Of a DNA stretch of 64,000 bases, positions 1 through 64,000 are shown in pieces; positions within the stretch are counted from its first letter, which is position 1, and the number at the start of each line of letters is the position of its first letter. The stretch is from Gammaproteobacteria bacterium (GTDB lineage: Bacteria > Pseudomonadota > Gammaproteobacteria > Eutrophobiales > Eutrophobiaceae). A program made the translations under genes and the position numbers. The notes beneath the pieces were generated by a model that had not been told where the DNA came from, ran no database searches, and saw nothing but the letters and a program-made list of their open reading frames with translations. The stretch lies in assembly GCA_965116495.1 (NCBI GenBank), contig OZ220696.1, forward strand, positions 2,304,001 to 2,368,000, in the 5' to 3' direction.

Positions 1-430
1 CGTCGCTAATCGGCGCACGCACGCCGGCGCTGCCCATCAACACCAGCTTGTTCACCAGGTCGGGGCGCTCTAGCGCGACCCCCATGGAGGTGCAACCACC
101 CATGGAGTTGCCGATCAGGCTCACCGGCGCCAACCCCAGCGTCTCGATTACCGCAATGATGTGTTCATTGCGCGCCTGCTGGGTATAGGAATAGTCCCGG
201 GGATCCGGCTTGTCGGTGAACCCGAAACCGATCATATCGACGGCGTAGACATGATAATGTTCGGCAAAGCTGTTCAGACAGTCGCGCCAGTTGCCGAAAC
301 TGTCGGCGCCGGCGCCGCCGCCGTGCAACAGTATCAGCGCCTCGCCGGCGCCCGCCTCGTAGTAATGTGTGTTGACGCCGTTAACATCGACGTATCTGCT
401 GTCCGCGCCGGGTATGTCTCGTGCTTGCAT
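1..430 (-). CDS. CarC-like meta-cleavage product (C-C) hydrolase, alpha/beta fold; 3' part runs off the window
   Basis: Hand translation from ATG at 430: MQARDIPGADSRYVDVNGVNTHYYEAGAGEALILLHGGGAGADSFGNW...DMIGFGFTDKP...LIGNSMGG...KLVLMGSAG. It has the HGGGAG oxyanion loop and GNSMGG nucleophile motif, as in CarC/BphD. Not in the ORF track because it is truncated. Confidence 0.88.
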   Translation of the reverse strand, partial: MQARDIPGADSRYVDVNGVNTHYYEAGAGEALILLHGGGAGADSFGNWRDCLNSFAEHYHVYAVDMIGFGFTDKPDPRDYSYTQQARNEHIIAVIETLGLAPVSLIGNSMGGCTSMGVALERPDLVNKLVLMGSAGVRAPISD

Positions 431-433
431 CGT

Positions 434-1609
434 TTATCCTGCTCTCTGTTTCGGGGGTGATTGTATGCCGCGGGCATGATTAATGACCAGTTTGCGCCAT
501 TCCACGACGAACTGGTCCAGGGAAAACAGGTTTTCCTCCTGCCAGCCTCGTTCGTCTTCATAAAACGGTTCCATCGCTTCCCTGGCAAAGATATCATCAT
601 CGTTGAAGCCTGATTTCAACGCCAGTTCTTCCCAGCAGTTGTCGTACTGCACCTTGAAGTCCTCTTGCTCTTCTGCGGTCTTACAGGTCCTGGCCAATAC
701 CTGCCAGTAAACATGGTGTTTATCATCCGTCGGGACATACCATTCGTACTGGGCAAGCCCGTAGACAGGCCAGTTCTCAACATACAACACCCCGGGCAGG
801 TACATGGTGACATTCAGACCTTCACGGATGGTATTGCCGTAGGTTTTCACGCCCAGGCGCTTGTTTTCCATGACATGGTCCAGGGCGATGTAATCCAGTC
901 CGATACCCTTGGGCCAGCCCTCATCCCGGATGAGGATGGAGTCCTTATCCTTCAATTGGACCGACAGTGGAAATGACAGGTTTTGCGACAACAGCAGGGG
1001 AGACAGGCGGTGGATCATGATATGACCCGGGTCGCCGCCACTCTCCGCGGCCAGGCGCCAGTTCCCGACGCAGTGCCGGCGGATGCCCAGCAAGACCGTG
1101 TCTTCATCCAGCAGGTACGCGGTCCTGTGTTCGTAATCATCGGCTACGCGGTGCGGCAAATCGTGTGCCAGCGGCTGTCTAGGGTAGTCTTCATCGCCGA
1201 TGAAAACAAAAACCATTCCGTTGACTTCCTTGACCGGGTAGGTGCGCAGTGACACCTTGCCGATCAACGGGTCTTCCTGCGAGGCGATGATATCGCACAG
1301 GTCGCCGCTTTCCAGGTCGTAGGTAAAACCGTGGTACCAGCACGAGATGGTGTCCTTGGTAAAACAGGTGGGGCGGGCCGAAATACGCACGCCGCGGTGC
1401 AGGCATTCGTCCCGCAACGCGTACACCCTGCCGTCGGCCCGGCGCAGGGCGATGGGTTCTCCTGCTATTTGAATACCCTTTACTTCATCCTCTTTGACCT
1501 CATAACTGAACAGGGCCGGATACCAGTGGTTCTTTATCCCCCACCTGGCATTGATGTAGGGCTGCAGAAATTTTAATGGTTTCCGGTTCTTTGAGCTGTA
1601 AGCGGACAT
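434..1609 (-). CDS. Rieske oxygenase, carbazole 1,9a-dioxygenase (CarAa) / 2-oxoquinoline monooxygenase (OxoO) alpha3 type
   Basis: Rieske ligands CLH...CWYH, N-terminal G(I/F)KNHWYPALFS, iron-site DPGHIMIH and GFNDDD, C-terminal RGIQ. Start moved to ATG 1609 (MSAYSS). Confidence 0.88.
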   Translation of the reverse strand: MSAYSSKNRKPLKFLQPYINARWGIKNHWYPALFSYEVKEDEVKGIQIAGEPIALRRADGRVYALRDECLHRGVRISARPTCFTKDTISCWYHGFTYDLESGDLCDIIASQEDPLIGKVSLRTYPVKEVNGMVFVFIGDEDYPRQPLAHDLPHRVADDYEHRTAYLLDEDTVLLGIRRHCVGNWRLAAESGGDPGHIMIHRLSPLLLSQNLSFPLSVQLKDKDSILIRDEGWPKGIGLDYIALDHVMENKRLGVKTYGNTIREGLNVTMYLPGVLYVENWPVYGLAQYEWYVPTDDKHHVYWQVLARTCKTAEEQEDFKVQYDNCWEELALKSGFNDDDIFAREAMEPFYEDERGWQEENLFSLDQFVVEWRKLVINHARGIQSPPKQRAG

Positions 1610-1740
1610 GTATCGTACAGATTCTATCAAACGAATAACTTCCCTCTATTCTAAGTCACCTGTTTAATTCATCCAACAGTGTTCTAATCCTGGGGTCGAT
1701 AAAACGAACCACTTCCGCATCCAGGTGCCATTCCTCCCTG

Positions 1741-1800
1741 GAAAAAGGGGATAGATTTATTTTATCCCGGTAAAAGAAAAATAAATCTGTCCCCTTTTTC
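1741..1800. repeat. REP-like palindromic element
   Basis: gaaaaaggggatagatttattt ... aaataaatctgtcccctttttc: near-perfect ~22-bp inverted repeat in an intergenic region. Confidence 0.7.
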
Positions 1801-1822
1801 GTGGATTCCCTGTCCATACTTC

Positions 1823-3403
1823 CTAAAACAAGCCTGATTTGATATCCCTGTGCGGGTAGTTCCGGATTAACCCCATGTGCGAACCGACCATGCGTTGGAA
1901 CGGGACGATAGACCACAGGTGGTGATACATGGCGCCGAATTTTTCCGCCGGGTCGCGGGCAATGTTATAGAGTTCGTAGTTGGGTAGACCGCCCCTTGAG
2001 CCGGGTATCATGTGCAATTTATGGTCTTCCATACGCACGGCCTTCAGGTCCTTGCCGCTGTAATAAAACATGTAATCACGGCGCCCGTTGCCTGCGCCGT
2101 TGAGCAGCAGGGGCAACTGATCGATACCGTCTATGATCCGGTCCGAGGGAATTTTGTCTTCTATGCCTGCTACCCTGGCGGCAGTGACGAACAGGTCCGT
2201 TACCGAGATCATATCCAGTGGTTGCTGCCCGGGTTCTATCATGCCGGGCCATACGGCAAATCCCGGCGTACGCACGCCGCCCTCGTAGACCTCTCCCTTG
2301 GCGCCGCGCAGCCAGGAATAGCCGGCGTTGGGCCAGAAGGCATACATGGGACCGTTGTCACTCACCCATATCAGCAGTGTGTTCTCTTCGATGCCTGCTT
2401 CTTTTACAGTATCCAGAAGTTGCTGGATGTAGTCATCGTGTTGGGCCAATTGTGCCGCCTGGTTGTTGCGGTAGTCCTGCCCTTCACCGAAACGGTATTC
2501 CCGCGGGGATGAGGCCATCTGCTGGGCATAACTGGCCCAGTACAGGAAAAACGGCTTGTCCGATTTTGCCTTGTCCCTGATGTATTCCTTGATTTTGATA
2601 ATGGACTGCTCCTCCATTTCCACCATGGATTCGGCAGACATGGGAGCGATTTCCCGGCGGCCCTTGCCCTTGATTCCTTCCAGCGCGCCCAGGATCTCTA
2701 TGCCGTACTTCTCGCGGTAGTCCTCGAAGGTGCCGGGGAAATCATAGAAATGGCCGACGCCGTCCACGGTCTGCGCCCTGTAGAACGCGTCTTGGTTGAC
2801 CCAGGAATAGATGGCGCCGTTGTAGAGACCGTAATAGGCGTAGTCAAAGCCCTGGTTCTCCGGCGCATGGGGTTCCAGGTCGCCCACGTGCCACTTGCCG
2901 AACATGGCGGTGTGGTAACCGGCCGCAGACAGCATCTCGGCGATGGTCACCTCCTCCGGCGCCAGTCCCTGTGTCTGTCCCGGCCAAAGCACGATATCGA
3001 CACCGGTACGCACCGGGTGGCGTCCGGTCAACAGTGCAAGCCGCGTGGGTGTGCAGGAGGGTTCGGAATAGTGGGCGAGGAACTGCATGCCCTGTTTCGC
3101 CATATTATCCAGGTTAGGCGTGGGTGTGCCGCGCAGTTTACCACCCAGGTAGGAGCCCAGTTCGCCCCACCCCACGTCATCACCGAGCACGTAAATAATG
3201 TTGGGCTTTTTACCGAAGCGCTTTTCCAGGCCGGCCAGTTTTTTATCAATAGCCTGATCTTCCTTGTTCCAGGCCCCGGCGTTTTCCTGCATGGCCTTTT
3301 GAAATGGCGCATCGGGTTGGTAGGCGTTCGCTGTGACCGCAACAAGAAGGGTCAACAACAATGTGGACAAAATTGCGGCGATTTGCTTATTCAGGTGATA
3401 CAT
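1823..3403 (-). CDS. Secreted Cys-type arylsulfatase
   Basis: KPNIIYVLGDDVGWG, sulfatase motif CTPTR-LALLTGR, GKWHVG, SDNG; signal peptide after MYHLNK ending in ANA. Confidence 0.9.
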   Translation of the reverse strand: MYHLNKQIAAILSTLLLTLLVAVTANAYQPDAPFQKAMQENAGAWNKEDQAIDKKLAGLEKRFGKKPNIIYVLGDDVGWGELGSYLGGKLRGTPTPNLDNMAKQGMQFLAHYSEPSCTPTRLALLTGRHPVRTGVDIVLWPGQTQGLAPEEVTIAEMLSAAGYHTAMFGKWHVGDLEPHAPENQGFDYAYYGLYNGAIYSWVNQDAFYRAQTVDGVGHFYDFPGTFEDYREKYGIEILGALEGIKGKGRREIAPMSAESMVEMEEQSIIKIKEYIRDKAKSDKPFFLYWASYAQQMASSPREYRFGEGQDYRNNQAAQLAQHDDYIQQLLDTVKEAGIEENTLLIWVSDNGPMYAFWPNAGYSWLRGAKGEVYEGGVRTPGFAVWPGMIEPGQQPLDMISVTDLFVTAARVAGIEDKIPSDRIIDGIDQLPLLLNGAGNGRRDYMFYYSGKDLKAVRMEDHKLHMIPGSRGGLPNYELYNIARDPAEKFGAMYHHLWSIVPFQRMVGSHMGLIRNYPHRDIKSGLF

Positions 3404-3498
3404 GCATTTCCCCCTGGAAAAATCCTGTACTCTCGATAATAATACTTCCAGGTATCCATTTAACCACATAAAGGATTAAACAGGAGACACTATAGCTC

Positions 3499-4188
3499 AT
3501 GTCTATCGCTCATTTTCTTATCTTCGGCGCCCATCCGTCGGCTGCAAATGAAACAGCTGGGCAATTCCCCGAATCAGAAATTTCCGCCCTGGCGACGCTT
3601 CCCGGCGTCGAACGGGTCGATCGTTATGAACCCACGGAGTTTCCGGACGACCCTTATGACGATGACCGTCAGGGACAGGTGCTCACCATAAAATCCTGTT
3701 ACCGCGATATCGCCAGTCTTGAACAGGGCCTGGCTTCGGCTGTATTTCAACGGCTGGTTAATGCAGCCCACAGTTCCGGCTACAGGTTAACTCACGACGC
3801 CATGGAGATGGTGTTATATCCGGTCGCAGATGAGAGCGAACCCAGGGAGTTGACCGCGCCGATCTCCTACGTGGTGCGCTACCATTATCCGGCAGATGAC
3901 GTAAAGCGGTTTATTGATTACTACACTTCCCATCATCCGGTAATCGAAAGACGCTTTCCGCGCATCGCCGGCATCATGTGTTACCTGCCGATCAAGTGGC
4001 GCGACCCGACTGATTTGCCGTTGTTGGGGTACATGCTGGGTAATGAGGTAGTATTCGAGTCCGTAGAGGATATGAGCCATGCCTTGCATTCACCTGTCAT
4101 AGACGAAATGTCGGCTGATTTTGAGCAATTCCCCACTTTCCAGGGGTGTCATACGCATTATCCCATGCGGCGCAGACGAGTTGGCTGA
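3499..4188 (+). CDS. Tandem EthD-like (dimeric alpha/beta barrel) protein
   Basis: C-terminal half FIDYYTSHHP...FP.I...EVVFESVEDMSHALHSP...ADF..F is typical of EthD; the N-terminal half is similar. Confidence 0.65.
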   Translation: MSIAHFLIFGAHPSAANETAGQFPESEISALATLPGVERVDRYEPTEFPDDPYDDDRQGQVLTIKSCYRDIASLEQGLASAVFQRLVNAAHSSGYRLTHDAMEMVLYPVADESEPRELTAPISYVVRYHYPADDVKRFIDYYTSHHPVIERRFPRIAGIMCYLPIKWRDPTDLPLLGYMLGNEVVFESVEDMSHALHSPVIDEMSADFEQFPTFQGCHTHYPMRRRRVG

Positions 4189-4257
4189 AATCACTAAAGA
4201 GTTATATTGGTCCGACCCCTGAGGGAGAGCGACCAGAGCGAGCCGGGGCCAGAATAT

Positions 4258-4317
4258 TTGTTAAATAAACTTTACAATATTATTATTTAAGGCTAATATG
4301 TTCAATATAGTTTACAT
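4258..4317 (+). promoter_or_regulatory. Putative HipB operator pair in an AT-rich promoter
   Basis: ttgttaaataaactttacaa (4258-4277) and atgttcaatatagtttacat (4298-4317): 15/20 identical, both TGT...ACA pseudo-palindromes, directly upstream of hipB. Confidence 0.5.
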
Positions 4318-4329
4318 TTATATATTGTC

Positions 4330-4599
4330 ATGACACTGCAAGAACTCGGAAAGCAGATTTCTGTCCTGCGTAAAGAAACAGGCCTGAGCCAAGATGAAAT
4401 ATGCCGGGTTGCGGGGATCTCACGCACCACGCTAAGCCGGCTTGAAAACAGTGAATTGTCTGAGTTGGGTTATAATAAGACGCTCCGCATCATGTCCTGC
4501 CTCAATAAGGATCTGGCGGTGGTGAACAAAACGCCAATGCCGACGCTGGATGATCTTGTGCGTCAGCGGCATGAAGACCTCAATCAGTCAGCTTCATAG
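4330..4599 (+). CDS. hipB: XRE-family HTH antitoxin (HipB-like)
   Basis: LRKETGLSQDEICRVAGISRTTLSRLE HTH; upstream of a HipA kinase. Confidence 0.8.
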   Translation: MTLQELGKQISVLRKETGLSQDEICRVAGISRTTLSRLENSELSELGYNKTLRIMSCLNKDLAVVNKTPMPTLDDLVRQRHEDLNQSAS

Positions 4600-4617
4600 A
4601 AACCTTGATGAAAGGGC

Positions 4618-6048
4618 GTGCTTGTGGTCGCAAAGGTCAAGAGATTATTAATCAGTGTCAATCGCATGCCGGCAGGCTACCTGTCCAAAGACGAAACCGG
4701 GCATGGCGAAAAGAAGTACGTTTTCACCTACCTACCCGACATCCGTCCGCAGCAGGCCGTCTCGTTGACCATGCCTGTTCGCAGTGAAAGCTATGTTCTG
4801 GGGTTTCTGCATCCGGTGTTTGAAATGAGCCAGCCGGAGGGGTTGCTCAAGGACCATTTGGTAAATCGATTCAGCAAAATACTTTCCATGGATGATATGG
4901 GGCTGTTATTCCTGACCGGCCGTTCCCGGGTCGGGAACGTCATGGCCGAAATAGCCCCCAATAACACCGATCAAGAACTTGCTGAAATTGCCTGGAGCAC
5001 GTTTCGGCATGAACAGCAATATGTCGTGGAAGCGAAAAAAGTCGTGCAGGCAAGCGAACAGGACTGGGAACCGTTGTTTGAGCGATTGCTTGAGGATTTT
5101 GCCGTCCGCTCAGGGATTGGTGGCATACAGCCGAAAGTCCTGGCCCGGGTTGCTGAAATTTTACCTGGGGATCAAGATCGGTTTATAGCCACTACACCGA
5201 CACATATTGTCAAGGCATCAAACAGGGAGTATCCGTACCTGGCGCTGAACGAATCCCTGTGCTTAGCGGTAACGAAGCAAGCTGGACTCGATGTTCCCGG
5301 GCATCAAATCAGCGATAACGGGCAGGTTATTATCATCGACCGGTTTGATTTGAAGGAAGATGGCAGCCGTTATGCTGTTGAAGATGGTTGCGTGCTCCAG
5401 GCTCTACCGGCCGGTGAGAGATACGAGAGCAGTATGGAAAAACTGGCCAACGCAATCCTGACGTACCTGCCGGATAAAAACAAACCGGCGGCCGCAAAGG
5501 CGCTTTTCACGTTGACCGTGATCAATACACTGGTTCGCAACGGCGATGCCCATTTAAAAAACTTCGCCATTATGTATGATGCAGCAGGGGACGCCGTTTT
5601 GGCCCCGCCCTATGACATCACCACGACCCAGGCTTACGCATCTCTTAGAGACGATGTCCCGGCGCTCATGATGCATAACACCCGGCGCTGGCCGACCATA
5701 AAAGAACTCGTCCGCTTTGGAAAATTGTCCTGCCATCTTAAAGAGACGGAATGCAAACATATCATTGAGAATGTCATTAAGGCGCTATCTGGTGTCGGCA
5801 AAACCATTCCCGCCGTCATTAAGACATATCCGGGTTCTGAACACGTCTGTACCGCCATGGTGTCAAGGTGGAATGACGGGCTAAAGTCACTTTACTTTAA
5901 AAAGGATGGTGAAAAGAAAGCGTTCCGGACCGGGCTTGACAAGGTTGAAGAAGCCCTGCTGTCAACTTACGGTGACCCGTACCAAAACCGGGATAACACA
6001 ACTCGACCTGTTCGACAGGATAACTCATTACGCGCACCTGGATTTTAA
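4618..6048 (+). CDS. hipA: HipA-family Ser/Thr kinase toxin with N-terminal couple domain
   Basis: VSLTMPVR, LHPVFEMSQPEG, GIGGIQPK loop, IDRFD, NGDAHLKNF, LAPPYD. Confidence 0.9.
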   Translation: MLVVAKVKRLLISVNRMPAGYLSKDETGHGEKKYVFTYLPDIRPQQAVSLTMPVRSESYVLGFLHPVFEMSQPEGLLKDHLVNRFSKILSMDDMGLLFLTGRSRVGNVMAEIAPNNTDQELAEIAWSTFRHEQQYVVEAKKVVQASEQDWEPLFERLLEDFAVRSGIGGIQPKVLARVAEILPGDQDRFIATTPTHIVKASNREYPYLALNESLCLAVTKQAGLDVPGHQISDNGQVIIIDRFDLKEDGSRYAVEDGCVLQALPAGERYESSMEKLANAILTYLPDKNKPAAAKALFTLTVINTLVRNGDAHLKNFAIMYDAAGDAVLAPPYDITTTQAYASLRDDVPALMMHNTRRWPTIKELVRFGKLSCHLKETECKHIIENVIKALSGVGKTIPAVIKTYPGSEHVCTAMVSRWNDGLKSLYFKKDGEKKAFRTGLDKVEEALLSTYGDPYQNRDNTTRPVRQDNSLRAPGF

Positions 6049-6153
6049 CTCGGGAACACATCTTCGCGCCCGTAGCCGTCCTTGGTCCTAAGGAACAGTC
6101 TGCCTTGTTCGCGCAACAGGTCCGATATCGAGAGAAGCCGCCACTAAAGTTTC

Positions 6154-6378
6154 TCAGGACACTTCTGTAAAGACGTCTTCATCGGTCAGCCAGCCATGGG
6201 CTTCAGCAAACGGCGCCAGGCGTTGTCTGAGGTCATTGAAACGCTCAAGCGCAAGTTGTCGTCTCAGTGCTTCACGGGCGAATTCACTCTTGCGTTTGCC
6301 CGTGCGCGCCGCGAGCTCCCGCAACTCGGAGGCAAGTTTATCATCGATTCGAATGGTCAAAGTCGTCACGTAAGACAA
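6154..6378 (-). CDS. Ribbon-helix-helix (CopG) antitoxin-like protein; no intact toxin follows
   Basis: TLTIRID...KSEFAREALRRQL...GWLTDEDVF..VS is the RHH type normally paired with PIN toxins. Confidence 0.75.
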   Translation of the reverse strand: MSYVTTLTIRIDDKLASELRELAARTGKRKSEFAREALRRQLALERFNDLRQRLAPFAEAHGWLTDEDVFTEVS

Positions 6379-6549
6379 TGTATCACATGACGCTATGCTG
6401 GTTAAAGAAAATCATCTATCCGGAAGATGGTTTCATTGCCATGAATCCTGAAACTGCCAGTCATACACTACCGGCTTCTCTGCACCGACGTATTGACTTA
6501 TCAGGTTTTTCAGCCCGTCAGGGCATTACGCCGTCGAAGTCAGGAAACA

Positions 6550-8964
6550 CTATTGACCATCCGCATTTTCGACGAAATAGCCAAGGTTTTTGTAGCCTTG
6601 GATACGCTTTTCACTCATACGCCTGAGCATTGGGACAAGGTTATCTACATAATCGTAAACAAGCACTTCCCGTTTTTCGGGATTCGGTCGATGTAGACGG
6701 CCGACATATTGTGCCAGAACCCCCTTCCAGGAAACCGGCATCGCAAGAAACAGTGTATCAAGACGTGCATCATCGAAACCTTCGCCGATATAACGGCCTG
6801 TCGCAATTAATACCCTCTCTTCGGTTTCGCCTATTTCCTCAAGCTGTTGCATCATCTCGCGGCGTTGCCTTACCCCCATACCACCGTGGAGCAGCAGGAC
6901 ATTCTGCGCGAAACGGCTAAGCCTCTCGGAAAGTTGGAAGGCATGGTCCCTGCGTTCGGTGATGATGACAGGCGAGCGCTGTTCGTCCAAGGTCTTCAAC
7001 ACATCATCGAAAATCAGTGTATTGCGTTTCTCGTCCGTAGATAGTTCTGTATAAATTCGCTGAACAGGAATATGCTTTTCCCCGATTTCTGCCGAAAGTT
7101 GGAATTCAGTTGGGCGCAGGACCACTCTGTGTTTGAACGGGCGTTTGCGGGCTTGTGCTTTTGCGGTAGTCCTGAATCGCACCGGGCCACATTGCATGAA
7201 GATGATCGGATGGTGTCCATCCTGACGGGTAATTGTCGCCGAAAGTCCCAGGATATATTTTGCCTTCGCATAGCGGGCGACAGATTCAAAACTGACCGCG
7301 GATATATGGTGGCATTCGTCAACTACCAAATGACCGTAATTGGAAATCACATCATCAACCTCGCCTTTACGCACCAGGCTCTGAATAACGGCAACATCGA
7401 CAATACCACCAAGCTTGCGTTTGCCGCCGCCAAGTTGCCCGATCGAGGAAGCAGGAAGGTCGAGGAACACCCCGAGCCGCGCAATCCATTGTTCCATGAG
7501 CTGACGGCGATGCACCAGGATGAGCGTGTTGGTTTTGCGAGCGGCAATAATAGAGGCGGCGACAACAGTTTTCCCAAACGCAGTTGTTGCTGCAAGCACC
7601 CCGGTATCGTGCGCCAGAAGAGCATCGGCAGAGGTTTCCTGCTCCGGTGTCAATTCACCAAGAAAGTCTGTCTTGATCTTGTGGCCGGGGTAACGTTCGT
7701 CACGTAGATTCACACGCATATCCAACTCCTTAAACAACTGCTCCATTTCTTCGCGATTACCGCGCGGCAAGGCAATATGGCGCGACAGCAGTTCTCCACA
7801 AGAAATAATGCGGGGAATACCGAACGTTGAAAGCCGCATCGCCTGGGCGCGGTAAAAGGCCGGGTTCTGGAAGGCGGCAAGACGAATAAGTCGGTTTATC
7901 AGACTGGGAGGCAACCCGGCACGCGGAATATAAATTTGATTACCCAGAACTATCTCCAAACTACGGGGCAGTGGATCTGTAATCTCGGTTGTAAGTTTGA
8001 GTCGCGAAGGTGAGGCGCTCCAGGGTTCCTCATTCTCCTCATCAAGTGCCCAGCGCAGGTCAATGACCTGATCCTGCCGACCTGCGGCTTCGACGAGTGC
8101 CATCAATTTCGCCAGGCTGAGGCGGGGAAGTGCCGAGAGAAACGCCCATTGATCTCGATAAGGTTCGAAACTTTCATCAAGAAAGACACTATTGCCACTC
8201 TGACGCGGACCATGCTGCAAGGGCAGCGCAATAAGGTTGCCGAAACCGCCGACCGGCATGGTATCCTGGCTTGGAAAAAGTCGGTCGTAGGACTCAAAGC
8301 CGATGTCGGGATTGCGTTGCATGGTCTCTGTAAAAAGATGAGTTCCAAGGCGCCGAGCAAGCGCCACTGGTGCCGGCTCTGCGAAAAATATCCACACGTG
8401 GCCGCCATTGCCGGAACGCGATCTCTCAAAGGCTGACGGTATCTGTTTGGACCGACAAGTTGCCAAAAAGGCTTCCGCGTCCCGTTGCCATGTCTGTTTA
8501 TCAAAATCGGCAGCAAGAAACCAGCAGGCGCCGTCAGTAAGCATGGGATATACACCTATCGTTTGACGCCCACGCAAATGCCCGTTGATTACCTCATTCG
8601 TTACTCTCAAGAAGTCCTGATTCGGGCACTCGCCGCATTTGATCTTGGGCTTGTCGCATATCCCAGGCTTCCACTCATTGCCGCAGGCCGGCGCATAACC
8701 GGCCTTGCCTGTCCTGGCGTTTTGCCATCGTTTCGGGAACACGTCCTCGCGCCCTAGGAACAGAGAGCGAAACAGGGAGATCTTTTCGCTCGCCCCGGAA
8801 AGGTTCGTCACGAGCCCTTTGGTATGCTGTTCGTCTGGTTCAGACGAACTCTTGGTGAGAAGCTCAGCAAGCCGGCTTTCAAGCTCTGATTTTTCGGCTT
8901 CGAGCCGCTTCAGACGCTCCTGAATGGCCGCAATTTCTTTAAGATGCGATGTGTCAACCGTCAA
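6550..8964 (-). CDS. Archaeo-eukaryotic primase (TOTE-type AEP) domain fused to SF2 DEAD/DEAH helicase
   Basis: N-terminal GREDV.PKRW, Cys cluster, FLAADFD, ERSRSGNGGHVW, GNLIALPLQ; C-terminal TTAFGKT, DECHH, SAT, GEGFD, QYVGRLHR. Confidence 0.85.
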   Translation of the reverse strand: MTVDTSHLKEIAAIQERLKRLEAEKSELESRLAELLTKSSSEPDEQHTKGLVTNLSGASEKISLFRSLFLGREDVFPKRWQNARTGKAGYAPACGNEWKPGICDKPKIKCGECPNQDFLRVTNEVINGHLRGRQTIGVYPMLTDGACWFLAADFDKQTWQRDAEAFLATCRSKQIPSAFERSRSGNGGHVWIFFAEPAPVALARRLGTHLFTETMQRNPDIGFESYDRLFPSQDTMPVGGFGNLIALPLQHGPRQSGNSVFLDESFEPYRDQWAFLSALPRLSLAKLMALVEAAGRQDQVIDLRWALDEENEEPWSASPSRLKLTTEITDPLPRSLEIVLGNQIYIPRAGLPPSLINRLIRLAAFQNPAFYRAQAMRLSTFGIPRIISCGELLSRHIALPRGNREEMEQLFKELDMRVNLRDERYPGHKIKTDFLGELTPEQETSADALLAHDTGVLAATTAFGKTVVAASIIAARKTNTLILVHRRQLMEQWIARLGVFLDLPASSIGQLGGGKRKLGGIVDVAVIQSLVRKGEVDDVISNYGHLVVDECHHISAVSFESVARYAKAKYILGLSATITRQDGHHPIIFMQCGPVRFRTTAKAQARKRPFKHRVVLRPTEFQLSAEIGEKHIPVQRIYTELSTDEKRNTLIFDDVLKTLDEQRSPVIITERRDHAFQLSERLSRFAQNVLLLHGGMGVRQRREMMQQLEEIGETEERVLIATGRYIGEGFDDARLDTLFLAMPVSWKGVLAQYVGRLHRPNPEKREVLVYDYVDNLVPMLRRMSEKRIQGYKNLGYFVENADGQ

Positions 8965-9241
8965 AAGGGCACCATTGCCTTTAGGCCGAGAATTATTATA
9001 GTAACAAAAATCAAAACGTCACTATCGCCGAAAATTGAATAAATTGATGCGACCTGATAGGAAAACCGCTTCAATGCCGTTTCTGGCAAGACTTATTCAA
9101 GATATGGAAAAATTGCTGCCTGTTCATTTATGTATAGAACCCCAAGGGGAGTTGTGTATAATTGCAGTTGCTTCATTTTGATCGGACAAACTGCTGTACA
9201 TCAAGGAGCTAAGATTAAGTAACCTTAAAGGGAAAATTAAA

Positions 9242-9772
9242 ATGACCGATAAACGAGAAGGCAACCTGCCGATCATCAATATTTCACTTCTCCAGCGCGA
9301 TGCCTATGTTTTGTTGGCGTTACTATTGGCAGACGAAAAAATCGCTCAATTTGATAAACTGCTTGATACAGTTGAGGAACACTTTGAAGGTTCTGTCAAT
9401 CAATTGCTTATATGGTTATCTACCGCATCCAGACAGATGCTGGAATTGTCCAAGTCCGATATCAAAGATAGCCCATGTGGTAAATTCTGGACAAATCTGG
9501 ATGCAGAACCAATGGAATTAACATTTCATAGGGCTTGTAGCACCATCATCCATGCCACAGAGATAATTCCTTACGAAACAAAAGGAGACAAATCAAAACA
9601 ATTGGGGGAGGAGAAGCAGTTTTATAAGGGTCGATTGACCATCATAGGAAAAAACAAAAAGCGTGAACAGAAAATAGAGCTTGATGGTCGGAAATATATT
9701 GACTCTGTTATAATGCTGTCAAGAATTTTCAATGGCGGAGAAACACATGCCGACAAGCAGAACTACATATAA
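9242..9772 (+). CDS. Hypothetical protein in AT-rich insert
   Basis: 176-aa ORF with ATG in visibly AT-rich DNA; no motif recognised. Confidence 0.65.
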   Translation: MTDKREGNLPIINISLLQRDAYVLLALLLADEKIAQFDKLLDTVEEHFEGSVNQLLIWLSTASRQMLELSKSDIKDSPCGKFWTNLDAEPMELTFHRACSTIIHATEIIPYETKGDKSKQLGEEKQFYKGRLTIIGKNKKREQKIELDGRKYIDSVIMLSRIFNGGETHADKQNYI

Positions 9773-9968
9773 ATACCATTTCAAATTGGGCAATAAAATT
9801 GTTCACACCGGTACTACCAACGATATTGTCCGGCGTGAATATGAGCATCAGAGGAAGCCTGGTTGGGAAAAGGGGCATATTTTTCAGATTGGCTACCGCA
9901 CAACCCGTGATGCAGCTTTAGCATGGGAAGATGAACAGCGCCGGAAAGGCAAGCCTACAGGACCTTAG
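9747..9968 (+). CDS. Small minimal GIY-YIG-like nuclease-fold protein
   Basis: GGAG RBS then ATG at 9747; TYKYHF...IVHTGTTNDIVRREYEH...AALAWE resembles the GIY-YIG Y..Y-G.T.DL.RR..H...E pattern. Confidence 0.55.
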   Translation: MPTSRTTYKYHFKLGNKIVHTGTTNDIVRREYEHQRKPGWEKGHIFQIGYRTTRDAALAWEDEQRRKGKPTGP

Positions 9969-9979
9969 CCTGGCCTCAA

Positions 9980-10021
9980 ATTGCCGCAGACCGGCGCATA
10001 ACCGGCTTTACCTGTATTGGC
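9980..10021 (-). repeat. Diverged copy of 8677-8718 (internal AEP-helicase sequence)
   Basis: attgccgcagAccggcgcataaccggcTttAcctgtATtggc versus attgccgcagGccggcgcataaccggcCttGcctgtCCtggc: 37/42 identical, same orientation. Confidence 0.85.
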
Positions 10022-10222
10022 TAAACGCGCGTCTTACTGCTTGAACCGGGAAAAACAGGCATCAATTTCCGGTTTCAGTTCTATACCTGCTTTTCGAAGC
10101 AATCCAATAGAGCCGAATAAACACCGTCGTCATAATCCATTGATGCCGTCCTTCAATCAATCCCCTTCCGATTTTATGGATGTCCCGGATTTATTCCCGG
10201 GTTGAAATCCTTCCGCTTTTGC

Positions 10223-10252
10223 ATGTACGATATACGTACATTATCCTGTACA
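10223..10252 (+). promoter_or_regulatory. YefM-YoeB operator
   Basis: Palindrome atgtacg-N5-cgtacat plus TGTACA at 10247-10252, 12 bp after CGTACA; matches the TGTACA core and spacing known for yefM operators. Confidence 0.7.
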
Positions 10253-10271
10253 ACATAAACTGGAGGTTGTT

Positions 10272-10523
10272 ATGGACGCAATCAGTTACACTGCTGCTCG
10301 GGCAAACCTGGCAAAGACGATGGAAAAAGTATGTGATGACCATACGCCCGTCATCATTACGCGCAAGCGGGAAGCGGCTGTGGTAATGCTATCCCTGGAC
10401 GATTACCAGGCCCTGGAAGAAACCGCTTACCTGCAGCGCTCCCCAGCCAATGCCAGGCGTCTGTTGGACTCCATTGCCGAACTTGAAGCCGGAAAAGGCA
10501 CGGAACGGGAACTTATTGAATGA
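10272..10523 (+). CDS. yefM: YefM antitoxin
   Basis: MDAISYTAARANLAKTMEKVCDDHTPVIITR...EETAYLQRSPANARRL. Confidence 0.95.
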   Translation: MDAISYTAARANLAKTMEKVCDDHTPVIITRKREAAVVMLSLDDYQALEETAYLQRSPANARRLLDSIAELEAGKGTERELIE

Positions 10524-10777
10524 AAACCACGTTTTCTTCCACGGCGTGGGAGAATTATCTTTACTGGCAGAAGACAGACAAAGCAACCCTGAAACGAATC
10601 AATACATTAATCAAGGCAATTCAGCGCGATCCCTTCTCAGGAATTGGAAAACCGGAATCACTGAGACATAACCTGACAGGCTATTGGTCCAGACGGATCA
10701 ATGACGAGCATAGAATCGTTTACAAGGTTGCCGATAATCACTTGTATATCGCTCAACTCAAGTACCATTACGAGTAG
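10520..10777 (+). CDS. yoeB: YoeB/Txe mRNA interferase toxin
   Basis: AWENYLYWQ, GIGKPESL, WSRRINDEHRIVY, C-terminal YHY; ATGA overlap with yefM. Confidence 0.95.
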   Translation: MKTTFSSTAWENYLYWQKTDKATLKRINTLIKAIQRDPFSGIGKPESLRHNLTGYWSRRINDEHRIVYKVADNHLYIAQLKYHYE

Positions 10778-11928
10778 TGGGAATAAATCCAGGACACCTG
10801 CCCACACCCATAAATCCCTCCGAGGAACTCCTTGGCCGGTTCTATTCGCTCGCCACCGGGGTAGGATTTGCCTTGCGCGAGTTCACCGACTACCTGGATG
10901 CGCGACAGCGGTTCCGTTACCAGGAATTTTTTGAAGTTGCGGCTGAGGCTTGCGTCTTTCCACTTGACTTCAATGAGCTGGTGAGGCTGTTTTTCCCGGG
11001 TGATGAGAAAATCGATCTCAAGGCCGTCCTTAGTCCTGAGGAACTGTAAACCAAGGTCGGCGCCGTCCACGTCCTGCGCCCGTTGCACTTCTTTCAGCAG
11101 GGCACAGGCCACCAGGTTTTCCAGCCTGGTTCCCTCGTCTCCCTGCACCATGCCGTTGTCATAAAAATAGTATTTCGGTTCTTTCAACAGTGCCCGCGCG
11201 ATGTTTTTATGGTAAGGGACCAGCTTGAAGATCACGTACAGGTCTTCCAGCAGCTTCAGCCAATGGCGGATGGTATTGGGACTTTTTTGCAGGTCGCGGG
11301 CAAGCGAGTTGGCGGAAACGGGACTGCCGACCCGGGTCCGCAGTAATTCAATGAGGGTCTCTATGGATTGAATATCCCTGACTGCCGTCAGTGTCAGGAG
11401 TTCTTCTTTCAGAATGAGGTCCACGTGTGAACGTTTCCAACGATTGTAGTAAGCTCGAGTGCCCTTGAGGAAAGGTTCCGGAAAGCCGCCTACCGTCATC
11501 AGGCGGGTAAAAATCTCATCCCTGCCCAAATCGGTTTGCGCCAATGCCTCCTTAAGGTCCACCGGGTGCAGGTGAAACTGAAAATGTCTGCCGGCCAGCG
11601 AATCGCCCGTCTTGCGGAAAGCCTCAAGCCTGGCGCTGCCGGTGACCAGCAGCGCCGGAGGCATGCCCTCAACGTCGTAGATACCCTTCAACCAGGCCTT
11701 CCATTGATCCATCTTGTGCAGCTCATCAAAAATCACCAGCGCCTTTTGCCGGTCCCAGCTTTTTTCCATAAGCAGCAGACGGTGTTCTGCCAGGTCATAA
11801 TTGATGTATTGGTAATCCGGGCACAACATCCTGGACAAGGTGGTTTTGCCGCACTGGCGCGGCCCGGTGAGCAGCAGGATTTTCCTGCCCAGTTCTTCTG
11901 ACAGTGCGGGGGTAAGATATCTTTCCAC
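10768..11928 (-). CDS. AAA+ ATPase (AAA_14) with DUF4143
   Basis: GPRQCGKT, FDELH, TGSA, LAGR, GGFPE, KYYFYDNG, EIDF...IEVK. Confidence 0.88.
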   Translation of the reverse strand: MERYLTPALSEELGRKILLLTGPRQCGKTTLSRMLCPDYQYINYDLAEHRLLLMEKSWDRQKALVIFDELHKMDQWKAWLKGIYDVEGMPPALLVTGSARLEAFRKTGDSLAGRHFQFHLHPVDLKEALAQTDLGRDEIFTRLMTVGGFPEPFLKGTRAYYNRWKRSHVDLILKEELLTLTAVRDIQSIETLIELLRTRVGSPVSANSLARDLQKSPNTIRHWLKLLEDLYVIFKLVPYHKNIARALLKEPKYYFYDNGMVQGDEGTRLENLVACALLKEVQRAQDVDGADLGLQFLRTKDGLEIDFLITREKQPHQLIEVKWKDASLSRNFKKFLVTEPLSRIQVVGELAQGKSYPGGERIEPAKEFLGGIYGCGQVSWIYSHYS

Positions 11929-11970
11929 GGCAAATGACGCGTTCTGAATACGCTGTCATATTTTCACACA

Positions 11971-12000
11971 ACTGACAAAAAGTCAAGACTTTTTGTCAGT
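11971..12000. promoter_or_regulatory. Perfect 14-bp inverted repeat upstream of the AAA-DUF4143 gene (operator or terminator)
   Basis: actgacaaaaagtc-aa-gactttttgtcagt. Confidence 0.55.
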
Positions 12001-12038
12001 AATATGCAAAAAAGTCGGGATATTGACGAATTCACTTT

Positions 12039-12062
12039 GGGGACGGACTTGAGTCCGTCCCC
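12039..12062. repeat. GC-rich hairpin (REP-like or metK terminator)
   Basis: ggggacggact-tg-agtccgtcccc, 25 nt downstream of the metK stop. Confidence 0.6.
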
Positions 12063-12086
12063 GGACCGGCCACAGGCATTCCGATC

Positions 12087-13247
12087 TCATCGCCCGGCAG
12101 CGTCCCGCAACTGCTCCACCTTGTCCGTTTTCTCCCAGGTGAAGTCCGCTTCCTCGCGGCCGAAATGGCCGTAGGCCGCGGTCTGCCTGTAGATGGGCCG
12201 CAACAGGTCCAGGTCCCGGATGATGGCCTTGGGGCGTAAATCAAACGTGTCCTGCACCAGGGCTTCGAGCCGGGTTTCCGGGATGACGCCGGTGCCAAAG
12301 GTGTTGACCATCAGGCTGACCGGCCTGGCGACGCCGATGGCGTAGGCGATCTGGATCTCGCACCTGTCGGCCAGGCCGGCGGCGACGATGTGCTTGGCGA
12401 CGTAACGCGCTGCGTACGCGGCGGAACGGTCCACCTTGGACGGGTCCTTGCCGGAAAATGCGCCGCCGCCGTGGTGGGCGATGCCGCCGTAGGTATCCAC
12501 GATGATCTTCCTGCCGGTGAGACCGGTATCGCCTACCGGACCGCCGATGACAAAGCGTCCGGTGGGATTGACCAGGTAGCGTGTTTTGGCGGAGAGCATA
12601 TCCGCGGGCAGGACCGGTTTGATGATTTCCTCGATAACCCCTTCGGTCACATTGTCATGGCTGACACCGGCATCGTGCTGGGTGGACAGGACGACCGTAT
12701 CGACTGCGACGGGCTTGCCGTCCTCGTATAACACGCTGACCTGGGATTTCGCATCGGGCCGCAACCAGGGCAGCCTGCCGGCTTTTCTCACCTCGGCCTG
12801 TTTCTTCACCAGCCGGTGCGAGTAGGTAATGGGGAACGGCATCAGCACGTCGGTCTCGTTGCAGGCATAGCCGAACATGAGGCCCTGGTCACCGGCGCCC
12901 TGATCCAGGTCAAGCCCCTCTCCCTCGTTCACGCCCCGGGCGATATCCGGCGACTGCTTGTCAATCGACAGCAGTACCGAACAGCCATCGGCGTCAAACC
13001 CCATCTCCGATGAGTCATAACCTATTTCCCTGACGGTCTGTCTGGCTATCTCCGGATAGTCGATGTTCGCCTGCGAGGTAATCTCGCCGGACAGCAACAC
13101 CATGCCTGTCGTGACCAGAGTCTCGCAGGCTACCCGCGCATGGATATCCTGTTCCAGCAATGCATCCAGAATCGAATCGGACACCTGGTCGGCGACCTTG
13201 TCCGGGTGACCTTCGGAGACGGATTCCGAGGTAAACAGGTAATTCAT
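12087..13247 (-). CDS. metK: S-adenosylmethionine synthetase
   Basis: [44 protein letters not shown]. Confidence 0.98.
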
Positions 13248-13474
13248 ACGCGGGGCTCCATAAAGATTGAATGGGCATTCTAACCAGTTCCCGGGGAGTT
13301 TTACAGAGTAACCATGTGCTTTTTTTAAGTGAGATCCAGGATAACCGCATACTATTAAAGGAAGCGTGAGGACTCTCTGAACAGTATCCAGGCCCGTCTG
13401 CTGAACCCGGAGGGGGCTGTTCCTAACACAGGGCTAACACAGGGCTGGGGGAACACTGGGGGACACTGGGGGAG

Positions 13475-13503
13475 TTGACTTTAATACCTTAATCTGGGAT
13501 AAT
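13475..13503 (+). promoter_or_regulatory. Sigma70 promoter of the RiPP precursor
   Basis: TTGACT-17 nt-GATAAT with extended -10 TGn; GAGGAGG RBS before ATG 13576. Confidence 0.6.
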
Positions 13504-13575
13504 ACTGGCCGTTAAACACTTAGTTAAAGTAGTTTAATCCGCTTATAAAATTTTCAACTCGTGAGGAGGATAGAT

Positions 13576-13827
13576 ATGAAAAGTGGCGACGACATGCTAA
13601 GACAACTCGTTGATAAATCCGCTGCTGACGCGGCGTTCAGGCAACAACTTCTCTCTGATCCCAAGACTGCCATAACCGCTGAGTTGGGCATTACCATGCC
13701 CGAATCGATGAATGTTGTGGTACATGAAAGCGACATGCAAACTGTTCACGTTGCTTTGCCGCCGGATCCGAATATCACCGAGGAACAACTCGAAGCCGTT
13801 TCGGCCGGCCTTTGCTGCTGCTGGTAA
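13576..13827 (+). CDS. srpE: NHLP-leader (proteusin) RiPP precursor, core LCCCW; SrpE-like
   Basis: Nitrile-hydratase-like leader (DAAFRQQLLSDPK...VVVHE...HVALPP), double-glycine-type site ITEEQLEAVSAG, core LCCCW. The core matches my recall of the sponge-microbiome srp precursor. Confidence 0.92.
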   Translation: MKSGDDMLRQLVDKSAADAAFRQQLLSDPKTAITAELGITMPESMNVVVHESDMQTVHVALPPDPNITEEQLEAVSAGLCCCW

Positions 13828-13897
13828 GTCCACCCCGATAAACAGTCGGTCTGGATTCGGAATATCCGAATCCGAATAGCTTACCGGGACTTCACAT

Positions 13898-13931
13898 GCC
13901 CTCGTCCCTTTCAGGGGCGGGGGTTTTGTTT
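13898..13931 (+). terminator. Rho-independent terminator after the precursor
   Basis: gccctcgtccct-ttc-aggggcggggg followed by ttttgttt. Confidence 0.65.
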
Positions 13932-14162
13932 GCCTGCCATAGAACCGATATAGGATCGCCCTGAGTCGGTCGTACCCACAGCGTCCCATGAATTTCCGCT
14001 GAAGGCAGTTCGAAGAGCGATAATTCCTTTCGGGAGACGTTCCCGAAACACATTAGAGGTATTACGGTCAGCGGATAGCTACCGTTGGCGCCGTGACGGT
14101 TGGAATGTTAAGCATTATTACGCCTTGCATCGGCAGAACGGGATCCCCGCAGGTAACGGAAT

Positions 14163-15281
14163 TTACTGGTAAACCGCCCCGGAAAGCACCATAAATACAT
14201 AGGCCTTGGCTTTTCGAAGCTGATTGTCTGATATGACCAGCTTCACATGGTGAATGCCCCGCAGCATAATATAACGCCCGGACTTCGCAAAAAGCGGTGT
14301 CGGTTTTGAGACCCAGCCGGCTAGCGCCTTGATCTTGTCGGAAAACACAATATCCTCATGGTCCAGGGCTTCCAGGAAGGGTGCCCAATCGGTCAAACCG
14401 TCAAGCCAATAGCGCGAATCCTTGGTATATCTCTGCTTTACAATGAGTGTGAGACCAAGCGTCGGACCAATTCCATCCTCCTGCACGTCAATATTCAATC
14501 CAATCCTGACAATGTTCACGCGGTCTGTGAAGCGTGAAATCACTGAATCGACGGCTGTGATCTGACCGGGCCAACCCGTATCTTCCAGGTATCGGGCTAC
14601 CTCCTGCTTCGATTTGAAGCCCATGACAGCGAGGCGAATTGCCCGAGAGCGGGACGGAAATACTCCAAACGAGTCCATGCGCGTATCTTCCGGCTGCGCA
14701 AGGTAAGCTTGTTGGAGGTACTTCCGTTCTGCGTCGTTAATCTCCCAGCCTACGCAGGAAGCGAGTGCGTCACTCACCATAACGACGTCATCTTCCTGAC
14801 CGTTGGCGCCGGTAATCGGGCGTTCGCCGGGCCGCAAGAACATTCCGGGGAAAGAACCTTGTCCCTCCCGCGCAGATCCTATGTCATATTCCAGCATAAG
14901 TTTCTGACCGACAATTTCACGCAGGGGTGAGTTTTCGGTTTCCATTTGCTCGCAGGCCCGCACAATTGCGCCGGCGGTCTCATCTGTGTTATCGGTCCGT
15001 GCGCACTCCCGGAAAAACTCTGCCGACCTGGTTCCACCGGCCAGGGAAGCGCCGAAATCCGCCTCCGGTTTGGGCGAATGCAACGGCAGTTCGAAGCCGA
15101 ATGGCAAAGCGGCCATTGTAATCGGAAGTTTTCCGGCGCAGTCGAGTATGCATTCCCATTCAGATGCCCCGATAAGAACCGGCGAAATCCTGTCCCGAAA
15201 GTGCCCAAGCAAATCACCCATGGTGCCGCCTTCCTCGGCGAGACGTTCCTGGGTAAGAATCACAGCTTCGTCAATATTCAT
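14163..15281 (-). CDS. Putative RiPP prenyltransferase (ABBA-barrel-like); function inferred
   Basis: 372 aa with GFELPL..ADF, MLEYD, F.SR..IRL, YL...GW, LNIDV..GP.LG, HHVKLV..KAKAY. Alternating alpha/beta pattern; ATGA overlap with the terpene-cyclase-like gene. Confidence 0.5.
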   Translation of the reverse strand: MNIDEAVILTQERLAEEGGTMGDLLGHFRDRISPVLIGASEWECILDCAGKLPITMAALPFGFELPLHSPKPEADFGASLAGGTRSAEFFRECARTDNTDETAGAIVRACEQMETENSPLREIVGQKLMLEYDIGSAREGQGSFPGMFLRPGERPITGANGQEDDVVMVSDALASCVGWEINDAERKYLQQAYLAQPEDTRMDSFGVFPSRSRAIRLAVMGFKSKQEVARYLEDTGWPGQITAVDSVISRFTDRVNIVRIGLNIDVQEDGIGPTLGLTLIVKQRYTKDSRYWLDGLTDWAPFLEALDHEDIVFSDKIKALAGWVSKPTPLFAKSGRYIMLRGIHHVKLVISDNQLRKAKAYVFMVLSGAVYQ

Positions 15282-16588
15282 ATGGTCTTCTCCAGCAGGA
15301 ATTCAACCAGACGCTCCAGGGCTTCGATGCAAAATGCGGAAGTCACCGATTCGGAACCATGCCCAATCTGCCCTACCAGACCCCACTTCAACTCCTGATC
15401 GCCAAACGCGAGAAACTCCGGCCAACTGCCGTCCTCACGTTGCGAGTTCAGGAACCTTTTCACCTGGTGTTCTGCGTCGATGCTTTGCAGGCTTCCAATA
15501 TTGTAGAGAGCAGACACTGCCTGGGCAGTCTGGAGGATATTGCCGAATTCCCCCTTCCCGTCGCGCAGGCCGAGGATACCATCCGCAAGCGCCGGGCGTA
15601 ACCGGTCAAGAGCGGACGGCACGCGCAGCAGGGCGCGGGTGATTGCATAGTAGATTGAGATCGAATCAGGATACCACTTGGACGTTCCATCCAGGCTGTC
15701 TTCAATGATCAAACCTTCCAGCCATTGCCGGGCTTCCCTGGTTTCCGGACGCTCACCGAGATAGGCAATGACATTCGCATTAACCACAGGATCGGCTTCG
15801 ATACGAAAAGTAGATACTACATCAGGTTCATCATCCGCGAGTATCCAGGTCTGGAAAAGACCTTTTTCGTCGCGATTTGCCAGAATTCCCGGGACATTCC
15901 TTTCCAGCAATATCCAGGGGTGATTCCCGATGACAAGTGAGCAGACTGTGGAACTATCGAGGTCCTGCGGCAGATGTCGGTAGTAGCGCCATAATCCGGG
16001 ATATTCCATGGTATCGACAAGATACGCCCTGGTGGTGGCACAAATGGCTTTAGCCTTCGGTTCATCACAGCCTTCCAGGGCAAGTACACAGAATGCCGAA
16101 ATAAACGGGGGTCTTTCGAAATGCCTTGGGATGTTCGGGTCGGCTATATTGAAACGGATGCAGTGCCAGGCCCCGTTTTCATCGATCCCGGATTCCAGGA
16201 AATCGAGACCGCGACGGATGCTTTCCCTGCATGCATCGGCAAGCGTCCCGGGCGTGGCGTTGGATAACAAGGCGCCTGCGCCACCCGGTTCGGGAGGGCG
16301 GACAGGCGGCGCCGGATCATAAAGTGTCTTGCGCAGGAACTCGAGTGATTGTGAGCCGGTTCTCGCCTCCTGCCGTTCAGCCGCGCTGAATTTGCTGCGC
16401 GGCGGAAGCGCCAGATGCGCAACGGAAACGGTATCTTCGTGCACGCGAATCTCATGATCTTCGTCCAAGGTCACACCAAGTTCCTCTTCGATGGTTTCTT
16501 TGGGTTTCTCAAGCAAACGATTGCGAAGATCATCGTCTTCGACGGCTCTTGATATGAGGTAATTAATTGTGTGAACAGGATACTTCAC
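15278..16588 (-). CDS. NHLP-leader domain fused to class II terpene cyclase-like (prenyltransferase/squalene oxidase repeat) domain
   Basis: Residues ~1-78 mimic the precursor leader (EDDDLRNRLLEKPKETIEEELG..IRVHED..AHLALPP). Then GLDFL..IDENGAW, GLWRYY..LPQDLDSST (DxDD position), DPVVNANV, SQREDGSW (QW motif), GSESVTSAFC. Confidence 0.75.
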   Translation of the reverse strand: MKYPVHTINYLISRAVEDDDLRNRLLEKPKETIEEELGVTLDEDHEIRVHEDTVSVAHLALPPRSKFSAAERQEARTGSQSLEFLRKTLYDPAPPVRPPEPGGAGALLSNATPGTLADACRESIRRGLDFLESGIDENGAWHCIRFNIADPNIPRHFERPPFISAFCVLALEGCDEPKAKAICATTRAYLVDTMEYPGLWRYYRHLPQDLDSSTVCSLVIGNHPWILLERNVPGILANRDEKGLFQTWILADDEPDVVSTFRIEADPVVNANVIAYLGERPETREARQWLEGLIIEDSLDGTSKWYPDSISIYYAITRALLRVPSALDRLRPALADGILGLRDGKGEFGNILQTAQAVSALYNIGSLQSIDAEHQVKRFLNSQREDGSWPEFLAFGDQELKWGLVGQIGHGSESVTSAFCIEALERLVEFLLEKTI

Positions 16589-16595
16589 TTCCGCT

Positions 16596-19544
16596 TCAGG
16601 CGACCTGCCTCTTTACCAGTTCTTTGAATACTCCTTCCTCCTCCATGAGTTCGTTGAAGGATCCGCTCTGCACAACTTTTCCGGCCTGCATCACAAAGAT
16701 TCGATCAGCCTGTTGCAATGAGGACAGGCGGTGGGCGATAACGATCCGGGTCGAGGTGAGGAGCGCCAGGTTCTGCATGACCTCGGCCTGGTTTTCGTTA
16801 TCGAGCCAGTTGGTTGCCTCGTCAAGCAGCATGACCCGCGGGCTGGCGAGCAGTGAACGGGCGATGGTGACGCGCTGGCTCTCGCCACCCGAAAGGACGG
16901 CGCCGCTGGACCCGACCATGGTCATCATGCCCATGGGCATCGCCTTGATTTCCTTTTCTATTCCGGCGGCACGGGCCGTCTGCCACACTTCCTCTGTTGT
17001 CGTCGGCTCGTGGTGCGCGACGATATTGTCCCAAACATCCTGGGGATGGAGACGCACTGACTGCGGCACCGAGCCAACTTTCCGGCGCACTTGCTTCAGG
17101 TTCAGGTGCCTCAGGTCACGCCCGTCATAATAAACCGCGCCGGCAGTTGGCGAATCGATGCCGAGGGCAAGCCGGAACAAGGTACTCTTGCCGGCGCCGG
17201 ACTCGCCGGCGATCGCGATAAATTCGCCGGGTCGCGCGCGAATAGTGACATCGTCGAGGATCAACGGGCCGTCGGGATCGTAGCGAAAGGAAATACGGTC
17301 GAACAGGACTTCGCCGCCCAGACGTTCAACCGGCTCACCTTCAACGGCTGCTTCAGGAACTGTGGCGAGCAGCGGGCGCATCTGGTCGAACGCCGGCAGC
17401 ATGGCGGCAATAGCGCCGAAGGACTCGCCAAGGCGGGCGATTGCGGACTGGAAAGCGATGAAGACAACGTAAACGACGAGAAAATCGCCGACAGGAACGT
17501 TGCGGTCACCCACCGCGGCCACTGCGAAAAGCAATGCCCCGCCGGCGAGAAAGGGGAGCGCGGCAGCGAATGCCCGCGAGTGCCCCTCAAGTGCGCCCAG
17601 TTCGATTTCTGCGCGTTTCTGTTCGCGATAATCCCGGGCCCAGATGGCGAATGCCGACCCTTCCGCATTTTCCACACGCAGCTTGGCGATGCCTCCCACG
17701 ATCTGGAACAGCCGGCCGGATACACGACGTACAGCGCTGATCATCCGCCCGTACGGTGCAACCTGGCGCAACCCAATGGCGACGGTGACCAGCAGGGAAA
17801 CCAGGCTGAAGCCAAGGGCGATGACCCCGAGGGTGGCATCGTAGAAGAAGATGACGCCAAAAACCGGCAACAGGAAAATGATCGACAGCAGGCTGTCGGC
17901 GATGACTCCCTGCAAGCCGTCGCGAAGATTCTGGAATGTCATCCCCGACATGGCCAGGTCGCCGGCCGGATAGCGGTGCAGAATGCTTGACGGTAGGCGC
18001 ATGAGGCGGTCCCAGAAGGCAGCTTCGACCCTTGATGCCGAACGCCCCTCGAGCCGCATCAGCGCCGATCCCTGCAGCAGGTGCAGCAGTGCGCCGAGCA
18101 GGCCGAACGCCGCCAACGTCACGGCCACGGCATACAGCGCGCCGGCGCTTCCCCCCCCGCCCCCGATATGATTCGCAACGAAACCAAGCGCAACTGCCGG
18201 CAGCAGTTTGACCAGGCCGCCCGGAAGCCCGGCCAGCACCAGCCGCAGTAGGTCCGCGGCCGTTCCTTGCATGGCGATCCCCAGCAGGTCTGCCGGTTTT
18301 ACGGGTGCCGACGGCAATGGCCGGTAGAACACCCAGGCTTCGTCCTTCAGCGCCTCAGCACGAGCCGCCGTAACCCGAACGCTGCGCTTGGTGACCGGAT
18401 CAACTTCCCGGTAGCGTCCGAACATTCCCGGTATCAGTGCGACCGGCTGGTCGTCCCCGGCGCGGAATGCCAGTAGTGCGTTGCTGTCACTGCGCCACCA
18501 GTTGCCCGCGGCCTCGAAGCGCACGCGCCGGGCGCGTACCCCTGACGAATCAAGCACGTCTACGAGGCGGATCGGTGAATCCGAAGGTCGGGAGCGCGCT
18601 GGAATCCTGAAATCGATGCCTTCATGACGGCCGACGATTTGCAAGGCATCCGCCAGCACCGTGTCCTCGACGCTGGCCTCCCGGTCGATCGGCAGGTCAT
18701 AGATATTGAAAAGCCGCTGCCGGGCAGCTTGTTCGGCCGTGCGGCGGCTGGTTGTCCGCTCGCGCTCGAGATTCGCATCATCGACCACGGCCAGTCGGCG
18801 ATTAAGGCGTTCCAGGTTAAAGGCAAGCGCGTGAAAGGAGGCGAGCGCCGGCAGCAGCATGCCTTGCTGGGCCAGTGTTTCGGTTGATTTGCCGGAAACT
18901 GTCGCCTCGTCGAACAAGGTGAGCCAGTTCGTCCGCGTCAGTGGTATCAACGCTTCGCGCGAGCCGCCTGTCTCGGCAAGTTGCGCCGGGTCGACCATAT
19001 CCATGAACAGGCTTGCTCCGAGGGACGGTTCGGACACCCATACCACGCCGCGTCGCACGGACAGCGTACAAGGGCCCAGTGACTGCGTCAGACCGGGTTC
19101 GGCCAGCGCAGTCGGTCGCGGCAGGTGGCTGACGAAACGCGAAAGTGTGTCAGTCATGTCGGTGAGCCAGGTATCGGCCTGTTGCGCCAGTTCTGCCGGA
19201 TGAACCTCGGACAGCAGGGATGCCGGCAGCCGTTTCAGAAGGGTGCCCGGCAACCCCTTGGCGATCAGGCTGAGCGTGGTGACTTTGCCATTGTCGTCCT
19301 GTTCGTCCGCTACGACACCCGGCAACAACCTGCCCGATTCGCAACGCAGCAGGTGCTGCGGCGCCGCCTGCTCTACCCCGTCCCTGAATTCGACCAGGAA
19401 CAGATCGACGGCACCCTGGTCAATGAACCAGACATTGTCCGCATCGTCGAGCGTTACCGGCAGGTTGCCGGCGCAAGGCACGGATGTGCCGGAGTGGGCG
19501 GCAAGCCGGCTTATTGATGCGTGTTCCGGCATGGCGTCCTGCAT
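16596..19544 (-). CDS. NHLP bacteriocin system ABC transporter permease/ATPase
   Basis: N-terminal cNMP-like region, membrane domain, GESGAGKS, LSGGESQR, LLDEAT; companion of the peptidase-ABC. Confidence 0.9.
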   Translation of the reverse strand: MQDAMPEHASISRLAAHSGTSVPCAGNLPVTLDDADNVWFIDQGAVDLFLVEFRDGVEQAAPQHLLRCESGRLLPGVVADEQDDNGKVTTLSLIAKGLPGTLLKRLPASLLSEVHPAELAQQADTWLTDMTDTLSRFVSHLPRPTALAEPGLTQSLGPCTLSVRRGVVWVSEPSLGASLFMDMVDPAQLAETGGSREALIPLTRTNWLTLFDEATVSGKSTETLAQQGMLLPALASFHALAFNLERLNRRLAVVDDANLERERTTSRRTAEQAARQRLFNIYDLPIDREASVEDTVLADALQIVGRHEGIDFRIPARSRPSDSPIRLVDVLDSSGVRARRVRFEAAGNWWRSDSNALLAFRAGDDQPVALIPGMFGRYREVDPVTKRSVRVTAARAEALKDEAWVFYRPLPSAPVKPADLLGIAMQGTAADLLRLVLAGLPGGLVKLLPAVALGFVANHIGGGGGSAGALYAVAVTLAAFGLLGALLHLLQGSALMRLEGRSASRVEAAFWDRLMRLPSSILHRYPAGDLAMSGMTFQNLRDGLQGVIADSLLSIIFLLPVFGVIFFYDATLGVIALGFSLVSLLVTVAIGLRQVAPYGRMISAVRRVSGRLFQIVGGIAKLRVENAEGSAFAIWARDYREQKRAEIELGALEGHSRAFAAALPFLAGGALLFAVAAVGDRNVPVGDFLVVYVVFIAFQSAIARLGESFGAIAAMLPAFDQMRPLLATVPEAAVEGEPVERLGGEVLFDRISFRYDPDGPLILDDVTIRARPGEFIAIAGESGAGKSTLFRLALGIDSPTAGAVYYDGRDLRHLNLKQVRRKVGSVPQSVRLHPQDVWDNIVAHHEPTTTEEVWQTARAAGIEKEIKAMPMGMMTMVGSSGAVLSGGESQRVTIARSLLASPRVMLLDEATNWLDNENQAEVMQNLALLTSTRIVIAHRLSSLQQADRIFVMQAGKVVQSGSFNELMEEEGVFKELVKRQVA

Positions 19545-21754
19545 CAGCCTGATTTGACCAGTTTGTAATACATGCCGGCCTGGTCCGCAATCAACTCGTC
19601 GTGGGTGCCGCGCTGCACTTCGGCGCCCTTGTCGAGTACTATGATCTCATCACAATCCCGCACCGTGCTCAGCCGGTGCGCCACGATCAGGCAGGTGACA
19701 CCGCGACGCCGTAAGGCATCATCCACATATTCCTCCGTGGCGGCATCGAGTGCGCTGGTCGCCTCGTCCAGAATGAGCACTGTCGGATTGCCCACCAGCC
19801 CGCGGGCGATTTCCAGCCGTTGTCGCTGGCCGCCGCTGAAATTCGCCCCGCCTTCCTCGACGAGGGTCGCGTATCCATGCGGCCTGATCAGGATTTCCTC
19901 ATGGATGCAGGCATCCCGTGTTGCGGCAATGATGACTTCATCCGGAACGGCCGGGTTCCACAAGGTGATATTGTCTCGCACGGACGCGGAAAACAGCACG
20001 GCCTCCTGGTCCACCATGGAAATGGACCGCCGCAGTACTTCCTCGGGGATCTCATCCCGCGGATGGCCATCTAGCAGTATTTCACCAGACCATGGCTGAC
20101 TGATTCCCGAAACGAGACGCGCCAGGGTCGACTTGCCGGAACCGCTTGGACCGACCACGGCAACCCGCTGCCCCGGTTTGATCACGAGGTTGAAGTCCTT
20201 GATCAAGGGCGGTCGGCTCTTGTTGTAACCGAAGGTGACGTTGCGCAATTCGAGACTGCCCGCAAGCTGTAGCCGGCCGTTGAACGTGGGGATTGCCTGC
20301 GCTTCCGGACTGCGGCGGCTGAACACGGGGTCTTCAGCGGTCCTGGAGATGTCATCCAGCCGTTGCAAATCGGTTTCGAGCGCCTGGCGTTTGTCGGCGA
20401 ACTCCAGAAACCGCCCAACCGGCGCCAGAAACATCTCTGCCAGTATGTAGAACCCGACCAGCGCCCCCAGGGTCATTGCTCCGGTCATGACCAGGCTCCC
20501 CCCAAACCCCAGGATTGCCGCGGCGCGAAATGCCGCGATCAGGCCGGGAAGCGCGCTATTGACGGCGCCCAGTTCGGAGTAGCGTTGGCGCGCATGAAGT
20601 TCGCTTGCCTGCTGGCCGCTCCAGCGCGAAAAAAAACGATCGTCCGACCCTGTCATGCGCAGGTTATCCGCATGACTCAACATCTGCATACCAACGCCGA
20701 TCAGCAATCCCTGCTCGCGCCTCATTGCCTGGCTTCGAACTTCCCTGAGCGCGCTCAGGAAGCGGGCCAGCACTCCGTGCAGGAGAGCCAGCAACAGCAC
20801 GATCAGCGTTAGCAGGACATCGTAGGCCAACATCGCGACAAGCAACACTGCGCTCATGGCCATGTCTACAATGAGCACAAGAAACTGCTCCGTCAGGTTT
20901 TTCGCGATGCGATCGATGGACGAGACCCGGTCGGTGAGGTCGCCGGCCAGCCTGTGTTCAAAAAACTCCACCGGCAGCCGCAGCAGCCGCGACAGGCCCC
21001 GGTTGTAGCCGATCACCGAAACCCGGACCGCGAGCCGCTTGAGGAAACGGTGCTTGAGCAAGGTCAGGACGTATACCAGGATGCCGCCGCCAATCAAGGC
21101 GGCCACCAATCCGCCCCAGGGTCCGTGGTTTTCCAGAACGTCGTCTACGAAAACACCGAGAGTTGCGGGAACGACAAGCGCCAGCAACGTCAACATGAGG
21201 CCACAGGCAATCACCCCGGTAAGCACGCCCCACGATTCGGCGAGCAAGGCGCCCAGTTGCCTGACTAGGTTTGGCCGGTCACCGCCGGGCTTGAAATCGG
21301 GACCGCACTTGAAGCGAAGCATAATCCCGCTGTAGCCCTTGGTAAACTCTTCTGCGCTAACCCTGCGTTTCCCTGTGGCAGGGTCATTCAGGTAGAAACT
21401 TTGGCCATCGAACCCTTCGAGCACAACGAAATGGCTGAATTGCCAGAATAAAATCAGCGGAAGCTCCACCCGTTTCAGCTGATCGGCGCGCAGGCTGAGC
21501 CCTTTGCATTCAAGACCATAGTACCTGGCGGCGCGCAGGATGCTTGCCGCACTGCTGCCGTCACGGCTCACTTCACATTTATCGCGTAATTCAGTCAACG
21601 GCGCCCAGCGCCCGAAATAAGCCAGGACGATCCCGAGACAGGCGGCGCCACATTCCGACGCATGCATCTGCAACAGAACCGGTGTGTTGACCTTCTTTTT
21701 CAAAACGTCCGAAGACGCCTTATCCCTGGCTCCCTTGGGGGCGCTCGATGGCAT
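19544..21754 (-). CDS. NHLP export ABC transporter with C39 peptidase domain
   Basis: QMHASECGAACL, HFVV, NDPA (C39 Cys-His-Asp), GPSGSGKS, FSGGQRQR. Confidence 0.93.
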   Translation of the reverse strand: MPSSAPKGARDKASSDVLKKKVNTPVLLQMHASECGAACLGIVLAYFGRWAPLTELRDKCEVSRDGSSAASILRAARYYGLECKGLSLRADQLKRVELPLILFWQFSHFVVLEGFDGQSFYLNDPATGKRRVSAEEFTKGYSGIMLRFKCGPDFKPGGDRPNLVRQLGALLAESWGVLTGVIACGLMLTLLALVVPATLGVFVDDVLENHGPWGGLVAALIGGGILVYVLTLLKHRFLKRLAVRVSVIGYNRGLSRLLRLPVEFFEHRLAGDLTDRVSSIDRIAKNLTEQFLVLIVDMAMSAVLLVAMLAYDVLLTLIVLLLALLHGVLARFLSALREVRSQAMRREQGLLIGVGMQMLSHADNLRMTGSDDRFFSRWSGQQASELHARQRYSELGAVNSALPGLIAAFRAAAILGFGGSLVMTGAMTLGALVGFYILAEMFLAPVGRFLEFADKRQALETDLQRLDDISRTAEDPVFSRRSPEAQAIPTFNGRLQLAGSLELRNVTFGYNKSRPPLIKDFNLVIKPGQRVAVVGPSGSGKSTLARLVSGISQPWSGEILLDGHPRDEIPEEVLRRSISMVDQEAVLFSASVRDNITLWNPAVPDEVIIAATRDACIHEEILIRPHGYATLVEEGGANFSGGQRQRLEIARGLVGNPTVLILDEATSALDAATEEYVDDALRRRGVTCLIVAHRLSTVRDCDEIIVLDKGAEVQRGTHDELIADQAGMYYKLVKSG

Positions 21755-21755
21755 C

Positions 21756-22307
21756 TTATAGTCGCGTCGTAAGGAACAGTTCTATCGGAGATTGCCTGCC
21801 AAGCCCGATAACCAGCCGGCATTCCCTGCTGGTGAGGGAGTCCGGCTCAAGACCTTCTTCGAGAACGATATCGACACGGTGCAGGGACTCAGGCGCCTCG
21901 GGCAGAAACGCCGACATCCCGCCGGAAATGGGTATAGCGGAAATTGCCTTGACTGCACCGTCCAGTGTGCCTGCTTTTGCATCTTTCGTGTCCAACTCAA
22001 CCATTACCGGCATCCCGGCCTCGATTGACGGCGCGGTGCTGCTCTGCATCCAGACAAGGGCCTGCACAAGCCGGCTTCCTTCAGGTGAGGTTTCACCTTG
22101 TTCAATAAGTATGCCGTTGAACTCAATACTACGGGCTATGTTGCCGAAGAGAAGCCATGCTGAGAGTATTAACAGGAAAACGGCAATTGCCGCGACAAGC
22201 AGGCGTTCATGCGGTGTGGAAATCGTCAGCAGCCGGTCGAGTTGCTCGCGTTCTTCCTTCGCCTCAGCTACCGTATCGTGAAATGATTCAAACGGATTGT
22301 TGAACAT
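21756..22307 (-). CDS. Short NHLP secretion (HlyD-like) protein lacking the coiled-coil hairpin
   Basis: EQLDRLLTISTP motif, one TM helix, G...GMPV.V beta-barrel, C-terminal QSPIELF; only 183 aa. Confidence 0.7.
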   Translation of the reverse strand: MFNNPFESFHDTVAEAKEEREQLDRLLTISTPHERLLVAAIAVFLLILSAWLLFGNIARSIEFNGILIEQGETSPEGSRLVQALVWMQSSTAPSIEAGMPVMVELDTKDAKAGTLDGAVKAISAIPISGGMSAFLPEAPESLHRVDIVLEEGLEPDSLTSRECRLVIGLGRQSPIELFLTTRL

Positions 22308-22433
22308 GGCCGGGAATATCCCCCCAAATGTGTGTAATCCAGTAAGACCAGGAAAATCTTATTCGGCTAACTCGATGATTTGCTTGATGTTAAAATAAAT
22401 CAGCTTTTTTAACAAGCAGTAATTCCGGGGATG

Positions 22434-22574
22434 GATGATGTGTGCCTTCCTGGCACACACCCTATGGGCGTCCTTCGGACGTCCAAATCGGCTCCTGGCG
22501 GATTTGTGGGGTCAGAGTAAAATATTGAAGCGCATTGCCGGTGGCTGGATCGGTGGTGATATTACTCTGACCCC
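22434..22574. repeat. Two adjacent REP/MITE-like palindromic elements
   Basis: 22434-22508 multi-hairpin unit (gggcgtccttcggacgtcc; caaatcggc..gcggatttg) related to 43030-43102; then ggggtcagagtaa (22508-22520) ... ttactctgacccc (22562-22574), a perfect 13-bp IR. Confidence 0.7.
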
Positions 22575-22591
22575 TGCTTTGCAGATGTTTC

Positions 22592-24865
22592 TCACGCAAT
22601 TACAGGGACGGGATTCAGTTCAGCCTCCCCGGTGGGGCAATCCCGCCAGCCCATCTCAACCGGTACGTCATATAGGCGTCCCGGTGCGAAGCGTTCCCAG
22701 AAGTGACGCAGGCCCGGCACGATCACGCGCGCCACGGGCATACCGATGTCAGGCCGGGTCTGGTCGAGCACCAACAATTCCATCCCCCTCACTTCGACCA
22801 ACCCACGGCACCATTCCACATCGTCTCTCAGGTCTTCCGTATCCGGAACCGAATAATCGGAACTCTGGCTCAACCTGGCATCGCCTGCAGGCGCGAGATG
22901 GGGGTGGTCGGCCAGTTTGCCGTTCTTCCACCACCACAGACACATCGGATCATCGACCCCGTACCCGCTTTGAGCATTGCCCGGGCGAGGGACCCAGGTG
23001 AGGCACTGGTTCAATTCACACACGGCCCGCAGCGCCGCAATCCGGGGGTCGGCGTGTGCGCCTGCGCCATAGATGATGTCTTCGGCCACGCCATCGTTGC
23101 TGCGGGACAGTGCAACAAAGGCAGGAATTCCAAGGTCGCCGGTAAGGTCCAGCAGCCACATTTCGCGATTGTATTGATGATAATAACCTGGGGCAGATGC
23201 CAGGTACTCGTCAGCAAAGCTATCCAGGTCCACTCCGGGCCTTTGCAGCCGGTTGTACCACCAGATTGCGACGGCATCGCGTTCGACCAGTTCAAAAAAC
23301 CCCTGCAGAACAGCTTCTTCCAGGGTGTTCCCGGCTGCACAGCCGTTGGAGTCGGACCAAAGCCCCGAGGTTCCCCGCTGCTCCGGAGTCATTCCGTAGA
23401 GGATGGCTGTCGGTAACCAGCATTGCCGGTCCCGGGTGAGCGACCATACCGGAGACCAGTCCAGTTCATGCTCCGGGTCGAAGCGCGCCGGAACGACATT
23501 ATACGGGTGGCCGCGTGCGTTGATCTCTTGCGCATGGTCCAGTTGCCGGTCGCTGAACAACTGGACGTCGTTCGGGTGGATCGCCTCTCCATCCGCCGCT
23601 CCGGAAAAATCCGCCAGGCGCCTGCGGCAACGGATTTCATCACCGTGGAAAGCGCCGGAATAGCGCTCGACCGCTTCGCACAGCGCACTGACCTCGGATT
23701 GCTCCGCGCTGCTGCCCTTACCTGCACTCTTGCTGCGCAGGCTGCGCCGCAATGAGCTCAGGTTCTTGATTCTCAAGGCAAGATTGCTGCCCGCCCAATG
23801 TACATGCAGCCAGGAGTCTGTTCCGGGAGTTGTGCGTGAAACCCAACTGACCACTCCACTCACCGGACTGACCAGGTGCCGGTACTTTTCAAGCGTCTCC
23901 GCAGGTGTAGCCGCCCGCACTCCGCCGCTGTTGCGAAACTGTTTCGGGCTCGCCTGCAATCGCACCGGCGTCGCCGGCCGATCAGTTTTATAGAGTTCCT
24001 CGTTTCCGCAGACCGGGCATTGCGGACGGCGCATGACCCGGTGATGTTCACTTTTCATGCCGACAACATCCAGTGTGATCGCATGGTCATGCAACGGCGC
24101 CGCATCCCCAAGGACAAACCACCTGGCGATCTCAATGGCAACAGTTCCGCTGACGACATCCAATGCCAGGGGTTCGGCTACGTTCGGACGAAACGCGGCC
24201 GCCTCGCCACAGTGATTTCGCACAAAGGAATGGACCTCCTGGTGGTTTCGAATACGGTAGGAAAGGCAGGCCCAACACGGACTTTTCTGCGCAGGCCGGA
24301 ACACAGGGCCAAACAGCGGTCGTAATCCTGCAGGCCGGACCAGCACCCATGGGATGCCCGATTCCAGGTGCTCCCGGTTGACGGCGGCAAACTCATCATC
24401 AAGATAGTCGGAACCTGCGTAAATGGACAGGGACGGGCGGTTTGTACCGACTGTAATACCCATGCCCTCAAGCCGTGTCGCGAGACGGCCGTCGTCACCC
24501 TGGATTACTACCTGCGCTTCCTGCAATCGCTCTTCAACCTGGCGCGGGGATGCACCCTGCGAGGACCAGAATGCCGCCCTGCCCCGTTCCATGTCATAAT
24601 CGCCGGATACGGTGTATCCCCTGGATTCCAGGAAAGTCAGGGCTTTGCGGACATCCGTCTCCGGATGCACCCCGTCTAGCGCATCAACAATACTTTCCCG
24701 GGAACGGCAACCGTCAAGCAACGGCAGGAGATCCCCATATACCTGCCCATGCAGGAGCGTGTTGAATGTTTCGGAAACCAGGAGCACCTGCCCGGCGCCG
24801 ATAGAGCGGTGCTCAAGGTGCGGCGCAAGCACCGGCCGTTCAATCTGGTGCGGATTAACAGCCAA
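22592..24865 (-). CDS. srpC: Fused E1-like/YcaO cyclodehydratase (TOMM C-D fusion), SrpC-like
   Basis: N-terminal RRE-like region, GPVF..PCWACL, RRPQCPVCG, YcaO motifs SAGKG, EAVERYS, SNGCAAG, ELVERD, RAVCELNQ, RVIVPGL, Pro-rich C-terminus NPVPVIA. Confidence 0.92.
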   Translation of the reverse strand: MAVNPHQIERPVLAPHLEHRSIGAGQVLLVSETFNTLLHGQVYGDLLPLLDGCRSRESIVDALDGVHPETDVRKALTFLESRGYTVSGDYDMERGRAAFWSSQGASPRQVEERLQEAQVVIQGDDGRLATRLEGMGITVGTNRPSLSIYAGSDYLDDEFAAVNREHLESGIPWVLVRPAGLRPLFGPVFRPAQKSPCWACLSYRIRNHQEVHSFVRNHCGEAAAFRPNVAEPLALDVVSGTVAIEIARWFVLGDAAPLHDHAITLDVVGMKSEHHRVMRRPQCPVCGNEELYKTDRPATPVRLQASPKQFRNSGGVRAATPAETLEKYRHLVSPVSGVVSWVSRTTPGTDSWLHVHWAGSNLALRIKNLSSLRRSLRSKSAGKGSSAEQSEVSALCEAVERYSGAFHGDEIRCRRRLADFSGAADGEAIHPNDVQLFSDRQLDHAQEINARGHPYNVVPARFDPEHELDWSPVWSLTRDRQCWLPTAILYGMTPEQRGTSGLWSDSNGCAAGNTLEEAVLQGFFELVERDAVAIWWYNRLQRPGVDLDSFADEYLASAPGYYHQYNREMWLLDLTGDLGIPAFVALSRSNDGVAEDIIYGAGAHADPRIAALRAVCELNQCLTWVPRPGNAQSGYGVDDPMCLWWWKNGKLADHPHLAPAGDARLSQSSDYSVPDTEDLRDDVEWCRGLVEVRGMELLVLDQTRPDIGMPVARVIVPGLRHFWERFAPGRLYDVPVEMGWRDCPTGEAELNPVPVIA

Positions 24866-25151
24866 GACCCTGTGACATCTGTGTATAACTGGTTAGAGGA
24901 ACCCCGCACATCCGGTCCTGGTCCGACTTGTCTTCGGCCGGCAAACTTGTCAGATGTTGCAAATGGGGAACCAGGCTCGGCCAGCTGCCTTCGCCCACCC
25001 CTATGGTCGGGATGTGGGAGTCGTATATGTGGTGCAGCTCATGATCCGGGTCAGGGTGAAGGCGAGTCACGGCAGCGGCCGCCAAAGACCCTGCGGTTCC
25101 CCGGCCAATCACTGCGATGTTCTTTAACGACTTGCTGCCAGGATTTATCAA
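24855..25151 (-). pseudogene. srpI: Flavin-dependent (tryptophan) halogenase, SrpI-like, with large in-frame internal deletion
   Basis: 98 aa only: FAD motif IAVIGRGTAGSLAA and PTIGVGEGSW joined directly to a C-terminal tail RMCGVPLTSYTQMSQGLGC. No catalytic Lys region and no WxWxIP motif; the stop still overlaps the YcaO start. Confidence 0.85.
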
Positions 25152-25367
25152 ATCAGGTGATTCTCACAAGTGTCCGTTGAAAGTTCTGCACACACCAACA
25201 ACTTGTGTAATTTTATCATGGTTTTCGGACCATTGTGTTCGGACCACTTTAACGGAATGCCAATCAAGATCAAATGGGCATCAGGCGGCGCAGACCAATC
25301 GTATCCTCGTGACGCAGTCGGGCAAAGCAGTCCGGGAAAGAGCATAAAGGGACCCGGTTGAAACTGA

Positions 25368-26312
25368 ATGAGCAATTCAGCCGACAAGTGGTTATACTAT
25401 GGTGACCATCAGGACACCCCAACCTTGAACACCACTCGCGAAATACCTCTTTCCGAGCATGAACGCTCGGTAATTGAACACTACGACAAAATGACCAGGG
25501 TGTTCTATCTCCAGTGGAGTTCCGAGCATTTTCATTTCGGTGTATTCAAGCCCGGGGAACGCCCCAGGCACAACGAGACTCCGAAAGAATCGGACGGACA
25601 TGCAAGAGCACTGGAGCGCATGGTGGAAGTCATAGTTGCCCCAGCCGGGATTGAGGGACACCATCATGTGGTGGACGCCGGGTGCGGAGTGGGCGGAACT
25701 GCCTTTCACCTGGGCAGGACGCGGGACTGCAAGGTCACGGGCGTGAACCTGAGCAAGACGCAACTGGAGATTGCCAGAAGTAAGGCAGTTAATGCCGGCC
25801 TGGGTGATCGGATAGACTTTAAGTACGCGAACTGTTCCCGGAGTCTGCCGTTCGCAGATGGCTCCGTGGACGTGGTTGTCAATATCGAAAGCGCCCGTCA
25901 CTACAGTGACCGAAGAACATTTCTCCACGAGGTATACAGGATCCTGAAACCGGGAGGAAGCATTGTGGCTTCAGACTGGGTGGTGCATGACGTAATACCG
26001 GACAGCCAGCACAAACGTTACATTCAACCGTTATGCGAGGACTGGATGCTGTATAACCTGGAGTCCCAGTCCTCGTACACCCGGTTGCTGCAGGAAGCGG
26101 GTCTGGAAGTGATTGAATTTGAGGGATTCAACGGAATGGAGTTTGACAACCTGCATCTCCTCACAAACACCTACCAGTCCCTGGGACTGCTGCGAACCGG
26201 TTACATGAAGTCGCCTGTTTTCGCCAAACTGATGACTCAGCTGGAAAGATTGTGTGTTGCCTGGCGACACAGTTACCTGGGCATCAAACGCTACTGCGCC
26301 GTGAAAGGTTAG
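25368..26312 (+). CDS. Class I SAM methyltransferase, sterol C24/tocopherol/RebM-like
   Basis: HYD...W..HFHFG, VVDAGCGVGG, VTGVNLS..QL, LPFADGSVD, ESARHY, EVYRILKPGG. Confidence 0.85.
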   Translation: MSNSADKWLYYGDHQDTPTLNTTREIPLSEHERSVIEHYDKMTRVFYLQWSSEHFHFGVFKPGERPRHNETPKESDGHARALERMVEVIVAPAGIEGHHHVVDAGCGVGGTAFHLGRTRDCKVTGVNLSKTQLEIARSKAVNAGLGDRIDFKYANCSRSLPFADGSVDVVVNIESARHYSDRRTFLHEVYRILKPGGSIVASDWVVHDVIPDSQHKRYIQPLCEDWMLYNLESQSSYTRLLQEAGLEVIEFEGFNGMEFDNLHLLTNTYQSLGLLRTGYMKSPVFAKLMTQLERLCVAWRHSYLGIKRYCAVKG

Positions 26313-26339
26313 GGATCAGGGGCTGGCCCGGATTTCTTA

Positions 26340-28757
26340 TCAGGCATTGAAGAGTGCGTCGATGTCGGTAGCGGCGCGTGTTGCCGTTACTTTAATCGCG
26401 GCGCTCAGTGCATCGAAGTCGTCTGTTCCGCAGCTTCTGGCAATGACTGTCCTGGCCATCGGCCAGGTGGCATTATCCACGTTGTTATCTTCTCCCAGCA
26501 AGCGCAGGATGCCGCGCAGGTTGCGCCACATTCTTGCCGCCTCAGCCAACCGTTGCGCGCAATCGTCAGGTATCACCTCACCCTCGCCGGCGCTCTGGAA
26601 TACGGAAACCGTACCTGCGGCAATAACCTCCGGCGCCGTTGCAGCATGGGTCACAGTCAGATATGCGGCAGCGCGTTCTACCTCCCGGAGACCGCCGCGC
26701 ATATTCTCGAATGATTGCAGTCCGGCCTCCGGCGTGCCCTCCCCTGCCTGACGCAATTCATTCAGCAACGCATCACGAGCGGCGCCATTGGCCAGGATTT
26801 CAAGGCGCGTATCCTCAAACCGTTTTCCCAGCCCGGCATCCCCTGATGTAAAAACACAGCGCGACCGTAAGAGTTCCAGCAACTCTCCTGTTGAGGAGTT
26901 GCTGTAATGGTGTTCCGAAAAGTCAGCGAGAGAACGGACAATTGTCTCAGCCCTGCCCGGCAACATCGGCTGCAACAGCAGGTTGTCCCGTGACAGGGCG
27001 CGCAACGCGTCGAGAGAGCGCTCGCTCAATGTCCTGTAATAATCGGGTGAGCCACTGCCGTCATAAAGGAACATGATGCCAAGCCCGGCGCCCAGCGTCG
27101 CTTCTCCACTTGCAATCTCTCCCAGAACCACTGCCGCCACACCGCCTTCGAGCCGCCGCTGGGTAAAATCCTCCACCGCAGCCGAGAGAACACCGGCGAT
27201 CGAGGCCTCAGCAATGTTGGACAGCGCCGTCCCCGCTTCAACCGGTGACAGGTTGCCGCGCAATGTGTGCATGGCAACCTGCAGGACCTTGTCGTTCGAC
27301 CAGTTGCGCATGATCTCTACCGCATCTTTCGTGTCCTGCACCGGGATATCTGCAACCTGCTCCTTCATTTCTTCAGCAGTGAATTCCAACGTCCAGTACA
27401 CGCGCGTCAGACCGCGTCGAGCAATTAATTCAAACTCGGGACTCGGCCCGAATCCGTCCGGCAGGTCAAGATCGGTGAATTCCCTGTCCTGAAGGATGTC
27501 GAGCAACGCCGGGGTACGGTTTATCCATTCGGAAAGCCGTGGCGATGCTGCCATGATCGCGGAAATTGTATCGAACATATCCGGACGCGCGTCGAATGCA
27601 GGGCTGTCGTAAACGTTCCAGTCCTTGACCTCCGGATAATAACGCTGCCTCCACTTGTCGACCAACGGGTCCATCGTCTCGAACCAGCGGCGGGGGGACA
27701 TCGCCAGGCCGCCCATTTTGCCGTAGGGCCCGGGCAGTTGCGGCGATTGATCCTCACCCCAGTGCTGTAACAGCGGATAAGGCCGGCTTGCAGCGGCATG
27801 GTGGTCGGCATGGCGCTGCGCGTTGTAATAGATCCAGTTGAAAAACCTGTAGTCGCTGCTCCAGGAATGTTGCGGCTGGGGTCGCTCGAAGCGGCCGTTG
27901 GGAAGGCGGATACGCCGTAATCCGTAATGCTGGACATAGTTGATGATCTTCATTGACAGGACCGAACTGGCGCTGAACATCAGGAATGCCAGGATTCCCC
28001 AGATACCGCCGAACCAGTATCCGAGGGCATACCAGAACGTAACCATGAGGAAATAACGCCAGAACGGATTGGTGTAATGCCAGACCGGGAGGTGGCGGCG
28101 CGCCAGCCTGTCGCGCTCGAAACGCCAGGCTACGACGAGACTGTTCGCCACGTCCCGGGGGAAATATTCCCAAAAGCTCTGCCCCTTGCGCGCCGAGCCG
28201 AGATCTGCAGGCGTGGCGACCAGGGGGTGATGTATATAGACATGCTCCGTGGCGTAGTGCGGGTAGGTGACCGAAGCCAGCAGGAACTCGCCGAACCTGC
28301 GCTCCCATTCATAGCGCTTATGTACCAGCTCATGACCGATAATGAACACCATCTGGGACGCCATGCCGAGAGCAAATATCATCAGCACGGCCTCCCACAC
28401 GGCCAGGTGGCCGCCAATAAAAATCTGCCAGAGTACGAATACGAGGACCACCGGCCACAGTACGGCCCACATCCATACAGCCAGGTTGTATACGTACAAC
28501 TGGCTGTCACGGGTACCCCACGGATCCATGTTGCGTTCTTCCAGGCCTAAATGGAGATCGAGCCTGTTCTCAAGCCAGACAAACAGGAACGGCCCCATGA
28601 TCCACCAGCCCCCGTAAAGCGCTGCACAAATCACCAACGGGAAAATCAACAGGAGCAGGTAATGCGGGAGCGCATTCAGGACCGACGGCTGGACAAACTC
28701 CTGCCCGCCGACGGTTTCGGCGCTCGTGCCACCAGGGTCCGCGCTATACTCTGCCAT
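26340..28757 (-). CDS. AlkB-type membrane diiron monooxygenase/desaturase fused to a degenerate GlnE-like nucleotidyltransferase domain
   Basis: All AlkB His boxes present (GHELVH, EHVYIHH, NYVQHYG, QRHADHH). The C-terminal ~420 aa carry GlnE-like motifs (LSNIAEA, VVLGEIASGE...IMFLYD, RGGLREVE, LAEAARMWRNL..ILRL). Confidence 0.85.
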   Translation of the reverse strand: MAEYSADPGGTSAETVGGQEFVQPSVLNALPHYLLLLIFPLVICAALYGGWWIMGPFLFVWLENRLDLHLGLEERNMDPWGTRDSQLYVYNLAVWMWAVLWPVVLVFVLWQIFIGGHLAVWEAVLMIFALGMASQMVFIIGHELVHKRYEWERRFGEFLLASVTYPHYATEHVYIHHPLVATPADLGSARKGQSFWEYFPRDVANSLVVAWRFERDRLARRHLPVWHYTNPFWRYFLMVTFWYALGYWFGGIWGILAFLMFSASSVLSMKIINYVQHYGLRRIRLPNGRFERPQPQHSWSSDYRFFNWIYYNAQRHADHHAAASRPYPLLQHWGEDQSPQLPGPYGKMGGLAMSPRRWFETMDPLVDKWRQRYYPEVKDWNVYDSPAFDARPDMFDTISAIMAASPRLSEWINRTPALLDILQDREFTDLDLPDGFGPSPEFELIARRGLTRVYWTLEFTAEEMKEQVADIPVQDTKDAVEIMRNWSNDKVLQVAMHTLRGNLSPVEAGTALSNIAEASIAGVLSAAVEDFTQRRLEGGVAAVVLGEIASGEATLGAGLGIMFLYDGSGSPDYYRTLSERSLDALRALSRDNLLLQPMLPGRAETIVRSLADFSEHHYSNSSTGELLELLRSRCVFTSGDAGLGKRFEDTRLEILANGAARDALLNELRQAGEGTPEAGLQSFENMRGGLREVERAAAYLTVTHAATAPEVIAAGTVSVFQSAGEGEVIPDDCAQRLAEAARMWRNLRGILRLLGEDNNVDNATWPMARTVIARSCGTDDFDALSAAIKVTATRAATDIDALFNA

Positions 28758-28865
28758 GGCAACCTCCCGCTCTTATCAGCGTCCAAGTCTCATTCACGGT
28801 TTCATTGTCCATAACGTTGTAACTATGTCAAGCGAACTCACCAGGACAGGAAGTAATCGTCTCTT

Positions 28866-29040
28866 CGTCATTCCGGGCTTGTCCTGGAATCCTGTGGAAT
28901 ACTGCGTCGCCCACGGGGCGACCCGTTGTATTGACTGGATTCCCGCGTACGCGGGAATGACGAAAGAGACGCGGGAATGACGAAAGAGACGCGGGAATGA
29001 CGAAAGGGACGCGGAAGTGACAAATGGGGAGCGGGAATGT
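28866..29040. repeat. GTCATTCC/GGAATGAC palindromic element with 20-bp tandem expansion
   Basis: cgtcattccggg...ggattcccgcgtacgcgggaatgac; the unit gcgggaatgacgaaagagac occurs twice perfectly, once with one mismatch, then degenerates (28951-29040). Related unit at 41911-41938. Confidence 0.85.
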
Positions 29041-29048
29041 TGTGTGGT

Positions 29049-32000
29049 CTATCCCGCCGTTCTTGAACTGTAAGCCATAAACGTCCGGTACAAGAGTGGA
29101 ATAACGAACAGTGTCAGCAACGTGGAAAACACCAGTCCATACACAATCGCAGTTGCCACGGGCCCCCAGATCAGCGATTCGCCGGCGAAGCCGGTCGCCA
29201 GCGACAGCAGGCCCGCCACCGTAGTTCCAGAGGTGATGATGATAGGGACTACCCGCCTCCTGGCGGCATAGACCGTGGCATGCAGCAGGCTCATGCCGTT
29301 TTCCAGACGGAGGTTCGCCGCGGAGATCAGGACGATGGCGGCGTTGACTGAAATCCCCGTCAAGGCCACCACGCCGTACATGGTAAACAGGCTCAGGGGA
29401 TTTCCGGTCACCAGCAGGCCCAGGGTAACGCCGGTGAATGTCAGCGGCACGGTGGCAAGCACCATGAACGGCTGGAAGTAACTGCGGAACTGGGTGCCCA
29501 GGATGATATAGATGATACCCAGGCCAAGCAGCAGCAAGCGCCAGATGGCATCCAGGCTTTCATCGATATCTTCAAGTTCACCGGTCTGGTCCAGGGACAG
29601 CTCGGGATACCTGGCCTGCAGGCTGTGCCATTTTTCCGTGATGAGATTATTGGCCTGTACGGTATCGATTCGATCCTTGTCAATATCGCTTTCCAGCGTA
29701 ATGGCCCGGCGGAAGTTATAGTGCCGTATGTTTTGCCGGCCGATGCCCGGGCTGCTGATCAGCAGTTCACCCAGGGCGATGGAACGTCCGTCGGGCAGGG
29801 AGATTGTCTGGCGCATGAGGTTGTCGGTATTGATATGCCGGTCCTTTTTCGCCAGCACCCGGACTTTTACTTCCTCGCCTTCATCCTGGAAGTCCGTAAC
29901 CAGTTCACCGTCCACGTAAGCCTGCAATGCCCGCCCTATGACTGCAGGATTCAATCCTGTCCTTTGTATCGCCTCTCCGTCGAGACGCAGCACCAGTTCC
30001 GGGTTGCCGGGACGATAATCCAGGGTGATGTTTCTATACACCTGCTGCTCCTCAAGAAAATCACGCAAGTCATTAGCCGCTTGCAGCATGGTCGAATAAT
30101 CACTGCCCAGAATCTTGGCGCTGACAGCCTTGCGCGCCGGCGGGCCTCCCTTTATTTCCAGGATGGAGACTTCTATGGGTCCCGGTATGTTTCTCACACG
30201 CCGGAAGACCGCATCGGCGATCTCGGAGACATGGCGACCGTCGCTGGCTTGCGGGTTCAGACTGAACATGACCTGGCCCACGGTGTCGCCGAATAACGGC
30301 GCGGTTTCGGTAAACTGCTGCCCCGCAAAACTGACCGACGCGCGCAGTTCACCCGGAAGCAATTCCTTCAGGGCCTGCTCCTCTGCCGTTACCAGGGCGC
30401 GGCTGGTGTCTTCCAGGGATGTTCCCCGGGGCATCTCGAGATTTACGTAAAATATGCGTTCGGCATCGGATTCGAAGAAATTGAAACGAATCAGGCCGCT
30501 GGCTACCGTACCTGCCGCCAGGGACAGGGTCAATACTATGCAAACCAGGGTTATAACCGGGTGGCGCAGGGAATATACCAGCGCCTGGGTATAGCGCAGA
30601 CGCAACCAGTAACTGACCGCTTCCCGCTTCCTGCTTATGGATCCGGGTTTCCTGAAATTGACTTTCAACGCCAGCACGTGGGCCGGCAGAATCCAGTAGG
30701 CCTCAAACAGGCTGACGAGCAGGGCAATGGTCACCACCAACGGGATGACCTTCATGAACTCTCCCAGTACGCCCGGCAGCATTACCAGCGGCAGGAAGGC
30801 GGCGATGGTGGTCATTACCGAGGTGGTAACGGGAGCGAATACTTCCCTGAAAGAATCGATAATGGCAGCCATGGCCTCGGCGCCCCGCTGCAGGCGATAG
30901 TAAACGGCCTCGACGACGACCACGGCGTCATCCACGATCATACCCAGGACGATTACGACGGCAAGCAGCACGGTATTGTTCAGGGTAAAACCAGTGGCGT
31001 TAAGTACCAGAAAAGTGCCGGAAAGCGTGAACGGAATTCCGATGGTGGTCAGAAAGGATATCCGCGTTCCCAGGAACAACCAGGTGACCAGCAGGACCAG
31101 GAACAGGCCGATAAGGGCGTTGGTCTGCATTATGGTAAGGGCTTCGCGGGTACTGACGGTCTGGTCGTCCGCCAGGATGAGTTCTACGCCGGTTGTGTCC
31201 TTGAAACGGTTACGGTTGTCGAGGTATTCATTCAGTGTATCCACCAGTTCCAATACGTTGGCATCCGGGTTCTTGGTGACCGTCAGGAGCATGGCGGGTT
31301 TGCCCTGGTACGTTACCATCTCTGCCGCCTCTTCCCGGGTGCGGGTCAATTCCGCGATGGTCCCCAGGGGCACCACGCCGGCAGCGGTGATGATGGGGAA
31401 ATCCCTCAGGGTTGAAGGGTCGGGGCTGGTTCCCTGCAGGCGCACGACCCACTTACCGTCGGCAGTCTCAAGGTCGCCGGCGGATATGTCCCGGAAATAG
31501 CTGCGGATCGTCTCGGAGATATCCGCAGGGGTCAGGCCCAGTCCCTCGAGGCGGTCGGGAAAAAAAGCAATCTGCAATTCCGGGTCGGTGGTGCCGACGT
31601 CAGCCACCCGGTCTACGCCCTGGATACGTTCCAGGTCTTTTTTTACGAAACGGGCCTGGCGCCTGAGATTTTCATCATCCCCCGCGCTGGTCACCACCAC
31701 CATCGCGCTGGGGAACGCGTTGGAGGTACTGATCTCGAAGACCACCGGGTCTTCGGCATCTTCCGGCAGCTCATCGGTATAGGTATTCTGCACTTCGCGC
31801 CGCAGGTCGATCATCCGCTTGTCAAATCTCTCCTGGTCGATCTGGTTGAAGCGCACCAGGATCATGGAAACATTATCCCGGCTGGTGCTGTTGACGAACT
31901 TGATATCCCTGACACTGCGCCGCAGGGCGTCTTCGAGGGGTTCGGTCACGCGTTTTTCCACGTCGACAGCGGCGGCGCCCGGGAAAACGGTGAAGACGTT

Positions 32001-32135
32001 GACCCAGTTGAAGTTCAGTTCCGGATCCTTGGCCCTGGGCATGTCCAGGTAAGCAAACACCCCAAGGAAGATAACCAGGCCGAACGTCAGGTTCGCCAGT
32101 ACGTGGTTGGATAAGAACCGCCTGATGAAATCCAT
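29049..32135 (-). CDS. RND efflux permease (copy 2)
   Basis: 1028 aa, NHVLANL start, GMIVDDAVVVVE proton-relay motif, RRVVPIIITS, 12-TM layout. Confidence 0.93.
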   Translation of the reverse strand: MDFIRRFLSNHVLANLTFGLVIFLGVFAYLDMPRAKDPELNFNWVNVFTVFPGAAAVDVEKRVTEPLEDALRRSVRDIKFVNSTSRDNVSMILVRFNQIDQERFDKRMIDLRREVQNTYTDELPEDAEDPVVFEISTSNAFPSAMVVVTSAGDDENLRRQARFVKKDLERIQGVDRVADVGTTDPELQIAFFPDRLEGLGLTPADISETIRSYFRDISAGDLETADGKWVVRLQGTSPDPSTLRDFPIITAAGVVPLGTIAELTRTREEAAEMVTYQGKPAMLLTVTKNPDANVLELVDTLNEYLDNRNRFKDTTGVELILADDQTVSTREALTIMQTNALIGLFLVLLVTWLFLGTRISFLTTIGIPFTLSGTFLVLNATGFTLNNTVLLAVVIVLGMIVDDAVVVVEAVYYRLQRGAEAMAAIIDSFREVFAPVTTSVMTTIAAFLPLVMLPGVLGEFMKVIPLVVTIALLVSLFEAYWILPAHVLALKVNFRKPGSISRKREAVSYWLRLRYTQALVYSLRHPVITLVCIVLTLSLAAGTVASGLIRFNFFESDAERIFYVNLEMPRGTSLEDTSRALVTAEEQALKELLPGELRASVSFAGQQFTETAPLFGDTVGQVMFSLNPQASDGRHVSEIADAVFRRVRNIPGPIEVSILEIKGGPPARKAVSAKILGSDYSTMLQAANDLRDFLEEQQVYRNITLDYRPGNPELVLRLDGEAIQRTGLNPAVIGRALQAYVDGELVTDFQDEGEEVKVRVLAKKDRHINTDNLMRQTISLPDGRSIALGELLISSPGIGRQNIRHYNFRRAITLESDIDKDRIDTVQANNLITEKWHSLQARYPELSLDQTGELEDIDESLDAIWRLLLLGLGIIYIILGTQFRSYFQPFMVLATVPLTFTGVTLGLLVTGNPLSLFTMYGVVALTGISVNAAIVLISAANLRLENGMSLLHATVYAARRRVVPIIITSGTTVAGLLSLATGFAGESLIWGPVATAIVYGLVFSTLLTLFVIPLLYRTFMAYSSRTAG

Positions 32136-32165
32136 GATTTTAGTTACCGGGAACCAACTACGCGG

Positions 32166-33191
32166 TCAGCGCGGGTTATACAGGATGACCGGTTGCCCGT
32201 CCTCCAGCCTGTAATGGCCCTCTGTAATTACAACCGTGTCCGGCGGCAGATCAACCGGTGTGGTCCGGCCCTGCTGGGCGCCGGGTATGACATGAAACCT
32301 GGCTTTACCCGTGTTATTGATGAAGATGCCGAAATCATCGCCGCGCCGGACCAGCAGCTTGGCGGAGACGTGCGGCTGGCTATCCCGCCAGATGAGCTTG
32401 CCGGCGGCGCCCGGCAGCGCCTGTTCGTTGCCGAACAGCAGCCTGACTTCCCGGTTGCGGGTCTGTGTATTGACTGCCGGCGTCACCGTGCGCAAATTAA
32501 CCGGATAGCGCCTGGCCGTATCTTCGAAATAGATCTCGTCGGCCTGTTCGACCGCCTCGATGTCCAGGGTCGGGACCTGCGCCGAGATTTCCAGTTGTTC
32601 GATATCCATGATTTCCAGCAGCCTCGTTCCCATGTCGGCGAATTCCCCTTCGGCGGCCAACCGGGCGGTAACCACGGCCCGGTACGGACTCCTTACGGTG
32701 CAACGGGAAATGTTGGTTTGCGCAGTCTCCAGTTGCGCCAGGGCGCCCCGAAGTTGTGCCTGCAGGACCGCCAGGTCGGCTTCGCGCTGGTCCAGCAATT
32801 CTGCGGACGCGGTCTGCTTCCGTTCCAGTTCCCTGGTTCTTTCAAGGCGCCGTTCGGCCAACCGGATACGGGCCTCCAGTGCGCCGATATCCGCTTCGGC
32901 CTGCTGTCGGCCGATGCGGTAATCCGTGCAATCCAGCCTCACCAGCACACTGCCGGCGTCGACAACCTCGCCGACCTTCACGGAGATCCCGTCGACACGC
33001 GCCTTGATCTGGGCAGCGACGGACGTGTCATTCAGACTGACAACGGAAGCAGGCGCAGAATTCCAGAGGTAGATCGCCACGTCCTTGATACGTGCGGTTT
33101 TCACCGCGACAGCATTTTGACCGCTCGATACGAGCGGCAAAACGAGAAACAGCAGTACCAGGAATGCGTGGGTGAAAAATTTGTTAGTCAT
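32166..33191 (-). CDS. RND periplasmic adaptor (MFP) (copy 2)
   Basis: Signal peptide, VKVGEVV.AG.VLVRLD, coiled coil, VRSPY, PAVN.QTR. Confidence 0.9.
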   Translation of the reverse strand: MTNKFFTHAFLVLLFLVLPLVSSGQNAVAVKTARIKDVAIYLWNSAPASVVSLNDTSVAAQIKARVDGISVKVGEVVDAGSVLVRLDCTDYRIGRQQAEADIGALEARIRLAERRLERTRELERKQTASAELLDQREADLAVLQAQLRGALAQLETAQTNISRCTVRSPYRAVVTARLAAEGEFADMGTRLLEIMDIEQLEISAQVPTLDIEAVEQADEIYFEDTARRYPVNLRTVTPAVNTQTRNREVRLLFGNEQALPGAAGKLIWRDSQPHVSAKLLVRRGDDFGIFINNTGKARFHVIPGAQQGRTTPVDLPPDTVVITEGHYRLEDGQPVILYNPR

Positions 33192-33233
33192 AACTTCAAC
33201 CGTTTATTTTATCCGCTGTCTTCCGCATCGGGA

Positions 33234-36200
33234 TCAGTTTTTTCCCGCCCTTGCACTGTATGCCATGAAAGTACGGTACAGCAGGGGGATAACCAGTAAT
33301 GTCAGGATTGTTGAAATCGCCAGTCCCCACACGATCGCAGTAGCCACGGGACCCCATACCAGTGATTTCCCGGCCAGCCCTGCGGCCAGTGAAAACAATC
33401 CCGCAATAGTTGTCAACGAGGTGATAAAAACAGGCACAACCCGTCTCCGGGCGGCATATACCGTTGCATGCAACAGGCTCATACCCTGTTCCAGGCGGGT
33501 GTTGGCTGCCGAGATCAGAACGATGGCGGCATTCACCGCAATGCCCGACAACGCCACTACGCCGTACAGGGTAAACAGGCTCAAGGGATTCCCGGTTACC
33601 AGCAGTCCCAGCGTGACGCCGGTAAATGCCAACGGCACCGTGGTAATTACCAGAAACGGTTGAAAATAGCTGCGGAATTGCGTGCCTAAAATAACATAAA
33701 TGGCGCCCAGGCCAAGCAGCAGCAACAGCCCGATGGCATCCAGGCTTTCAGTGATATCATCCAGTTCGCCGGAAAAATCGATGGAGACATCCGGATATCC
33801 GGCCTGTATTTCGCGCCATTTATCCCTGATCAGGCTGTTTGCCTGCAAGGTATTGATTTTCTCCGTATCGATATCGCTTTCCAGGGTAACCGCCCGGCGG
33901 AAATTGTAGTGGAGAATGCTTTGCGCGCCTCTCCCCGGCGTACTCACCACCAGTTCTTCCAGCGCAATGGACCGGCCGTCCGGCAACGAGATGGTCTGCC
34001 GCATCAGGTTATCTATGTTAGTGTCACTGTCTTTTTTCGACACCACCCTGACCTTGATTTCCTCCCCCGCATCCTGAAACACGGCCACGATTTCACCATC
34101 CACGTAAGTCTGTACGGTGCGCGCTACGGTTGCAGGATTGAGACCGGCCCGCTGTACGGCTTCACCGTCAAGGCGTAAAGCCAGTTCGGGGTTTCCCGGA
34201 CGGTAATCCAGGGTGATGTTGTTATACACCTGCTGCCGTTCGAGGAAGTCACGCAGTTCATCGGCAGCCTGCAGCATGGCCGGGTATTCACTGCCCAGCA
34301 CCTTGACGCTGACGGCTTTGCTCGCGGGCAGGCCGCCCGTCATTTCCAGGAGTGAAACATTGATCGGACCAGGTATGTTTTCCATGCGCTGCAAGACAGC
34401 ATCGGCAATAACGGAGACTGCGCGGCCACCATGGGCGCGTGGATGTAAACTGAACATTATCTGACCGAGGGTATCGCCGTAAAAAGGCTGCGTCTCGGTC
34501 AACTGTATGCCGGCAAAACTGACGGAGGATCGTAGTTCGCCCGGGAGAAACTCCTTTAATACCTCCGCCTCGGTCTCTACCAGGAAGCGGCTGGTATCTT
34601 CTACTGACGCGCCCTGGGGAAGTTCTATATTCAGGTTGAACATCCGCACAGGATCAAACTGGAGAAAGTTGTAGTGAATCCGGCCGCTGGCCAGGGCGCC
34701 CAGCGCCAGCGCTATAAGCAGAACAACCAATAACAGGGTAACAACAGGATAGCGCAGGGATTTAACCAGGACCCGCGTGTAATAAAGCCGGAGCCGATGG
34801 TTCGCTGCCGCCCTTTTTCTCTGCATGGCGCCGGCGTTGGCAAAATCCAGTTTCATCCCCAGCACGTGAGACGGCAATATCCAGTATGCCTCAACCAGGC
34901 TGATAAGTAAGGCTACCGTTACCACTATCGGCACGATGCGCATAAAATCCCCGACAACACCAGGCAGCAGCGCAAGCGGAAGAAACACGGCGATAGTCGT
35001 CATCACCGAGGTGGTAACGGGCGCGAACACTTCCCTGAAGGATTCAATGACGGAAGTCATGGCGTCCAGTCCCCGTTGCAGGCGGTAATACACGGCTTCA
35101 ACCACTACTACCGCGTCATCGACAATCATTCCCAGGACAACCACTACTCCGAGGAGCACGGAATTATTCAGCGTAAAATTACTGGCGTTGAGGATGAGAA
35201 ACGTGCCGGCAAGAGTAAACAGGATGCCGATACTGGTCATCAATGCGATGCGGGTGCCCAGGAATACCCAGGTGACCAGCATGACCAGAACAAGGCCGGC
35301 CAGCGCATTGGTCTGCATGAGCGCCAGTGCCTGCCGGGTACTCACGGTCTGGTCGTCCGCCAGGAACAACTCCACGCCGGTTGCAGCCTTCAGGCGGTTA
35401 CGCTCTTCCAGGTAATCATTCAGCCTGTCAATCAGTTCCAGTATGTTCGTGTCGGCGTGCTTGGCTATATTCAGGGTCACCGCAGGATTACCGCGAAAGG
35501 TGACGAGCGACGACCGCTCCTCCCTGGTCCTGATCAACTCGGCGATCTCTCCGAGCGGCACAACCCCCGCTGCCGTGACGACAGGGAAGTCCTGCATGAT
35601 TGCCGGATCCGGGCTGGTGCCCGTCAAACGTACGATCCATGTGCCGTCGGAGGTTTCCAGATCGCCCGCGGTCGTATCGCGAAAATAGGCGCGGATAGTC
35701 TCTGAAATATCCACAGGCGTAATGCCAAGCCCTTCCAGGCGTTCGGGAATAAACCTGATATGCAGTTCCGGGTCAGCCAGCCCTGTCGCAGCGACACCAT
35801 CTACACCACTGAGCCGCTCCAGGTCTTTTTTTACGCTGTTTGCCTGCCGTCTCAGGTTTTCATCATCGCCGGGGCTGGTTACCACCACTATGGCGCTTGG
35901 AAATGAGTTGGAAGTGCTCAGTTCCTGGACAACCGGTTCTTCGGCCTCTTCGGGAAACTCATCGACATAGGTGTTCTGCACTTCCCGTCTCAGGTCAACC
36001 AGGCGTTGGTTGAACGTGGCGTCATCAACCTGTTTGAACCAGACCAGGATATTGGAGATATTATCCCGGCTGGTGCTGAGCACATACTTTATATCCCTGA
36101 CAGTGCTGCGCAACGCGTCTTCAACGGGGTCGGTAATGCGTTTTTCAATATCTGTCGCAGAGGCGCCGGGATAAATACTGATGATGTTGACCCAGTTGAA

Positions 36201-36326
36201 GTTAATCTCCGGGTCCTTGGCCCTGGGCATCTGCAGGTAGGAGAGCGCCCCCAGGACGAGTACCAGACCGAATGCCAAGTTCGCCAGTACGTGATTGGAT
36301 AAAAACCGCCTGAGGAAATTCATCAA
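33234..36326 (-). CDS. RND efflux permease (copy 1)
   Basis: 1030 aa paralogue of 29049-32135 with the same motifs. Confidence 0.93.
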   Translation of the reverse strand: MMNFLRRFLSNHVLANLAFGLVLVLGALSYLQMPRAKDPEINFNWVNIISIYPGASATDIEKRITDPVEDALRSTVRDIKYVLSTSRDNISNILVWFKQVDDATFNQRLVDLRREVQNTYVDEFPEEAEEPVVQELSTSNSFPSAIVVVTSPGDDENLRRQANSVKKDLERLSGVDGVAATGLADPELHIRFIPERLEGLGITPVDISETIRAYFRDTTAGDLETSDGTWIVRLTGTSPDPAIMQDFPVVTAAGVVPLGEIAELIRTREERSSLVTFRGNPAVTLNIAKHADTNILELIDRLNDYLEERNRLKAATGVELFLADDQTVSTRQALALMQTNALAGLVLVMLVTWVFLGTRIALMTSIGILFTLAGTFLILNASNFTLNNSVLLGVVVVLGMIVDDAVVVVEAVYYRLQRGLDAMTSVIESFREVFAPVTTSVMTTIAVFLPLALLPGVVGDFMRIVPIVVTVALLISLVEAYWILPSHVLGMKLDFANAGAMQRKRAAANHRLRLYYTRVLVKSLRYPVVTLLLVVLLIALALGALASGRIHYNFLQFDPVRMFNLNIELPQGASVEDTSRFLVETEAEVLKEFLPGELRSSVSFAGIQLTETQPFYGDTLGQIMFSLHPRAHGGRAVSVIADAVLQRMENIPGPINVSLLEMTGGLPASKAVSVKVLGSEYPAMLQAADELRDFLERQQVYNNITLDYRPGNPELALRLDGEAVQRAGLNPATVARTVQTYVDGEIVAVFQDAGEEIKVRVVSKKDSDTNIDNLMRQTISLPDGRSIALEELVVSTPGRGAQSILHYNFRRAVTLESDIDTEKINTLQANSLIRDKWREIQAGYPDVSIDFSGELDDITESLDAIGLLLLLGLGAIYVILGTQFRSYFQPFLVITTVPLAFTGVTLGLLVTGNPLSLFTLYGVVALSGIAVNAAIVLISAANTRLEQGMSLLHATVYAARRRVVPVFITSLTTIAGLFSLAAGLAGKSLVWGPVATAIVWGLAISTILTLLVIPLLYRTFMAYSARAGKN

Positions 36327-37369
36327 CGAATAACCTCTATTGCCTCCCCGTCCTGCAAACCGTATTGCCCTTCCGTTACCACCGAAGTATCCAGCGGCAA
36401 CGCCGTTGGTGCTGCCCTGCCCTGTTGCGCGCCGGGAAGGGCATGAAACCTGGCTTTGCCCCTATCGGCAATAAAAACTCCGAGGCTGTCCTGGCGCCGG
36501 ACCAGTACCCTGGCGGAAATATGTGGCCGGTTGTCCTGCCAGACGAGTTTGCCGGCTGCGCCCGGCAAGGCCGCTGTGTTACTGAACAGCAGTCTTGCTT
36601 CCCGGTTGCGGGTCCGGGTATTGACTGTCGGCGCCACCGCGCGCAATTCGATATCATAACGTCCTGTTGAATCTTCGAAATACAGGTCCTTGATCGTTAC
36701 AACCTGCCCGATCTCCGTGGCCGGCACCTGCGCTGATACTTCCAGTTGCCCGATATCCACAATTTCGAACAACTTCGTCCCTTTTTCTGCAAATTCTCCC
36801 ACCGAACCTGTTCTTGCGGCGATGACGGCCTTGTATGGACTGACTATCATGCAGCGGGAAATATCGAGTTTGGACTTGTCCAGCCGCGACAATGCGCCCT
36901 GGTAATCCGCGCGCAAAACGGCCAGGTCGGCTTCTCTCTGGTCCAGCAACTCTTCCGATACGGTTTGCTTTTCCACCAGTGTCTCTGTTCTGGTCAAGCG
37001 GCGCTCCGCCAGCTCAATGCGGGCCAGGAGCGATGCAATATTCGCCTCCACCTGTTGCTTTGCCAGTTCAAAATCCGTGCAATCCAGCCTGGCGAGTACA
37101 CTGCCCGGTTCGACAATATCAGCGACCCGGACGGAGATCTTATCGATACGCGCGCCCACTTGCGTCGAAACAGCAGTGTTGTTCAGGCTGACGACGGTTG
37201 CCGGCGCATATTTGCCGGGATAGACGGCGATATCCGCAAGACGCATCGCCTTCACGGGGATACTGCTCTGCGCGCCCAGGCTGAGAGGTAAAATCAGAAA
37301 CAAACCTGACAGGAGTGCGGTTACGCCGACCCGTTGCCGGTGACCTGTTATATTTGTGTTACCTTGCAT
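36323..37369 (-). CDS. RND periplasmic adaptor (MFP) (copy 1)
   Basis: Paralogue of 32166-33191; overlaps the permease start. Confidence 0.9.
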   Translation of the reverse strand: MQGNTNITGHRQRVGVTALLSGLFLILPLSLGAQSSIPVKAMRLADIAVYPGKYAPATVVSLNNTAVSTQVGARIDKISVRVADIVEPGSVLARLDCTDFELAKQQVEANIASLLARIELAERRLTRTETLVEKQTVSEELLDQREADLAVLRADYQGALSRLDKSKLDISRCMIVSPYKAVIAARTGSVGEFAEKGTKLFEIVDIGQLEVSAQVPATEIGQVVTIKDLYFEDSTGRYDIELRAVAPTVNTRTRNREARLLFSNTAALPGAAGKLVWQDNRPHISARVLVRRQDSLGVFIADRGKARFHALPGAQQGRAAPTALPLDTSVVTEGQYGLQDGEAIEVIR

Positions 37370-37380
37370 AACTTGAGGAT

Positions 37381-38598
37381 TTATAACAATTCCTTGATGG
37401 GCGTGCCTGCATCAGCCAGTCTGGTTTTATCCACCGTCTTCTGCAACGGTATCAGTTTCTTGGTGAACATGAACTCCTGGGGCTTGTTTACTGCGTCAAC
37501 CGCGATCACCCTGCCCTCCTGCAAATAGAATGCCGCGAAACTGCGGCCCTCTCCCGGGTCGCCGCGGGTGATGATTTCATCGTACCCCTGGGACAGGCCG
37601 GCGATCTGCAGCATCAGGTCATATTGTTCGGACCAGAACCAGGGGACGGCGTTGTAACTGGTTTCCTTGCCGCAGGCAGCGCCGGCAATAACCCTGGACT
37701 GGTCCGTGGCATTCTGTACCGACTCAAGCCGTACCCAGCGATCATAGATTGGATTATGGTGAAACGTGCAATCACCGGCCGCGAAAATATCCGGGTCAGA
37801 CGTCTGCGCCCGCTCGTTGACCACTATACCGTTATCGACTTCCAGCCCTGCTGCCTCGGCCAGCGCCGTGTTCGGCAATATGCCTACACCGATGATGACG
37901 AGGTCAGCGGCAAATTCGTTGCCGTCACTGCACAGGACTTTGGTGACCCTGCCGTCGCCTTTGAAACCGCTCACGCCGACACCGCAACGGACACTGACAC
38001 CCTCTTCCCCGTGTATGCGGGTATAGAATTCCGATACCGCGGGAGCTGTTACCCGCTGCAACACCCGTTCCATCATCTCCAGCACCGTTACGTTCATGCC
38101 TTTTCCATTCAACACCGCCGCGGTCTCAAGACCGATGTAGCCGCCACCGACGATCACGGCGTTCGCTCCCGGGCTGATGTATGCGCTTATCCGCTCAACG
38201 TCCTTCAGGTCGCGCAGGTAAAATACGCCATCGAGCTCTACTCCCGGCAGGTTCACCTTTCTGACTTTCGACCCGACGGTCAAAGCCAGCTTGTCATAGG
38301 GCAGGGTTTCGTTGTTGCTCAGGCTCACTGTCTTTTCCCCCCGGTTGATGGATTCGACAGTGGTTTCAAGAATAAATTCAACTTCAGACTTCTCATACAC
38401 CGTGGCCGGGCGGATCAAAATTTCCTCCAGGGATTTGGCGCCGGCCAGGTAGTCTTTCGACAAGGGCGGGCGATGATACGGTATAGAGGCCTCGGCACCG
38501 ATAACGATAATGCGCCCCTGCCAGCCCTGCTGACGCAGGCTTGGCGCCAGCATGGACGCGGCATGGCTGGCGCCTGCGATTACAAAAGTTTCACTCAT
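37381..38598 (-). CDS. Ferredoxin-NAD(+) reductase (putidaredoxin/GR-type oxygenase reductase)
   Basis: PYHRPPLSK, VIVGGGYIGLE, TSDPDIFAAGDC, RLESVQNA, VPWFWSEQY. Confidence 0.92.
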   Translation of the reverse strand: MSETFVIAGASHAASMLAPSLRQQGWQGRIIVIGAEASIPYHRPPLSKDYLAGAKSLEEILIRPATVYEKSEVEFILETTVESINRGEKTVSLSNNETLPYDKLALTVGSKVRKVNLPGVELDGVFYLRDLKDVERISAYISPGANAVIVGGGYIGLETAAVLNGKGMNVTVLEMMERVLQRVTAPAVSEFYTRIHGEEGVSVRCGVGVSGFKGDGRVTKVLCSDGNEFAADLVIIGVGILPNTALAEAAGLEVDNGIVVNERAQTSDPDIFAAGDCTFHHNPIYDRWVRLESVQNATDQSRVIAGAACGKETSYNAVPWFWSEQYDLMLQIAGLSQGYDEIITRGDPGEGRSFAAFYLQEGRVIAVDAVNKPQEFMFTKKLIPLQKTVDKTRLADAGTPIKELL

Positions 38599-38689
38599 TT
38601 ATATTTTTCATTATATCTGTTGAATAAAAAGGATGGGATGGCCTTATCTTTACTGAAAATAGCATCTCAACTTGTTCAAGAGCATCTGA

Positions 38690-39976
38690 TTATTCGGATA
38701 GTTTACCCGCAACGTGATAAATTGCATCCGTCAATCGGGTTAACTCGGACTGGTTTATGACGTAAGACGGCATGATGTATATCAGGCGGCCGAACGGTCT
38801 GATCCAGACTCCACGTTCCACAAACCAGTGCGGGACGACGTGCATATTCACGGGCTGGTCAACTTCAACTACGCCGATAGCGCCCAGTACTCTAACGTCA
38901 ACGACGTTATCCAATTCCCTGCACACAGCCAGTTCGGCCTTTAGCTGGGTCTGTATGTCATCGACTCGCTGCTTCCAGCCGCCTTGTTCCAGTAATTGGA
39001 TACTGGCAAGCGCCACGGAGCAGGCCAGCGGGTTCGCCATGAAGGTGGGGCCGTGCATGAATACTCCCTCGCCTCCTGCCGAGATGGTGCCGGCAACCTT
39101 TTCTGTTGTCAGTGTGGCCGCCAGTGTCATGTAACCGCCGGTCAGCGCCTTGCCCAGGCACATGATGTCAGGCGTAACCCGGCTGTGTTCGCAGGCAAAC
39201 AGTTTGCCGGTCCTGCCGAACCCGGTGGCAATCTCGTCGAAAACCAGCAGCAGGTCATACTGGTCACAGGTATCCCTGACCCTGTTCAGGTACTCGGGGG
39301 AATAAAACCACATACCTCCGGCGCCCTGTACTACCGGTTCAAGTATGACCGCGGCAATTTCTTCATGGTGGTTTTCAGCCAGTGTTTCCAAGGGCCTTAT
39401 GTCGTCGTCCTGCCATTTCTCATCGAAGCGAACTCGGGGAGCATCGGCAAAGTAATGGCCGGGGAGCACGTCCCTGAACAGCGAGTGCATACCCGTCACG
39501 GGGTCGCAAACCGCCATGGCGCCGAACGTATCGCCATGATAGCCCTGGCGTATAGTCAGCAACTTTTGTTTGCCGGGGCGCCCTTTGGCTGCCCAGTACT
39601 GTATTGCCATCTTGATGGCGACTTCCACGGAGACGGAACCGGAATCGGCAAAGAACACAGTCTGCAATTCACTCGGGGTGATGTCCACCAGCTCCTGCGC
39701 CAGCCTGACCGCCGGTTCATGGGTGAGGCCGCCGAACATGACGTGAGCCATATCCTCCAGCTGCGTGCTGACAGCTTCATTCAGCGCCGGGTGGTTGTAC
39801 CCATGGATGGCGCACCACCAGGACGCCATGCCGTCGATCAACTCTCTCCCGTCCGCCAACGTGAGCCTGACACCGCTGGCTGAGACAACCGGAAATACCG
39901 GTGGCGGATCCACCATGGACGTATAAGGGTGCCACAACAGCGACCGATCAGCCTCTATCAGACTTTTATAACTCAT
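38690..39976 (-). CDS. bioA: Adenosylmethionine-8-amino-7-oxononanoate aminotransferase
   Basis: [62 protein letters not shown]. Confidence 0.97.
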
Positions 39977-40005
39977 CACGATGTCGTAGGATTCCAGTAC
40001 TCAAG

Positions 40006-40195
40006 TGTGGTATCAACTTACAATGCCATCTGCCGAAGCCGGCGTGGATACATCGACGACCTGGAGTGCCGCTTGTGCGCTGCGGAGAAGGTGATCCATG
40101 TCCGTTCCGCGGCGCGCGCGTGGCATGCTATCTATGATTTCGGCGTGAACCGGGCACGTATCGAGGCGTTGCGCCGCCAACTCCAAGATACATAG
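40006..40195 (+). pseudogene. C-terminal remnant of a DUF1499-like protein
   Basis: GYIDDLECRL...VIHVRSAAR...DFGVNRARIEALR* matches my recall of the DUF1499 C-terminus; no N-terminal part or independent start. Confidence 0.6.
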
Positions 40196-40204
40196 CTCAG
40201 GTGC

Positions 40205-41848
40205 TTAATAGCCCGCGGCCTGTCCGTCCTTGCGGGATTCCGAGGCGCCGTGATATACCCCGTTACCGGCTTTCATGATCGCCTGGTACCCGCCGAAACC
40301 GTCTGTTGCCCGCTGTACATGGTGACCGCGCTTGGCTAACTCCTTGACCACCTGATCCGGAAAACTCCTCTCAAGCAGTACCACCCCGCCGTCCGTGAGG
40401 TGTTCATCCACGTCTGCGGTCGGTTCGGTTGAACCGTCATGACGCCAGCGCGGTGCATCTCCCGCCAACTGTATGTCCATCCCGAAATCGATGATATTGG
40501 TCAATACCTGCACGTGGCCCTGGGGCTGCATATCACCGCCCATGACGCCGAAACTCATGAAAGGCTTGTCATTTTTCATAACGAACGCGGGAATAATGGT
40601 GTGGAACGGGCGTTTGCCGGGCGCGTAGGCGTTGGCATGGGACGGGTCCATGGAAAACAGCAGCCCGCGGTTTTGCAGGGCAAAGCCGGTTCCGGGAACG
40701 ACGATGCCGGAACCGAAGTAGTGGTAGACGCTCTGGATCAACGATACCATGTTGCCGGCGGAATCGGCCGCCGTTAAATAGATGGTGTCGCCATCCCGTA
40801 AAATCCCCTCTCCGGCCCTGACTCGGAGCGCGGCGCCGTGTTTAATCAGAGAGCGTCTTGTTTTATTGTATTTCGCGCTGAGCAGGCGTTCAGTCCGAAC
40901 TCCGGTAAAATCCGGGTCCGCGTAAAATTTCGCCCGGTCTTCGAATACCAGTTTCTTTGCCTCCAGCATCAGGTGCAGGCAATCCACGTTCATAAAGCCC
41001 ATGGCGGCAAGGTCGTCGTCTTCAAGCATCTGCAACATCTGCAGGGCAGCGATACCCTGGCCGCTGGGCGGCAGTTCAAACACGTCATAACCCCGGTAAT
41101 TCACGGTTACCGGCGTGATCCAGTCCGAACGGTGTGTTTGCAGGTCGGCGTGGTCGATGTAACCGCCATTGTCCTGCATGAATCCGACAATCCGATCGGC
41201 CAGTTCACCCTGGTAGAAGGCTTTGTTGCCGGCATCCGCAATCAGTCGGTAACAGCGGGCCAGGTCCCTGTTTGTAAAAATATCACCGACGGCCGGCGCC
41301 CGCCCACCCGGAGCATATACGCTGTCAAACACGCCTGGTACGGTTCCCGATATTTCAGCCGCCGCCCACTGCCACTGGCCGGCTATAACAGGCGAGACCG
41401 GAAATCCGCGTTCCGCATAATTGATTGCCGGCGCCAGCAGTTCGGCAAACGGCAACTTGCCGAACCTGTCGTGTAAAGTAGTCCAGCCGTGTACCGCGCC
41501 CGGCACGGATACCGAGAGGATACTGTTGTGTGGAATATGGCGCGTACCCAGCTTTCGTAACCGTCCGGACAATTCACCGTTATCGAGAGACCCGGGGGAG
41601 CGGCCGCTGGCATTGAGACCGTGCAGTTGTTTCTCTTTCTCATCCCAGACGATGGCAAACAGGTCGCCTCCAATTCCACACATGTGGGGTTCCATCAGGC
41701 CCAGGGCGGCATTGGCCGCGATGGCCGCGTCCAGCGCACTGCCACCTTTTTTCAGTATGCCCAGGCCGACGTCGGTCGCCAGGGGTTGGCTGGTTGCGAC
41801 CATGCCGTTGCCGGCGATGACCGCAGAACGGCTGCTTGTTATATTCAT
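40205..41848 (-). CDS. ggt: Gamma-glutamyltransferase (no signal peptide)
   Basis: GMVATSQPLA, GIGGDLF, autocleavage GDTIYL, KRPFHTIIP, GVMGGDMQPQGH. Confidence 0.93.
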   Translation of the reverse strand: MNITSSRSAVIAGNGMVATSQPLATDVGLGILKKGGSALDAAIAANAALGLMEPHMCGIGGDLFAIVWDEKEKQLHGLNASGRSPGSLDNGELSGRLRKLGTRHIPHNSILSVSVPGAVHGWTTLHDRFGKLPFAELLAPAINYAERGFPVSPVIAGQWQWAAAEISGTVPGVFDSVYAPGGRAPAVGDIFTNRDLARCYRLIADAGNKAFYQGELADRIVGFMQDNGGYIDHADLQTHRSDWITPVTVNYRGYDVFELPPSGQGIAALQMLQMLEDDDLAAMGFMNVDCLHLMLEAKKLVFEDRAKFYADPDFTGVRTERLLSAKYNKTRRSLIKHGAALRVRAGEGILRDGDTIYLTAADSAGNMVSLIQSVYHYFGSGIVVPGTGFALQNRGLLFSMDPSHANAYAPGKRPFHTIIPAFVMKNDKPFMSFGVMGGDMQPQGHVQVLTNIIDFGMDIQLAGDAPRWRHDGSTEPTADVDEHLTDGGVVLLERSFPDQVVKELAKRGHHVQRATDGFGGYQAIMKAGNGVYHGASESRKDGQAAGY

Positions 41849-41953
41849 AAAGGCGAATTATACGCCTCAACTACAATTTAAGTAATCGAAATTCCGGGGA
41901 ATGAAATTGACTGGATTCCTGCTTGCGCAGGAATGACGAGTCTTGGATAGGTT

Positions 41954-42026
41954 AATTTGGGACAACCATAAATTCATTTTGTGGGGGTCCCGGATTAGGT
42001 TTATGAATTTATGGTTGTCCCAAATT
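41954..42026. repeat. 24-bp perfect inverted repeat (ggacaaccataaat REP-like family)
   Basis: aatttgggacaaccataaattcat ... atgaatttatggttgtcccaaatt; related copies at ~54644-54745 and ~10786-10815. Confidence 0.8.
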
Positions 42027-42070
42027 TGTTTTTTCATCAATATGTCGGACGTGAAAGAAAATAGTTCTGC

Positions 42071-42985
42071 ATGAGCAATTTCATCATAAAAGCCGAAAAC
42101 CTGAAAAAGTCCTTTAATGGCGAATTTGTCGTCAAGGGGATAGATTTACAGGTTCCTTCGGGGGGGTGTTTCGGCTTGCTCGGCCCCAACGGCGCCGGCA
42201 AAACGACCACGCTGAGAATGATCCTGGGCCAATCCCCACTGACCGAAGGCAGCCTGGAAGTCATGGGGCTGGATGTACCGACACATGCCCGCCGGATACG
42301 CAGAGACATTGGTGTAGTCCCGCAACTGGATAATCTTGATCTCGATTTTACCGTAGTGGAAAACCTGAAAGTCTATGCCGGGTTTTTCAATCTCAAGGGG
42401 CCTGAATTGAATAAACGGATCGGGGAGCTATTGAAATTCGTCGAGTTGACTGAAAAAGCCGACATCCGAATCAATCAACTGTCCGGTGGAATGAAGCGGC
42501 GCCTCAGCATTGCCCGGGCGCTGGTGAATAATCCCAGGTTACTGGTACTGGATGAGCCGACGACCGGCCTGGACCCCCAGGTCAGGCACCTGATCTGGGG
42601 CAGGTTGCGGGAATTGAAAACTTCGGGCACGACCTTGTTACTGACCACGCATTTCATGGAAGAGGCGGAACGCCTGTGTGACGATATCGTTATCATGGAC
42701 CACGGCATTCTTCTCAGCCAGGGGCATCCGAAACAGTTAATCAAGAAACACGTGGAACCCGAGGTTGTGGAAATTCACGGGGAGATGGATGCGCTGCCGG
42801 GCATACTGACTGAGAAAGACATACACCGGGTGGAGATAGTGGGGGAGACGATTTACTATTTTACCAATGCCCCCGGTGAAATAATCCGGCGAGTTGAAGA
42901 CAAGCCGGACGTGCACTACCTGCACCGCCCCGCCAACCTGGAAGACGTATTTTTACGCCTGACCGGCAGGGAGTTGAGGGAATAG
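42071..42985 (+). CDS. NodI-like ABC-2 exporter ATPase
   Basis: GPNGAGKTT, IGVVPQ.DNLD, LSGGMKRR, LDEPTTGLDPQ, NLEDVFLRLTGR. Confidence 0.9.
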   Translation: MSNFIIKAENLKKSFNGEFVVKGIDLQVPSGGCFGLLGPNGAGKTTTLRMILGQSPLTEGSLEVMGLDVPTHARRIRRDIGVVPQLDNLDLDFTVVENLKVYAGFFNLKGPELNKRIGELLKFVELTEKADIRINQLSGGMKRRLSIARALVNNPRLLVLDEPTTGLDPQVRHLIWGRLRELKTSGTTLLLTTHFMEEAERLCDDIVIMDHGILLSQGHPKQLIKKHVEPEVVEIHGEMDALPGILTEKDIHRVEIVGETIYYFTNAPGEIIRRVEDKPDVHYLHRPANLEDVFLRLTGRELRE

Positions 42986-43029
42986 CCCGGATTTCCCATC
43001 AGGTGATGCGATGATTGCACAGAATTTTA

Positions 43030-43102
43030 GATGCGCTCCGTCCCTGGAGAGCCCCCTTCGGGCAACCTGCGGTTGTCCAAATTCGTTCCTGACGAATTTG
43101 TG
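43030..43102. repeat. Multi-hairpin REP/MITE-like element
   Basis: gcccccttcgggc, gcaacc-tgc-ggttg and caaattcgt..acgaatttg hairpins; same layout as 22434-22508. Confidence 0.6.
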
Positions 43103-43158
43103 CCTTCAGCGGGTGCCTGCGACCGAAAGCATAGTGGTTCTTATGGTTGAGGAAGCAC

Positions 43159-43998
43159 GTGCCCGCTGAAGGCAAAAAGACAAGCAAGGACGCAGTACCT
43201 GATGGGAAATCCGGGCTGCTGATCGATTGGCGTCTACCCGATATGCGTATCGGGATGTTCTTCGTGTGGCGCCGGAACCTGCTGGTATGGCGGAAATTAA
43301 TGATTCCCAGTTTACTGTTCAATTTTGGCGAGCCCTTTTTATACCTGCTCGGTCTTGGCCTGGGGCTGGGAAAGTTTGTGGGCGAACTGGGCGGACTGCC
43401 ATACCTGACTTTTCTTGCCAGCGGCCTGCTTGCCTCATCATCCATGAACACCGCAACGTTTGAAGGCCTGTTCTCGGTATATACGCGCATGGTCCCGCAG
43501 CAAACCTATGAGGGCATGCTGGCAACACCCCTGGAAGTTGACGATATCGTAGCCGGGGAAATGTTGTGGTGCGCAACCAAGGGGCTGTTCAGCAGTTCCG
43601 CCATTTTACTGGTGGCCTTTTTACTGGGCGCTATCTCACACTGGCAGGCGCTGCTCTGTATTCCTCTCTTCATCTTAACCGGCTTGTGTTTCGCCGGCCC
43701 GGCCATCATGGTCGCCTCTTTCTCGCGTTCCTATGATTTCTTCAACTACTACGTTACCCTTGTATTGACCCCCATGTTCATTTTCTGTGGTGTTTTCTAT
43801 CCCGTTGCGACATTACCCGATTTCGCACAATCGGTTGTGCAGTTTCTGCCGCTCAGTCATTCAATCGCCTTGATCAGGCCCCTCTCAACAGGGCAGGAAT
43901 TGTCCCAGGTAATTCTCCATATCGGCGTGTTATTCGCTTTTGCTCTGGTCAGCTTTTACTGCGCAGTCGTGCTGGTACGTAGAAGATTGATTCAGTAG
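43159..43998 (+). CDS. NodJ-like ABC-2 permease
   Basis: VWRRN..VW, EPFLYLLGLG, FLASG, TPMFIFCGVFYP, LPLSHSI; start placed at the GTG after GAGGA. Confidence 0.88.
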   Translation: MPAEGKKTSKDAVPDGKSGLLIDWRLPDMRIGMFFVWRRNLLVWRKLMIPSLLFNFGEPFLYLLGLGLGLGKFVGELGGLPYLTFLASGLLASSSMNTATFEGLFSVYTRMVPQQTYEGMLATPLEVDDIVAGEMLWCATKGLFSSSAILLVAFLLGAISHWQALLCIPLFILTGLCFAGPAIMVASFSRSYDFFNYYVTLVLTPMFIFCGVFYPVATLPDFAQSVVQFLPLSHSIALIRPLSTGQELSQVILHIGVLFAFALVSFYCAVVLVRRRLIQ

Positions 43999-44117
43999 TA
44001 GTATAGCTATCCACCCGCTTAATTATTCAGGTTTCATCTGCATACTCTCATTCTGACTTACAAGCTGTTTGCTTAAGATGCGTACAGGAAGTATGGGACT
44101 ATTGGTGGAAATATGTT

Positions 44118-46763
44118 TCAGAAGTCGCGGTTGTAACGTAGCAGCAATGCAAATTCGTTTTCTCCGCGGGTGTGCCCTGCATGGCGGGTGACGAGTGTTG
44201 CCAAGTGGGCCTGTCCGCCTTTCCAGGGCCGGCTATAGGCCAGTTCAAGGTCAAGTTGACGACCGGAGGGTTCCAGGTCGAGAGTGGTTTTTTCGATCTG
44301 TACCTGCCTGTTCCGAGTCCGGCCTGAGGCCCAATGGAAGCGGGCGTTTCCTGACTCAACGCGCAGCGGCTGGGACAGTCGGAACGCCAGGCGGTCCTGC
44401 GTATAGCCGATGTTTTCGCCGATAACACCAATTGTAAAAGTGCTGGTCAACAGTGTGGATAGGTCATGCAGCATCCCGTATTTCTGCATCCCGGTCCGGC
44501 TGATGCCCGCATGGAGGTCGCCAAGAACGGTCCAGTGATCACCGAACCGACGATACGCCGAGACTCCCGTAAAGACAGTATCGGCGTTCAGTTCGCCGAA
44601 TGCACCGCTTGGTCGACTGCCGGCAAGATGGTTTGGTTCCATCAACCAGCCTGCCTGGATGGCGGCCCCGGACAGCATGTTATGCGCGAACCGGTATTCA
44701 GCCAGTGTGCCGGTAGACTGACTGGAGTCGATAGCGCGTCGTTCGCCGTATTGTGCAGCGCCGTGAAAGGCCGCGATACTGAGAGCTCCCTTGCCTATTG
44801 GCATTGCGATGCCCGCGCCCGCGCCGTTGCGGGCGAACGTAAGGAAGGGATTGGTAAAGGCTGCATCGTCGGTGAATGTCCCCGGAGTAATTGAGCCGGT
44901 GGCATGAAGCCCGAAACGCCAACCCGGATGGCTGCGCAGCCCGAAGAAGATTTCGTTGTCTCCGGCATGGCGAGTCAAGGACAATGAAGCGAGTCGGGAT
45001 TCGATTGTATCGTATCCGGTTCCCCGGCGAGTATAGCTGTGAAGACCGGTTATTTCAGCGTTAGCTTCTGCTGAAATCCCTGATGGGATTAAGCCGTAAT
45101 AGCGCCGATCCGGCACAGGTTCAAGGCGCATCCGTAGTTCAAGGTCCTGTGTATTCCACACGCCGCCGCGCGGATCATTGCCCAACACCCAGAGGCGTTC
45201 TTCGAGGCGTGCGCCGGCGCTTGCGTTCGGTTGGATGTAATCATTGAGCGGACGAAAGAACGGCGCATCCAGTTCATCGAAGCTCGCTATCTCACTGGAG
45301 GCAAACCCGTGAGAGAGCGCATCACCGAAGGCTGGGCCAGGAGAGAAGGTGCTGAGGCTTCCCGGGGCTGAAGGTCCGGAAAGTGATTGACCGGTCAGCA
45401 TGCGCGTGTCACCGACCGGCCGGGTGGCGCTGTCAAGGTCAAGAAACCCTTGGCCGTAGATGTCAGAGTCTGCGTATATTCCCTCCTTGTTTGCCGTTTC
45501 CAGCATGCGCCTGACGATCTCATCGTTGCCGAGTTGGTCGCGATAGTACTGGGCAAGCAAGGCAACCCCGCCAGTGACGACAGGCGCGGCAAAAGAGGTG
45601 CCGGATGCGCTGGCGTAACAGTCCCCGGACCCGGTTGGACAGTAGGTGTTGGGTAAGGGCCCTGTGAGTTCTACGCCCGGCGCTGCCAGGCAGAAATCCT
45701 TTGCTATGCCGCAACGGCTGGAGAAACCTGCGATCTCACCGTTCTGATCGGTTGCGACCACGGCAACAGAGTGGCCGCGCAGTTCAGGAATACGGACAGG
45801 GAGCCCAGCCACGATCTCGACTGAGGTGGCAGACTCTATTGTTCCGTCAGAGTGTACTTCGCCGCGCGCATTGCCTGCCGCCCATACGTAGATGGTGCGT
45901 TCACTGGCCGGGGTAGCTGCCTGGGCAATAGCTTCCAGGGTGAGGGGCAAAGCGCCGCGGATCTCCGTTTCATTGTAATCCTCGATGTTCCCGAGAAAAC
46001 CAAAGCTCAGGTTGATGGCCGTGACACTGGGGTTTAACCGTTTGGAAATCTCTGCAAACTCCAGGTCTGTCGAACCCAGGGAACCGGGCAGGCTCAGGTC
46101 AATGGGATCATAGTAATCGGGGGGATCGCCGAAGGGGATACCCACCGAGAACAGTTTGGCGTCGAATGCAATACCGTGAACGGCAAACTCACTTCCGGTT
46201 CCATTGGTGGCGTCTGTTTGCCGGTTTGCCGCTATAACGCCTCCCACCAGGGTGCCATGTGACGGAGGTCCCGCATCCAGTGAGCAGGATCCGTCCGGTT
46301 CGCTCATTGCACAAAAGCTGTAGTCCGGGTCGTATCCTGCAGCATTGAAGGAATCGGTATGCAATTTCCCCGCAAACTTTGTATGTCCCGGGTCAATGCC
46401 GCTGTCAATAATGCCGATGGTGACGCCTTCACCGGTCGCGCCGCGGGCGTAGGCATAGTGGGCGTTGACCTGTTCCAGGGCGGGCTGGTTGCGGAATTCG
46501 GGGTGCCCGGCATATTCCCGGCGCAGTTCAGCTTCAGATTCGTCAGGCTCGGCCGTGACCGGTGGCGGTTCCGGCATGACGGGCGGGGGTTGGGGAGTGG
46601 CCGGAGGCGATCGGCTTTTGGTCCCTCCTCCCCCGCTACAACCGGTGATGAGTAATATCATCCCGCCTGTTAACACCAGCCGTTTTGCTATAGTAATAAT
46701 ATATTTTCTCCAGGAGTTCCGCGGTGAGACAACCATGCTACATACATTTGAAGCTGCATACAC
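44118..46763 (-). CDS. S8 subtilisin-like serine peptidase, lipoprotein with C-terminal outer-membrane beta-barrel-like domain
   Basis: Lipobox LITGC then Gly/Pro linker; triad IIDSG, HGTLV, GTSFAAP; AAGN; ends YNRDF. Start uncertain. Confidence 0.85.
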   Translation of the reverse strand: MYAASNVCSMVVSPRNSWRKYIITIAKRLVLTGGMILLITGCSGGGGTKSRSPPATPQPPPVMPEPPPVTAEPDESEAELRREYAGHPEFRNQPALEQVNAHYAYARGATGEGVTIGIIDSGIDPGHTKFAGKLHTDSFNAAGYDPDYSFCAMSEPDGSCSLDAGPPSHGTLVGGVIAANRQTDATNGTGSEFAVHGIAFDAKLFSVGIPFGDPPDYYDPIDLSLPGSLGSTDLEFAEISKRLNPSVTAINLSFGFLGNIEDYNETEIRGALPLTLEAIAQAATPASERTIYVWAAGNARGEVHSDGTIESATSVEIVAGLPVRIPELRGHSVAVVATDQNGEIAGFSSRCGIAKDFCLAAPGVELTGPLPNTYCPTGSGDCYASASGTSFAAPVVTGGVALLAQYYRDQLGNDEIVRRMLETANKEGIYADSDIYGQGFLDLDSATRPVGDTRMLTGQSLSGPSAPGSLSTFSPGPAFGDALSHGFASSEIASFDELDAPFFRPLNDYIQPNASAGARLEERLWVLGNDPRGGVWNTQDLELRMRLEPVPDRRYYGLIPSGISAEANAEITGLHSYTRRGTGYDTIESRLASLSLTRHAGDNEIFFGLRSHPGWRFGLHATGSITPGTFTDDAAFTNPFLTFARNGAGAGIAMPIGKGALSIAAFHGAAQYGERRAIDSSQSTGTLAEYRFAHNMLSGAAIQAGWLMEPNHLAGSRPSGAFGELNADTVFTGVSAYRRFGDHWTVLGDLHAGISRTGMQKYGMLHDLSTLLTSTFTIGVIGENIGYTQDRLAFRLSQPLRVESGNARFHWASGRTRNRQVQIEKTTLDLEPSGRQLDLELAYSRPWKGGQAHLATLVTRHAGHTRGENEFALLLRYNRDF

Positions 46764-46872
46764 CGGGTTTGTTTGTATTCACCGTACTCCTTATAATCGA
46801 TTGCAAACAACTCCAGACTAAGTAACCGGCATGTTATCATTGGCGCAAGTGTTGTAACTTCAGGAGTCATAC

Positions 46873-47364
46873 ATGCAGGTTATTTCTTCCTTAAAACAAT
46901 CCAGTCGTAAGAAGTCGTTACCGTTATTGGAATATCCTTTTCTGTATATGTGGCATATCGTTCTGCAAAGCCAGGCAAAAATCGAAGAAGCCATAAAACC
47001 TCTTGGACTGACTCCTGTTCAGTGGCGGATTATCTACACGCTGTATGACTTTGATAGTGTATCGATTCGAGAACTGTCAGATGTCATTTTGATAGAAGCA
47101 TCTGTTCTCAGTCGCTTGCTGCAAAAACTGGAGGAACGAAAAATAATCATCAAGCAGAAAAAAAATAAAGACCAGCGTTATGTAATAGTGCAACTGACCT
47201 CAAAGGGACGAAAATATTATGATGAGGTTATTCCTATTGTTATCAGGCAATTGAATATAGCGCAGGCAAACATTCCAGAAGCAGATTTACAACATTTACT
47301 GCATACGCTCAAAATCATGATGGGCAATGTGTACCGGTCTCCATTTGCGTTTGATTCGACGTGA
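46873..47364 (+). CDS. MarR-family regulator
   Basis: LGLTPVQWRII, SVLSRLLQKLE, DQRYVIVQLTSKG. Confidence 0.88.
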   Translation: MQVISSLKQSSRKKSLPLLEYPFLYMWHIVLQSQAKIEEAIKPLGLTPVQWRIIYTLYDFDSVSIRELSDVILIEASVLSRLLQKLEERKIIIKQKKNKDQRYVIVQLTSKGRKYYDEVIPIVIRQLNIAQANIPEADLQHLLHTLKIMMGNVYRSPFAFDST

Positions 47365-47540
47365 GTACCGCCAGTACTACGTTTTGTAATCCTACTTCTA
47401 TGCCGATGGTAAATTGAACGGGTTTGTCCAATCCCATGAGCTTTGAGATCACTGCTCCAATAATCACAGCTAATACGCAAAAAAATTTCGATTAACCCGC
47501 ATCCAGAACCGAAAGCATAGCAGTAGAAAACTGCGGTTAG

Positions 47541-48029
47541 TCACAATGGGTACACGATTGCTGAGGCTGTATGGAATGTGTCTGCAATAACCAGCTTTTC
47601 TTTAAATTTCGGTTTACCATCCGCCATTGTAATTACGTCACGATACTCCCCTGCATTGGCACACTCGAATTTACCTTCGAAATTAGTCTGTACAACGAGG
47701 AAATTGGATCGAACATAGAAACTGTCATTGCCATGTTCACTGATTTTAATATTACTGATGAGGTGCCGATAATAATGCTTGTTAAACGTATTGATATGCC
47801 GTAGAGAGGTAACCCGGTCGCGCATCATCCCCTGACTGGTATAATACATCCAATAACCGCCATCCATACCGGCCTCAAGATTTTCTCTGGACTGAATAAG
47901 ATACTTTCCGTCCTCCGGGAATAACCCGGGCCAACTCTCTAGATCATCGCTATCCAGACAATCTGCGTATTTATCTAAAAGATTGTAAATTAAACGCTCT
48001 ATTGATGCGCTCATGGCAGGTGTGTCCAT
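47541..48029 (-). CDS. Ring-hydroxylating oxygenase beta subunit (NagH/AndAd-like)
   Basis: YADCLD.DDLE.WP..F, SREN, MMRDRV, GEYRD, FKEK, C-terminal YPL. Confidence 0.88.
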   Translation of the reverse strand: MDTPAMSASIERLIYNLLDKYADCLDSDDLESWPGLFPEDGKYLIQSRENLEAGMDGGYWMYYTSQGMMRDRVTSLRHINTFNKHYYRHLISNIKISEHGNDSFYVRSNFLVVQTNFEGKFECANAGEYRDVITMADGKPKFKEKLVIADTFHTASAIVYPL

Positions 48030-48064
48030 GGGTTTTGAGATGACCTGGATTCAGCTCGGGCAAA

Positions 48065-49300
48065 CTAAGGCGTGGGGATTTGCATCATCTCACAGTAGCC
48101 TTTCCAAAAGGCCCGAACAGTGGCTTCGGAATTAAAATGGTCTGAAGTAGTCTCTATACCGGCGCCACCGAATTCGATATAAGACGTATCCCCCCTGGAA
48201 ATTGCATTCTGCGTCATAGCTAAAACTTCAGCATCTTCCATCGCAATATATCCGGCAGGGCCCAACAGGTTACTTTGCTTTTTTCGGCACTCGTGTTCAT
48301 AGTCAGACTCATTGTCATATCCGAACCAGGTATATTCGATATCCGTTGTGCCCGGGCTGGTTGGGATAATACGCCTGCAACTCCACGAATTGCGGATACA
48401 GGTAAATAAAGAGCCAGGATATATGGAAATTACGCTTAATTGCAGATCACCCAATGCATCGAAGCCTTCTGCGATGCTTGGATCATCCAGTTCATATTTT
48501 CCCTTTTGAGCCGGAAATCTGTTTTTGCCATCAGTATCGGCAGGGGATGGTAACCACGAACTCAACAAGGCATGGGCATTGTGGATATCAACGCTCACAC
48601 GGTCAACAGGCATCGCAAGACCAAACTGTCCAACGAAGGTATGGAGTTGCGGTCCGTGGTATGTGTCCCTGTTGTTTTCGACAAACAGCTTCCAGTTGCA
48701 ATGTACGGTTTGGCGTTGATATCCAACGATTCGTAGTGGGCGCATGCAAATCGTTTCAATGCGCCCGACTATCGCCGAGCCAAGATATTCACGAAGTGGC
48801 GGCGCCCGGTCGTCAAACGTCGCAAAGATAACATCCTTGATAGTTTCAACCCGAAGAGTCTTTAACCCATGGCAGTCTTTTGAAAAGTCGTCCGGATACC
48901 CGCCTTTGTTCTGCATTCCCCGTTCCATTGAGACGCCCAGTAATTTCCCGGTCCCGTCATAGCGCCAGTTATGATAGGGGCATATCGGGAATTTATTATT
49001 TCCCCTCAACTCCCTGATTACCCTGGCGCCCCGATGAGCGCACCTGTTGACATAAGCGTTTATAGAATTGTCGTGTGCACGGTGCAGTACAACAGGAGTT
49101 GTTCCAATATATGTAGATGTGAAATCTCCCGGTTCGGGGATATCGGCAAGCAGTCCTGACAGGTGCCAGACCGCCCCCTTGAAAATCAGCTCCTGTTCCT
49201 GCTCAAAAATATGCGGGTCGATATAAACTTCGCATGGAATGAGCGTGTGGTCTGAACTTGGCCAGGATAAATAACGATTATCGGAAGTTTCTACTCGCAA
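48065..49300 (-). CDS. Ring-hydroxylating oxygenase alpha subunit (salicylate/anthranilate group)
   Basis: NRCAHRG, CPYHNW, NWKLFVEN.RDTYH..LH, NLLGPAGYIAMED. Confidence 0.9.
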   Translation of the reverse strand: MRVETSDNRYLSWPSSDHTLIPCEVYIDPHIFEQEQELIFKGAVWHLSGLLADIPEPGDFTSTYIGTTPVVLHRAHDNSINAYVNRCAHRGARVIRELRGNNKFPICPYHNWRYDGTGKLLGVSMERGMQNKGGYPDDFSKDCHGLKTLRVETIKDVIFATFDDRAPPLREYLGSAIVGRIETICMRPLRIVGYQRQTVHCNWKLFVENNRDTYHGPQLHTFVGQFGLAMPVDRVSVDIHNAHALLSSWLPSPADTDGKNRFPAQKGKYELDDPSIAEGFDALGDLQLSVISIYPGSLFTCIRNSWSCRRIIPTSPGTTDIEYTWFGYDNESDYEHECRKKQSNLLGPAGYIAMEDAEVLAMTQNAISRGDTSYIEFGGAGIETTSDHFNSEATVRAFWKGYCEMMQIPTP

Positions 49301-49438
49301 AGTATATTCGTGTTTTTTTATCTTGATATACCGTACTATATCATGTGTAAAAACACTTGTAATAACATTTATCTGTTATAAACTGTTTCAAGTGATGGGC
49401 ATTGGTTAATAGCAGTCACGTCAAGTCGCGGAGGTGTT

Positions 49439-51829
49439 ATGTACTTTCGAAACAGTTTGAAGAGCGAGCTTCGATTTTCTCCAGGCAAGCTTGCAATACT
49501 GATCTTTGCTTGTGTTGGTCTAATGGGTTTATTTCCTATCCTCACAATTGCACAGAGCAATATTCTGGAAGAAGTCGTTGTTACTGCCCAGAAACGAGAG
49601 CAATCTCTACAGGACGTGCCAATCTCTGTCGCGGTTACCTCAGGGGAGAGCATAGAAAAACAGAATTTAACCGACCTGGGCGAACTTTCTGCACAGACAC
49701 CAAACATCATCATTTCAGATGCGCCGGCCAGCGATCAACTATATATTCGCGGCGTTGGCTCCAGTATCAATGGTGGTTTCGAACAATCCGTCGGAACGTT
49801 TGTCGACGGCATCTATCATGGCCGGTCCCGGTATTCTCGTGGCCTCCTTTTTGACGTTGAGCGTGTAGAGTTGCTGCGCGGACCCCAATCCACGTATTTC
49901 GGCAATAATGCCATCGCCGGGGCATTGAATGTCATCACCCGTAAGCCGGGTGATGAATTCGAAGGGTACGTCAACGTCCTGTTTGAGCCTGACGATGGTG
50001 AGAGGAGCGTTGAATTTGCGCTGGGCGGACCCGTGACGGATACACTCGGTGTCCGCGTCGCTACCAAAATCTACGGCATGAGTGGTTTCGTCAGAGACTT
50101 CCATACAGGCGTTCAGGGACCCGACCTGGACGACAAACAGATACGCGCCACTGCGACCTGGAAACCGACTGACTCGTTTGATGCAACATTTAAAGCGGAA
50201 ATTGCAGAGTCTGACGGTGACCGTAACCCGCATTTCCAGCTCTTTAACTGTCCCCCGGGTCCCCCTTTTCCAGGCCCCGGTGGTGGTTGCGCCGTCGCGT
50301 TGCGCGTGTTTGGACCGCTCAATGACGAACTGGATACGATAGCTGCCGATACACCAGGAGAGTTTACAGCCGCACATACCAGGGAGTACGTGTTAACCCT
50401 TAACCTGGATATGTGGGATCACACGTTTACCTCTGTCACCGGGTATTCGAACTATGACTACCGCCAGGGTTTTGATGGGGACAGCGTTCCCTTACCTCTG
50501 CTTGGCGTCAATTTTAACGAGGACTTTGAGCAATACAGCCAGGAGTTCCGTATTACTTCACCAACCGGCAATCGAATTGAATATATTGCGGGTTTTTATT
50601 GGCAATCCAGTGACCTGTTCAACCAGAACAAGATTTATGCGGATATCGTTTCTCCGCTATTACTCGGATCACCTGTCGGACCATTATATGCTCCCTTCTT
50701 GCCGGTAGGACCACAAAATGATCTAAGCCAGGATGAAGAGACTTTTTCACTGTTTGGATCACTGACCTGGCATGCTACTGATTCCTTACGCGGCACAGTC
50801 GGCCTGCGTTGGACGGACGTACAGAAGGACGGGGTCAAAAGCCTGTTTATAGGCTCGACAGATGGCGCTGCTGCACTTTCCGGTCCGTTTAAACCCTTGC
50901 CGTTTCCGCTCAGCATGTTTCCATTGCCGCCGAGAGGACCTGTCGCCGGTGGCCTGGGTACGCCGCATGGACCGGTTCCGCTCAGTATATCCAATGACGA
51001 TGTAACGCCTTCCGTAAATATTCAATATGATGTGACGGAAGATGTCATGACGTATTTTTCCTTTTCCCAGGGATTTAAATCGGGTGGTTTCGACGCGCAA
51101 AATGTGTCAGGCCCGCCCGACCCGTTGACGTTTGGTCCGGAAGAAGTGGATGCATACGAGGCAGGAGCAAAGGCAACTTGGTTCGATGGAAGACTTGCCA
51201 CCAACCTGACCTGGTACCGTAACGAGTATACGGACCTGCAACAGGCCGTGCTCCAGACGGGGATTACCTTCAATGTAGAAAATGTGGGTAAACTCGTGGT
51301 TCAAGGTGTGGAGTTTGATGCGAGCCTCAAGGTGACCGACAATCTCACTGTGGATACTGCGGTTGCCTATCTTGATTCTGAATATAAATCTTATCGGGAT
51401 GGTGGTTGTACCGCCCTGCAGAGCCTACGGTTCGCAATGACAAACCCCGGTCAAAGGTGTCTGCAGGATCTGACTGGTAAACCCTCACCGTATTCACCTG
51501 AGTTCAGTGGTTACGTACATGCGCGCCATATTTTGCCGCTACCCCGGAAATTGAGGCTCGTAACCGATATAAATGTCTACTTCACGGATGATTTTGAAAT
51601 TATTTCGGACAATGACCCGTTGGTAACGCAGGATTCTTACGCAAAACTGGATGTTCGTATCGCCCTGGGCAACCAGGGAGACACCTGGGAAATTGCAATG
51701 GTAGGGAAAAACCTGACAGACAAATTTACCAGGTCATTCGCCAATGATAGTCCACTTGCAGCCGGAACTTTTCAGATGCTGCTTGACCGGCCAAGAAGCC
51801 TTGCAATCCAGGGACGATACAGCTGGTAG
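49439..51829 (+). CDS. TonB-dependent receptor
   Basis: LEEVVVTAQKREQSLQDVP, ERVELLRGPQST.FG.NAIAG, GFKSGGF, C-terminal RYSW. Confidence 0.93.
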   Translation: MYFRNSLKSELRFSPGKLAILIFACVGLMGLFPILTIAQSNILEEVVVTAQKREQSLQDVPISVAVTSGESIEKQNLTDLGELSAQTPNIIISDAPASDQLYIRGVGSSINGGFEQSVGTFVDGIYHGRSRYSRGLLFDVERVELLRGPQSTYFGNNAIAGALNVITRKPGDEFEGYVNVLFEPDDGERSVEFALGGPVTDTLGVRVATKIYGMSGFVRDFHTGVQGPDLDDKQIRATATWKPTDSFDATFKAEIAESDGDRNPHFQLFNCPPGPPFPGPGGGCAVALRVFGPLNDELDTIAADTPGEFTAAHTREYVLTLNLDMWDHTFTSVTGYSNYDYRQGFDGDSVPLPLLGVNFNEDFEQYSQEFRITSPTGNRIEYIAGFYWQSSDLFNQNKIYADIVSPLLLGSPVGPLYAPFLPVGPQNDLSQDEETFSLFGSLTWHATDSLRGTVGLRWTDVQKDGVKSLFIGSTDGAAALSGPFKPLPFPLSMFPLPPRGPVAGGLGTPHGPVPLSISNDDVTPSVNIQYDVTEDVMTYFSFSQGFKSGGFDAQNVSGPPDPLTFGPEEVDAYEAGAKATWFDGRLATNLTWYRNEYTDLQQAVLQTGITFNVENVGKLVVQGVEFDASLKVTDNLTVDTAVAYLDSEYKSYRDGGCTALQSLRFAMTNPGQRCLQDLTGKPSPYSPEFSGYVHARHILPLPRKLRLVTDINVYFTDDFEIISDNDPLVTQDSYAKLDVRIALGNQGDTWEIAMVGKNLTDKFTRSFANDSPLAAGTFQMLLDRPRSLAIQGRYSW

Positions 51830-51872
51830 TAAAGAGTCAAGCTCAATGCCCGCATAAACTACTGCTATCCTT

Positions 51873-53372
51873 TCAGCGTGAATAAAATGGCGGGATTTTG
51901 GCATCGTAGTTGATCCACACCGCTTTGGGCGAGGTATATTCCTGCAGGCATTCAACGCCCATGTCCCGGCCGTAGCCGGATTCGCCGACACCGCCGAAGG
52001 GAGATGCGGGATGGACCCGCTTGTAGCAATTCACCCAGACCATGCCGGCCTTGATGCCATCGGAGAACCGATGGGCGCGTTGCAGGTTGTTGGTCCACAG
52101 TCCGCTGCCCAGGCCGTAGTCGGTCGCGTTCGCCAGTTCCAGCGCCTCGGCATCATCCTTGAAGCGGGTCACCGATACGAACGGGCCGAATACCTCCTGC
52201 TGAAACACCGTATGACCGGGGCCGGCCTCGACTATTGTCGGTTCAATGTAATAACCTTTTTTGAGTTCATCGTTATCCGGTTGTTTGCCGCCGGCAAGTA
52301 TTTTATTGCCTTCTTTTTTACAGACGTCGATGTAGCTGAGCACCCGGTCCAGGTGCATCTTCGATGTAAGCGGTCCCATCTCGGTTTCATCGTCCAATGG
52401 ATTGCCCAGCCTGATGGATTTTGCTAGCCCGATAAATTTTTCCAGGAACTCATCAGCTATCGACTCCTGTAGCAACAGGCGGGAACCGGCGATGCAGGCT
52501 TGCCCCTGGTTGTGGAAGATGGCGAATGCCGACCCGCCGACGGCTGCAGGAAGGGTTGCATCCTCAAACACGATGTTGGGGCCTTTGCCGCCCATCTCCA
52601 GCGAGACGCGTTTCAGGTTGCCTGCCGAAGCCTGGACGATCTTCCGGCCTGTTGCGGTGGAACCGGTAAAGGCAATTTTGTCTATGTCCGGATGCTCGGC
52701 AATGTGCTGGCCGGCAGTGTGGCCATAACCCGGGACGATATTCACTACACCTGGCGGGAAACCTACGTCGTTCATGAGATCCACCAGTCTGAGTGTTGAC
52801 AGGGGCGTGAGTTCTGACGGCTTCATTACCACGGTATTACCCGCGGCCAGGGCGGGCCCGAGCTTCCAGCTACAGAACATGATGGGAAAATTCCAGGGAA
52901 CGATCTGCCCTACAACGCCAACCGGTTTCCGTTTGACTATGCTGAGGAAACCGGGTTCTACCGGTACCTCGCGGCCATCTATCTTATCCGCGATGCCGCC
53001 GAAATAACGCAGGTTCAGCAAGGTCCTCGGCAGGTCCAGGCGCCGGGTATCTTTAAGGGGATGGCCGGTGTCCAGGCTTTCAAGTTCGGTAAACTCGTCA
53101 AAATGCTGCTCCAGTTTATCGGCCAGCTTCATAATAAGCTGACCGCGTTCCGAGGCGAACATATTGCTCCAGCCGTGAAATGCTGCCCGGGCCGCGGCAA
53201 CAGCTTTATCTACGTCAGCCGGTTTTGCTTCAGCGATAGCGGTGATTTTACTGCCGTCATGGGGGTTGACAACATCTATCGTGCTGCCATCCTCCGCATC
53301 GACAAACTCACCGTTGATGAACAGTTGATTACGGATATCCTGCGATTGTATCGTGCGGACTTTGTCAAGCAT
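51873..53372 (-). CDS. NAD(P)-dependent aldehyde dehydrogenase
   Basis: PWNFP, KPSE, FTGSTATG, LEMGGK, QGQACIAG, EVFGP. Confidence 0.95.
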   Translation of the reverse strand: MLDKVRTIQSQDIRNQLFINGEFVDAEDGSTIDVVNPHDGSKITAIAEAKPADVDKAVAAARAAFHGWSNMFASERGQLIMKLADKLEQHFDEFTELESLDTGHPLKDTRRLDLPRTLLNLRYFGGIADKIDGREVPVEPGFLSIVKRKPVGVVGQIVPWNFPIMFCSWKLGPALAAGNTVVMKPSELTPLSTLRLVDLMNDVGFPPGVVNIVPGYGHTAGQHIAEHPDIDKIAFTGSTATGRKIVQASAGNLKRVSLEMGGKGPNIVFEDATLPAAVGGSAFAIFHNQGQACIAGSRLLLQESIADEFLEKFIGLAKSIRLGNPLDDETEMGPLTSKMHLDRVLSYIDVCKKEGNKILAGGKQPDNDELKKGYYIEPTIVEAGPGHTVFQQEVFGPFVSVTRFKDDAEALELANATDYGLGSGLWTNNLQRAHRFSDGIKAGMVWVNCYKRVHPASPFGGVGESGYGRDMGVECLQEYTSPKAVWINYDAKIPPFYSR

Positions 53373-53464
53373 GAGTGTATTCCCTGTTGTTTGTCTTCAT
53401 GGATTTTTCAGCTTATCCTATTATAAGGCAATATTGATACAAACCTCATGACTTGAACCGGATC

Positions 53465-54637
53465 ATGCCTGCAGAAATCGGAACAACTTCATCACCGCCC
53501 GGTAAGACATCGCCCTATCCCCAATACGTGGAAGCCCGGCTGGGTTTTCGCAATCACTGGTATCCCACGTTGTTTTCCGACGAATTGGGTGAAGGGGAGT
53601 TCAAAGCCTTTCCCATACTCGGGGACCGGTTGTTACTGGCGCGGGTTGACGGCAGGGTGCATGCCGTGCGCGACCGTTGCCTGCATCACGGAGTCGCCTT
53701 TTCCCGCAAGATCGAGTGCTACAAAAAAGGCACCGTGTCCTGCTGGTATCACGGTTTCACCTTTAACCTGCAAACGGGTGTGTTGTGCGACATTATCGCC
53801 AACCCCAGAAGCAACATGATCGGCCGGTTGCGGATAGATACTTTTCCCGTTGTCGAGTCAAAAGGGCTCATTTTCGTATTCATGGGGGATACCGAGCCAC
53901 CTTCCCTGGCAGATGACGTCCCGCCCACTTTTCTCGATGACGATATTTACGTGCGCGGACGGCGCACGGAAGTCCAGGCAAACTGGCGCATCGGCTGTGA
54001 GAACGGCTTTGACAGCACGCATATTTTTATCCATAAAGACTCCGTCCTGGTCAAGGGAAACGACCTGATTTTGCCCCTGGGTCTGGTTCCCACCGGCAAG
54101 GACGCGTTTGAAATCGTAGACGAGGCGAGCGGGCCCAAAGGAGTCTACGACAAGTTATTTGAACACTGCGAACCAGTGTTCGAAGGCAAGATAGAGGGAG
54201 AAACGGTTGCGCACGGCAACCTCGGGACGACACCGGTTGCCTATAACATATCCATCTGGCTGCCGGGTGTACTGCGGGTGACCCCCTGGCCCGGACCGAC
54301 CATGACGCAGTACGAATGGTATGTGCCGATTGACGAAAACCGGCACTATTACACCCAGACCATCGGCAAAAAGATTGAACAGGAAAGCGACAAGAGCGAT
54401 TTTGACCGGGATTTTGACAATAAATGGAATGAAATGGCCTTGCAGGGTTTCAACAATGACGATATCTGGGCGCGGGAAGCACAGCAGGAATATTACCGCT
54501 ATGACGAGGCCTGGACCGAAGAACACCTGTATGAAGCCGACCGCAACATCAGTGTCTGGCGGCAACTGGCGGCAAAGCGCAACAGAGGGATACAAAAACG
54601 TGAACATATTGTGAAGATCGGCAGACCCGTTGAATGA
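53465..54637 (+). CDS. Second CarAa/OxoO-type Rieske oxygenase
   Basis: GFRNHWYP, CLH...CWYH, ENGFDSTHIFIH, YEWYVP, GFNNDD, RGIQ. Confidence 0.9.
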   Translation: MPAEIGTTSSPPGKTSPYPQYVEARLGFRNHWYPTLFSDELGEGEFKAFPILGDRLLLARVDGRVHAVRDRCLHHGVAFSRKIECYKKGTVSCWYHGFTFNLQTGVLCDIIANPRSNMIGRLRIDTFPVVESKGLIFVFMGDTEPPSLADDVPPTFLDDDIYVRGRRTEVQANWRIGCENGFDSTHIFIHKDSVLVKGNDLILPLGLVPTGKDAFEIVDEASGPKGVYDKLFEHCEPVFEGKIEGETVAHGNLGTTPVAYNISIWLPGVLRVTPWPGPTMTQYEWYVPIDENRHYYTQTIGKKIEQESDKSDFDRDFDNKWNEMALQGFNNDDIWAREAQQEYYRYDEAWTEEHLYEADRNISVWRQLAAKRNRGIQKREHIVKIGRPVE

Positions 54638-54643
54638 AGTGTT

Positions 54644-54745
54644 AAATTCAGGACACCCATAAATTATGATTCCATGGGTGTCCTGAATTTATCCCAAAAT
54701 TATATTCCTGGATGCCCGCAAGATAATTTGTGGGTGTCCCAAATT
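54644..54745. repeat. ggacacccat-family palindromic repeat
   Basis: aaattcaggacacccat...atgggtgtcctgaattt 17-bp IR plus a further half-site tgggtgtcccaaatt. Confidence 0.75.
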
Positions 54746-56441
54746 GGTTGCCATTTCAGTGAAGCAACGTTATTCAGTGCTGATAATCGGCGGTGGTCCT
54801 TGTGGCCTCATGCTTGCGAACGAACTTGGGCGGCGTAACATCAGTGTGCTGCTCATCGATGAGAAATCCTCCACGGCTTTTAATCCGCAGGCCAATGCCA
54901 CCCAGGCGCGCACCATGGAGCACTTCCGCCGGCTCGGTTTTTCCGACGAGGTGCGTGCGCTCGGCCTGCCAGCGGACTATCCCACCGACATCGCCTACTT
55001 CACCCGTTTCACTGGCTATGAACTGGCGCGGTTTTCCTTACCGCCATCCGGCGCGGCCAGGTCACGTGTTCAGAGCCTGACCGGGTCCTGGAGCGCTGCC
55101 GAACTGCCCCACAGGGTCTCCCAGAAGTGGGTGGAGAAGGTGCTATACAAACATGCCCTCGCCTGCGAGGGAAACGCGCTTCGCTTCAGTCATCGCCTTC
55201 TCGGTTTCGATCATCAGCCGGATGGTATAACTGCGCTGATTGAAGATATTGAGAACGGGACGACGTTCACGGCACAGGCCGATTTCCTGGTAGGCGCCGA
55301 CGGTGCGCGCAGTCTCGTGCGCCAGGCACTCGGCTTCCAGTACGTCGGTGAGGGCGGCGCAGTACGGGATTTCATGGGTGGCCGCATGCACGCCATGTAC
55401 ATACGCGTGCCTGATTTTTATTCCGTGTCCGGCCATGCGCCTGCCTGGATGAACGTGACTTTCAACCGGGACCGGCGCGCGTTCATGGCTGCCGTCGACG
55501 GCAAAAGCGAATTTGCATTCCACACACAACTGCGGGCGGATGAGGATGAAGCAGCATTGAGCGATGGGGATGCCATCGATATGTTCCGTGCGGCAATGGG
55601 TGCTCAGGTCAATATCGAAATCCTCTCCCGCGGGACCTGGCGGGCCGGTTTTACCCTGGTTGCCGAACGCATGCAGAGCGATCGTGTCTTCCTCGGCGGC
55701 GATGCTGCGCACCTGTTCACGCCGGCCGGGGGGTTAGGCTATAACACGGCCATCGAGGATGCCGTGAACCTGGGCTGGAAACTGGCTGCCGTGGTGCGCG
55801 GCGCGGCGCCCCATTCCCTATTGGCCAGCTATGAACTGGAACGCCGTCCCGCGGCGGTTCGCAACACGAACTACGCCCGGGAGTTTGCCGATTCTCTCGG
55901 CGCTAACACCGCCCCCGCGGAGCTGGAGGATAACTCTCCCGCCGGCGCAGAAGCGCGCGCCAGGGCAGGAGAGTACTTTAACGTGCACGCACGCAAGGAA
56001 TTCAATATTCCCGGGATCACGTTTGGATGCCGCTATGACGGATCGCCGGTTATCATCGCAGACGGCGAACCGCCCCCGGACCGCGCCAATGTTTATACCC
56101 CGACCTCCTGCCCGGGGGGGCGAGCCCCTCACTTGTGGCTCGAGCAAGACCACTCGCTCTACGATGAGTTCGGTTTCGAATGGACCCTGTTGCGTCTTGG
56201 ACCGAGGCCGCCATCGACTGAGGGAATAAAAACGGCTTTCGCCGAGGCCGGTCTGGAACTCAAGGTTCTCGATGTGGCAAGCGAAATGGCTCGCGATATT
56301 TACCAGACCGACCTGGCTCTAATCAGGCCGGACCAGGTTGTGGCTTTTCGCGGGCCGGAAATCAGTGATGCCCGGGCGCTGACAGCCAAAGTCAGCGGTC
56401 ATGTTCAACCGGAAACCGGTGCAACGCCGGCACAGGGGTAA
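54744..56441 (+). CDS. FAD-dependent aromatic monooxygenase (PheA/TfdB family)
   Basis: IIGGGPCGL, RTMEHFRRLG, GADGARS, GDAAHLFTP.GGLG.N, PGGRAPHLW, LIRPDQ.V. Confidence 0.92.
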   Translation: MVAISVKQRYSVLIIGGGPCGLMLANELGRRNISVLLIDEKSSTAFNPQANATQARTMEHFRRLGFSDEVRALGLPADYPTDIAYFTRFTGYELARFSLPPSGAARSRVQSLTGSWSAAELPHRVSQKWVEKVLYKHALACEGNALRFSHRLLGFDHQPDGITALIEDIENGTTFTAQADFLVGADGARSLVRQALGFQYVGEGGAVRDFMGGRMHAMYIRVPDFYSVSGHAPAWMNVTFNRDRRAFMAAVDGKSEFAFHTQLRADEDEAALSDGDAIDMFRAAMGAQVNIEILSRGTWRAGFTLVAERMQSDRVFLGGDAAHLFTPAGGLGYNTAIEDAVNLGWKLAAVVRGAAPHSLLASYELERRPAAVRNTNYAREFADSLGANTAPAELEDNSPAGAEARARAGEYFNVHARKEFNIPGITFGCRYDGSPVIIADGEPPPDRANVYTPTSCPGGRAPHLWLEQDHSLYDEFGFEWTLLRLGPRPPSTEGIKTAFAEAGLELKVLDVASEMARDIYQTDLALIRPDQVVAFRGPEISDARALTAKVSGHVQPETGATPAQG

Positions 56442-56443
56442 CT

Positions 56444-56791
56444 ATGCATCGGGTTGTGCTTACCCCGGTCAGCGACGCGGCCGCGAAACAAATCTTCCCC
56501 TACAGTGCCAATGACAGTGAAAATCCGGAGGACCTTTGGTTGTGGCTGACAAAGACCCGGGAACGGACAGGGATTGATTTCGTAGCCATCCCGCATAACT
56601 CGAACCTTTCCAAGGGAAGCATGTTCACCCGCACCACGATGTCCGGCGAGTCCATGGATGCAGGTTATGCCCGTTTGCGGTCGGACTGGGAATCTGTGGT
56701 GGAGGTAACCCAGACCAAGGGAACTTCCGAGACCCGCCCGCTGCTGTCTCCAGGGGACGAGTTTGCCGGATTCGAGATTTATAAAAAATGA
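56444..56791 (+). pseudogene. Internal fragment of a DUF3604 (PHP-like) protein
   Basis: HRVV...PEDLW.W...AIPHNSNLSKGSMF...VEVTQTKGTSET.P.LSP.DEFA.FE are DUF3604 mid-region motifs; 115 aa versus a much longer family norm. Confidence 0.75.
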
Positions 56792-57786
56792 TCCGGACAG
56801 TATTACTGGCAGTTTTGATAATCCTGGGCCTTGCCGGCGGGCCCACCGTATCCGCCCATGACAGCCGGCCGCTATTCATCAATATCACCGAAACCAGCGA
56901 ACATACTGTGATGGTCTCATGGAAGACACCTCCTGCCGTTGACCTGAACAATGCTCCACGCATTGCATTGCCGGGTTGTGATGGTTCCGCGCAAATCCCA
57001 ATACAACGACGTCTGACCGGTTCACTGATTTATTCATGCAAAACAGGCCTGTCAGAGAACTCCCTGAACATTGATTACCCGTTGTTTAATCCATCCATTT
57101 CATCCCTTGTACGCATTGTGTTCCATGACGGGCAAACGCGCAGCATTATCCTTGATCCGGGCCAGACCGTGTGGCGCATTCCGGCGCCGGATACTTTCGC
57201 AAGCGTGATCAGGGATTATTTCGCCCTGGGCGCCGAACATATATTCGGCGGGATAGACCACCTGCTCTTCCTTGCCGGATTGCTCTATATCGCCGGCACC
57301 CTGCGCCGGATCCTGATCACCGCGACCGGCTTTACCCTGGCCCACTCGATAACCCTGTTCCTGGTGGCGCTGGATGTAATCCGGGTTTCGGTCCCCGCCG
57401 TCGAAACGGTGATTGCATTATCGATCGTAATGCTGGCCTGCGAAATTGCCCGTAACGACCGCACCACGCTCACCTGGCGCCGCCCACTCCTGGTCGCTTG
57501 CGGCTTCGGCCTGGTGCACGGGGCCGGTTTCGCCGCCGCCCTGACGGAGACAGGCCTGCCGCAGACGGAAAAGATCAGCGCATTATTATTTTTCAACCTG
57601 GGTGTGGAAGCAGGCCAACTGCTCATCATCGCCGTGGTATTCACCGGCCTGTGGACAGTTTCACGCCTGTACAGGTCGCCGCCGCGTGCGTACGAGAACC
57701 GGCAATTACGCCTGGTATTCAGTTATGCGCTCGGTATCGTCTCGGCCTTCTGGTTTGTCGAGCGGTTTACGATGGCATTTGTTTAA
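56788..57786 (+). CDS. HupE/UreJ-family membrane protein
   Basis: AHD signal end, LGAEHIFGGIDHLLF, FTLAHSITL, FGLVHGAGFA, FNLGVEAGQL. Confidence 0.9.
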   Translation: MIRTVLLAVLIILGLAGGPTVSAHDSRPLFINITETSEHTVMVSWKTPPAVDLNNAPRIALPGCDGSAQIPIQRRLTGSLIYSCKTGLSENSLNIDYPLFNPSISSLVRIVFHDGQTRSIILDPGQTVWRIPAPDTFASVIRDYFALGAEHIFGGIDHLLFLAGLLYIAGTLRRILITATGFTLAHSITLFLVALDVIRVSVPAVETVIALSIVMLACEIARNDRTTLTWRRPLLVACGFGLVHGAGFAAALTETGLPQTEKISALLFFNLGVEAGQLLIIAVVFTGLWTVSRLYRSPPRAYENRQLRLVFSYALGIVSAFWFVERFTMAFV

Positions 57787-57957
57787 GAATTCAGGTCTGG
57801 GAAAATATCGCTCCGATATATTCATTACTGAAAATTTCAGTGTATTACCATCTAAGCGAGTGGGATGAATCCCATTTTACGTTATCGAATAAATTAGGGT
57901 TCCAATCCCACTGTTATTCATGCAATATTGAACTGTCAAACTTCGGAGCGCCTGGTC

Positions 57958-59157
57958 ATGCCCGATATACCGGGTTCAAAAAGCACATTACAACCTGAGG
58001 ATAACCTGCAAGCGGTTGGCGAACAGGATATTTCGAGCGACAAGAATTTCCGTTTTTTCGATAACCGGCAGAAATACCTGCTGTTTGTAAACACCTGCAG
58101 CGAGAAGGAGATCATTGCGAAACGGGTGGGTATGGAACTGGGGAATATCCGGCCGAATCCCCCGGCGTTACGCATCTTTGATGCGGGCATGGGGGACGGT
58201 TCGGTTATCACCCGGGTCATGCGCGAAACACACCGCCGTTTCCCGACCATTCCGCTCTATATTGCATCGAAGGAAATCAGCCTCGAAGATGTCAGGTTAT
58301 CCTTGTCAAGAATGTCGGATCGTTTCTTTGAGCATCCCTCAACAGTCCTGGTTCTGACGAATATGTATTATTCGGAGGCGCCCTGGATGTCCCCGAAGAA
58401 AGTTGAGGCCGCCCAAACCATGGTATGGAAGGACGTTGCTCTTTCAGGCACATCTGCGCACGAATTCGACGAACAGCTTGGAGATCTGGATGGTTTTCTC
58501 GCGCAAAACTGGCAGGCTTTACACAGTCCGGTAACAGGCAACCCTGTCTATGAACGGCCTGTGGTACTGGTGATATACAGGGAAGATTATCGATTTCTGC
58601 TGGACGATGTCATTCCCAGGCAAGGTAAAGTCAGGGCCGACTTTGACCTGGTGATCGCATCACAACCCTATCGATTGAGAGTTTCAGATGAATTCAAGGC
58701 CCGGAAAGTACTGAGCCCGCTGGTCCAGGCCCTGGGGCGGGGCGGCCGGTTGCTCGGCATTCATTCATACGGCAATGATCCGGGACTGGAAATAATCAAA
58801 GAAGTATGGCCCAGAGAAAATCCCTATCAACGCAACAGGCATGATTTACTGCGTACGTTGAAATCCCAGCTAGGTAAGGAAGCAAGGAAATACAACTTTA
58901 ATGTTTATGCGGATGCGCGCTCGATCTTCAGATACGACATGCATACGTTACCTTCAGAGGTATCAGCCAGCATCGGCACTTCCACCTTGTTTGCGGCCTG
59001 GAACGCAGCCGTATATGTGGCGCAGATAGAAGACTCACGCTTGACCGAGGCAATCACGGACGACAGGTATCTGCTGGCGACCGACAGGATATTGAAGAAA
59101 TACGGCGGTCTCTGGTTTTACGATGAATCCTTTGTGGTGTCGCGCAAAAAGAATTAG
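57958..59157 (+). CDS. Conserved hypothetical protein, SAM-methyltransferase-like fold
   Basis: FRFFDNRQKYLLFVNTCSEK; IFDAGMGDG (motif-I like); FDLVIASQPY. Confidence 0.65.
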   Translation: MPDIPGSKSTLQPEDNLQAVGEQDISSDKNFRFFDNRQKYLLFVNTCSEKEIIAKRVGMELGNIRPNPPALRIFDAGMGDGSVITRVMRETHRRFPTIPLYIASKEISLEDVRLSLSRMSDRFFEHPSTVLVLTNMYYSEAPWMSPKKVEAAQTMVWKDVALSGTSAHEFDEQLGDLDGFLAQNWQALHSPVTGNPVYERPVVLVIYREDYRFLLDDVIPRQGKVRADFDLVIASQPYRLRVSDEFKARKVLSPLVQALGRGGRLLGIHSYGNDPGLEIIKEVWPRENPYQRNRHDLLRTLKSQLGKEARKYNFNVYADARSIFRYDMHTLPSEVSASIGTSTLFAAWNAAVYVAQIEDSRLTEAITDDRYLLATDRILKKYGGLWFYDESFVVSRKKN

Positions 59158-59283
59158 CAAACTAGCGTAAATATTACCCTTTCCGGAGCCCGGCACCTGG
59201 CAGGATTGTAATGGTTGATTGATTTTCATTCTATTCTGGACTATACTCTCAAATAATCCTACTATTAGGGACTTACTTCCTGA

Positions 59284-60444
59284 ATGGTTAAGATTGGCAG
59301 AGTTTTGAATATTGAACTTGAGCAAGGCCAGTCCGCGTTTTTGTGGGGGCCTCGAAAGACCGGCAAGTCAACCTATCTGAAACAGGCATTTCCGGAAAGC
59401 GTCGTCTATGATTTTCTCAAGACGGATGTGACGCTGGACCTCCTTAGAAGCCCCTCACTGTTGCGTGAACAACTCCTGGCAAACAGGGAACAGGCAGCGG
59501 CATCTCCTGTTATCCTGGATGAAGTACAAAAAGTGCCTGCCATTCTGGATGAGGTTCATTGGCTGATTGAAAATGCCGGTTTGAATTTTATCCTGTGCGG
59601 TTCAAGCGCCAGGAAATTGATAAAGGGTAGCGTCAACCTCCTCGGAGGACGGGCCTGGCGCTTTGAAATGTTCCCGTTTGTCTTCCCTGAAATCAAACAG
59701 TTTGATCTATTACGCGCCCTGAACCAGGGTCTGGTACCCTCCCATTACCTCCAGCAGCATCAATATCAACGGTCGTTACGCGCTTATGTGCAGGACTACC
59801 TGAAAGAGGAAGTATTCAATGAGGGCCTGGTGCGAAACATGCCCGCGTTCTCACGGTTCTTTGAAGCGATGGGATATTCCCATGGCGGGTTAATCAACTA
59901 TGCAAATATTGCGCGGGACTGTGGGGTTGACGCCAAGACCGTAAAAGAATATTTCCAGATATTGGCAGATACGTTACTGGGAACCTTTGTGCCGCCGTAT
60001 AAAAAAAGACAAAACCGGCAGGTCATCACCAAGGCTTCAAAATTTTACCTGTTTGATGTCGGCATCGCCGGGCATCTCAGTCAACGCAAAATTACTGAGG
60101 CGCGCGGGGAGCAGTTCGGCAAGGCTCTGGAGCATTTTGTATTTATGGAACTTAGTGCCCATCGTTCATACCATGACTTGCATTACGGGATAAGTTTCTG
60201 GAGGACAAAATCCGGCCTTGAAGTGGATTTCATACTGGGTGACGGGGAGATCGCTATAGAAGTAAAAGGCGCAAGCCGGGTAGATAAAACGGATATGAGG
60301 TCCCTCCGAGCTTATATGAACGAGTTTAAACCAAGATTGGGGATTGTAGTATCCAACGAAAAACGCGAACGTCAGGTCGGCGATATAACCGTGCTGCCCT
60401 GGCAAGTTTTCCTGAATAAATTATGGGCGGGGGAGTTGCTGTGA
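59284..60444 (+). CDS. AAA+ ATPase with DUF4143 (second copy)
   Basis: GPRKTGKST, DEVQK, GSSARKL, KFYLFDVG, EVDF..IEVK. Confidence 0.88.
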   Translation: MVKIGRVLNIELEQGQSAFLWGPRKTGKSTYLKQAFPESVVYDFLKTDVTLDLLRSPSLLREQLLANREQAAASPVILDEVQKVPAILDEVHWLIENAGLNFILCGSSARKLIKGSVNLLGGRAWRFEMFPFVFPEIKQFDLLRALNQGLVPSHYLQQHQYQRSLRAYVQDYLKEEVFNEGLVRNMPAFSRFFEAMGYSHGGLINYANIARDCGVDAKTVKEYFQILADTLLGTFVPPYKKRQNRQVITKASKFYLFDVGIAGHLSQRKITEARGEQFGKALEHFVFMELSAHRSYHDLHYGISFWRTKSGLEVDFILGDGEIAIEVKGASRVDKTDMRSLRAYMNEFKPRLGIVVSNEKRERQVGDITVLPWQVFLNKLWAGELL

Positions 60445-60453
60445 GGCCGGGGA

Positions 60454-60603
60454 TCAATGAAATTCAGCCAACCACGAAAAACGCTTATACAATCCGGCAA
60501 TATATCTGTCTGCCTGGATTTCGTTCCAGACTTCAGTGGTATATTTCCAGATATCGGATAAATCTTCCTTTGCCCGGAAAGTGAGACTATATGATTTTGC
60601 CAT
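60454..60603 (-). pseudogene. parE: Truncated ParE toxin (N-terminal half)
   Basis: Hand translation MAKSYSLTFRAKEDLSDIWKYTTEVWNEIQADRYIAGLYKRFSWLAEFH* (49 aa); overlaps the parD end; the C-terminal half is missing. Confidence 0.8.
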
Positions 60604-60847
60604 CCCGTTCTTCCCTGAACTTTCTCAGCATTTCATCAAGTGATAACGTCACAAATTCACCGCGCTCGGCCTGAGCCGCACCCTCGGCCAAATGGGTACG
60701 TAATGCAGCCAACTTGCTCTTGCGTTCTTCCAACGTTCGCAGAGCATCACGAACCACTTCACTGGCGCTACCATAGCGGCCACTGGCAACTTCATTTTTT
60801 ATGAACACTTCCCAATGTTCACCAAGACTGAGACTCGTCGTTGCCAT
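60587..60847 (-). CDS. parD: ParD-family antitoxin
   Basis: MATTSLSLGEHWEVFIKNEVASGRYGSASEVVRDALR; the longer ORF-track version extends into a MITE. Confidence 0.9.
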   Translation of the reverse strand: MATTSLSLGEHWEVFIKNEVASGRYGSASEVVRDALRTLEERKSKLAALRTHLAEGAAQAERGEFVTLSLDEMLRKFREERDGKII

Positions 60848-60883
60848 CCAAATACCCGGTTTATTCAATTTGAATAAATATAA

Positions 60884-61107
60884 GGAAGCTCTGATCAAGT
60901 CCGTCCGGGACTTGTCAGAGTACGCACAAATCGGCAGGATAGCCGATTTGCACGACTTGTTGCCGCTTTGCGGCGAGCTACAAGGATGTAGCGAGTGAAA
61001 ACAAAAATGCGATTTTTGTTTTGCTCCCAAAATCAATGACCTACAGTCATTGATTTTGACGGCACATCCCTGTACCGTAGAGAACCTCTGAGTTAATCAG
61101 AGGTTCC
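60884..61107. mobile_element. ~224-bp MITE-like element with terminal inverted repeats
   Basis: Left ggaagctctgatcaa, right ttaatcagaggttcc (13/15 IR). Internal hairpins caagtcc..ggacttg, caaatcggc..gccgatttg, caaaatcaatgac..gtcattgattttg. No transposase. Confidence 0.7.
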
Positions 61108-61262
61108 ATAAATATACAACAAATTAACAGGTTTGAACACTTCTGTGTCAGAGGTAACATCGGCACTCATGGTTGAAAATAGCATCTGCGCCGTGCCCGC
61201 ATGGTCGGGCAGACCGGATGCAGTTCTTTACCGGTACGTCTGATTTGGCATAAACGTACTGG

Positions 61263-61697
61263 TTATTCTACGTCGAGCACGCCGAGTTCGATCAGCATGC
61301 CCAGTTCGTCGCGGCAGACCCATTCTTCTGCAATTTTGCCATCTTCAATCCTGAAGTTTGCGATAGCGGACCAGCCTACCGTTTTCCCGGCCACCTCGTG
61401 ATAGCCGATGCGGCTTTTCCAGTTGTCTCGGTGAACCGCCAGGTGGCTTAACCGGCAGGAGATGCGATCATCGGAGCCGAACATCTCGTAAATTGTCGTT
61501 TTTATTGAACTGTAGCTGTCGATAACCCTCGAAAGACCGGCCTTGAAATTTTCAATACCGACGATGGGTTTCGCCACTTCCGGCCGGTGGATAATACAAT
61601 CGTCGGTGTAGTATTCACCCAGCAAGTCGATATTGAAGTTATCAACGACTTCCGCGAAATAGCCCCTTACGATTTCTTTATTCTCTTCAACTGACAT
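61263..61697 (-). CDS. SnoaL-like / ester cyclase (NTF2 fold) protein
   Basis: EENKEIVR, DD.I.H, GIENFK, FRIEDGKIAEEW..D..GML.ELG. Confidence 0.8.
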   Translation of the reverse strand: MSVEENKEIVRGYFAEVVDNFNIDLLGEYYTDDCIIHRPEVAKPIVGIENFKAGLSRVIDSYSSIKTTIYEMFGSDDRISCRLSHLAVHRDNWKSRIGYHEVAGKTVGWSAIANFRIEDGKIAEEWVCRDELGMLIELGVLDVE

Positions 61698-61738
61698 TCT
61701 GTAGTCCTGCCTCTGGTAAACCTGTATTTCGCCCACTA

Positions 61739-62071
61739 TTACTGTTCGGTCGACTCTTCTCTTTTGCGCAAATCGACCACGACATCGCTCTTCAACATGC
61801 TTTGACAGGCCAGTACATATCCGGCCGCAAGTTGTTTGCGGGTCAGTGTATAGGAAAAGTCAAGGATCGGTTTGATTTTGCCTTCGATCAACCTGCACCT
61901 GCAGGTACCGCAGGTACCGACTGTGCACTGGTGCGGGAAGGCGATATTCTGATCCAGGGCTGCCTGCAGGAGTGTTCTGTTGCGAGGCACATTGAATTTC
62001 TTTTGGGGGTGTTGAATTAGCGCTGTATACGATTCCTTCCGCTTCAGGATGTCTTTAATCCAGCCAGTCAT
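61739..62071 (-). CDS. Plant-type [2Fe-2S] ferredoxin (XylA N-domain-like)
   Basis: TLLQAAL..IAFPHQCTVGTCGTC...LACQ. Confidence 0.88.
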   Translation of the reverse strand: MTGWIKDILKRKESYTALIQHPQKKFNVPRNRTLLQAALDQNIAFPHQCTVGTCGTCRCRLIEGKIKPILDFSYTLTRKQLAAGYVLACQSMLKSDVVVDLRKREESTEQ

Positions 62072-62132
62072 GGCTCAATAAGGCACATGTCAAAAATCAT
62101 TGAGCACAGTACAACCATGAAGTCGATGTCTG

Positions 62133-63410
62133 TTAGGAGGCCCCAGCTTCAATTTGCATCGTGTTGCGGTAATATTCCCAAAAACCGATGACTGCCGATT
62201 CCGTCACCAGGTGTTCCGTATCTTCCGCTTTGCCGCCCCCCATGCCGATATAGGATGATTTTTCCTGGTCACGAATAATTGCTTCATGCACTATTTCCAC
62301 GGCTTCACCGTCTTCCATCGAGATCAGACCGGCAGGACCTATCAGGTTGCCTTGCTTGTTCCTGATGTTCTGCATTTCCTCATCATCATCTTCATAACCG
62401 AACTGGGTCCATACCAGTTCAAACTGCCCCGGTCCTTTTGTGACGGTCTGTCTCACTGCCAGCGTATTGGCGATCTGCTGCAGGACCAGGTTCGGAAATG
62501 TAGTCAATATGACCAGGGTCACGCCGTCGTCAAACTCTTTCTTGCCTGCCAGCAGGGACGGGTCTTTCAGGGTGAATTCGGCATTGAACGTCCTGAGTCC
62601 GTCATACCCCTCAGTTTTTCCTTCGTCGGTTCCCTGGGATGCGGTCAGAACCGTGTGGCGTTTTTTATTATCCATCCAGCTGCCGCCTTTTTGTGTTGAC
62701 CGGTAGAGGCCGAAGGTCGTATGAAACAGGTGCAACAAACTTGCATGGTAAGGATCCCGGGTATTTTCTGCGTACAATTTCCAGTTTCCCCGGACCAGTT
62801 GCCGCTCATCACCAAGCACCTTGATCGGGCTGTGACATATTCGTTCTATATGCTTGACGATCACGACCCCCAGGTAATCCCGTAAGGGCTCGACCTTGTC
62901 TGAAAATGTAGCGAAAATCAGGTGGCCCACCGTATCGACGCGCAACGTGTCCAGCCCGTGTTGTTCCATCCTGAACCCTTCCGGCATCCCGCCCCGGCCA
63001 CCCAGTCCGCGGCGGAACGGTACCCCGATCAATTTTCCCTGCATATCATATTTCCATTGATGGTAGACACACTCCAACTCATCGACGTTGCCCCTGGCGC
63101 TGCGACAGACTAGGGCGCCCCGGTGGGCGCAACGGTTGGTCATCACGTTAATGCCGCCCTCCCTGTCCCGGGTGACTATTACCGGCGTATCGCCGATATA
63201 AGTTGCCTTGAAATCCCCGGGGTCCGGAATCTCCGCGGTCAGACCGATAAAGGACCAGTTATCGCCCCGGAAGATCCTTTCCTGCTCCACCTCGTAGATT
63301 TTGGCGTCCGTGAACACGCCATAAGGCACGTGGCCGGCCTCATCATCTATCGGCCAGTACAGCGAGCCGTTTGTCGTATCGATCACTGCATTCATCGGTT
63401 CCTCCGGCAT
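62133..63410 (-). CDS. Ring-hydroxylating oxygenase alpha subunit (anthranilate dioxygenase AndAc / salicylate hydroxylase group)
   Basis: NRCAHRG, CVYHQW, NWKLYAENTRDPYHASLLH, NLIGPAGLISMEDGE. Confidence 0.92.
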   Translation of the reverse strand: MPEEPMNAVIDTTNGSLYWPIDDEAGHVPYGVFTDAKIYEVEQERIFRGDNWSFIGLTAEIPDPGDFKATYIGDTPVIVTRDREGGINVMTNRCAHRGALVCRSARGNVDELECVYHQWKYDMQGKLIGVPFRRGLGGRGGMPEGFRMEQHGLDTLRVDTVGHLIFATFSDKVEPLRDYLGVVIVKHIERICHSPIKVLGDERQLVRGNWKLYAENTRDPYHASLLHLFHTTFGLYRSTQKGGSWMDNKKRHTVLTASQGTDEGKTEGYDGLRTFNAEFTLKDPSLLAGKKEFDDGVTLVILTTFPNLVLQQIANTLAVRQTVTKGPGQFELVWTQFGYEDDDEEMQNIRNKQGNLIGPAGLISMEDGEAVEIVHEAIIRDQEKSSYIGMGGGKAEDTEHLVTESAVIGFWEYYRNTMQIEAGAS

Positions 63411-63898
63411 TAAATCGGGGTCACCAGCAAACTCTTGATTTGGTGGGTGTCGAATATGGCGATTTTCTCCCTGAATTTTAAAACCTCTCCATCCGCTACG
63501 ATCCTGTCCACGTATTTACCTGCATTATAAATCTCCGTTGCGCCGTCCGTTTTCGTCTGCATAACCAGGTAATTGCTCTGAACGCTGATAACCTCCTCAC
63601 TCAGGTCCTTGATGAGAATGTTACTGAGCACATGCCGATAATTGTGTTCGGCGTAGACGTTTGCGTTGCGCAGGGACACAACCCTGTCTTCAAGCATTCC
63701 CTTGCTGTCGCAATATATTGCGGCAGCCGGCAGGTTACGGTCATGGTTCTCCCTGGAAATAATTTTATATATGCAATTTTCCGTAAAAAACTCAGGCCAC
63801 TGTTCCAGCCTGTCATCGTCAATACATTCCACGTAACAGCCCTGCAGTCGTTCCACATGGTAATGTAATTCCATCTCGGTCAGCTTGTTCAGTTCCAT
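63410..63898 (-). CDS. Ring-hydroxylating oxygenase beta subunit
   Basis: IDDDRLEQWPEFF, SREN, MLEDRV, GKYVD, LLVTPI. Confidence 0.9.
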   Translation of the reverse strand: MELNKLTEMELHYHVERLQGCYVECIDDDRLEQWPEFFTENCIYKIISRENHDRNLPAAAIYCDSKGMLEDRVVSLRNANVYAEHNYRHVLSNILIKDLSEEVISVQSNYLVMQTKTDGATEIYNAGKYVDRIVADGEVLKFREKIAIFDTHQIKSLLVTPI

Positions 63899-64000
63899 CC
63901 TGCTACCCGGTTCGCCTCTGTTGCCAGTTGTAATTCCGCCGCCGTTGCATGGTTTTCATCCCACAGCCTGATGTGCTCTCGCATGCGTTTATGCCATAAA
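63889..64000 (-). CDS. C-terminus of a XylM-like membrane diiron monooxygenase (partial)
   Basis: Hand translation LWHKRMREHIRLWDENHATAAELQLATEANRVAGWN* resembles my recall of the XylM tail (WD..AT..E..LA..AN..AGW); only 36 residues visible. Confidence 0.55.
   Translation of the reverse strand, partial: LWHKRMREHIRLWDENHATAAELQLATEANRVAGWN

Follow-up and report, generated by a model that had tools for sequence, protein, structure and literature searches.

A proteusin locus with a deleted brominase gene and a predicted prenyltransferase and terpene-cyclase-like protein

Gene content and layout of the locus

The window, a stretch of 64,000 nucleotides, carries a proteusin-type cluster whose precursor gene (13576..13827, + strand; 83 aa) starts with ATG behind a ribosome-binding-site-like GAGGAGG and encodes an NHLP leader (TIGR03793, 65.9 bits against a cut-off of 50.9) that ends in Ala-Gly, followed by the SrpE-like core LCCCW. 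A sigma70-like promoter candidate precedes it (13475..13503, +; 10/12 consensus, 17-nt spacer, TG extension), as a pattern match only, promoter-like sites numbering three against a shuffle mean of 1.2, which is weak evidence taken alone; a terminator-like hairpin with a 12-pair stem and a T run follows (13898..13924, +). This is the only precursor in the genome; an alignment with 49 relatives gives identities of 66-84% or more and an invariant core. Across the 80 related loci the core is LCCCW in 66 and LSCCW in one, and a precursor lies within 59 of the 61 full-flank loci around cyclase homologues.

A minus-strand run of genes, from a tryptophan-halogenase remnant to a 372-aa gene, converges on the precursor gene. 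After the remnant (24855..25151, −; PF04820 positions 1-57 of 458) come a fused E1-like/YcaO cyclodehydratase resembling SrpC (22592..24865, −; PF02624, TIGR03604, TIGR03882), a 183-aa HlyD-like protein (21756..22307, −; partial match to TIGR03794), an NHLP export ABC transporter with a C39 peptidase (19544..21754, −; TIGR03796 at 854.5 bits, above its cut-off; PF03412) in which Cys35, His108 and Asp124 are all present, NHLP export ABC transporter subunit 2 (16596..19544, −; TIGR03797 at 671 bits, slightly below the cut-off of 709), a 436-aa protein (15278..16588, −) and the 372-aa protein (14163..15281, −), the genes of the last two overlapping by ATGA. On the other side of the remnant, a SAM methyltransferase gene (25368..26312, +; PF08241) is divergent from it and convergent with a gene whose product joins an AlkB-type membrane di-iron oxygenase and a degenerate GlnE-like domain (26340..28757, −). 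Profiles and homology bear out the genes listed in the initial annotation (precursor, YcaO, two ABC exporters, cyclase-like and 372-aa genes, halogenase stub, methyltransferase and AlkB fusion). The HlyD-like gene was absent from that list; its product, 172-186 aa long in 64 homologues of srp loci, would by these lengths be a conserved short form.

The YcaO protein matches LynD with an E-value of 7e-167 (LynD, TruD and MusD all at or below 1e-147) and is 60-66% identical to YcaOs adjoining LCCCW and intact halogenases in other phyla. A ThcOx-type query from a relative's cluster matches nothing in this genome, nor anything in the 80 related loci, in agreement with the earlier statement that an azoline dehydrogenase is missing; the rings are thus expected to stay thiazolines. 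Generic nitroreductases are encoded elsewhere in the genome.

The AlkB part aligns with alkane 1-monooxygenase 8F6T (E 2.7e-55) and has all four histidine boxes that make up the di-iron site (at residues 142, 171, 273 and 314), as do 56/56 AlkB homologues in a set chosen by two of those motifs. GlnE adenylyltransferases carry the DxD metal motif of nucleotidyltransferases; the GlnE-like segment after residue 545 has no DxD, and homologous segments mostly have one Asp or none. Since the fusion recurs in 40 of the 61 full-flank loci, it is neither an unrelated neighbour nor, as first described, merely a flanking enzyme. The methyltransferase occurs in 2/61 of these loci and is thus lineage-restricted; within the genus, each of the 8 srp-type genomes has it next to the cluster. 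Its nearest solved structures are 3BUS, MitM, glucose O-methyltransferase, 5GM1, BezA and GPP 2-C-methyltransferase. It does not replace the brominase, as five genomes carry both.

The predicted prenyltransferase and the cyclase-like protein

The 372-aa protein has no match in Pfam or NCBIfam, its 106 family members have no meaningful match in Pfam, and the family profile finds none in the PDB. An AlphaFold2 model built with a 106-row alignment reaches a pLDDT of 94.9 (from the single sequence it is 37, and unusable), and every row listed by Foldseek for this model is an ABBA prenyltransferase. In a fold search of 48,161 chains the top 19 are all ABBA enzymes, the next, unrelated chain having Z 5.5; the best match is MpnD (Z 16.2, rmsd 4.7, 288 aligned residues), followed among the indole prenyltransferases by CymD (15.7) and 6-DMATS (15.6), with the cyanobactin enzymes PatF (11.4) and PagF (11.2) further away. 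The ABBA fold is thus predicted, at just 7-16% sequence identity and rmsd values above 4 Å to solved prenyltransferases, and the structure search leaves the protein inside the fold class first proposed for it. A complex prediction of the enzyme with the precursor scores 0.15 against a mark of 0.32.

The family member is present in 60/61 full-flank loci. With 40/61 for the AlkB fusion, this overturns the idea that the putative prenyltransferase, cyclase and AlkB fusion are peculiar to the locus; judged by homology they belong to the conserved core of srp-type clusters, most of which keep the brominase as well. The translational coupling to the cyclase gene noted earlier is real here, as the ATGA overlap shows, but it is not the general order: upstream of 70 homologues lies YcaO in 42 and the cyclase in only 18, so conserved coupling is rejected. 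A prenyltransferase-cyclase fusion was sought among longer proteins and none was found, which is weak evidence; a cluster member of 691 aa lacks any cyclase part, and the only longer match (P0417) is a single YcaO(8-574)/prenyltransferase(121-370) chimera resembling a deletion product. The genome has two polyprenyl synthases, IspA-like and IspB-like; because these are its only chain builders, the donor is probably C15.

The 436-aa protein likely consists of a leader-like domain and a class II cyclase domain that retains the catalytic Asp. Its first 78 residues are 31% identical to the precursor, in register from Met1. This NHLP-leader-like domain had gone unmentioned in the initial annotation. 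The remainder matches drimenol synthase 9MHS (phmmer, E 1.9e-8), aligning D211 with D323, described for AsDMS as the general acid (PMC12232559); the D209-L-D211-S motif is invariant in 120/120 close homologues, and the Atlas neighbours belong to squalene-hopene cyclase C/AstC-like families. The proposed terpene-cyclase character thus finds support in homology to a solved class II cyclase domain. A PF22767 search of the genome gave no match, nor did its controls. The comparison with AsDMS (9MHS, 9M7D) extends to the single β-domain class II architecture and the DxD(T/S) motif; AsDMS, whose domain matched here is said to resemble MstE most closely, has a HAD phosphatase domain, whereas the window's protein has none, a leader-like domain instead, and phosphate ligands that are partly kept (PMC12232559).

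Brominase loss and tryptophan-less sister clusters

The halogenase stub joins the first 73 and last ~26 residues in frame through a 978-bp deletion (junction about 24933-24941), as defined against the intact 428-429-aa reading frames of relatives. Contigs of three runs from two studies bridge the junction without differences, so it is not an assembly artefact, and the 99.5% complete single-contig genome has no second brominase copy. The SrpI-type brominase gene is destroyed here, which upholds the non-brominated product first proposed: with the gene deleted, bromination should be absent. Such a deletion in an srp-type cluster is newly observed here. Among relatives, five have an intact brominase and two have different deletions; the four deletions, in three genomes, are all in frame, and all three brominase-less genomes retain Trp, prenyltransferase and cyclase. 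In genus g56 the halogenase search was empty in all 16 genomes, with a query that had matched in other genomes tested.

Sister clusters with Trp-less cores (LCCC, LSCCL, LCCCI) occur in 16 genomes, with YcaO in 16/16, the prenyltransferase in 16/16, AlkB-GlnE in 14/16 and the cyclase in 1/16; this count leaves out G007 (a 2-kb contig whose prenyltransferase match is split and whose core contains internal Trp and Tyr), G432 (which combines a Trp-less cluster with LCCCW and cyclase fragments), G436 and G439 (both lacking a prenyltransferase match) and the distant matches G046, G067 and G201 (no precursor seen). Their 22 prenyltransferase homologues (31-42% identical) keep E64, D75, E131, D133, R211, R216, H345, K347, K359 and Y361 in 20-22/22; the family therefore does not need Trp. 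Sister clusters sharing these core residues are likewise newly observed here. The srp-type enzymes have 38 clade-specific positions; R201, D203, N263, I280 and the loop 285-290 are specific to them and missing from the Trp-less relatives, 15/22 of which have Tyr or Phe at position 280. A metagenome scan with a Trp-less prenyltransferase query found nothing.

The cyclase occurs in 8/8 genomes with an LCCCW precursor (two sampled genera) versus 1/16 genomes with only Trp-less cores; in g56 its one bearer is the one LCCCW genome, and in G025 a distant prenyltransferase-cyclase pair adjoins a Trp-containing core. The exception, G008, has a prenyltransferase, a cyclase with intact acid motif and LCCC as its sole precursor, in an assembly of 220 contigs with 6% contamination. 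On these comparisons the cyclase appears to track Trp and the prenyltransferase does not; the link, drawn from related clusters, could reflect co-inheritance, Trp having been retained for the brominase. Contigs assembled from RNA runs of related strains include portions of the precursor, prenyltransferase, cyclase, YcaO and AlkB genes and of the 5' end of the halogenase gene, but as they lack a silent-stretch control they do not show transcription; no transcript of the window's exact copy was seen.

Product model, alternatives and known systems

The preferred reading, which we rate a little short of an even chance, is a Leu-(thiazoline)3-Trp without bromine that bears a cyclised terpene of farnesyl origin, probably on Trp. 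YcaO would convert the three Cys to thiazolines, as published for srp homologues; the 372-aa enzyme would add a prenyl chain, probably C15; and Asp211 of the 436-aa enzyme would protonate the distal alkene and close the chain into what is probably a drimane-like bicycle. The N-terminal domain of this enzyme, free of an L(X)4L-like motif, would serve as an uncleaved docking module. In the weakest step, the AlkB domain may oxidise and the methyltransferase methylate, at sites that need not involve Trp; from family knowledge, the C39 exporter would then cleave the leader at Ala-Gly and export the core. By analogy, the indole prenyltransferases as nearest folds and the NctPC precedent, whose ABBA domain and MstE-like cyclase act on Trp (PMC13290415), speak for this model.

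Attachment to Trp, claimed in the initial annotation, is not established, and the 16 Trp-less genomes, among them G008 with its cyclase, weaken it. The main rival, unlikely though far from negligible, places the isoprenoid on a site common to both kinds of core (C-terminal carboxylate, freed N-terminal Leu amine, or a Cys/thiazoline heteroatom), with cyclisation ending by proton loss or water capture without indole, and Trp serving the brominase only. This would fit the set shared by the wider family, namely leader, short Cys-rich and usually Leu-first core, YcaO, prenyltransferase and AlkB-GlnE but not Trp, as well as the common prenyltransferase core residues and the G008 cyclase. It would also fit the grouping of the window's AlkB with copies of Trp-less G008/G012 (support 0.937) and a methyltransferase 55-62% identical to those of Trp-less clusters. 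Against it stand the cyclase distribution, the 38 clade-specific positions and the indole-type nearest folds. C39 exporters normally cleave the leader in the course of export, which speaks against the N-terminal amine, even though prenylation of peptides at this amine is listed in a review (PMC13290415).

A decaying copy, or enzymes that do not act on the peptide, would yield a plain tri-thiazoline or nothing, any terpene being a separate small molecule; this is improbable. One cluster gene is indeed destroyed, the exact copy's transcript is unseen, and SrpC cyclodehydration in E. coli was only partial (PMC10286304); yet every other cluster gene has its full length and 77-98% identity to relatives, the brominase deletions are all in frame, and the prenyltransferase keeps YcaO or the precursor as its neighbour even where the gene order is shuffled. 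More improbable still is a prenylated peptide, with a linear chain or a pre-cyclised unit, beside a 436-aa protein that acts on free isoprenoid diphosphate or as a scaffold: its closest solved homologue, drimenol synthase, cyclises free FPP, and R262 and K304 (the latter basic, in the place of phosphate ligand R415) are potential phosphate binders that do not vary among 120 homologues, but by-eye registration puts Glu264 (119/120) at the second phosphate ligand, R370, and Trp305 at Y416, drimenyl diphosphate, not being allylic, would make a poor donor, no GGPP synthase for an allylic copalyl-type donor was found in the genome, and the leader-like domain points to a peptide pathway.

Linear cyanobactins (AgeMTPT/aeruginosamide, muscoride) have prenylated and methylated termini and PatA/G proteases; they share a short azol(in)e peptide, a LynD/TruD/MusD-like cyclodehydratase, an ABBA prenyltransferase and a methyltransferase with the present cluster, which differs in its NHLP leader and C39 exporter, unannotated ABBA family, AlkB fusion and cyclase, and by analogy they may serve as a model for the Trp-less sister clusters. 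The RiPP prenyltransferase-cyclases NctPC and ChrPC, reportedly the subject of Hubrich et al. (Chem 2024), are by description likewise enzymes of a peptide pathway that combine an ABBA prenyltransferase with a single-domain, MstE-like class II cyclase, but in one polypeptide rather than two genes; the leader-like domain, the tri-thiazoline core and the likely C15 rather than C20 donor set the window apart. The original srp cluster is said to have been described by Nguyen et al. (JACS 2021). Clusters with SrpE, SrpC and SrpI are presented as sponge-derived RiPP/proteusin clusters of many symbiont phyla with highly transcribed precursors (PMC10286304, PMC10858898, PMC9426513, bioRxiv 10.1101/2023.06.09.544420). 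By description the window shares their LCCCW-bearing NHLP precursor, 252-bp precursor gene with ITEEQL motif, fused YcaO and wide phyletic range; it differs in the deleted brominase, the added methyltransferase and an AlkB of a lineage common to Trp-less clusters, and an RND/MMPL-like gene, found in 34/80 related loci, is not seen beside it. Its homologous loci come from metagenome-assembled genomes that span many phyla, and one of these genomes bears the title Spongia_Bin9. The term 'prenyl' is absent from bioRxiv 10.1101/2023.06.09.544420 and PMC12537861, and the literature searched, whose scope lay outside the primary srp and prenyltransferase-cyclase papers, holds no description of a mature srp product.

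Once functions are assigned to the two unannotated core genes, a terpene-bearing peptide is predicted and there are masses to look for. The locus offers two natural experiments, a brominase-free version and Trp-less sister clusters with the same transferase core; the latter bear directly on the attachment site and offer new peptide-lipidating enzymes. The brominase has been lost more than once while the terpene machinery stays, which suggests that bromine is dispensable. A bolder proposal, to which we give a minor but real chance, is that the 372-aa proteins are an unannotated ABBA family lipidating a non-aromatic site of poly-thiazoline proteusins, the leader-fused cyclase making a drimane-type ring; if so, the cryptic product that abounds in sponge microbiomes would be a hybrid of peptide and terpenoid with a linkage unlike that of the Trp-linked ones, made by a modular family whose members exchange Trp, bromine, cyclase, methylase and oxidases as interchangeable parts.

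Gene layout and predicted enzymes

The proteusin layout proposed in the initial annotation holds up in gene calls and family matches, with a precursor, a YcaO, two NHLP ABC exporters, the genes for the 436-aa and 372-aa proteins and a halogenase stub. The NHLP precursor (13576-13827, plus strand) is a lone gene of 83 aa, ending in AG followed by LCCCW; it faces a minus-strand run in the order halogenase stub, fused YcaO, short HlyD, two NHLP ABC exporters, 436-aa gene (15278-16588) and 372-aa gene (14163-15281), in which neighbours from HlyD onwards overlap or lie at most 7 bases apart. The methyltransferase lies on the plus strand, back to back with the halogenase stub and convergent with the AlkB-GlnE fusion. 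The genome, 4.34 Mb on a single contig and 99.5% complete, has each cluster gene in one copy. An azoline dehydrogenase had been reported absent, and a ThcOx-type query from a relative's cluster indeed finds no match in this genome or in 80 related loci. The HlyD-like gene (21756-22307) encodes about 183 aa in 64 loci of the type of srp (the published sponge-derived proteusin cluster), versus about 300 aa in several sister NHLP clusters whose cores lack Trp; the outer-membrane export step may therefore depend on other genes. Outside the cluster, a short gene pair at 10272-10777 resembles a toxin-antitoxin module of the YefM/YoeB type.

The 372-aa protein has no match in Pfam and NCBIfam family searches; its homologues number 933 in one search and 560 at 50% clustering. 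Its AlphaFold2 model (pLDDT 94.9, 106-row alignment) falls inside the prenyltransferase fold, as proposed: all rows listed by Foldseek are ABBA prenyltransferases, and in a wide structure search these enzymes take the top 19 of 48,161 chains, the first unrelated fold appearing at Z 5.5. The best match is the indole prenyltransferase MpnD (Z 16.2, rmsd 4.7, 288 aligned residues), followed by the indole prenyltransferases CymD (Z 15.7) and 6-DMATS (Z 15.6); in the Atlas, the nearest named leads are Trp_DMAT and PTase_Orf2 clusters (0.87-0.89). Support for the modelled ABBA fold is good; the assigned activity, donor and acceptor are putative.

Over residues 1-78 the 436-aa protein repeats the leader, in register and with 31% identity to the precursor. 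Where the precursor has ITEEQLEAVSAG, this protein has FSAAERQEARTG, the second Leu of an L(X)4L-like motif being replaced by Arg; such a motif is used by the Trp brominase SrpI (PMC12537861). We infer that the leader-like domain escapes processing. The C-terminal domain resembles drimenol synthase (9MHS, E 1.9e-8), whose D323, the general acid, aligns with D211 and whose cyclase domain is closest to MstE (PMC12232559). All 120 cyclase homologues compared, each at least 69% identical, share D209, L210, D211 and S212; homology and the retained D211 thus bear out, at the sequence level, the suggestion of a cyclase-like gene. At the phosphate ligands of drimenol synthase, K304 stands in the place of R415 and W305 in that of Y416; aligned by eye, R262 and E264 correspond to R368 and R370.

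Conservation across phyla and loss of the brominase

Of 111 relatives found in a cyclase-based genome scan, the 80 retained belong to Pseudomonadota, Gemmatimonadota, Acidobacteriota, Nitrospirota, Verrucomicrobiota, Chloroflexota and others. Among the 61 loci with full flanks, where counts are floors since flanks end at 10 kb, we find the prenyltransferase (at least 60), precursor (at least 59), ABC pair (at least 52), YcaO (at least 51), AlkB fusion (at least 40) and methyltransferase (at least 2). Over all 80 loci, 66 cores are LCCCW and one is LSCCW, with four second precursors carrying other cores; halogenase matches occur in 57 loci (45 intact, 7 cut by the locus edge, 5 broken). These counts place the prenyltransferase, the cyclase and the AlkB fusion in the core of the srp-type cluster, as a rule alongside a brominase; the initial annotation had taken the AlkB fusion for a flanking enzyme. 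The GlnE-like half of this fusion (26340-27400) is without a DxD motif, yet is kept across phyla; in some homologues it is shortened. The methyltransferase has as neighbours among solved structures 3BUS (RebM), MitM, 5GM1 (TleD), BezA and GPP 2-C-methyltransferase, so that O-, N- and isoprenoid C-methylation would all be open to it.

Compared with the intact gene of genome G014, the halogenase stub has lost 978 bp in frame, leaving the N-terminal 73 and the C-terminal ~26 residues directly joined. The junction is spanned without differences by contigs of three sequencing runs: X1 and X4, which may come from the source study, and X5, which comes from another. No second brominase copy was found in the window genome, and both results uphold the proposal of a non-brominated cluster. 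Within the genus, the brominase is intact in 5 and deleted in 3 of 8 srp-type genomes, with differing breakpoints: 978 bp in the window genome, 495 + 393 bp in G015 and 1044 bp in G019. The ABC2, AlkB and YcaO trees set G019 apart from the window on supported branches, with intact genomes nearer to the latter, indicating at least two losses in the genus. All four deletions in these three genomes (24855-25151 in the window; L003:1543-1782; L004:1418-1813) preserve the reading frame; naive chance would give this once in 81, a figure that codon-phase microhomology can inflate. All four also keep the native stop, which in the window overlaps the YcaO start; frame and stop together could reflect selection for translational coupling.

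Sister clusters without Trp

Clusters with Trp-less cores occur in 16 genomes, 6 of the window's genus and 10 of a second genus. They carry a prenyltransferase (31-42% identical), YcaO (16 of 16) and the AlkB fusion (14 of 16); a search of these genomes for a brominase found none. Their cores are LSSGCG, MCTCI, LSSGA, LCTCV, LCCCI, RCCC, FGVALCC, LRCCI, LCCCGL, LCCC, LSCCC, LCCCL, LCCCT, LSCCL, LSCCV and LSCCI. The cyclase is present in one of the 16, G008 (core LCCC, acid motif intact), and in 8 of 8 genomes where LCCCW is seen, including G432, the sole such genome among 16 sampled of the second genus; all these genomes are kin, not independent. In G016 the cyclase is present and the precursor lies past the contig end. 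Between 70 srp-type and 22 Trp-less prenyltransferases (16 genomes, with the Trp-less cluster of G432 in and G433 out), 42 positions are common and 38 srp-specific; the common ones include the acidic and basic residues that probably make up the active site. These shared residues indicate that Trp is dispensable for the prenyltransferase family; the cyclase mostly accompanies Trp. The window cluster itself is a mosaic, its AlkB grouping with those of G008 and G012 and its methyltransferase being 55-62% identical to those in Trp-less clusters of the genus.

In this genus, most clusters of either type have metK, a single-copy gene, on one side and tandem pairs of AcrB and membrane-fusion genes on the other (12087-13247 and 29049-37369 in the window); these shared flanks suggest that the metK-AcrB interval is one site for exchange of srp-type and Trp-less cassettes. 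The Trp-less family (L112-L121, L129, L141-L159; genomes G005, G006, G008, G011, G012, G020, G076, G425-G437) carries YcaO, one to three ABBA prenyltransferases and AlkB-GlnE, often with methyltransferases, PF01593 flavin oxidases or a ThcOx-type dehydrogenase. Another RiPP locus, in G025 (L131:6069-11892), combines an NHLP precursor (core VCWSNCSDMGP) with a radical SAM enzyme, a DUF2332 protein, a sulfotransferase, a distant prenyltransferase and a cyclase that has no leader domain. G439 has six weak NHLP-like matches (L171, L175, L177, L179-L181) and no prenyltransferase match in its genome.

Proposed product and alternatives

An isoprenoid on the peptide, whatever the site, is probable. 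More tentatively, we propose a non-brominated tri-thiazoline peptide bearing a farnesyl-derived cyclised terpene, with Trp favoured as its site. Cyclodehydration would yield the three thiazolines; a farnesyl group would be transferred, likely from FPP, because the polyprenyl synthases of the genome are IspA-like and IspB-like only and the chain-length rule is established; Asp211 would start cyclisation by a proton; AlkB oxidation and methylation may be added; and the C39 ABC pair would cleave and export a product without bromine. The calculated mass of the released core would be 572.17 Da as tri-thiazoline (a shift of -54.03 Da) and 776.36 Da once C15H24 is added (+204.19 Da), with cyclisation leaving the mass unchanged. 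Trp is favoured as acceptor because of the indole-type fold neighbours, the link between cyclase and Trp, the persistence of Trp in genomes that lost the brominase and the precedent of NctPC, a published RiPP prenyltransferase-cyclase (PMC13290415, section 2.3). Set against these points, the main alternative, attachment at a terminal or Cys-derived site, gains from the prenyltransferase kept by the Trp-less family and from G008, where the cyclase accompanies an LCCC core, but we consider it less likely. A silent or unmodified product is improbable, and a cyclase acting on free diphosphate slightly more so.

With the terpene-bearing peptide as the preferred product, the cluster behaves like an srp cluster joined to a split NctPC-type system: it differs from srp in its deleted brominase, and from NctPC in that prenyltransferase and cyclase are separate genes. 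A literature search returned no report that the srp product is prenylated or cyclised; the original srp papers and their supplements may mention these genes. The srp cluster itself is already published; with an allele that lacks the brominase and a sister family that lacks Trp, the nature of the product and the site of attachment can be tested directly.

Follow-up and report, generated by a model that had tools for sequence, protein, structure and literature searches.

The srp clusters, with SrpE, SrpC and SrpI, encode sponge-derived RiPP proteusins, according to the available text of PMC10286304, PMC10858898, PMC9426513 and 10.1101/2023.06.09.544420. In the last of these, as far as its text is available, the srp precursor gene is described as highly transcribed and the cluster as common to many phyla of sponge bacteria. 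Another group of RiPP maturases, the prenyltransferase-cyclases NctPC and ChrPC, geranylgeranylates Trp and then cyclizes the chain, as outlined in the accessible part of a review (PMC13290415). The helical bundle of NHLP leaders is similar to borosin domains, according to the accessible part of PMC10858898. We describe here a class II terpene cyclase gene with an NHLP leader-like domain at its N terminus, located in an srp cluster.

The locus and the fused gene

The cluster at this locus is srp, published from sponge symbionts, and its core is LCCCW. The window, which is the whole stretch of 64,000 nucleotides that was analyzed, holds an NHLP precursor with this core together with a YcaO gene, and LCCCW is found in 66 of 71 precursor matches across 80 related loci. 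The features are given in Table 1. An intact SrpI halogenase was not found in the window, only the 98-residue remnant; for 53 of the 80 related loci, the flanking DNA holds halogenase ORFs.

Table 1. Features of the locus (window positions; residue numbers are those of the cyclase protein)
Feature	Position	Strand	Remarks
SrpE-type NHLP precursor, 83 aa (252 bp), core LCCCW	13576..13827	+	fits the srp description in the available text of 10.1101/2023.06.09.544420
372-aa orphan, predicted ABBA-fold aromatic prenyltransferase	14163..15281	-	4-nt overlap of its start with the cyclase stop
NHLP-leader/class II terpene cyclase fusion gene	15278..16588	-	436 aa, GTG start; profile, sequence and fold matches
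NHLP leader-like domain, residues 1-78	16355..16588	-	colinear with precursor leader; three helices 8-37 (model)
Altered L(X)4L and double-Gly region, residues 67-78	16355..16390	-	-12 F/L/Y, -7 R, -4 A, -2 mostly T, -1 G
Helix and PAP motif replacing a core, residues 79-97	16298..16354	-	conserved; dN/dS 0.16; without Cys or Trp
Variable linker, residues 98-115	16244..16297	-	dN/dS 0.70; mean top-residue frequency 0.49
Monodomain class II terpene cyclase (beta domain) fold, residues 116-431	15296..16243	-	VIA, Foldseek
D209-L-D211-S212 acid motif	15953..15964	-	D211 aligns with D333, the drimenol synthase general acid
NHLP export ABC transporter without peptidase	16596..19544	-	TIGR03797 E 2e-201, 671 bits, cut-off 709
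C39 peptidase/ABC transporter	19544..21754	-	TIGR03796 over cut-off; PF03412
Short HlyD-like protein, 183 aa	21756..22307	-	TIGR03794 (E 1e-8), restricted to the N-terminal part
SrpC-type YcaO cyclodehydratase, including winged-helix and E1-like parts	22592..24865	-	PF02624, PF21084, TIGR03604, TIGR03882
Flavin halogenase remnant (SrpI type), 98 aa	24855..25151	-	N- and C-terminal ends fused in frame, middle gone
SAM-dependent methyltransferase-like ORF	25368..26312	+	sequence reading, tblastn paralogues; 7/80 loci
Membrane desaturase/hydroxylase-like and GlnE-like domain fusion	26340..28757	-	PF00487, PF03710; 54/80 loci

The 372-residue protein has zero matches in Pfam or NCBIfam and is assigned to the ABBA family by predicted fold, with an Atlas lead below 0.9. 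Its model has a pLDDT of 90.8, and the listed Foldseek matches are all ABBA prenyltransferases (best E = 1.7e-6), although the fold match is distant (TM 0.4-0.5, rmsd 7-10). A homologue is present in 70 of the 80 loci, where it frequently does not adjoin the cyclase gene.

The fusion is not an assembly artefact or a frameshift, since a contig of run X3, which is possibly the source sample, matches positions 15900-16823 with 0 differences, and the same frame is kept in 80 of 80 genome loci (the best 80 of 111), which represent at least nine phylum-level groups according to the record titles. Furthermore, 116 of the best 120 protein matches span the fusion with at least 97% coverage, while the remaining four begin at an internal Met. 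These counts rule out a one-off fusion and in this respect support a sequence-only reading of this DNA, which had taken the protein for a tailoring enzyme with its own leader peptide. One metatranscriptome had 6% of words in common, and its contigs extend over the precursor and the 3' portion of the cyclase gene; they belong to relatives, so they do not show expression of this cyclase gene. No description of an NHLP-cyclase fusion was found in the titles and abstract openings of the papers listed, and srpA, srpD, srpH, and cyclase gave zero matches in the supplements of PMC10858898; the supplements of the primary srp and NctPC papers may already annotate the gene.

A leader homologue under purifying selection on a class II cyclase

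The sequence-only reading had pointed to a resemblance between residues 1-78, approximately, and the precursor leader, based on several motifs. These motifs are present, and BLASTP aligns the domain with the precursor of the cluster without gaps over 78 residues, 24 of them identical (pairwise E = 5e-13). The Smith-Waterman score of the pair is 116, which is reached by 0 of 4000 shuffles (two sets of 2000, with maxima of 51 and 52). A search with the NHLP leader model TIGR03793 gave a match to residues 10-66 with E = 8.2e-10, but the score of 38.4 bits is under the cut-off of 50.9, as is the score for residues 1-104 alone (42.1 bits, E = 6e-11); the true precursor scores 66.2 bits. E-values of 8e-10 and 6e-11 show that the domain is homologous to NHLP leaders even though it is below the cut-off. 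Judged by its sequence, it is a genuine NHLP-leader homologue. A nitrile hydratase subunit was rejected as its identity, as the leader-like stretch alone matches, far under the cut-off.

The monomer model predicts a three-helix nucleus (residues 8-17, 19-27, and 29-37) with a pLDDT of about 90, and the domain matches the sequence of the MprE7 structure 8tb1 with E = 0.022. In the strand region that follows the helices, the sequence pattern is retained, and DSSP assigns zero strand to residues 38-68 of the model. Residues in common with SrpE are concentrated in this beta region (His-50, Glu-51, His-58, Leu-61, Pro-62, and Pro-63). The idea that the enzyme carries its own built-in leader has to be qualified, as the fused leaders are closer to the precursors of sister clusters (mean identity 44%) than to SrpE (34%), with overlapping ranges of 0.36-0.53 and 0.25-0.47. 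The leader tree (38 rows, 78 columns), in which the sister precursors join SrpE (85/43) apart from the fused domain, does not resolve the origin.

Calculated from 554 pairs, dN/dS is 0.28 for residues 9-63 and 0.19 for the cyclase, with the values for the two intervening segments listed in Table 1. The fusion evolves under purifying selection, and these values exclude the leader-like domain as a drifting relic. The strongest constraint within the N-terminal region is on residues 79-97, directly behind the final Gly, where the sequence-only reading had placed a Pro-rich linker; a variable linker does exist, but farther on. Residues 79-97 were also considered as a true core and rejected on their composition and the predicted helix, and their self-modification is judged unlikely. 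Ser-81 and Thr-88 are conserved within the segment.

The cleavage motif had been called degenerate. It is indeed altered, but the change is fixed: in 105 aligned fusion homologues, both Arg-72 (position -7) and Gly-78 (position -1) are found in 105 of 105. In SrpE, the -7 position is occupied by Leu at 42 of 51 paired loci, and this Leu has been lost from the fused domain. Position -2 is Thr (TG) in 87 of 105, with AG or GG in 12, and position -12 is Phe, Leu, or Tyr in 96 of 105. As a result, the L(X)4L of an NHLP leader reads (F/L/Y)(X)4R here and lacks the motif at -12/-7, and with Arg at -7 and Ala at -4 the domain does not have the full set of hydrophobic -4, -7, and -12 residues of a C39/PCAT substrate. 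Gly-78 precedes 358 residues, not the short modifiable core of a double-Gly leader.

The assignment of the remaining residues to a class II cyclase in the sequence-only reading is borne out by both sequence and fold, the latter being the alpha/alpha barrel known from AsDMS, MstE, and SHC. The C-terminal part matches drimenol synthase (9mhs) by sequence with E = 1.9e-8, VIA gives Z = 31.4 and an rmsd of 2.4 over 282 residues to 9mhs_B and Z = 27.4 to MstE (6sbb), and the Foldseek E-value is 2e-13. All of the top ten VIA matches are of the terpene-cyclase type, with Z from 31.4 to 21.8 (one is titled merely as an Actinoplanes protein), and the next fold family starts at 18.6. The acid motif is DLDS in 105 of 105 homologues, so that the general acid, Asp-211, is invariant and the fourth position is Ser (DxDS); the commonest form among the cyclase relatives is DLDD (68 of 121). 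The D333N mutant of drimenol synthase is inactive (PMC9128629). The full-length AlphaFold model of the fusion has a pTM of 0.89, whereas a rough bound for a model that leaves residues 1-116 unplaced is 0.71-0.75, and this one value of 0.89 implies that the leader-like domain packs on its own cyclase in the model. The pLDDT falls to 58-78 across residues 71-110.

In a midpoint-rooted FastTree phylogeny with long branches, the fused cyclases form a single clade (SH-like 100) nested in leaderless cyclases of about 300-340 residues, and of 121 representatives whose cyclase domain is nearly complete, only 4 have a leader. Sister clusters at four loci (L085, L094, L099, and L165) have a prenyltransferase homologue, a leaderless cyclase, and separate NHLP precursors with a Trp core. 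At another locus, L139, an NHLP-like ORF stops 6 nt ahead of a leaderless cyclase, which is followed by a prenyltransferase-like ORF, identified by eye, in the same gene order as here. The prenyltransferase profile also matches the N-terminal half of two prenyltransferase-cyclase fusions, an arrangement confined to distant relatives: P0354 (E = 1e-11) and P0346 (E = 2e-5). The paralogous cluster L164 has the same fusion, 52% identical, and a core LCCC without Trp, which means that Trp cannot be the prenyl acceptor in every case.

Possible functions of the leader-like domain

We propose, with a probability of about 0.45, that the domain, likely derived from a neighboring precursor gene, now serves as a leader that is permanently bound in cis to its cyclase, an enzyme that in turn likely cyclizes a prenyl chain on the srp peptide. 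The cyclase is quite probably active, and Asp-211 would be the residue that protonates the terminal alkene. Prior to this, the ABBA-fold neighbor would prenylate the SrpE core, most likely on Trp, and the cyclase would then close the chain in the manner of the fused NctPC; this order of events is probable, and it suggests that the cluster product is a peptide-terpenoid hybrid. With somewhat greater confidence, the fusion may be attributed to read-through of a precursor gene located upstream of a leaderless cyclase, with the changes at -7 and -2 subsequently ending cutting by C39 and engagement by the YcaO and halogenase enzymes. The present role in cis is more tentative. The domain may occupy a putative leader-binding surface, leaving the cyclase structured and active without gripping the SrpE leader.

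Could the domain instead, as the sequence-only reading also suggested, pair with the SrpE leader, giving a two-unit structure resembling the nitrile hydratase alpha subunit? Nitrile hydratase alpha does give two separate leader matches (1v29_A, residues 69-115 and 140-195), NHLP-Burk pairs, fused in some genomes, were taken as a hint of a two-chain structure (Haft 2010, PMC2887384), and the residues common with SrpE are in the beta region, where the monomer model has no strand. However, those residues may merely be residues of the fold or the lineage, and the domain resembles the sister precursors more than SrpE. Furthermore, MprE7-TH1, the one solved NHLP precursor, is monomeric by SAXS at three concentrations, with both strands intrachain (PMC10858898). 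We consider pairing unlikely, and we give no better chance to a domesticated precursor gene that works as a substrate-capture module, in which the SrpE leader is paired with or passed on by the fused one, so that leader-leader contact replaces an RRE in natural substrate recognition. Were the latter true, the enzyme would build a thiazoline-rich, often brominated polycyclic-terpenoid peptide from the cryptic peptide that sponge microbiomes share most widely.

Slightly less likely still is docking of the cyclase on the prenyltransferase, with the domain as a leader mimic that recreates in trans the prenyltransferase-cyclase fusion of the relatives. MppC, an ABBA prenyltransferase, binds a Nif11-type leader at its structured nucleus (PMC12715784), both enzymes are fused in relatives, and their genes overlap here. 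However, MppC also requires the L(X)4L leucines (PMC12715784), which are changed in the fused domain, and SrpE and the mimic would be rivals for one site. Moreover, the sister clusters have the two enzymes separate, without a fused leader, and the genes are often apart in related loci.

It is also rather improbable that the protein lacks peptide-terpene cyclase activity and is instead a scaffold or pseudo-enzyme, or that a separate small meroterpenoid is produced by the prenyltransferase and cyclase, with the leader domain as no more than a folding aid. The DxDS motif departs from the common DxDD, Trp is missing from the core of one paralogous cluster, and the nearest solved relatives use farnesyl diphosphate or prenylated benzoate rather than peptides. 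Nevertheless, the general-acid Asp is invariant, drimenol synthase functions with DxDT, and a prenyltransferase, a cyclase, and an NHLP precursor co-occur in several distinct cluster types.

The sequence-only reading had offered two further roles, docking on the YcaO RRE and export by the C39 transporter, both of which are unlikely because the -7 Leu that they require is Arg in 105 of 105 homologues. Docking on the RRE, which would build a maturation complex, has in its favor that YcaO is in the flanks of 67 of 80 loci and that NHLP nuclei touch the RRE in MprC; MprC, however, requires specific alpha-1 residues in addition to L(X)4L (both points from the available part of PMC12455567). The alpha-1 positions of the fused domain that correspond to the RRE contacts at MprE7 7, 10, 11, 14, and 17, which are 6, 9, 10, 13, and 16, are variable, and at position 10 no residue exceeds 11 of 45, while its SrpE counterpart is Gln in 39 of 51. 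Such docking is very unlikely. Least credible is a cleavable tag by which the C39 ABC transporter secretes the cyclase: its gene is two upstream with an intact catalytic Cys motif, and Gly is kept at -1, with AG or GG in a few homologues, but -2 is mostly Thr, the segment after Gly is constrained like the enzyme core, and cyclase substrates are expected in the cytoplasm. C39 domains require hydrophobic residues at -4, -7, and -12, and LahT150 leaves leaders without them uncut, according to the portion of PMC10885120 available.

Comparison with known systems

The fusion bears on the purpose of the folded NHLP nucleus, a question posed in PMC10858898 and PMC12537861 in their available text. The nucleus stays under selection on the enzyme despite the loss of the cleavage and L(X)4L signals, and the leaderless relatives are natural controls. 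Within their available text, the published srp accounts cover only thiazoline formation and bromination, whereas the prenyltransferase-like protein and the cyclase predict a far larger, lipophilic product. This prediction can guide chemists as to the mass and polarity of the product and names two genes with which the SrpE co-expression systems in use could be extended.

In common with the described srp clusters, this locus has a 252-bp NHLP precursor with LCCCW, a YcaO, a halogenase in most related loci, and a distribution over many phyla of sponge bacteria. In contrast, those descriptions, where available, name no cyclase, prenyltransferase, or leader-enzyme fusion, and the halogenase of this genome is an internally deleted remnant. 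From what is available on NctPC and ChrPC, an ABBA-fold prenyltransferase is combined with an MstE-like class II cyclase, as it is here by predicted fold, and the same chemistry is expected; however, the two activities are here on overlapping ORFs rather than one chain, an NHLP domain is attached to the cyclase, and the core additionally carries thiazoline modification. The cyclase shares its fold and the middle Asp of the acid motif with AsDMS (9mhs, 9m7d) and MstE (6sbb), but the identity is 15-20%, it has the N-terminal leader-like domain and no HAD domain, and the substrates of AsDMS and MstE are small molecules.

The domain agrees with NHLP leaders (TIGR03793; SrpE, MprE7 8TB1, DprE2) in length, three-helix nucleus, Pro-rich boundary, and final Gly in register, and differs from them in its sub-cut-off score, (F/L/Y)(X)4R, the usual Thr at -2, and the enzyme behind it in place of a short core. 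In type V split borosins (RceM/RceA), a precursor-type helical leader domain is likewise predicted on the enzyme, as reported in the accessible part of 10.1101/2021.12.24.474128, although the enzyme there is a methyltransferase with another domain family and RceA has only a short leader. Since SrpE retains a full NHLP leader, both partners carry the domain here, unlike RceM/RceA. The engineered 'ConFusion' constructs, in which a leader is joined to an enzyme, are also analogous.

The fusion and its distribution

Residues 1–78 of the fusion protein (436 aa) align without gaps with the leader of SrpE, the 83-aa precursor, and 24/78 positions are identical. None of 4000 shuffles scored as high as the local alignment (116; shuffle maximum, 52), which bears out the sequence-only reading that this N-terminus resembles the precursor leader. 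TIGR03793, the NHLP leader model, matches residues 10–66 with E = 8e-10, and the score lies under its cut-off. A tblastn search of the whole genome with the precursor gave two matches only, the precursor itself and the fused domain.

The leader–cyclase fusion is a real, conserved feature. It was found in 80/80 of the best genome loci (of 111), at 59–90% identity, and the titles of the host records name Gamma-, Alpha-, and Deltaproteobacteria, Gemmatimonadota, Acidobacteria, Nitrospirales, Nitrospinota, Opitutales, Latescibacterota, and Chloroflexota. The full fusion is present in 8 of 22 other genomes of the same genus. Scanning metagenomes with 17 leaderless relatives as queries yielded 80 loci, 20 with the fusion and several with unfused clusters. 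Of the best 150 cyclase representatives (50% clustering), 121 contain the cyclase domain nearly in full; the leader is present in 4/121. When 10 fused sequences were added to the representatives, the fused proteins formed a single clade (SH-like 100) amid leaderless cyclases (FastTree, midpoint root).

The sequence match to drimenol synthase covers residues 205–425 and aligns DLDSS with DLDTT. D211 stands opposite the general acid D333, placed via the D333N mutant entry, and D333N is reported to be inactive (PMC9128629). DLDS is kept in 105/105 aligned homologues. The AlphaFold model of the full chain (105 sequences; pLDDT 86.4; pTM 0.89) resembles class II cyclases, AsDMS and MstE among them (Foldseek E 2e-13); the VIA structural match has Z 31.4 and rmsd 2.4 over 282 residues.

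Role of the leader-like domain

From 554 pairs of 74 coding sequences, the pairs not being independent, dN/dS was 0.28 for residues 9–63, 0.30 for 64–78, 0.16 for 79–97, 0.70 for 98–115, and 0.19 for the cyclase part. The low values of the leader-like domain indicate that it is maintained. With the first 116 residues misplaced, a rough bound on pTM is 0.71–0.75 at 15–30 Å error and 0.88 at 5 Å. We therefore read the whole-chain value, which comes from a single model, as predicting that the leader domain, together with the helix after the Gly, packs on its own cyclase. Since leaders of this kind are reported to take up hydrophobic side chains of enzymes in their nucleus (PMC12715784; PMC12537861), a cis-bound leader is plausible, and we suggest, at somewhat below even odds (about 0.45), that the domain acts as a leader bound in cis to its cyclase.

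The fused domain could instead pair with the SrpE leader, an idea indirectly supported by nitrile hydratase alpha, whose sequence has two leader-like repeats, and by the paired occurrence of NHLP-Burk genes (PMC2887384), but MprE7 is reported to be a monomer (PMC10858898), and we consider such pairing unlikely. Slightly less likely still is that the domain docks the cyclase onto the prenyltransferase.

Counting back from the final Gly (residue 78), −7 is Arg and −1 is Gly in 105/105 aligned homologues, −2 is Thr in 87/105, and −12 is F, L, or Y in 96/105. In 51 loci with both aligned, −7 is Leu in 42/51 SrpE leaders, whereas it is Arg in 51/51 fused copies. Leucines at −12 and −7 are described as required by the YcaO MprC (PMC12455567), the halogenase SrpI (PMC10858898), C39 domains (PMC10885120), and the prenyltransferase MppC (PMC12715784). 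The invariant Arg thus disfavours two roles proposed earlier, an export tag for the C39 transporter and docking onto the YcaO RRE.

The prenyltransferase-like neighbour and the locus

The upstream neighbours of the fusion share its strand and comprise two ABC transporters of the NHLP type, one short HlyD-like gene, a YcaO gene, and a halogenase remnant. Because the precursor core is LCCCW, we identify the cluster as srp, which has been published from sponge symbionts (PMC10286304; 10.1101/2023.06.09.544420; PMC9426513). Within 10-kb flanks of the 80 genome loci, where short contigs make all counts lower bounds, we found a prenyltransferase-like gene in at least 70/80, a C39-type ABC match in at least 69/80, the precursor and YcaO each in at least 67/80, the desaturase-like fusion in at least 54/80, and a halogenase ORF in at least 53/80.

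Coordinates of the fusion and surrounding features in the window
Feature	Position	Strand	Remark
HipA-like to AAA-DUF4143 region	4330-11928		downstream of metK
SrpE precursor	13576-13827		83 aa
Leader–cyclase fusion	15278-16588	-	436 aa
HlyD-like protein	21756-22307	-	183 aa vs 421-position model
SrpI-type halogenase remnant	24855-25151	-	98 aa
SAM methyltransferase-like gene	25368-26312	+	adjoins halogenase remnant
Membrane desaturase/alkane-hydroxylase-like domain + GlnE-like nucleotidyltransferase domain fusion	26340-28757	-	
Two tandem RND transporter + adaptor gene pairs	29049-37369	-	directly upstream of cluster

The 372-aa orphan downstream of the fusion gave no match in Pfam and NCBIfam searches. 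Its model has pLDDT 90.8 and a best Foldseek E of 1.7e-6, and among the matches listed, all are ABBA aromatic prenyltransferases. Its profile matches the N-terminal half of the related proteins P0354 (E 1e-11) and P0346 (E 2e-5) and, more weakly, P0385 and P0307; all four have a related cyclase at the C-terminus and the prenyltransferase-like match in the N-terminal half. P0354/P0346-type proteins are like NctPC in combining a prenyltransferase-type half and a related cyclase in one chain; with NctPC, Trp is geranylgeranylated and the chain then cyclised (review PMC13290415). By our reading, the orphan would place a prenyl chain on the SrpE core, likely on Trp, for cyclisation by the fusion enzyme. 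Against this count the acid motif of the fusion enzyme, DxDS, which occurs in 6/121 cyclase representatives vs DLDD in 68/121, and the paralogous cluster L164, where the fusion (52% identical) has a prenyltransferase homologue beside it and the neighbouring precursor has the core LCCC, without Trp. No second precursor was found in L164 within contig stretch 12000-42701.

Second precursor types, ~52% identical to SrpE and with cores MCCCGI, WCCCGN, WCCCGQ, and LCCC, occur at L056 19664, L067 20371, L069 18603, L073 18420, and L164 17780-18052.

In the halogenase remnant, ~73 N-terminal residues, which are 89% identical to the 424-aa L006 homologue, continue in frame into the C-terminal end. Given this remnant and the short forms in L003 (76 aa) and L004 (128 aa), the product of this lineage is probably non-brominated. 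The desaturase-like/GlnE-like fusion is a candidate for oxidising the terpenoid part. The methyltransferase-like gene was found in 7/80 related loci and also in L164 (61% identical). Related loci usually have the short HlyD-like form; the copy in L164 extends to ~297 aa between stops.

The region downstream of metK contains a HipA-like gene with an HTH gene upstream, an AEP-TOTE primase-helicase, an AAA-DUF4143 ATPase, and two small ORFs like a YefM/YoeB pair (by eye); their co-occurrence suggests a defence or mobile island next to the cluster. Besides the RND pairs directly upstream of the cluster here, an RND gene follows the cluster in L167.

Origin of the fusion and comparison with known systems

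Loci L085 (6922-9567), L094, L099, and L121 carry a sister cluster in which a leaderless cyclase goes with a prenyltransferase homologue and with NHLP precursors arranged in tandem (two in each of the first three), whose cores contain Trp and no Cys, with NHLP-type ABC transporters alongside; the arrangement in L165 is similar to the first three. Judged by eye, the L085 cluster has a cas1-like gene and an array of CRISPR-like repeats beside it. L139 has an NHLP-like ORF whose stop lies 6 nt ahead of a leaderless cyclase; next comes an ORF that, by eye alone, looks prenyltransferase-like. Loss of the stop in such an arrangement would give the architecture seen here. Fused leaders average 44% identity to sister precursors vs 34% to SrpE, with overlapping ranges (15 fused, 5 sister, and 12 SrpE rows); the leader tree did not join them with the sister precursors. 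We consider read-through of a non-SrpE precursor gene the likely origin.

DUF2332 is fused to the related cyclases P0320 and P0344, and in L165 (6032-7060) an ORF lying nearby looks similar by eye. In other related cyclases the fusion partner is a UbiA, P450, PhyH, sulfotransferase, or acyltransferase domain.

The srp cluster is already known, as is prenyltransferase-plus-cyclase chemistry from other RiPPs. The literature covered, which did not extend to the pair of primary papers closest to the subject or to their supplements, gave no description of an NHLP–cyclase fusion or of srp prenylation; the available text of PMC12615548 mentions SrpI and SrpE only. For an enzyme-borne leader-type domain, PMC11285071 and PMC10549244 are background only, and the precedent is provided by the Type V borosins, in which a leader-type domain is predicted on the enzyme (10.1101/2021.12.24.474128).

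Follow-up and report, generated by a model that had tools for sequence, protein, structure and literature searches.

Three described systems bear on the gene analysed here. The alkane 1-monooxygenase AlkB, known from Fontimonas thermophila AlkB and AlkB-AlkG (8sbb, 8f6t), admits small hydrophobic substrates via a membrane tunnel and uses the Glu of its NYxEHYG motif as an Fe2 ligand, according to the portion of PMC10113152 consulted; the corresponding portion of PMC10110569 puts this Glu close to iron. The half of GlnE from which the module discussed below descends acts on glutamine synthetase, as stated in the excerpts of PMC12409994 from which we take the wording of the G-X11-D-X-D motif, given there for the related SidM. 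In the sections of the srp papers used here, srp clusters comprise an NHLP precursor with an LCCCW core (SrpE), a YcaO protein (SrpC) that converts the three Cys of this core to thiazolines, NHLP exporters and a brominase (SrpI), and occur in many phyla (PMC10858898, PMC10286304, PMC12615548, PMC9426513, PMC11832590; bioRxiv 2023.06.09.544420, section 10; Nguyen et al. 2021, through citing papers). They are widespread in sponge microbiomes, with highly transcribed precursors (section 10 of the same preprint). The AlkB domain, the GlnE domain and the srp cluster are known already. The literature searched, mostly open-access, held no report of the fusion architecture, the altered diiron site or the reuse of a dead module described below; the supplements of PMC10858898 gave no text match, and the srp passages cited assign no function to an AlkB fusion or to the prenyltransferase-fold gene.

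We analysed a window (the whole stretch of DNA under study, 64,000 nucleotides) in which one gene joins an AlkB-type domain to a pseudo-GlnE half (Table 1). The gene is a single unbroken ORF, as the initial annotation had stated. An AlphaFold2 model built from 71 sequences has a pLDDT of 87 and a pTM of 0.83, and Foldseek returned six matches to it with E <0.001: two AlkB chains, three GlnE chains and DrrA. The junction near 27603 is bridged without differences by contigs from three public runs of two studies. Runs X3 and X4, from study P1, may be the source of the window itself; X5, from study P2, has a contig that reaches about 50 letters beyond the junction. An assembly artefact or one-off chimera is ruled out by these contigs and by homologues elsewhere. 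An RNA run (X19) gave two short contigs, one per half, at 95-99% identity, which cover a small share and are not taken as evidence of its expression. A promoter scan found one site (28831-28804), which is the chance level. Modelling residues 22-805 in complex with the precursor gave a score of 0.00, which counts neither for nor against an interaction. Between the neighbouring RND gene and the fusion lie short tandem repeats, imperfect and about 20 bases long (28955-29040), and an inverted repeat (28906-28922).

Table 1 Features of the fusion gene, its surroundings in the window and the second carrier of the dead module.
Feature	Position	Strand	Remark
AlkB::pseudo-GlnE fusion gene, 805 aa	26340..28757	(-)	ORF, Pfam, NCBIfam, AlphaFold2, Foldseek
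AlkB-type membrane diiron domain, residues 1-385	27603..28757	(-)	ends where nearest stand-alone AlkBs end
His box 1 (H142, H146)	28320..28334	(-)	
His box 2 (H172, H176, H177)	28227..28244	(-)	
HYG motif with H277, preceded by Gln276	27924..27941	(-)	
His box 3 (H316, H319, H320)	27798..27812	(-)	
Pseudo-GlnE adenylyl-transferring half, residues 386-805	26340..27602	(-)	
Insert of ~27 residues, about residues 432-458	27384..27464	(-)	inside best conserved block (373-460)
Degenerate G-X11-D-X-D motif, residues 546-560	27078..27122	(-)	
Site of missing third-Asp DxRLRP segment, about residues 592-603	26949..26984	(-)	
Ferredoxin-NAD(+) reductase-type gene	37381-38598	(-)	upstream of RND block; candidate electron source
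SAM methyltransferase	25368..26312	(+)	convergent to fusion; related genes in 27/72 loci
Flavin-dependent halogenase remnant (SrpI-like), first 96 codons	24873..25151	(-)	
YcaO cyclodehydratase with leader-binding part (SrpC-like)	22592..24865	(-)	
Short NHLP-system HlyD-like protein, 183 aa	21756..22307	(-)	
Two NHLP-type ABC exporters, one with C39 peptidase	16596..21754	(-)	
NHLP-leader-like segment and squalene-hopene-cyclase-like part	15278..16588	(-)	weak matches, under cut-off
372-aa protein, predicted ABBA prenyltransferase fold	14163..15281	(-)	no Pfam match
NHLP precursor with LCCCW core (SrpE-like)	13561..13827	(+)	
RND fusions (outside the window)	P0284, P0289, P0410-P0462; L073:6918-11489, L074:6612-11735, L075:8163-12734		

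The AlkB half matches the alkane enzymes. Residues 53-368 align to FtAlkB (PDB 8f6t, E 3e-55), and the predicted fold matches both structures (Foldseek, 8f6t E 2e-16 and 8sbb E 2e-12; TMt 0.73-0.77). All nine iron-binding His are present in four motifs, as in the Fontimonas enzyme, and the basic donor-docking surface is shared as well, with five of the six AlkG-docking Arg positions, mapped by alignment, still basic. The His-box set is intact, as the initial annotation stated, but the site is not fully canonical: the iron-proximal Glu of NYxEHYG (E271/E281 in FtAlkB) is Gln276 in the fusion. Among 56 intact ORFs, position 276 is Gln in 50, Glu in 4 and His in 2, while position 270 is K or R in all 56. 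The residues that position the substrate terminus in alkane enzymes are also changed, with Met269 in 49/56 in place of L274 and Met or Ala313 in 45/56 in place of L318. Judged from these residues, the pocket of the fusion AlkB differs from that of the alkane enzymes. Glu is kept by all of the nearest stand-alone AlkBs (37-48% identical), which form the sister clade, and the Glu-bearing fusion members branch first inside the fusion clade of a quick tree; thus the change to Gln likely came after the fusion. A distant second AlkB/XylM-like gene at the window's right edge (G000:C1:2367889-2368995, minus strand, 23% identity) likewise has Gln before the HYG His.

Unlike AlkB-AlkG, the fusion ends in a pseudo-GlnE half and not a rubredoxin, and it lies in a RiPP context. 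No PF00301 (rubredoxin) match was found in the window's genome, which is 99.5% complete, in a search whose control matched 7/14. The genome carries a 2Fe-2S ferredoxin.

The C-terminal half had been read as one GlnE module, and domain and structure searches agree. Pfam places GlnE at residues 459-648 and GlnD_UR_UTase at 687-796, NCBIfam PRK14108 matches residues 390-797 to model positions 574-976 (90 bits against a cut-off of 724), and residues 461-744 align to the C-terminal half of E. coli GlnE (3k7d). Foldseek finds 1v4a and 3k7d (E about 1e-10), with the nucleotidyltransferase and helical folds complete. The whole fold and the order of its elements are those of the GlnE C-terminal half (E. 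coli 3k7d, alpha-type PRK14108). It differs from GlnE in being one half only, attached to a membrane enzyme, with a degenerate D-X-D and without DxRLRP. The match begins at model position 574 of 986. GlnE's N-terminal half is absent, and so is the bulk of its central region, the PII-binding part of GlnE, a role for which no paper was found in the literature searched.

Neither Asp of the G-X11-D-X-D motif is left in the window's copy, as the initial annotation had noted, but this double loss does not extend to the family. Gly560 is nearly private to the window: the position is Asp in 106 of 120 close homologues and in 27 of the 56 intact GTDB ORFs. A true D-X-D occurs in 14/120 and 3/56, and both positions are acidic in 75/120 close homologues and 12/56 of the wider set, where 21/56 have R, H, K or C at position 560. 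E552 is retained in 116/120. The DxRLRP segment, whose Asp we take to be the third catalytic carboxylate of GlnE, was matched by regular expression in 0/56 intact GTDB ORFs and in 1/120 close homologues (a match that was not inspected), and a basic residue (K/R) follows the first Gly of the motif in 0/120 and 0/56. Of 22 intact GlnEs in the alignment, 21 have DxRLRP, one with a single change. The host's own intact GlnE has both elements, as do, with small changes, the intact GlnEs of the alignment. Since both are gone throughout the fusions, the sequences indicate that the pseudo-GlnE half is very likely catalytically dead across the whole family, which bears out the earlier call of a dead domain. 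The GG..D motif near 688-692 is kept. Conservation peaks in the helical block that holds the insert (373-460) and not in the nucleotide pocket. The insert as a novelty of the fusion was considered and ruled out, being inherited from intact GlnE.

The fusion has at least 120 full-length relatives in several phyla; the 120 homologues listed, query included, are 764-837 aa long and 55-100% identical at a query coverage of at least 95%. A GTDB scan gave 71 loci in MAGs of Gamma- and Alphaproteobacteria, Nitrospirales, Binatia, Acidobacteriota and Acidimicrobiia. The fusion is rare overall: among 400 genomes of the class that were scored, 3 carry it, the window's own genome included. One of the 71 locus titles names a sponge; the srp papers and the taxon names suggest that the remaining carriers are probably sponge symbionts too. 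Most members retain all 420 residues of the C-half, at 31-97% identity. In six loci the match stops at about residue 660, several others are broken, and many forms of 620-674 aa exist. The loci ending near 660 and these shorter forms indicate that the last helical domain is dispensable.

Across 143 pairs (dS 0.05-1) among the 56 intact ORFs, which are not independent of one another, the median dN/dS is 0.20 for the AlkB half and 0.255 for the C-half, the latter comprising 0.145 in the linker at residues 386-460, 0.27 in the NTase fold at 461-660 and 0.31 in the last domain at 661-802. These values show purifying selection on both halves and rule out neutral decay of the C-half. On the points that bore most directly on the initial annotation, the C-half matches GlnE, the fusion is not unique and its C-half is under selection, and contigs span the junction.

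The origin of the dead module was traced with a profile of the C-half against 1.84 billion representatives. Besides the AlkB fusions, the best 150 matches held two kinds of protein: intact GlnEs with the insert and AcrB-type permeases. Full GlnEs with intact motifs and the insert of about 27 residues (P0265, P0268, P0276, P0277, L072), placed ahead of the adenylyl-transferring domain, are the nearest intact relatives of the C-half (29-36% identity). An insert profile found no match in the 61 other proteins of more than 850 aa among the best 150. The L072 GlnE (9192-12293) is the sole full GlnE found in a fusion-bearing Rhodobacteraceae MAG. It adjoins a partner-switching set of STAS, PP2C, anti-sigma kinase and sensor kinase genes.

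The AcrB-type RND permeases, mostly of about 1,520 aa, have an insert-bearing dead GlnE module as their last part (54 clusters, defined at 90% identity, among 58 matches; Table 1), and DxRLRP is absent from 55/55 of these modules. An adaptor gene precedes the RND fusion in L073 and L075, the two contexts read for it. In all three contexts read the RND fusions lie outside srp genes, so the dead module is not srp-specific. They occur in 3/50 AlkB-fusion genomes, and a metagenome scan with the RND fusion as query confirmed nothing. Two quick trees place the AlkB-fused and RND-fused modules together on one side of a branch with a support of 100, adjoined in both by the insert-bearing GlnEs; both trees were made without bootstrap and may suffer from long-branch attraction. 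Read most simply, these sequence comparisons suggest that a GlnE half was detached and inactivated once and then took part in two fusions. The window itself has two adaptor-plus-permease RND pairs (29049-37369, minus strand) directly upstream of the fusion, which are kept in close relatives. An origin of the RND fusions by deletion from this RND-alkB layout was ruled out, the window's permeases being only about 25% identical to the permease part of those fusions.

The dominant context of the fusion, which like the Glu-to-Gln change is absent from the initial annotation, is a RiPP cluster. The window's locus is an srp (LCCCW proteusin) cluster, whose genes listed in Table 1 from the methyltransferase to the precursor lie downstream of the fusion, and MMPL genes and cyclase-like genes also lie within it. 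Unlike the described srp clusters, its SrpI halogenase is reduced to a remnant at a place where L001 and other close relatives carry a gene of 425 aa, and no second SrpI-like copy was found in the window's genome. Since the window has lost the halogenase and kept the fusion, the fusion is not tied to bromination. The 372-aa protein was modelled with a pLDDT of 91.5, and its best Foldseek matches are all ABBA prenyltransferases; the predicted barrel resembles those of PagF, LimF and EpzP, at only 8-14% identity and a TM of 0.4-0.5. The neighbouring fusion of an NHLP-leader-like segment to a squalene-hopene-cyclase-like part recurs next to AlkB::pseudo-GlnE in several loci.

We compared the fusion with these genes across genomes. 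In 53 of 72 loci a YcaO gene is found within 8 kb of the fusion, often directly adjacent, and 12 of the 19 other genomes have it elsewhere (one a partial match), so that 65 of the 72 fusion genomes have a YcaO match. A Cys-core NHLP precursor is found within 8 kb in 39/71 loci (40 regex matches, L022 removed as spurious) and a halogenase in 19/72, remnants included; these neighbour counts are floors, since a crude longest-ORF picker missed frameshifted loci. The 372-aa prenyltransferase-fold gene was found in 44 (one a fragment) of the 50 fusion genomes searched for it, out of 71. Within the window's genus (23 genomes), 14 have the fusion and 14 YcaO, with 13 holding both, 8 neither and 2 discordant, and 98 other relatives showed neither; co-occurrence between related genomes, and within a cluster that is mobile, does not count as independent evidence. 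Two genomes (G405, G414) have a first fusion copy apart and a second beside YcaO, and one (G430) has YcaO and the prenyltransferase gene with no fusion match.

Four loci (L011, L037, L043, L049) carry an intact, full-length fusion among unrelated genes, and no match to SrpC, precursor or prenyltransferase was found in their genomes; these are MAGs, in which no match to the query used does not equal absence. The L037/L049 pair is under purifying selection in both halves (pN/pS 0.35 for AlkB, 0.28 for the C-half). Either the cluster was lost recently from these four or the enzyme is useful without srp.

We propose, with about an even chance of being right, that the fusion serves the srp pathway as a tailoring oxidase whose substrate is a lipid or prenyl portion of the product, with the dead GlnE half as a docking module or scaffold. 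The ABBA-fold partner, perhaps together with the cyclase-like protein, would add an isoprenoid to the srp product. The AlkB domain would hydroxylate or desaturate this isoprenoid at the inner membrane, ahead of export, with electrons supplied by a 2Fe-2S ferredoxin or another donor that is not a rubredoxin, and the cytoplasmic dead GlnE module would hold a partner protein or substrate. The docking role and the lipid or terpenoid oxidation suggested in the initial annotation fit this srp context. Several points count against a tailoring role: the substrate and the prenylation of the srp peptide are both putative, four genomes keep an intact fusion without srp matches, G430 has YcaO and the prenyltransferase gene without it, the last helical domain is dispensable, the module also sits on RND pumps outside srp, and Gln near the iron could lower activity. 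Those four genomes, the pair under purifying selection among them, would suit an enzyme that oxidises a free lipid, a terpenoid, a host compound or a product of neighbouring symbionts and merely travels with the cluster, as would the small hydrophobic substrates taken by the AlkB tunnel (PMC10113152, in the portion cited above) and the cyclase-like and MMPL genes. We consider such a free substrate unlikely, given how often YcaO is present or directly adjacent and that the fusion tracks its presence or absence in 21 of the 23 genus genomes; the srp-less genomes, being MAGs, also weigh less than true absences.

The remaining alternatives concern the C-half. Its ancestry in a GlnE half that acts on glutamine synthetase (PMC12409994, as excerpted), the full fold with its GG..D motif, the reuse on two unrelated membrane proteins, which suits a regulatory unit, and a host with PII, glutamine synthetase and intact GlnE would all agree with a sensor domain that reads nitrogen status through PII, glutamine synthetase or glutamine and gates the attached AlkB or RND pump. 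The link to nitrogen status proposed in the initial annotation is nevertheless rather improbable: glnA, glnB, glnD and glnE form no group among the annotated recurrent neighbours, the fusion lacks the N-terminal half of GlnE and the bulk of its central region, G407 carries the fusion with no intact GlnE, and conservation is highest at the insert block and not at the nucleotide pocket. It is also improbable that the C-half is a passenger of an old fusion, without a ligand and kept because it packs on AlkB and must fold. The rise in dN/dS towards the C-end, the common truncated forms and the model's pTM, which suggests fixed packing of the two domains, would fit a passenger; most members, however, keep all 420 residues, and the module is whole on a second, unrelated carrier. 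That the half is still a nucleotidyltransferase or nucleotide binder in most members, and dead only in the window's copy, is very improbable: the acidic pairs in the close homologues and the near-constant E552 favour it, whereas such pairs are a minority of the wider set, where position 560 is often basic or Cys, and the third-Asp segment is missing, as are the basic residue after Gly in all members and DxRLRP in every RND-fused copy.

A wider reading, which we hold tentatively and regard as doubtful, is that the dead, insert-bearing GlnE half, detached once, would serve inner-membrane proteins of a symbiont community as a portable module on the cytoplasmic side, for docking or sensing. With it, AlkB would have become a RiPP-tailoring oxidase or desaturase with a Gln/Lys site and RND export would be gated, both carriers reading the same partner or signal.

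The fusion and the prenyltransferase-fold gene track YcaO more closely than does the well-studied brominase, and thus mark candidate missing srp steps, whose expected mass signature would be an isoprenoid plus oxygen or minus two H. As a natural Glu-to-Gln variant of AlkB, the fusion bears on the role of the iron-proximal carboxylate, and a pseudo-enzyme module on two unrelated membrane proteins, with the intact donor lineage extant, is a clean case of domain co-option.

Minor variants were seen among the loci. In P0214 (332 aa), which probably arose by deletion, the front of an AlkB domain continues as an NHLP precursor with CCCW at its end. Six loci (L014, L015, L062-L065) have variant precursor cores with four Cys, a Ser-rich core or no Trp, and some of them adjoin an azoline oxidase. 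In the window, the gene pairs at 4330-6048 and 10272-10777 (plus strand) resemble by eye HipBA-type and YefM/YoeB-type toxin-antitoxin modules.
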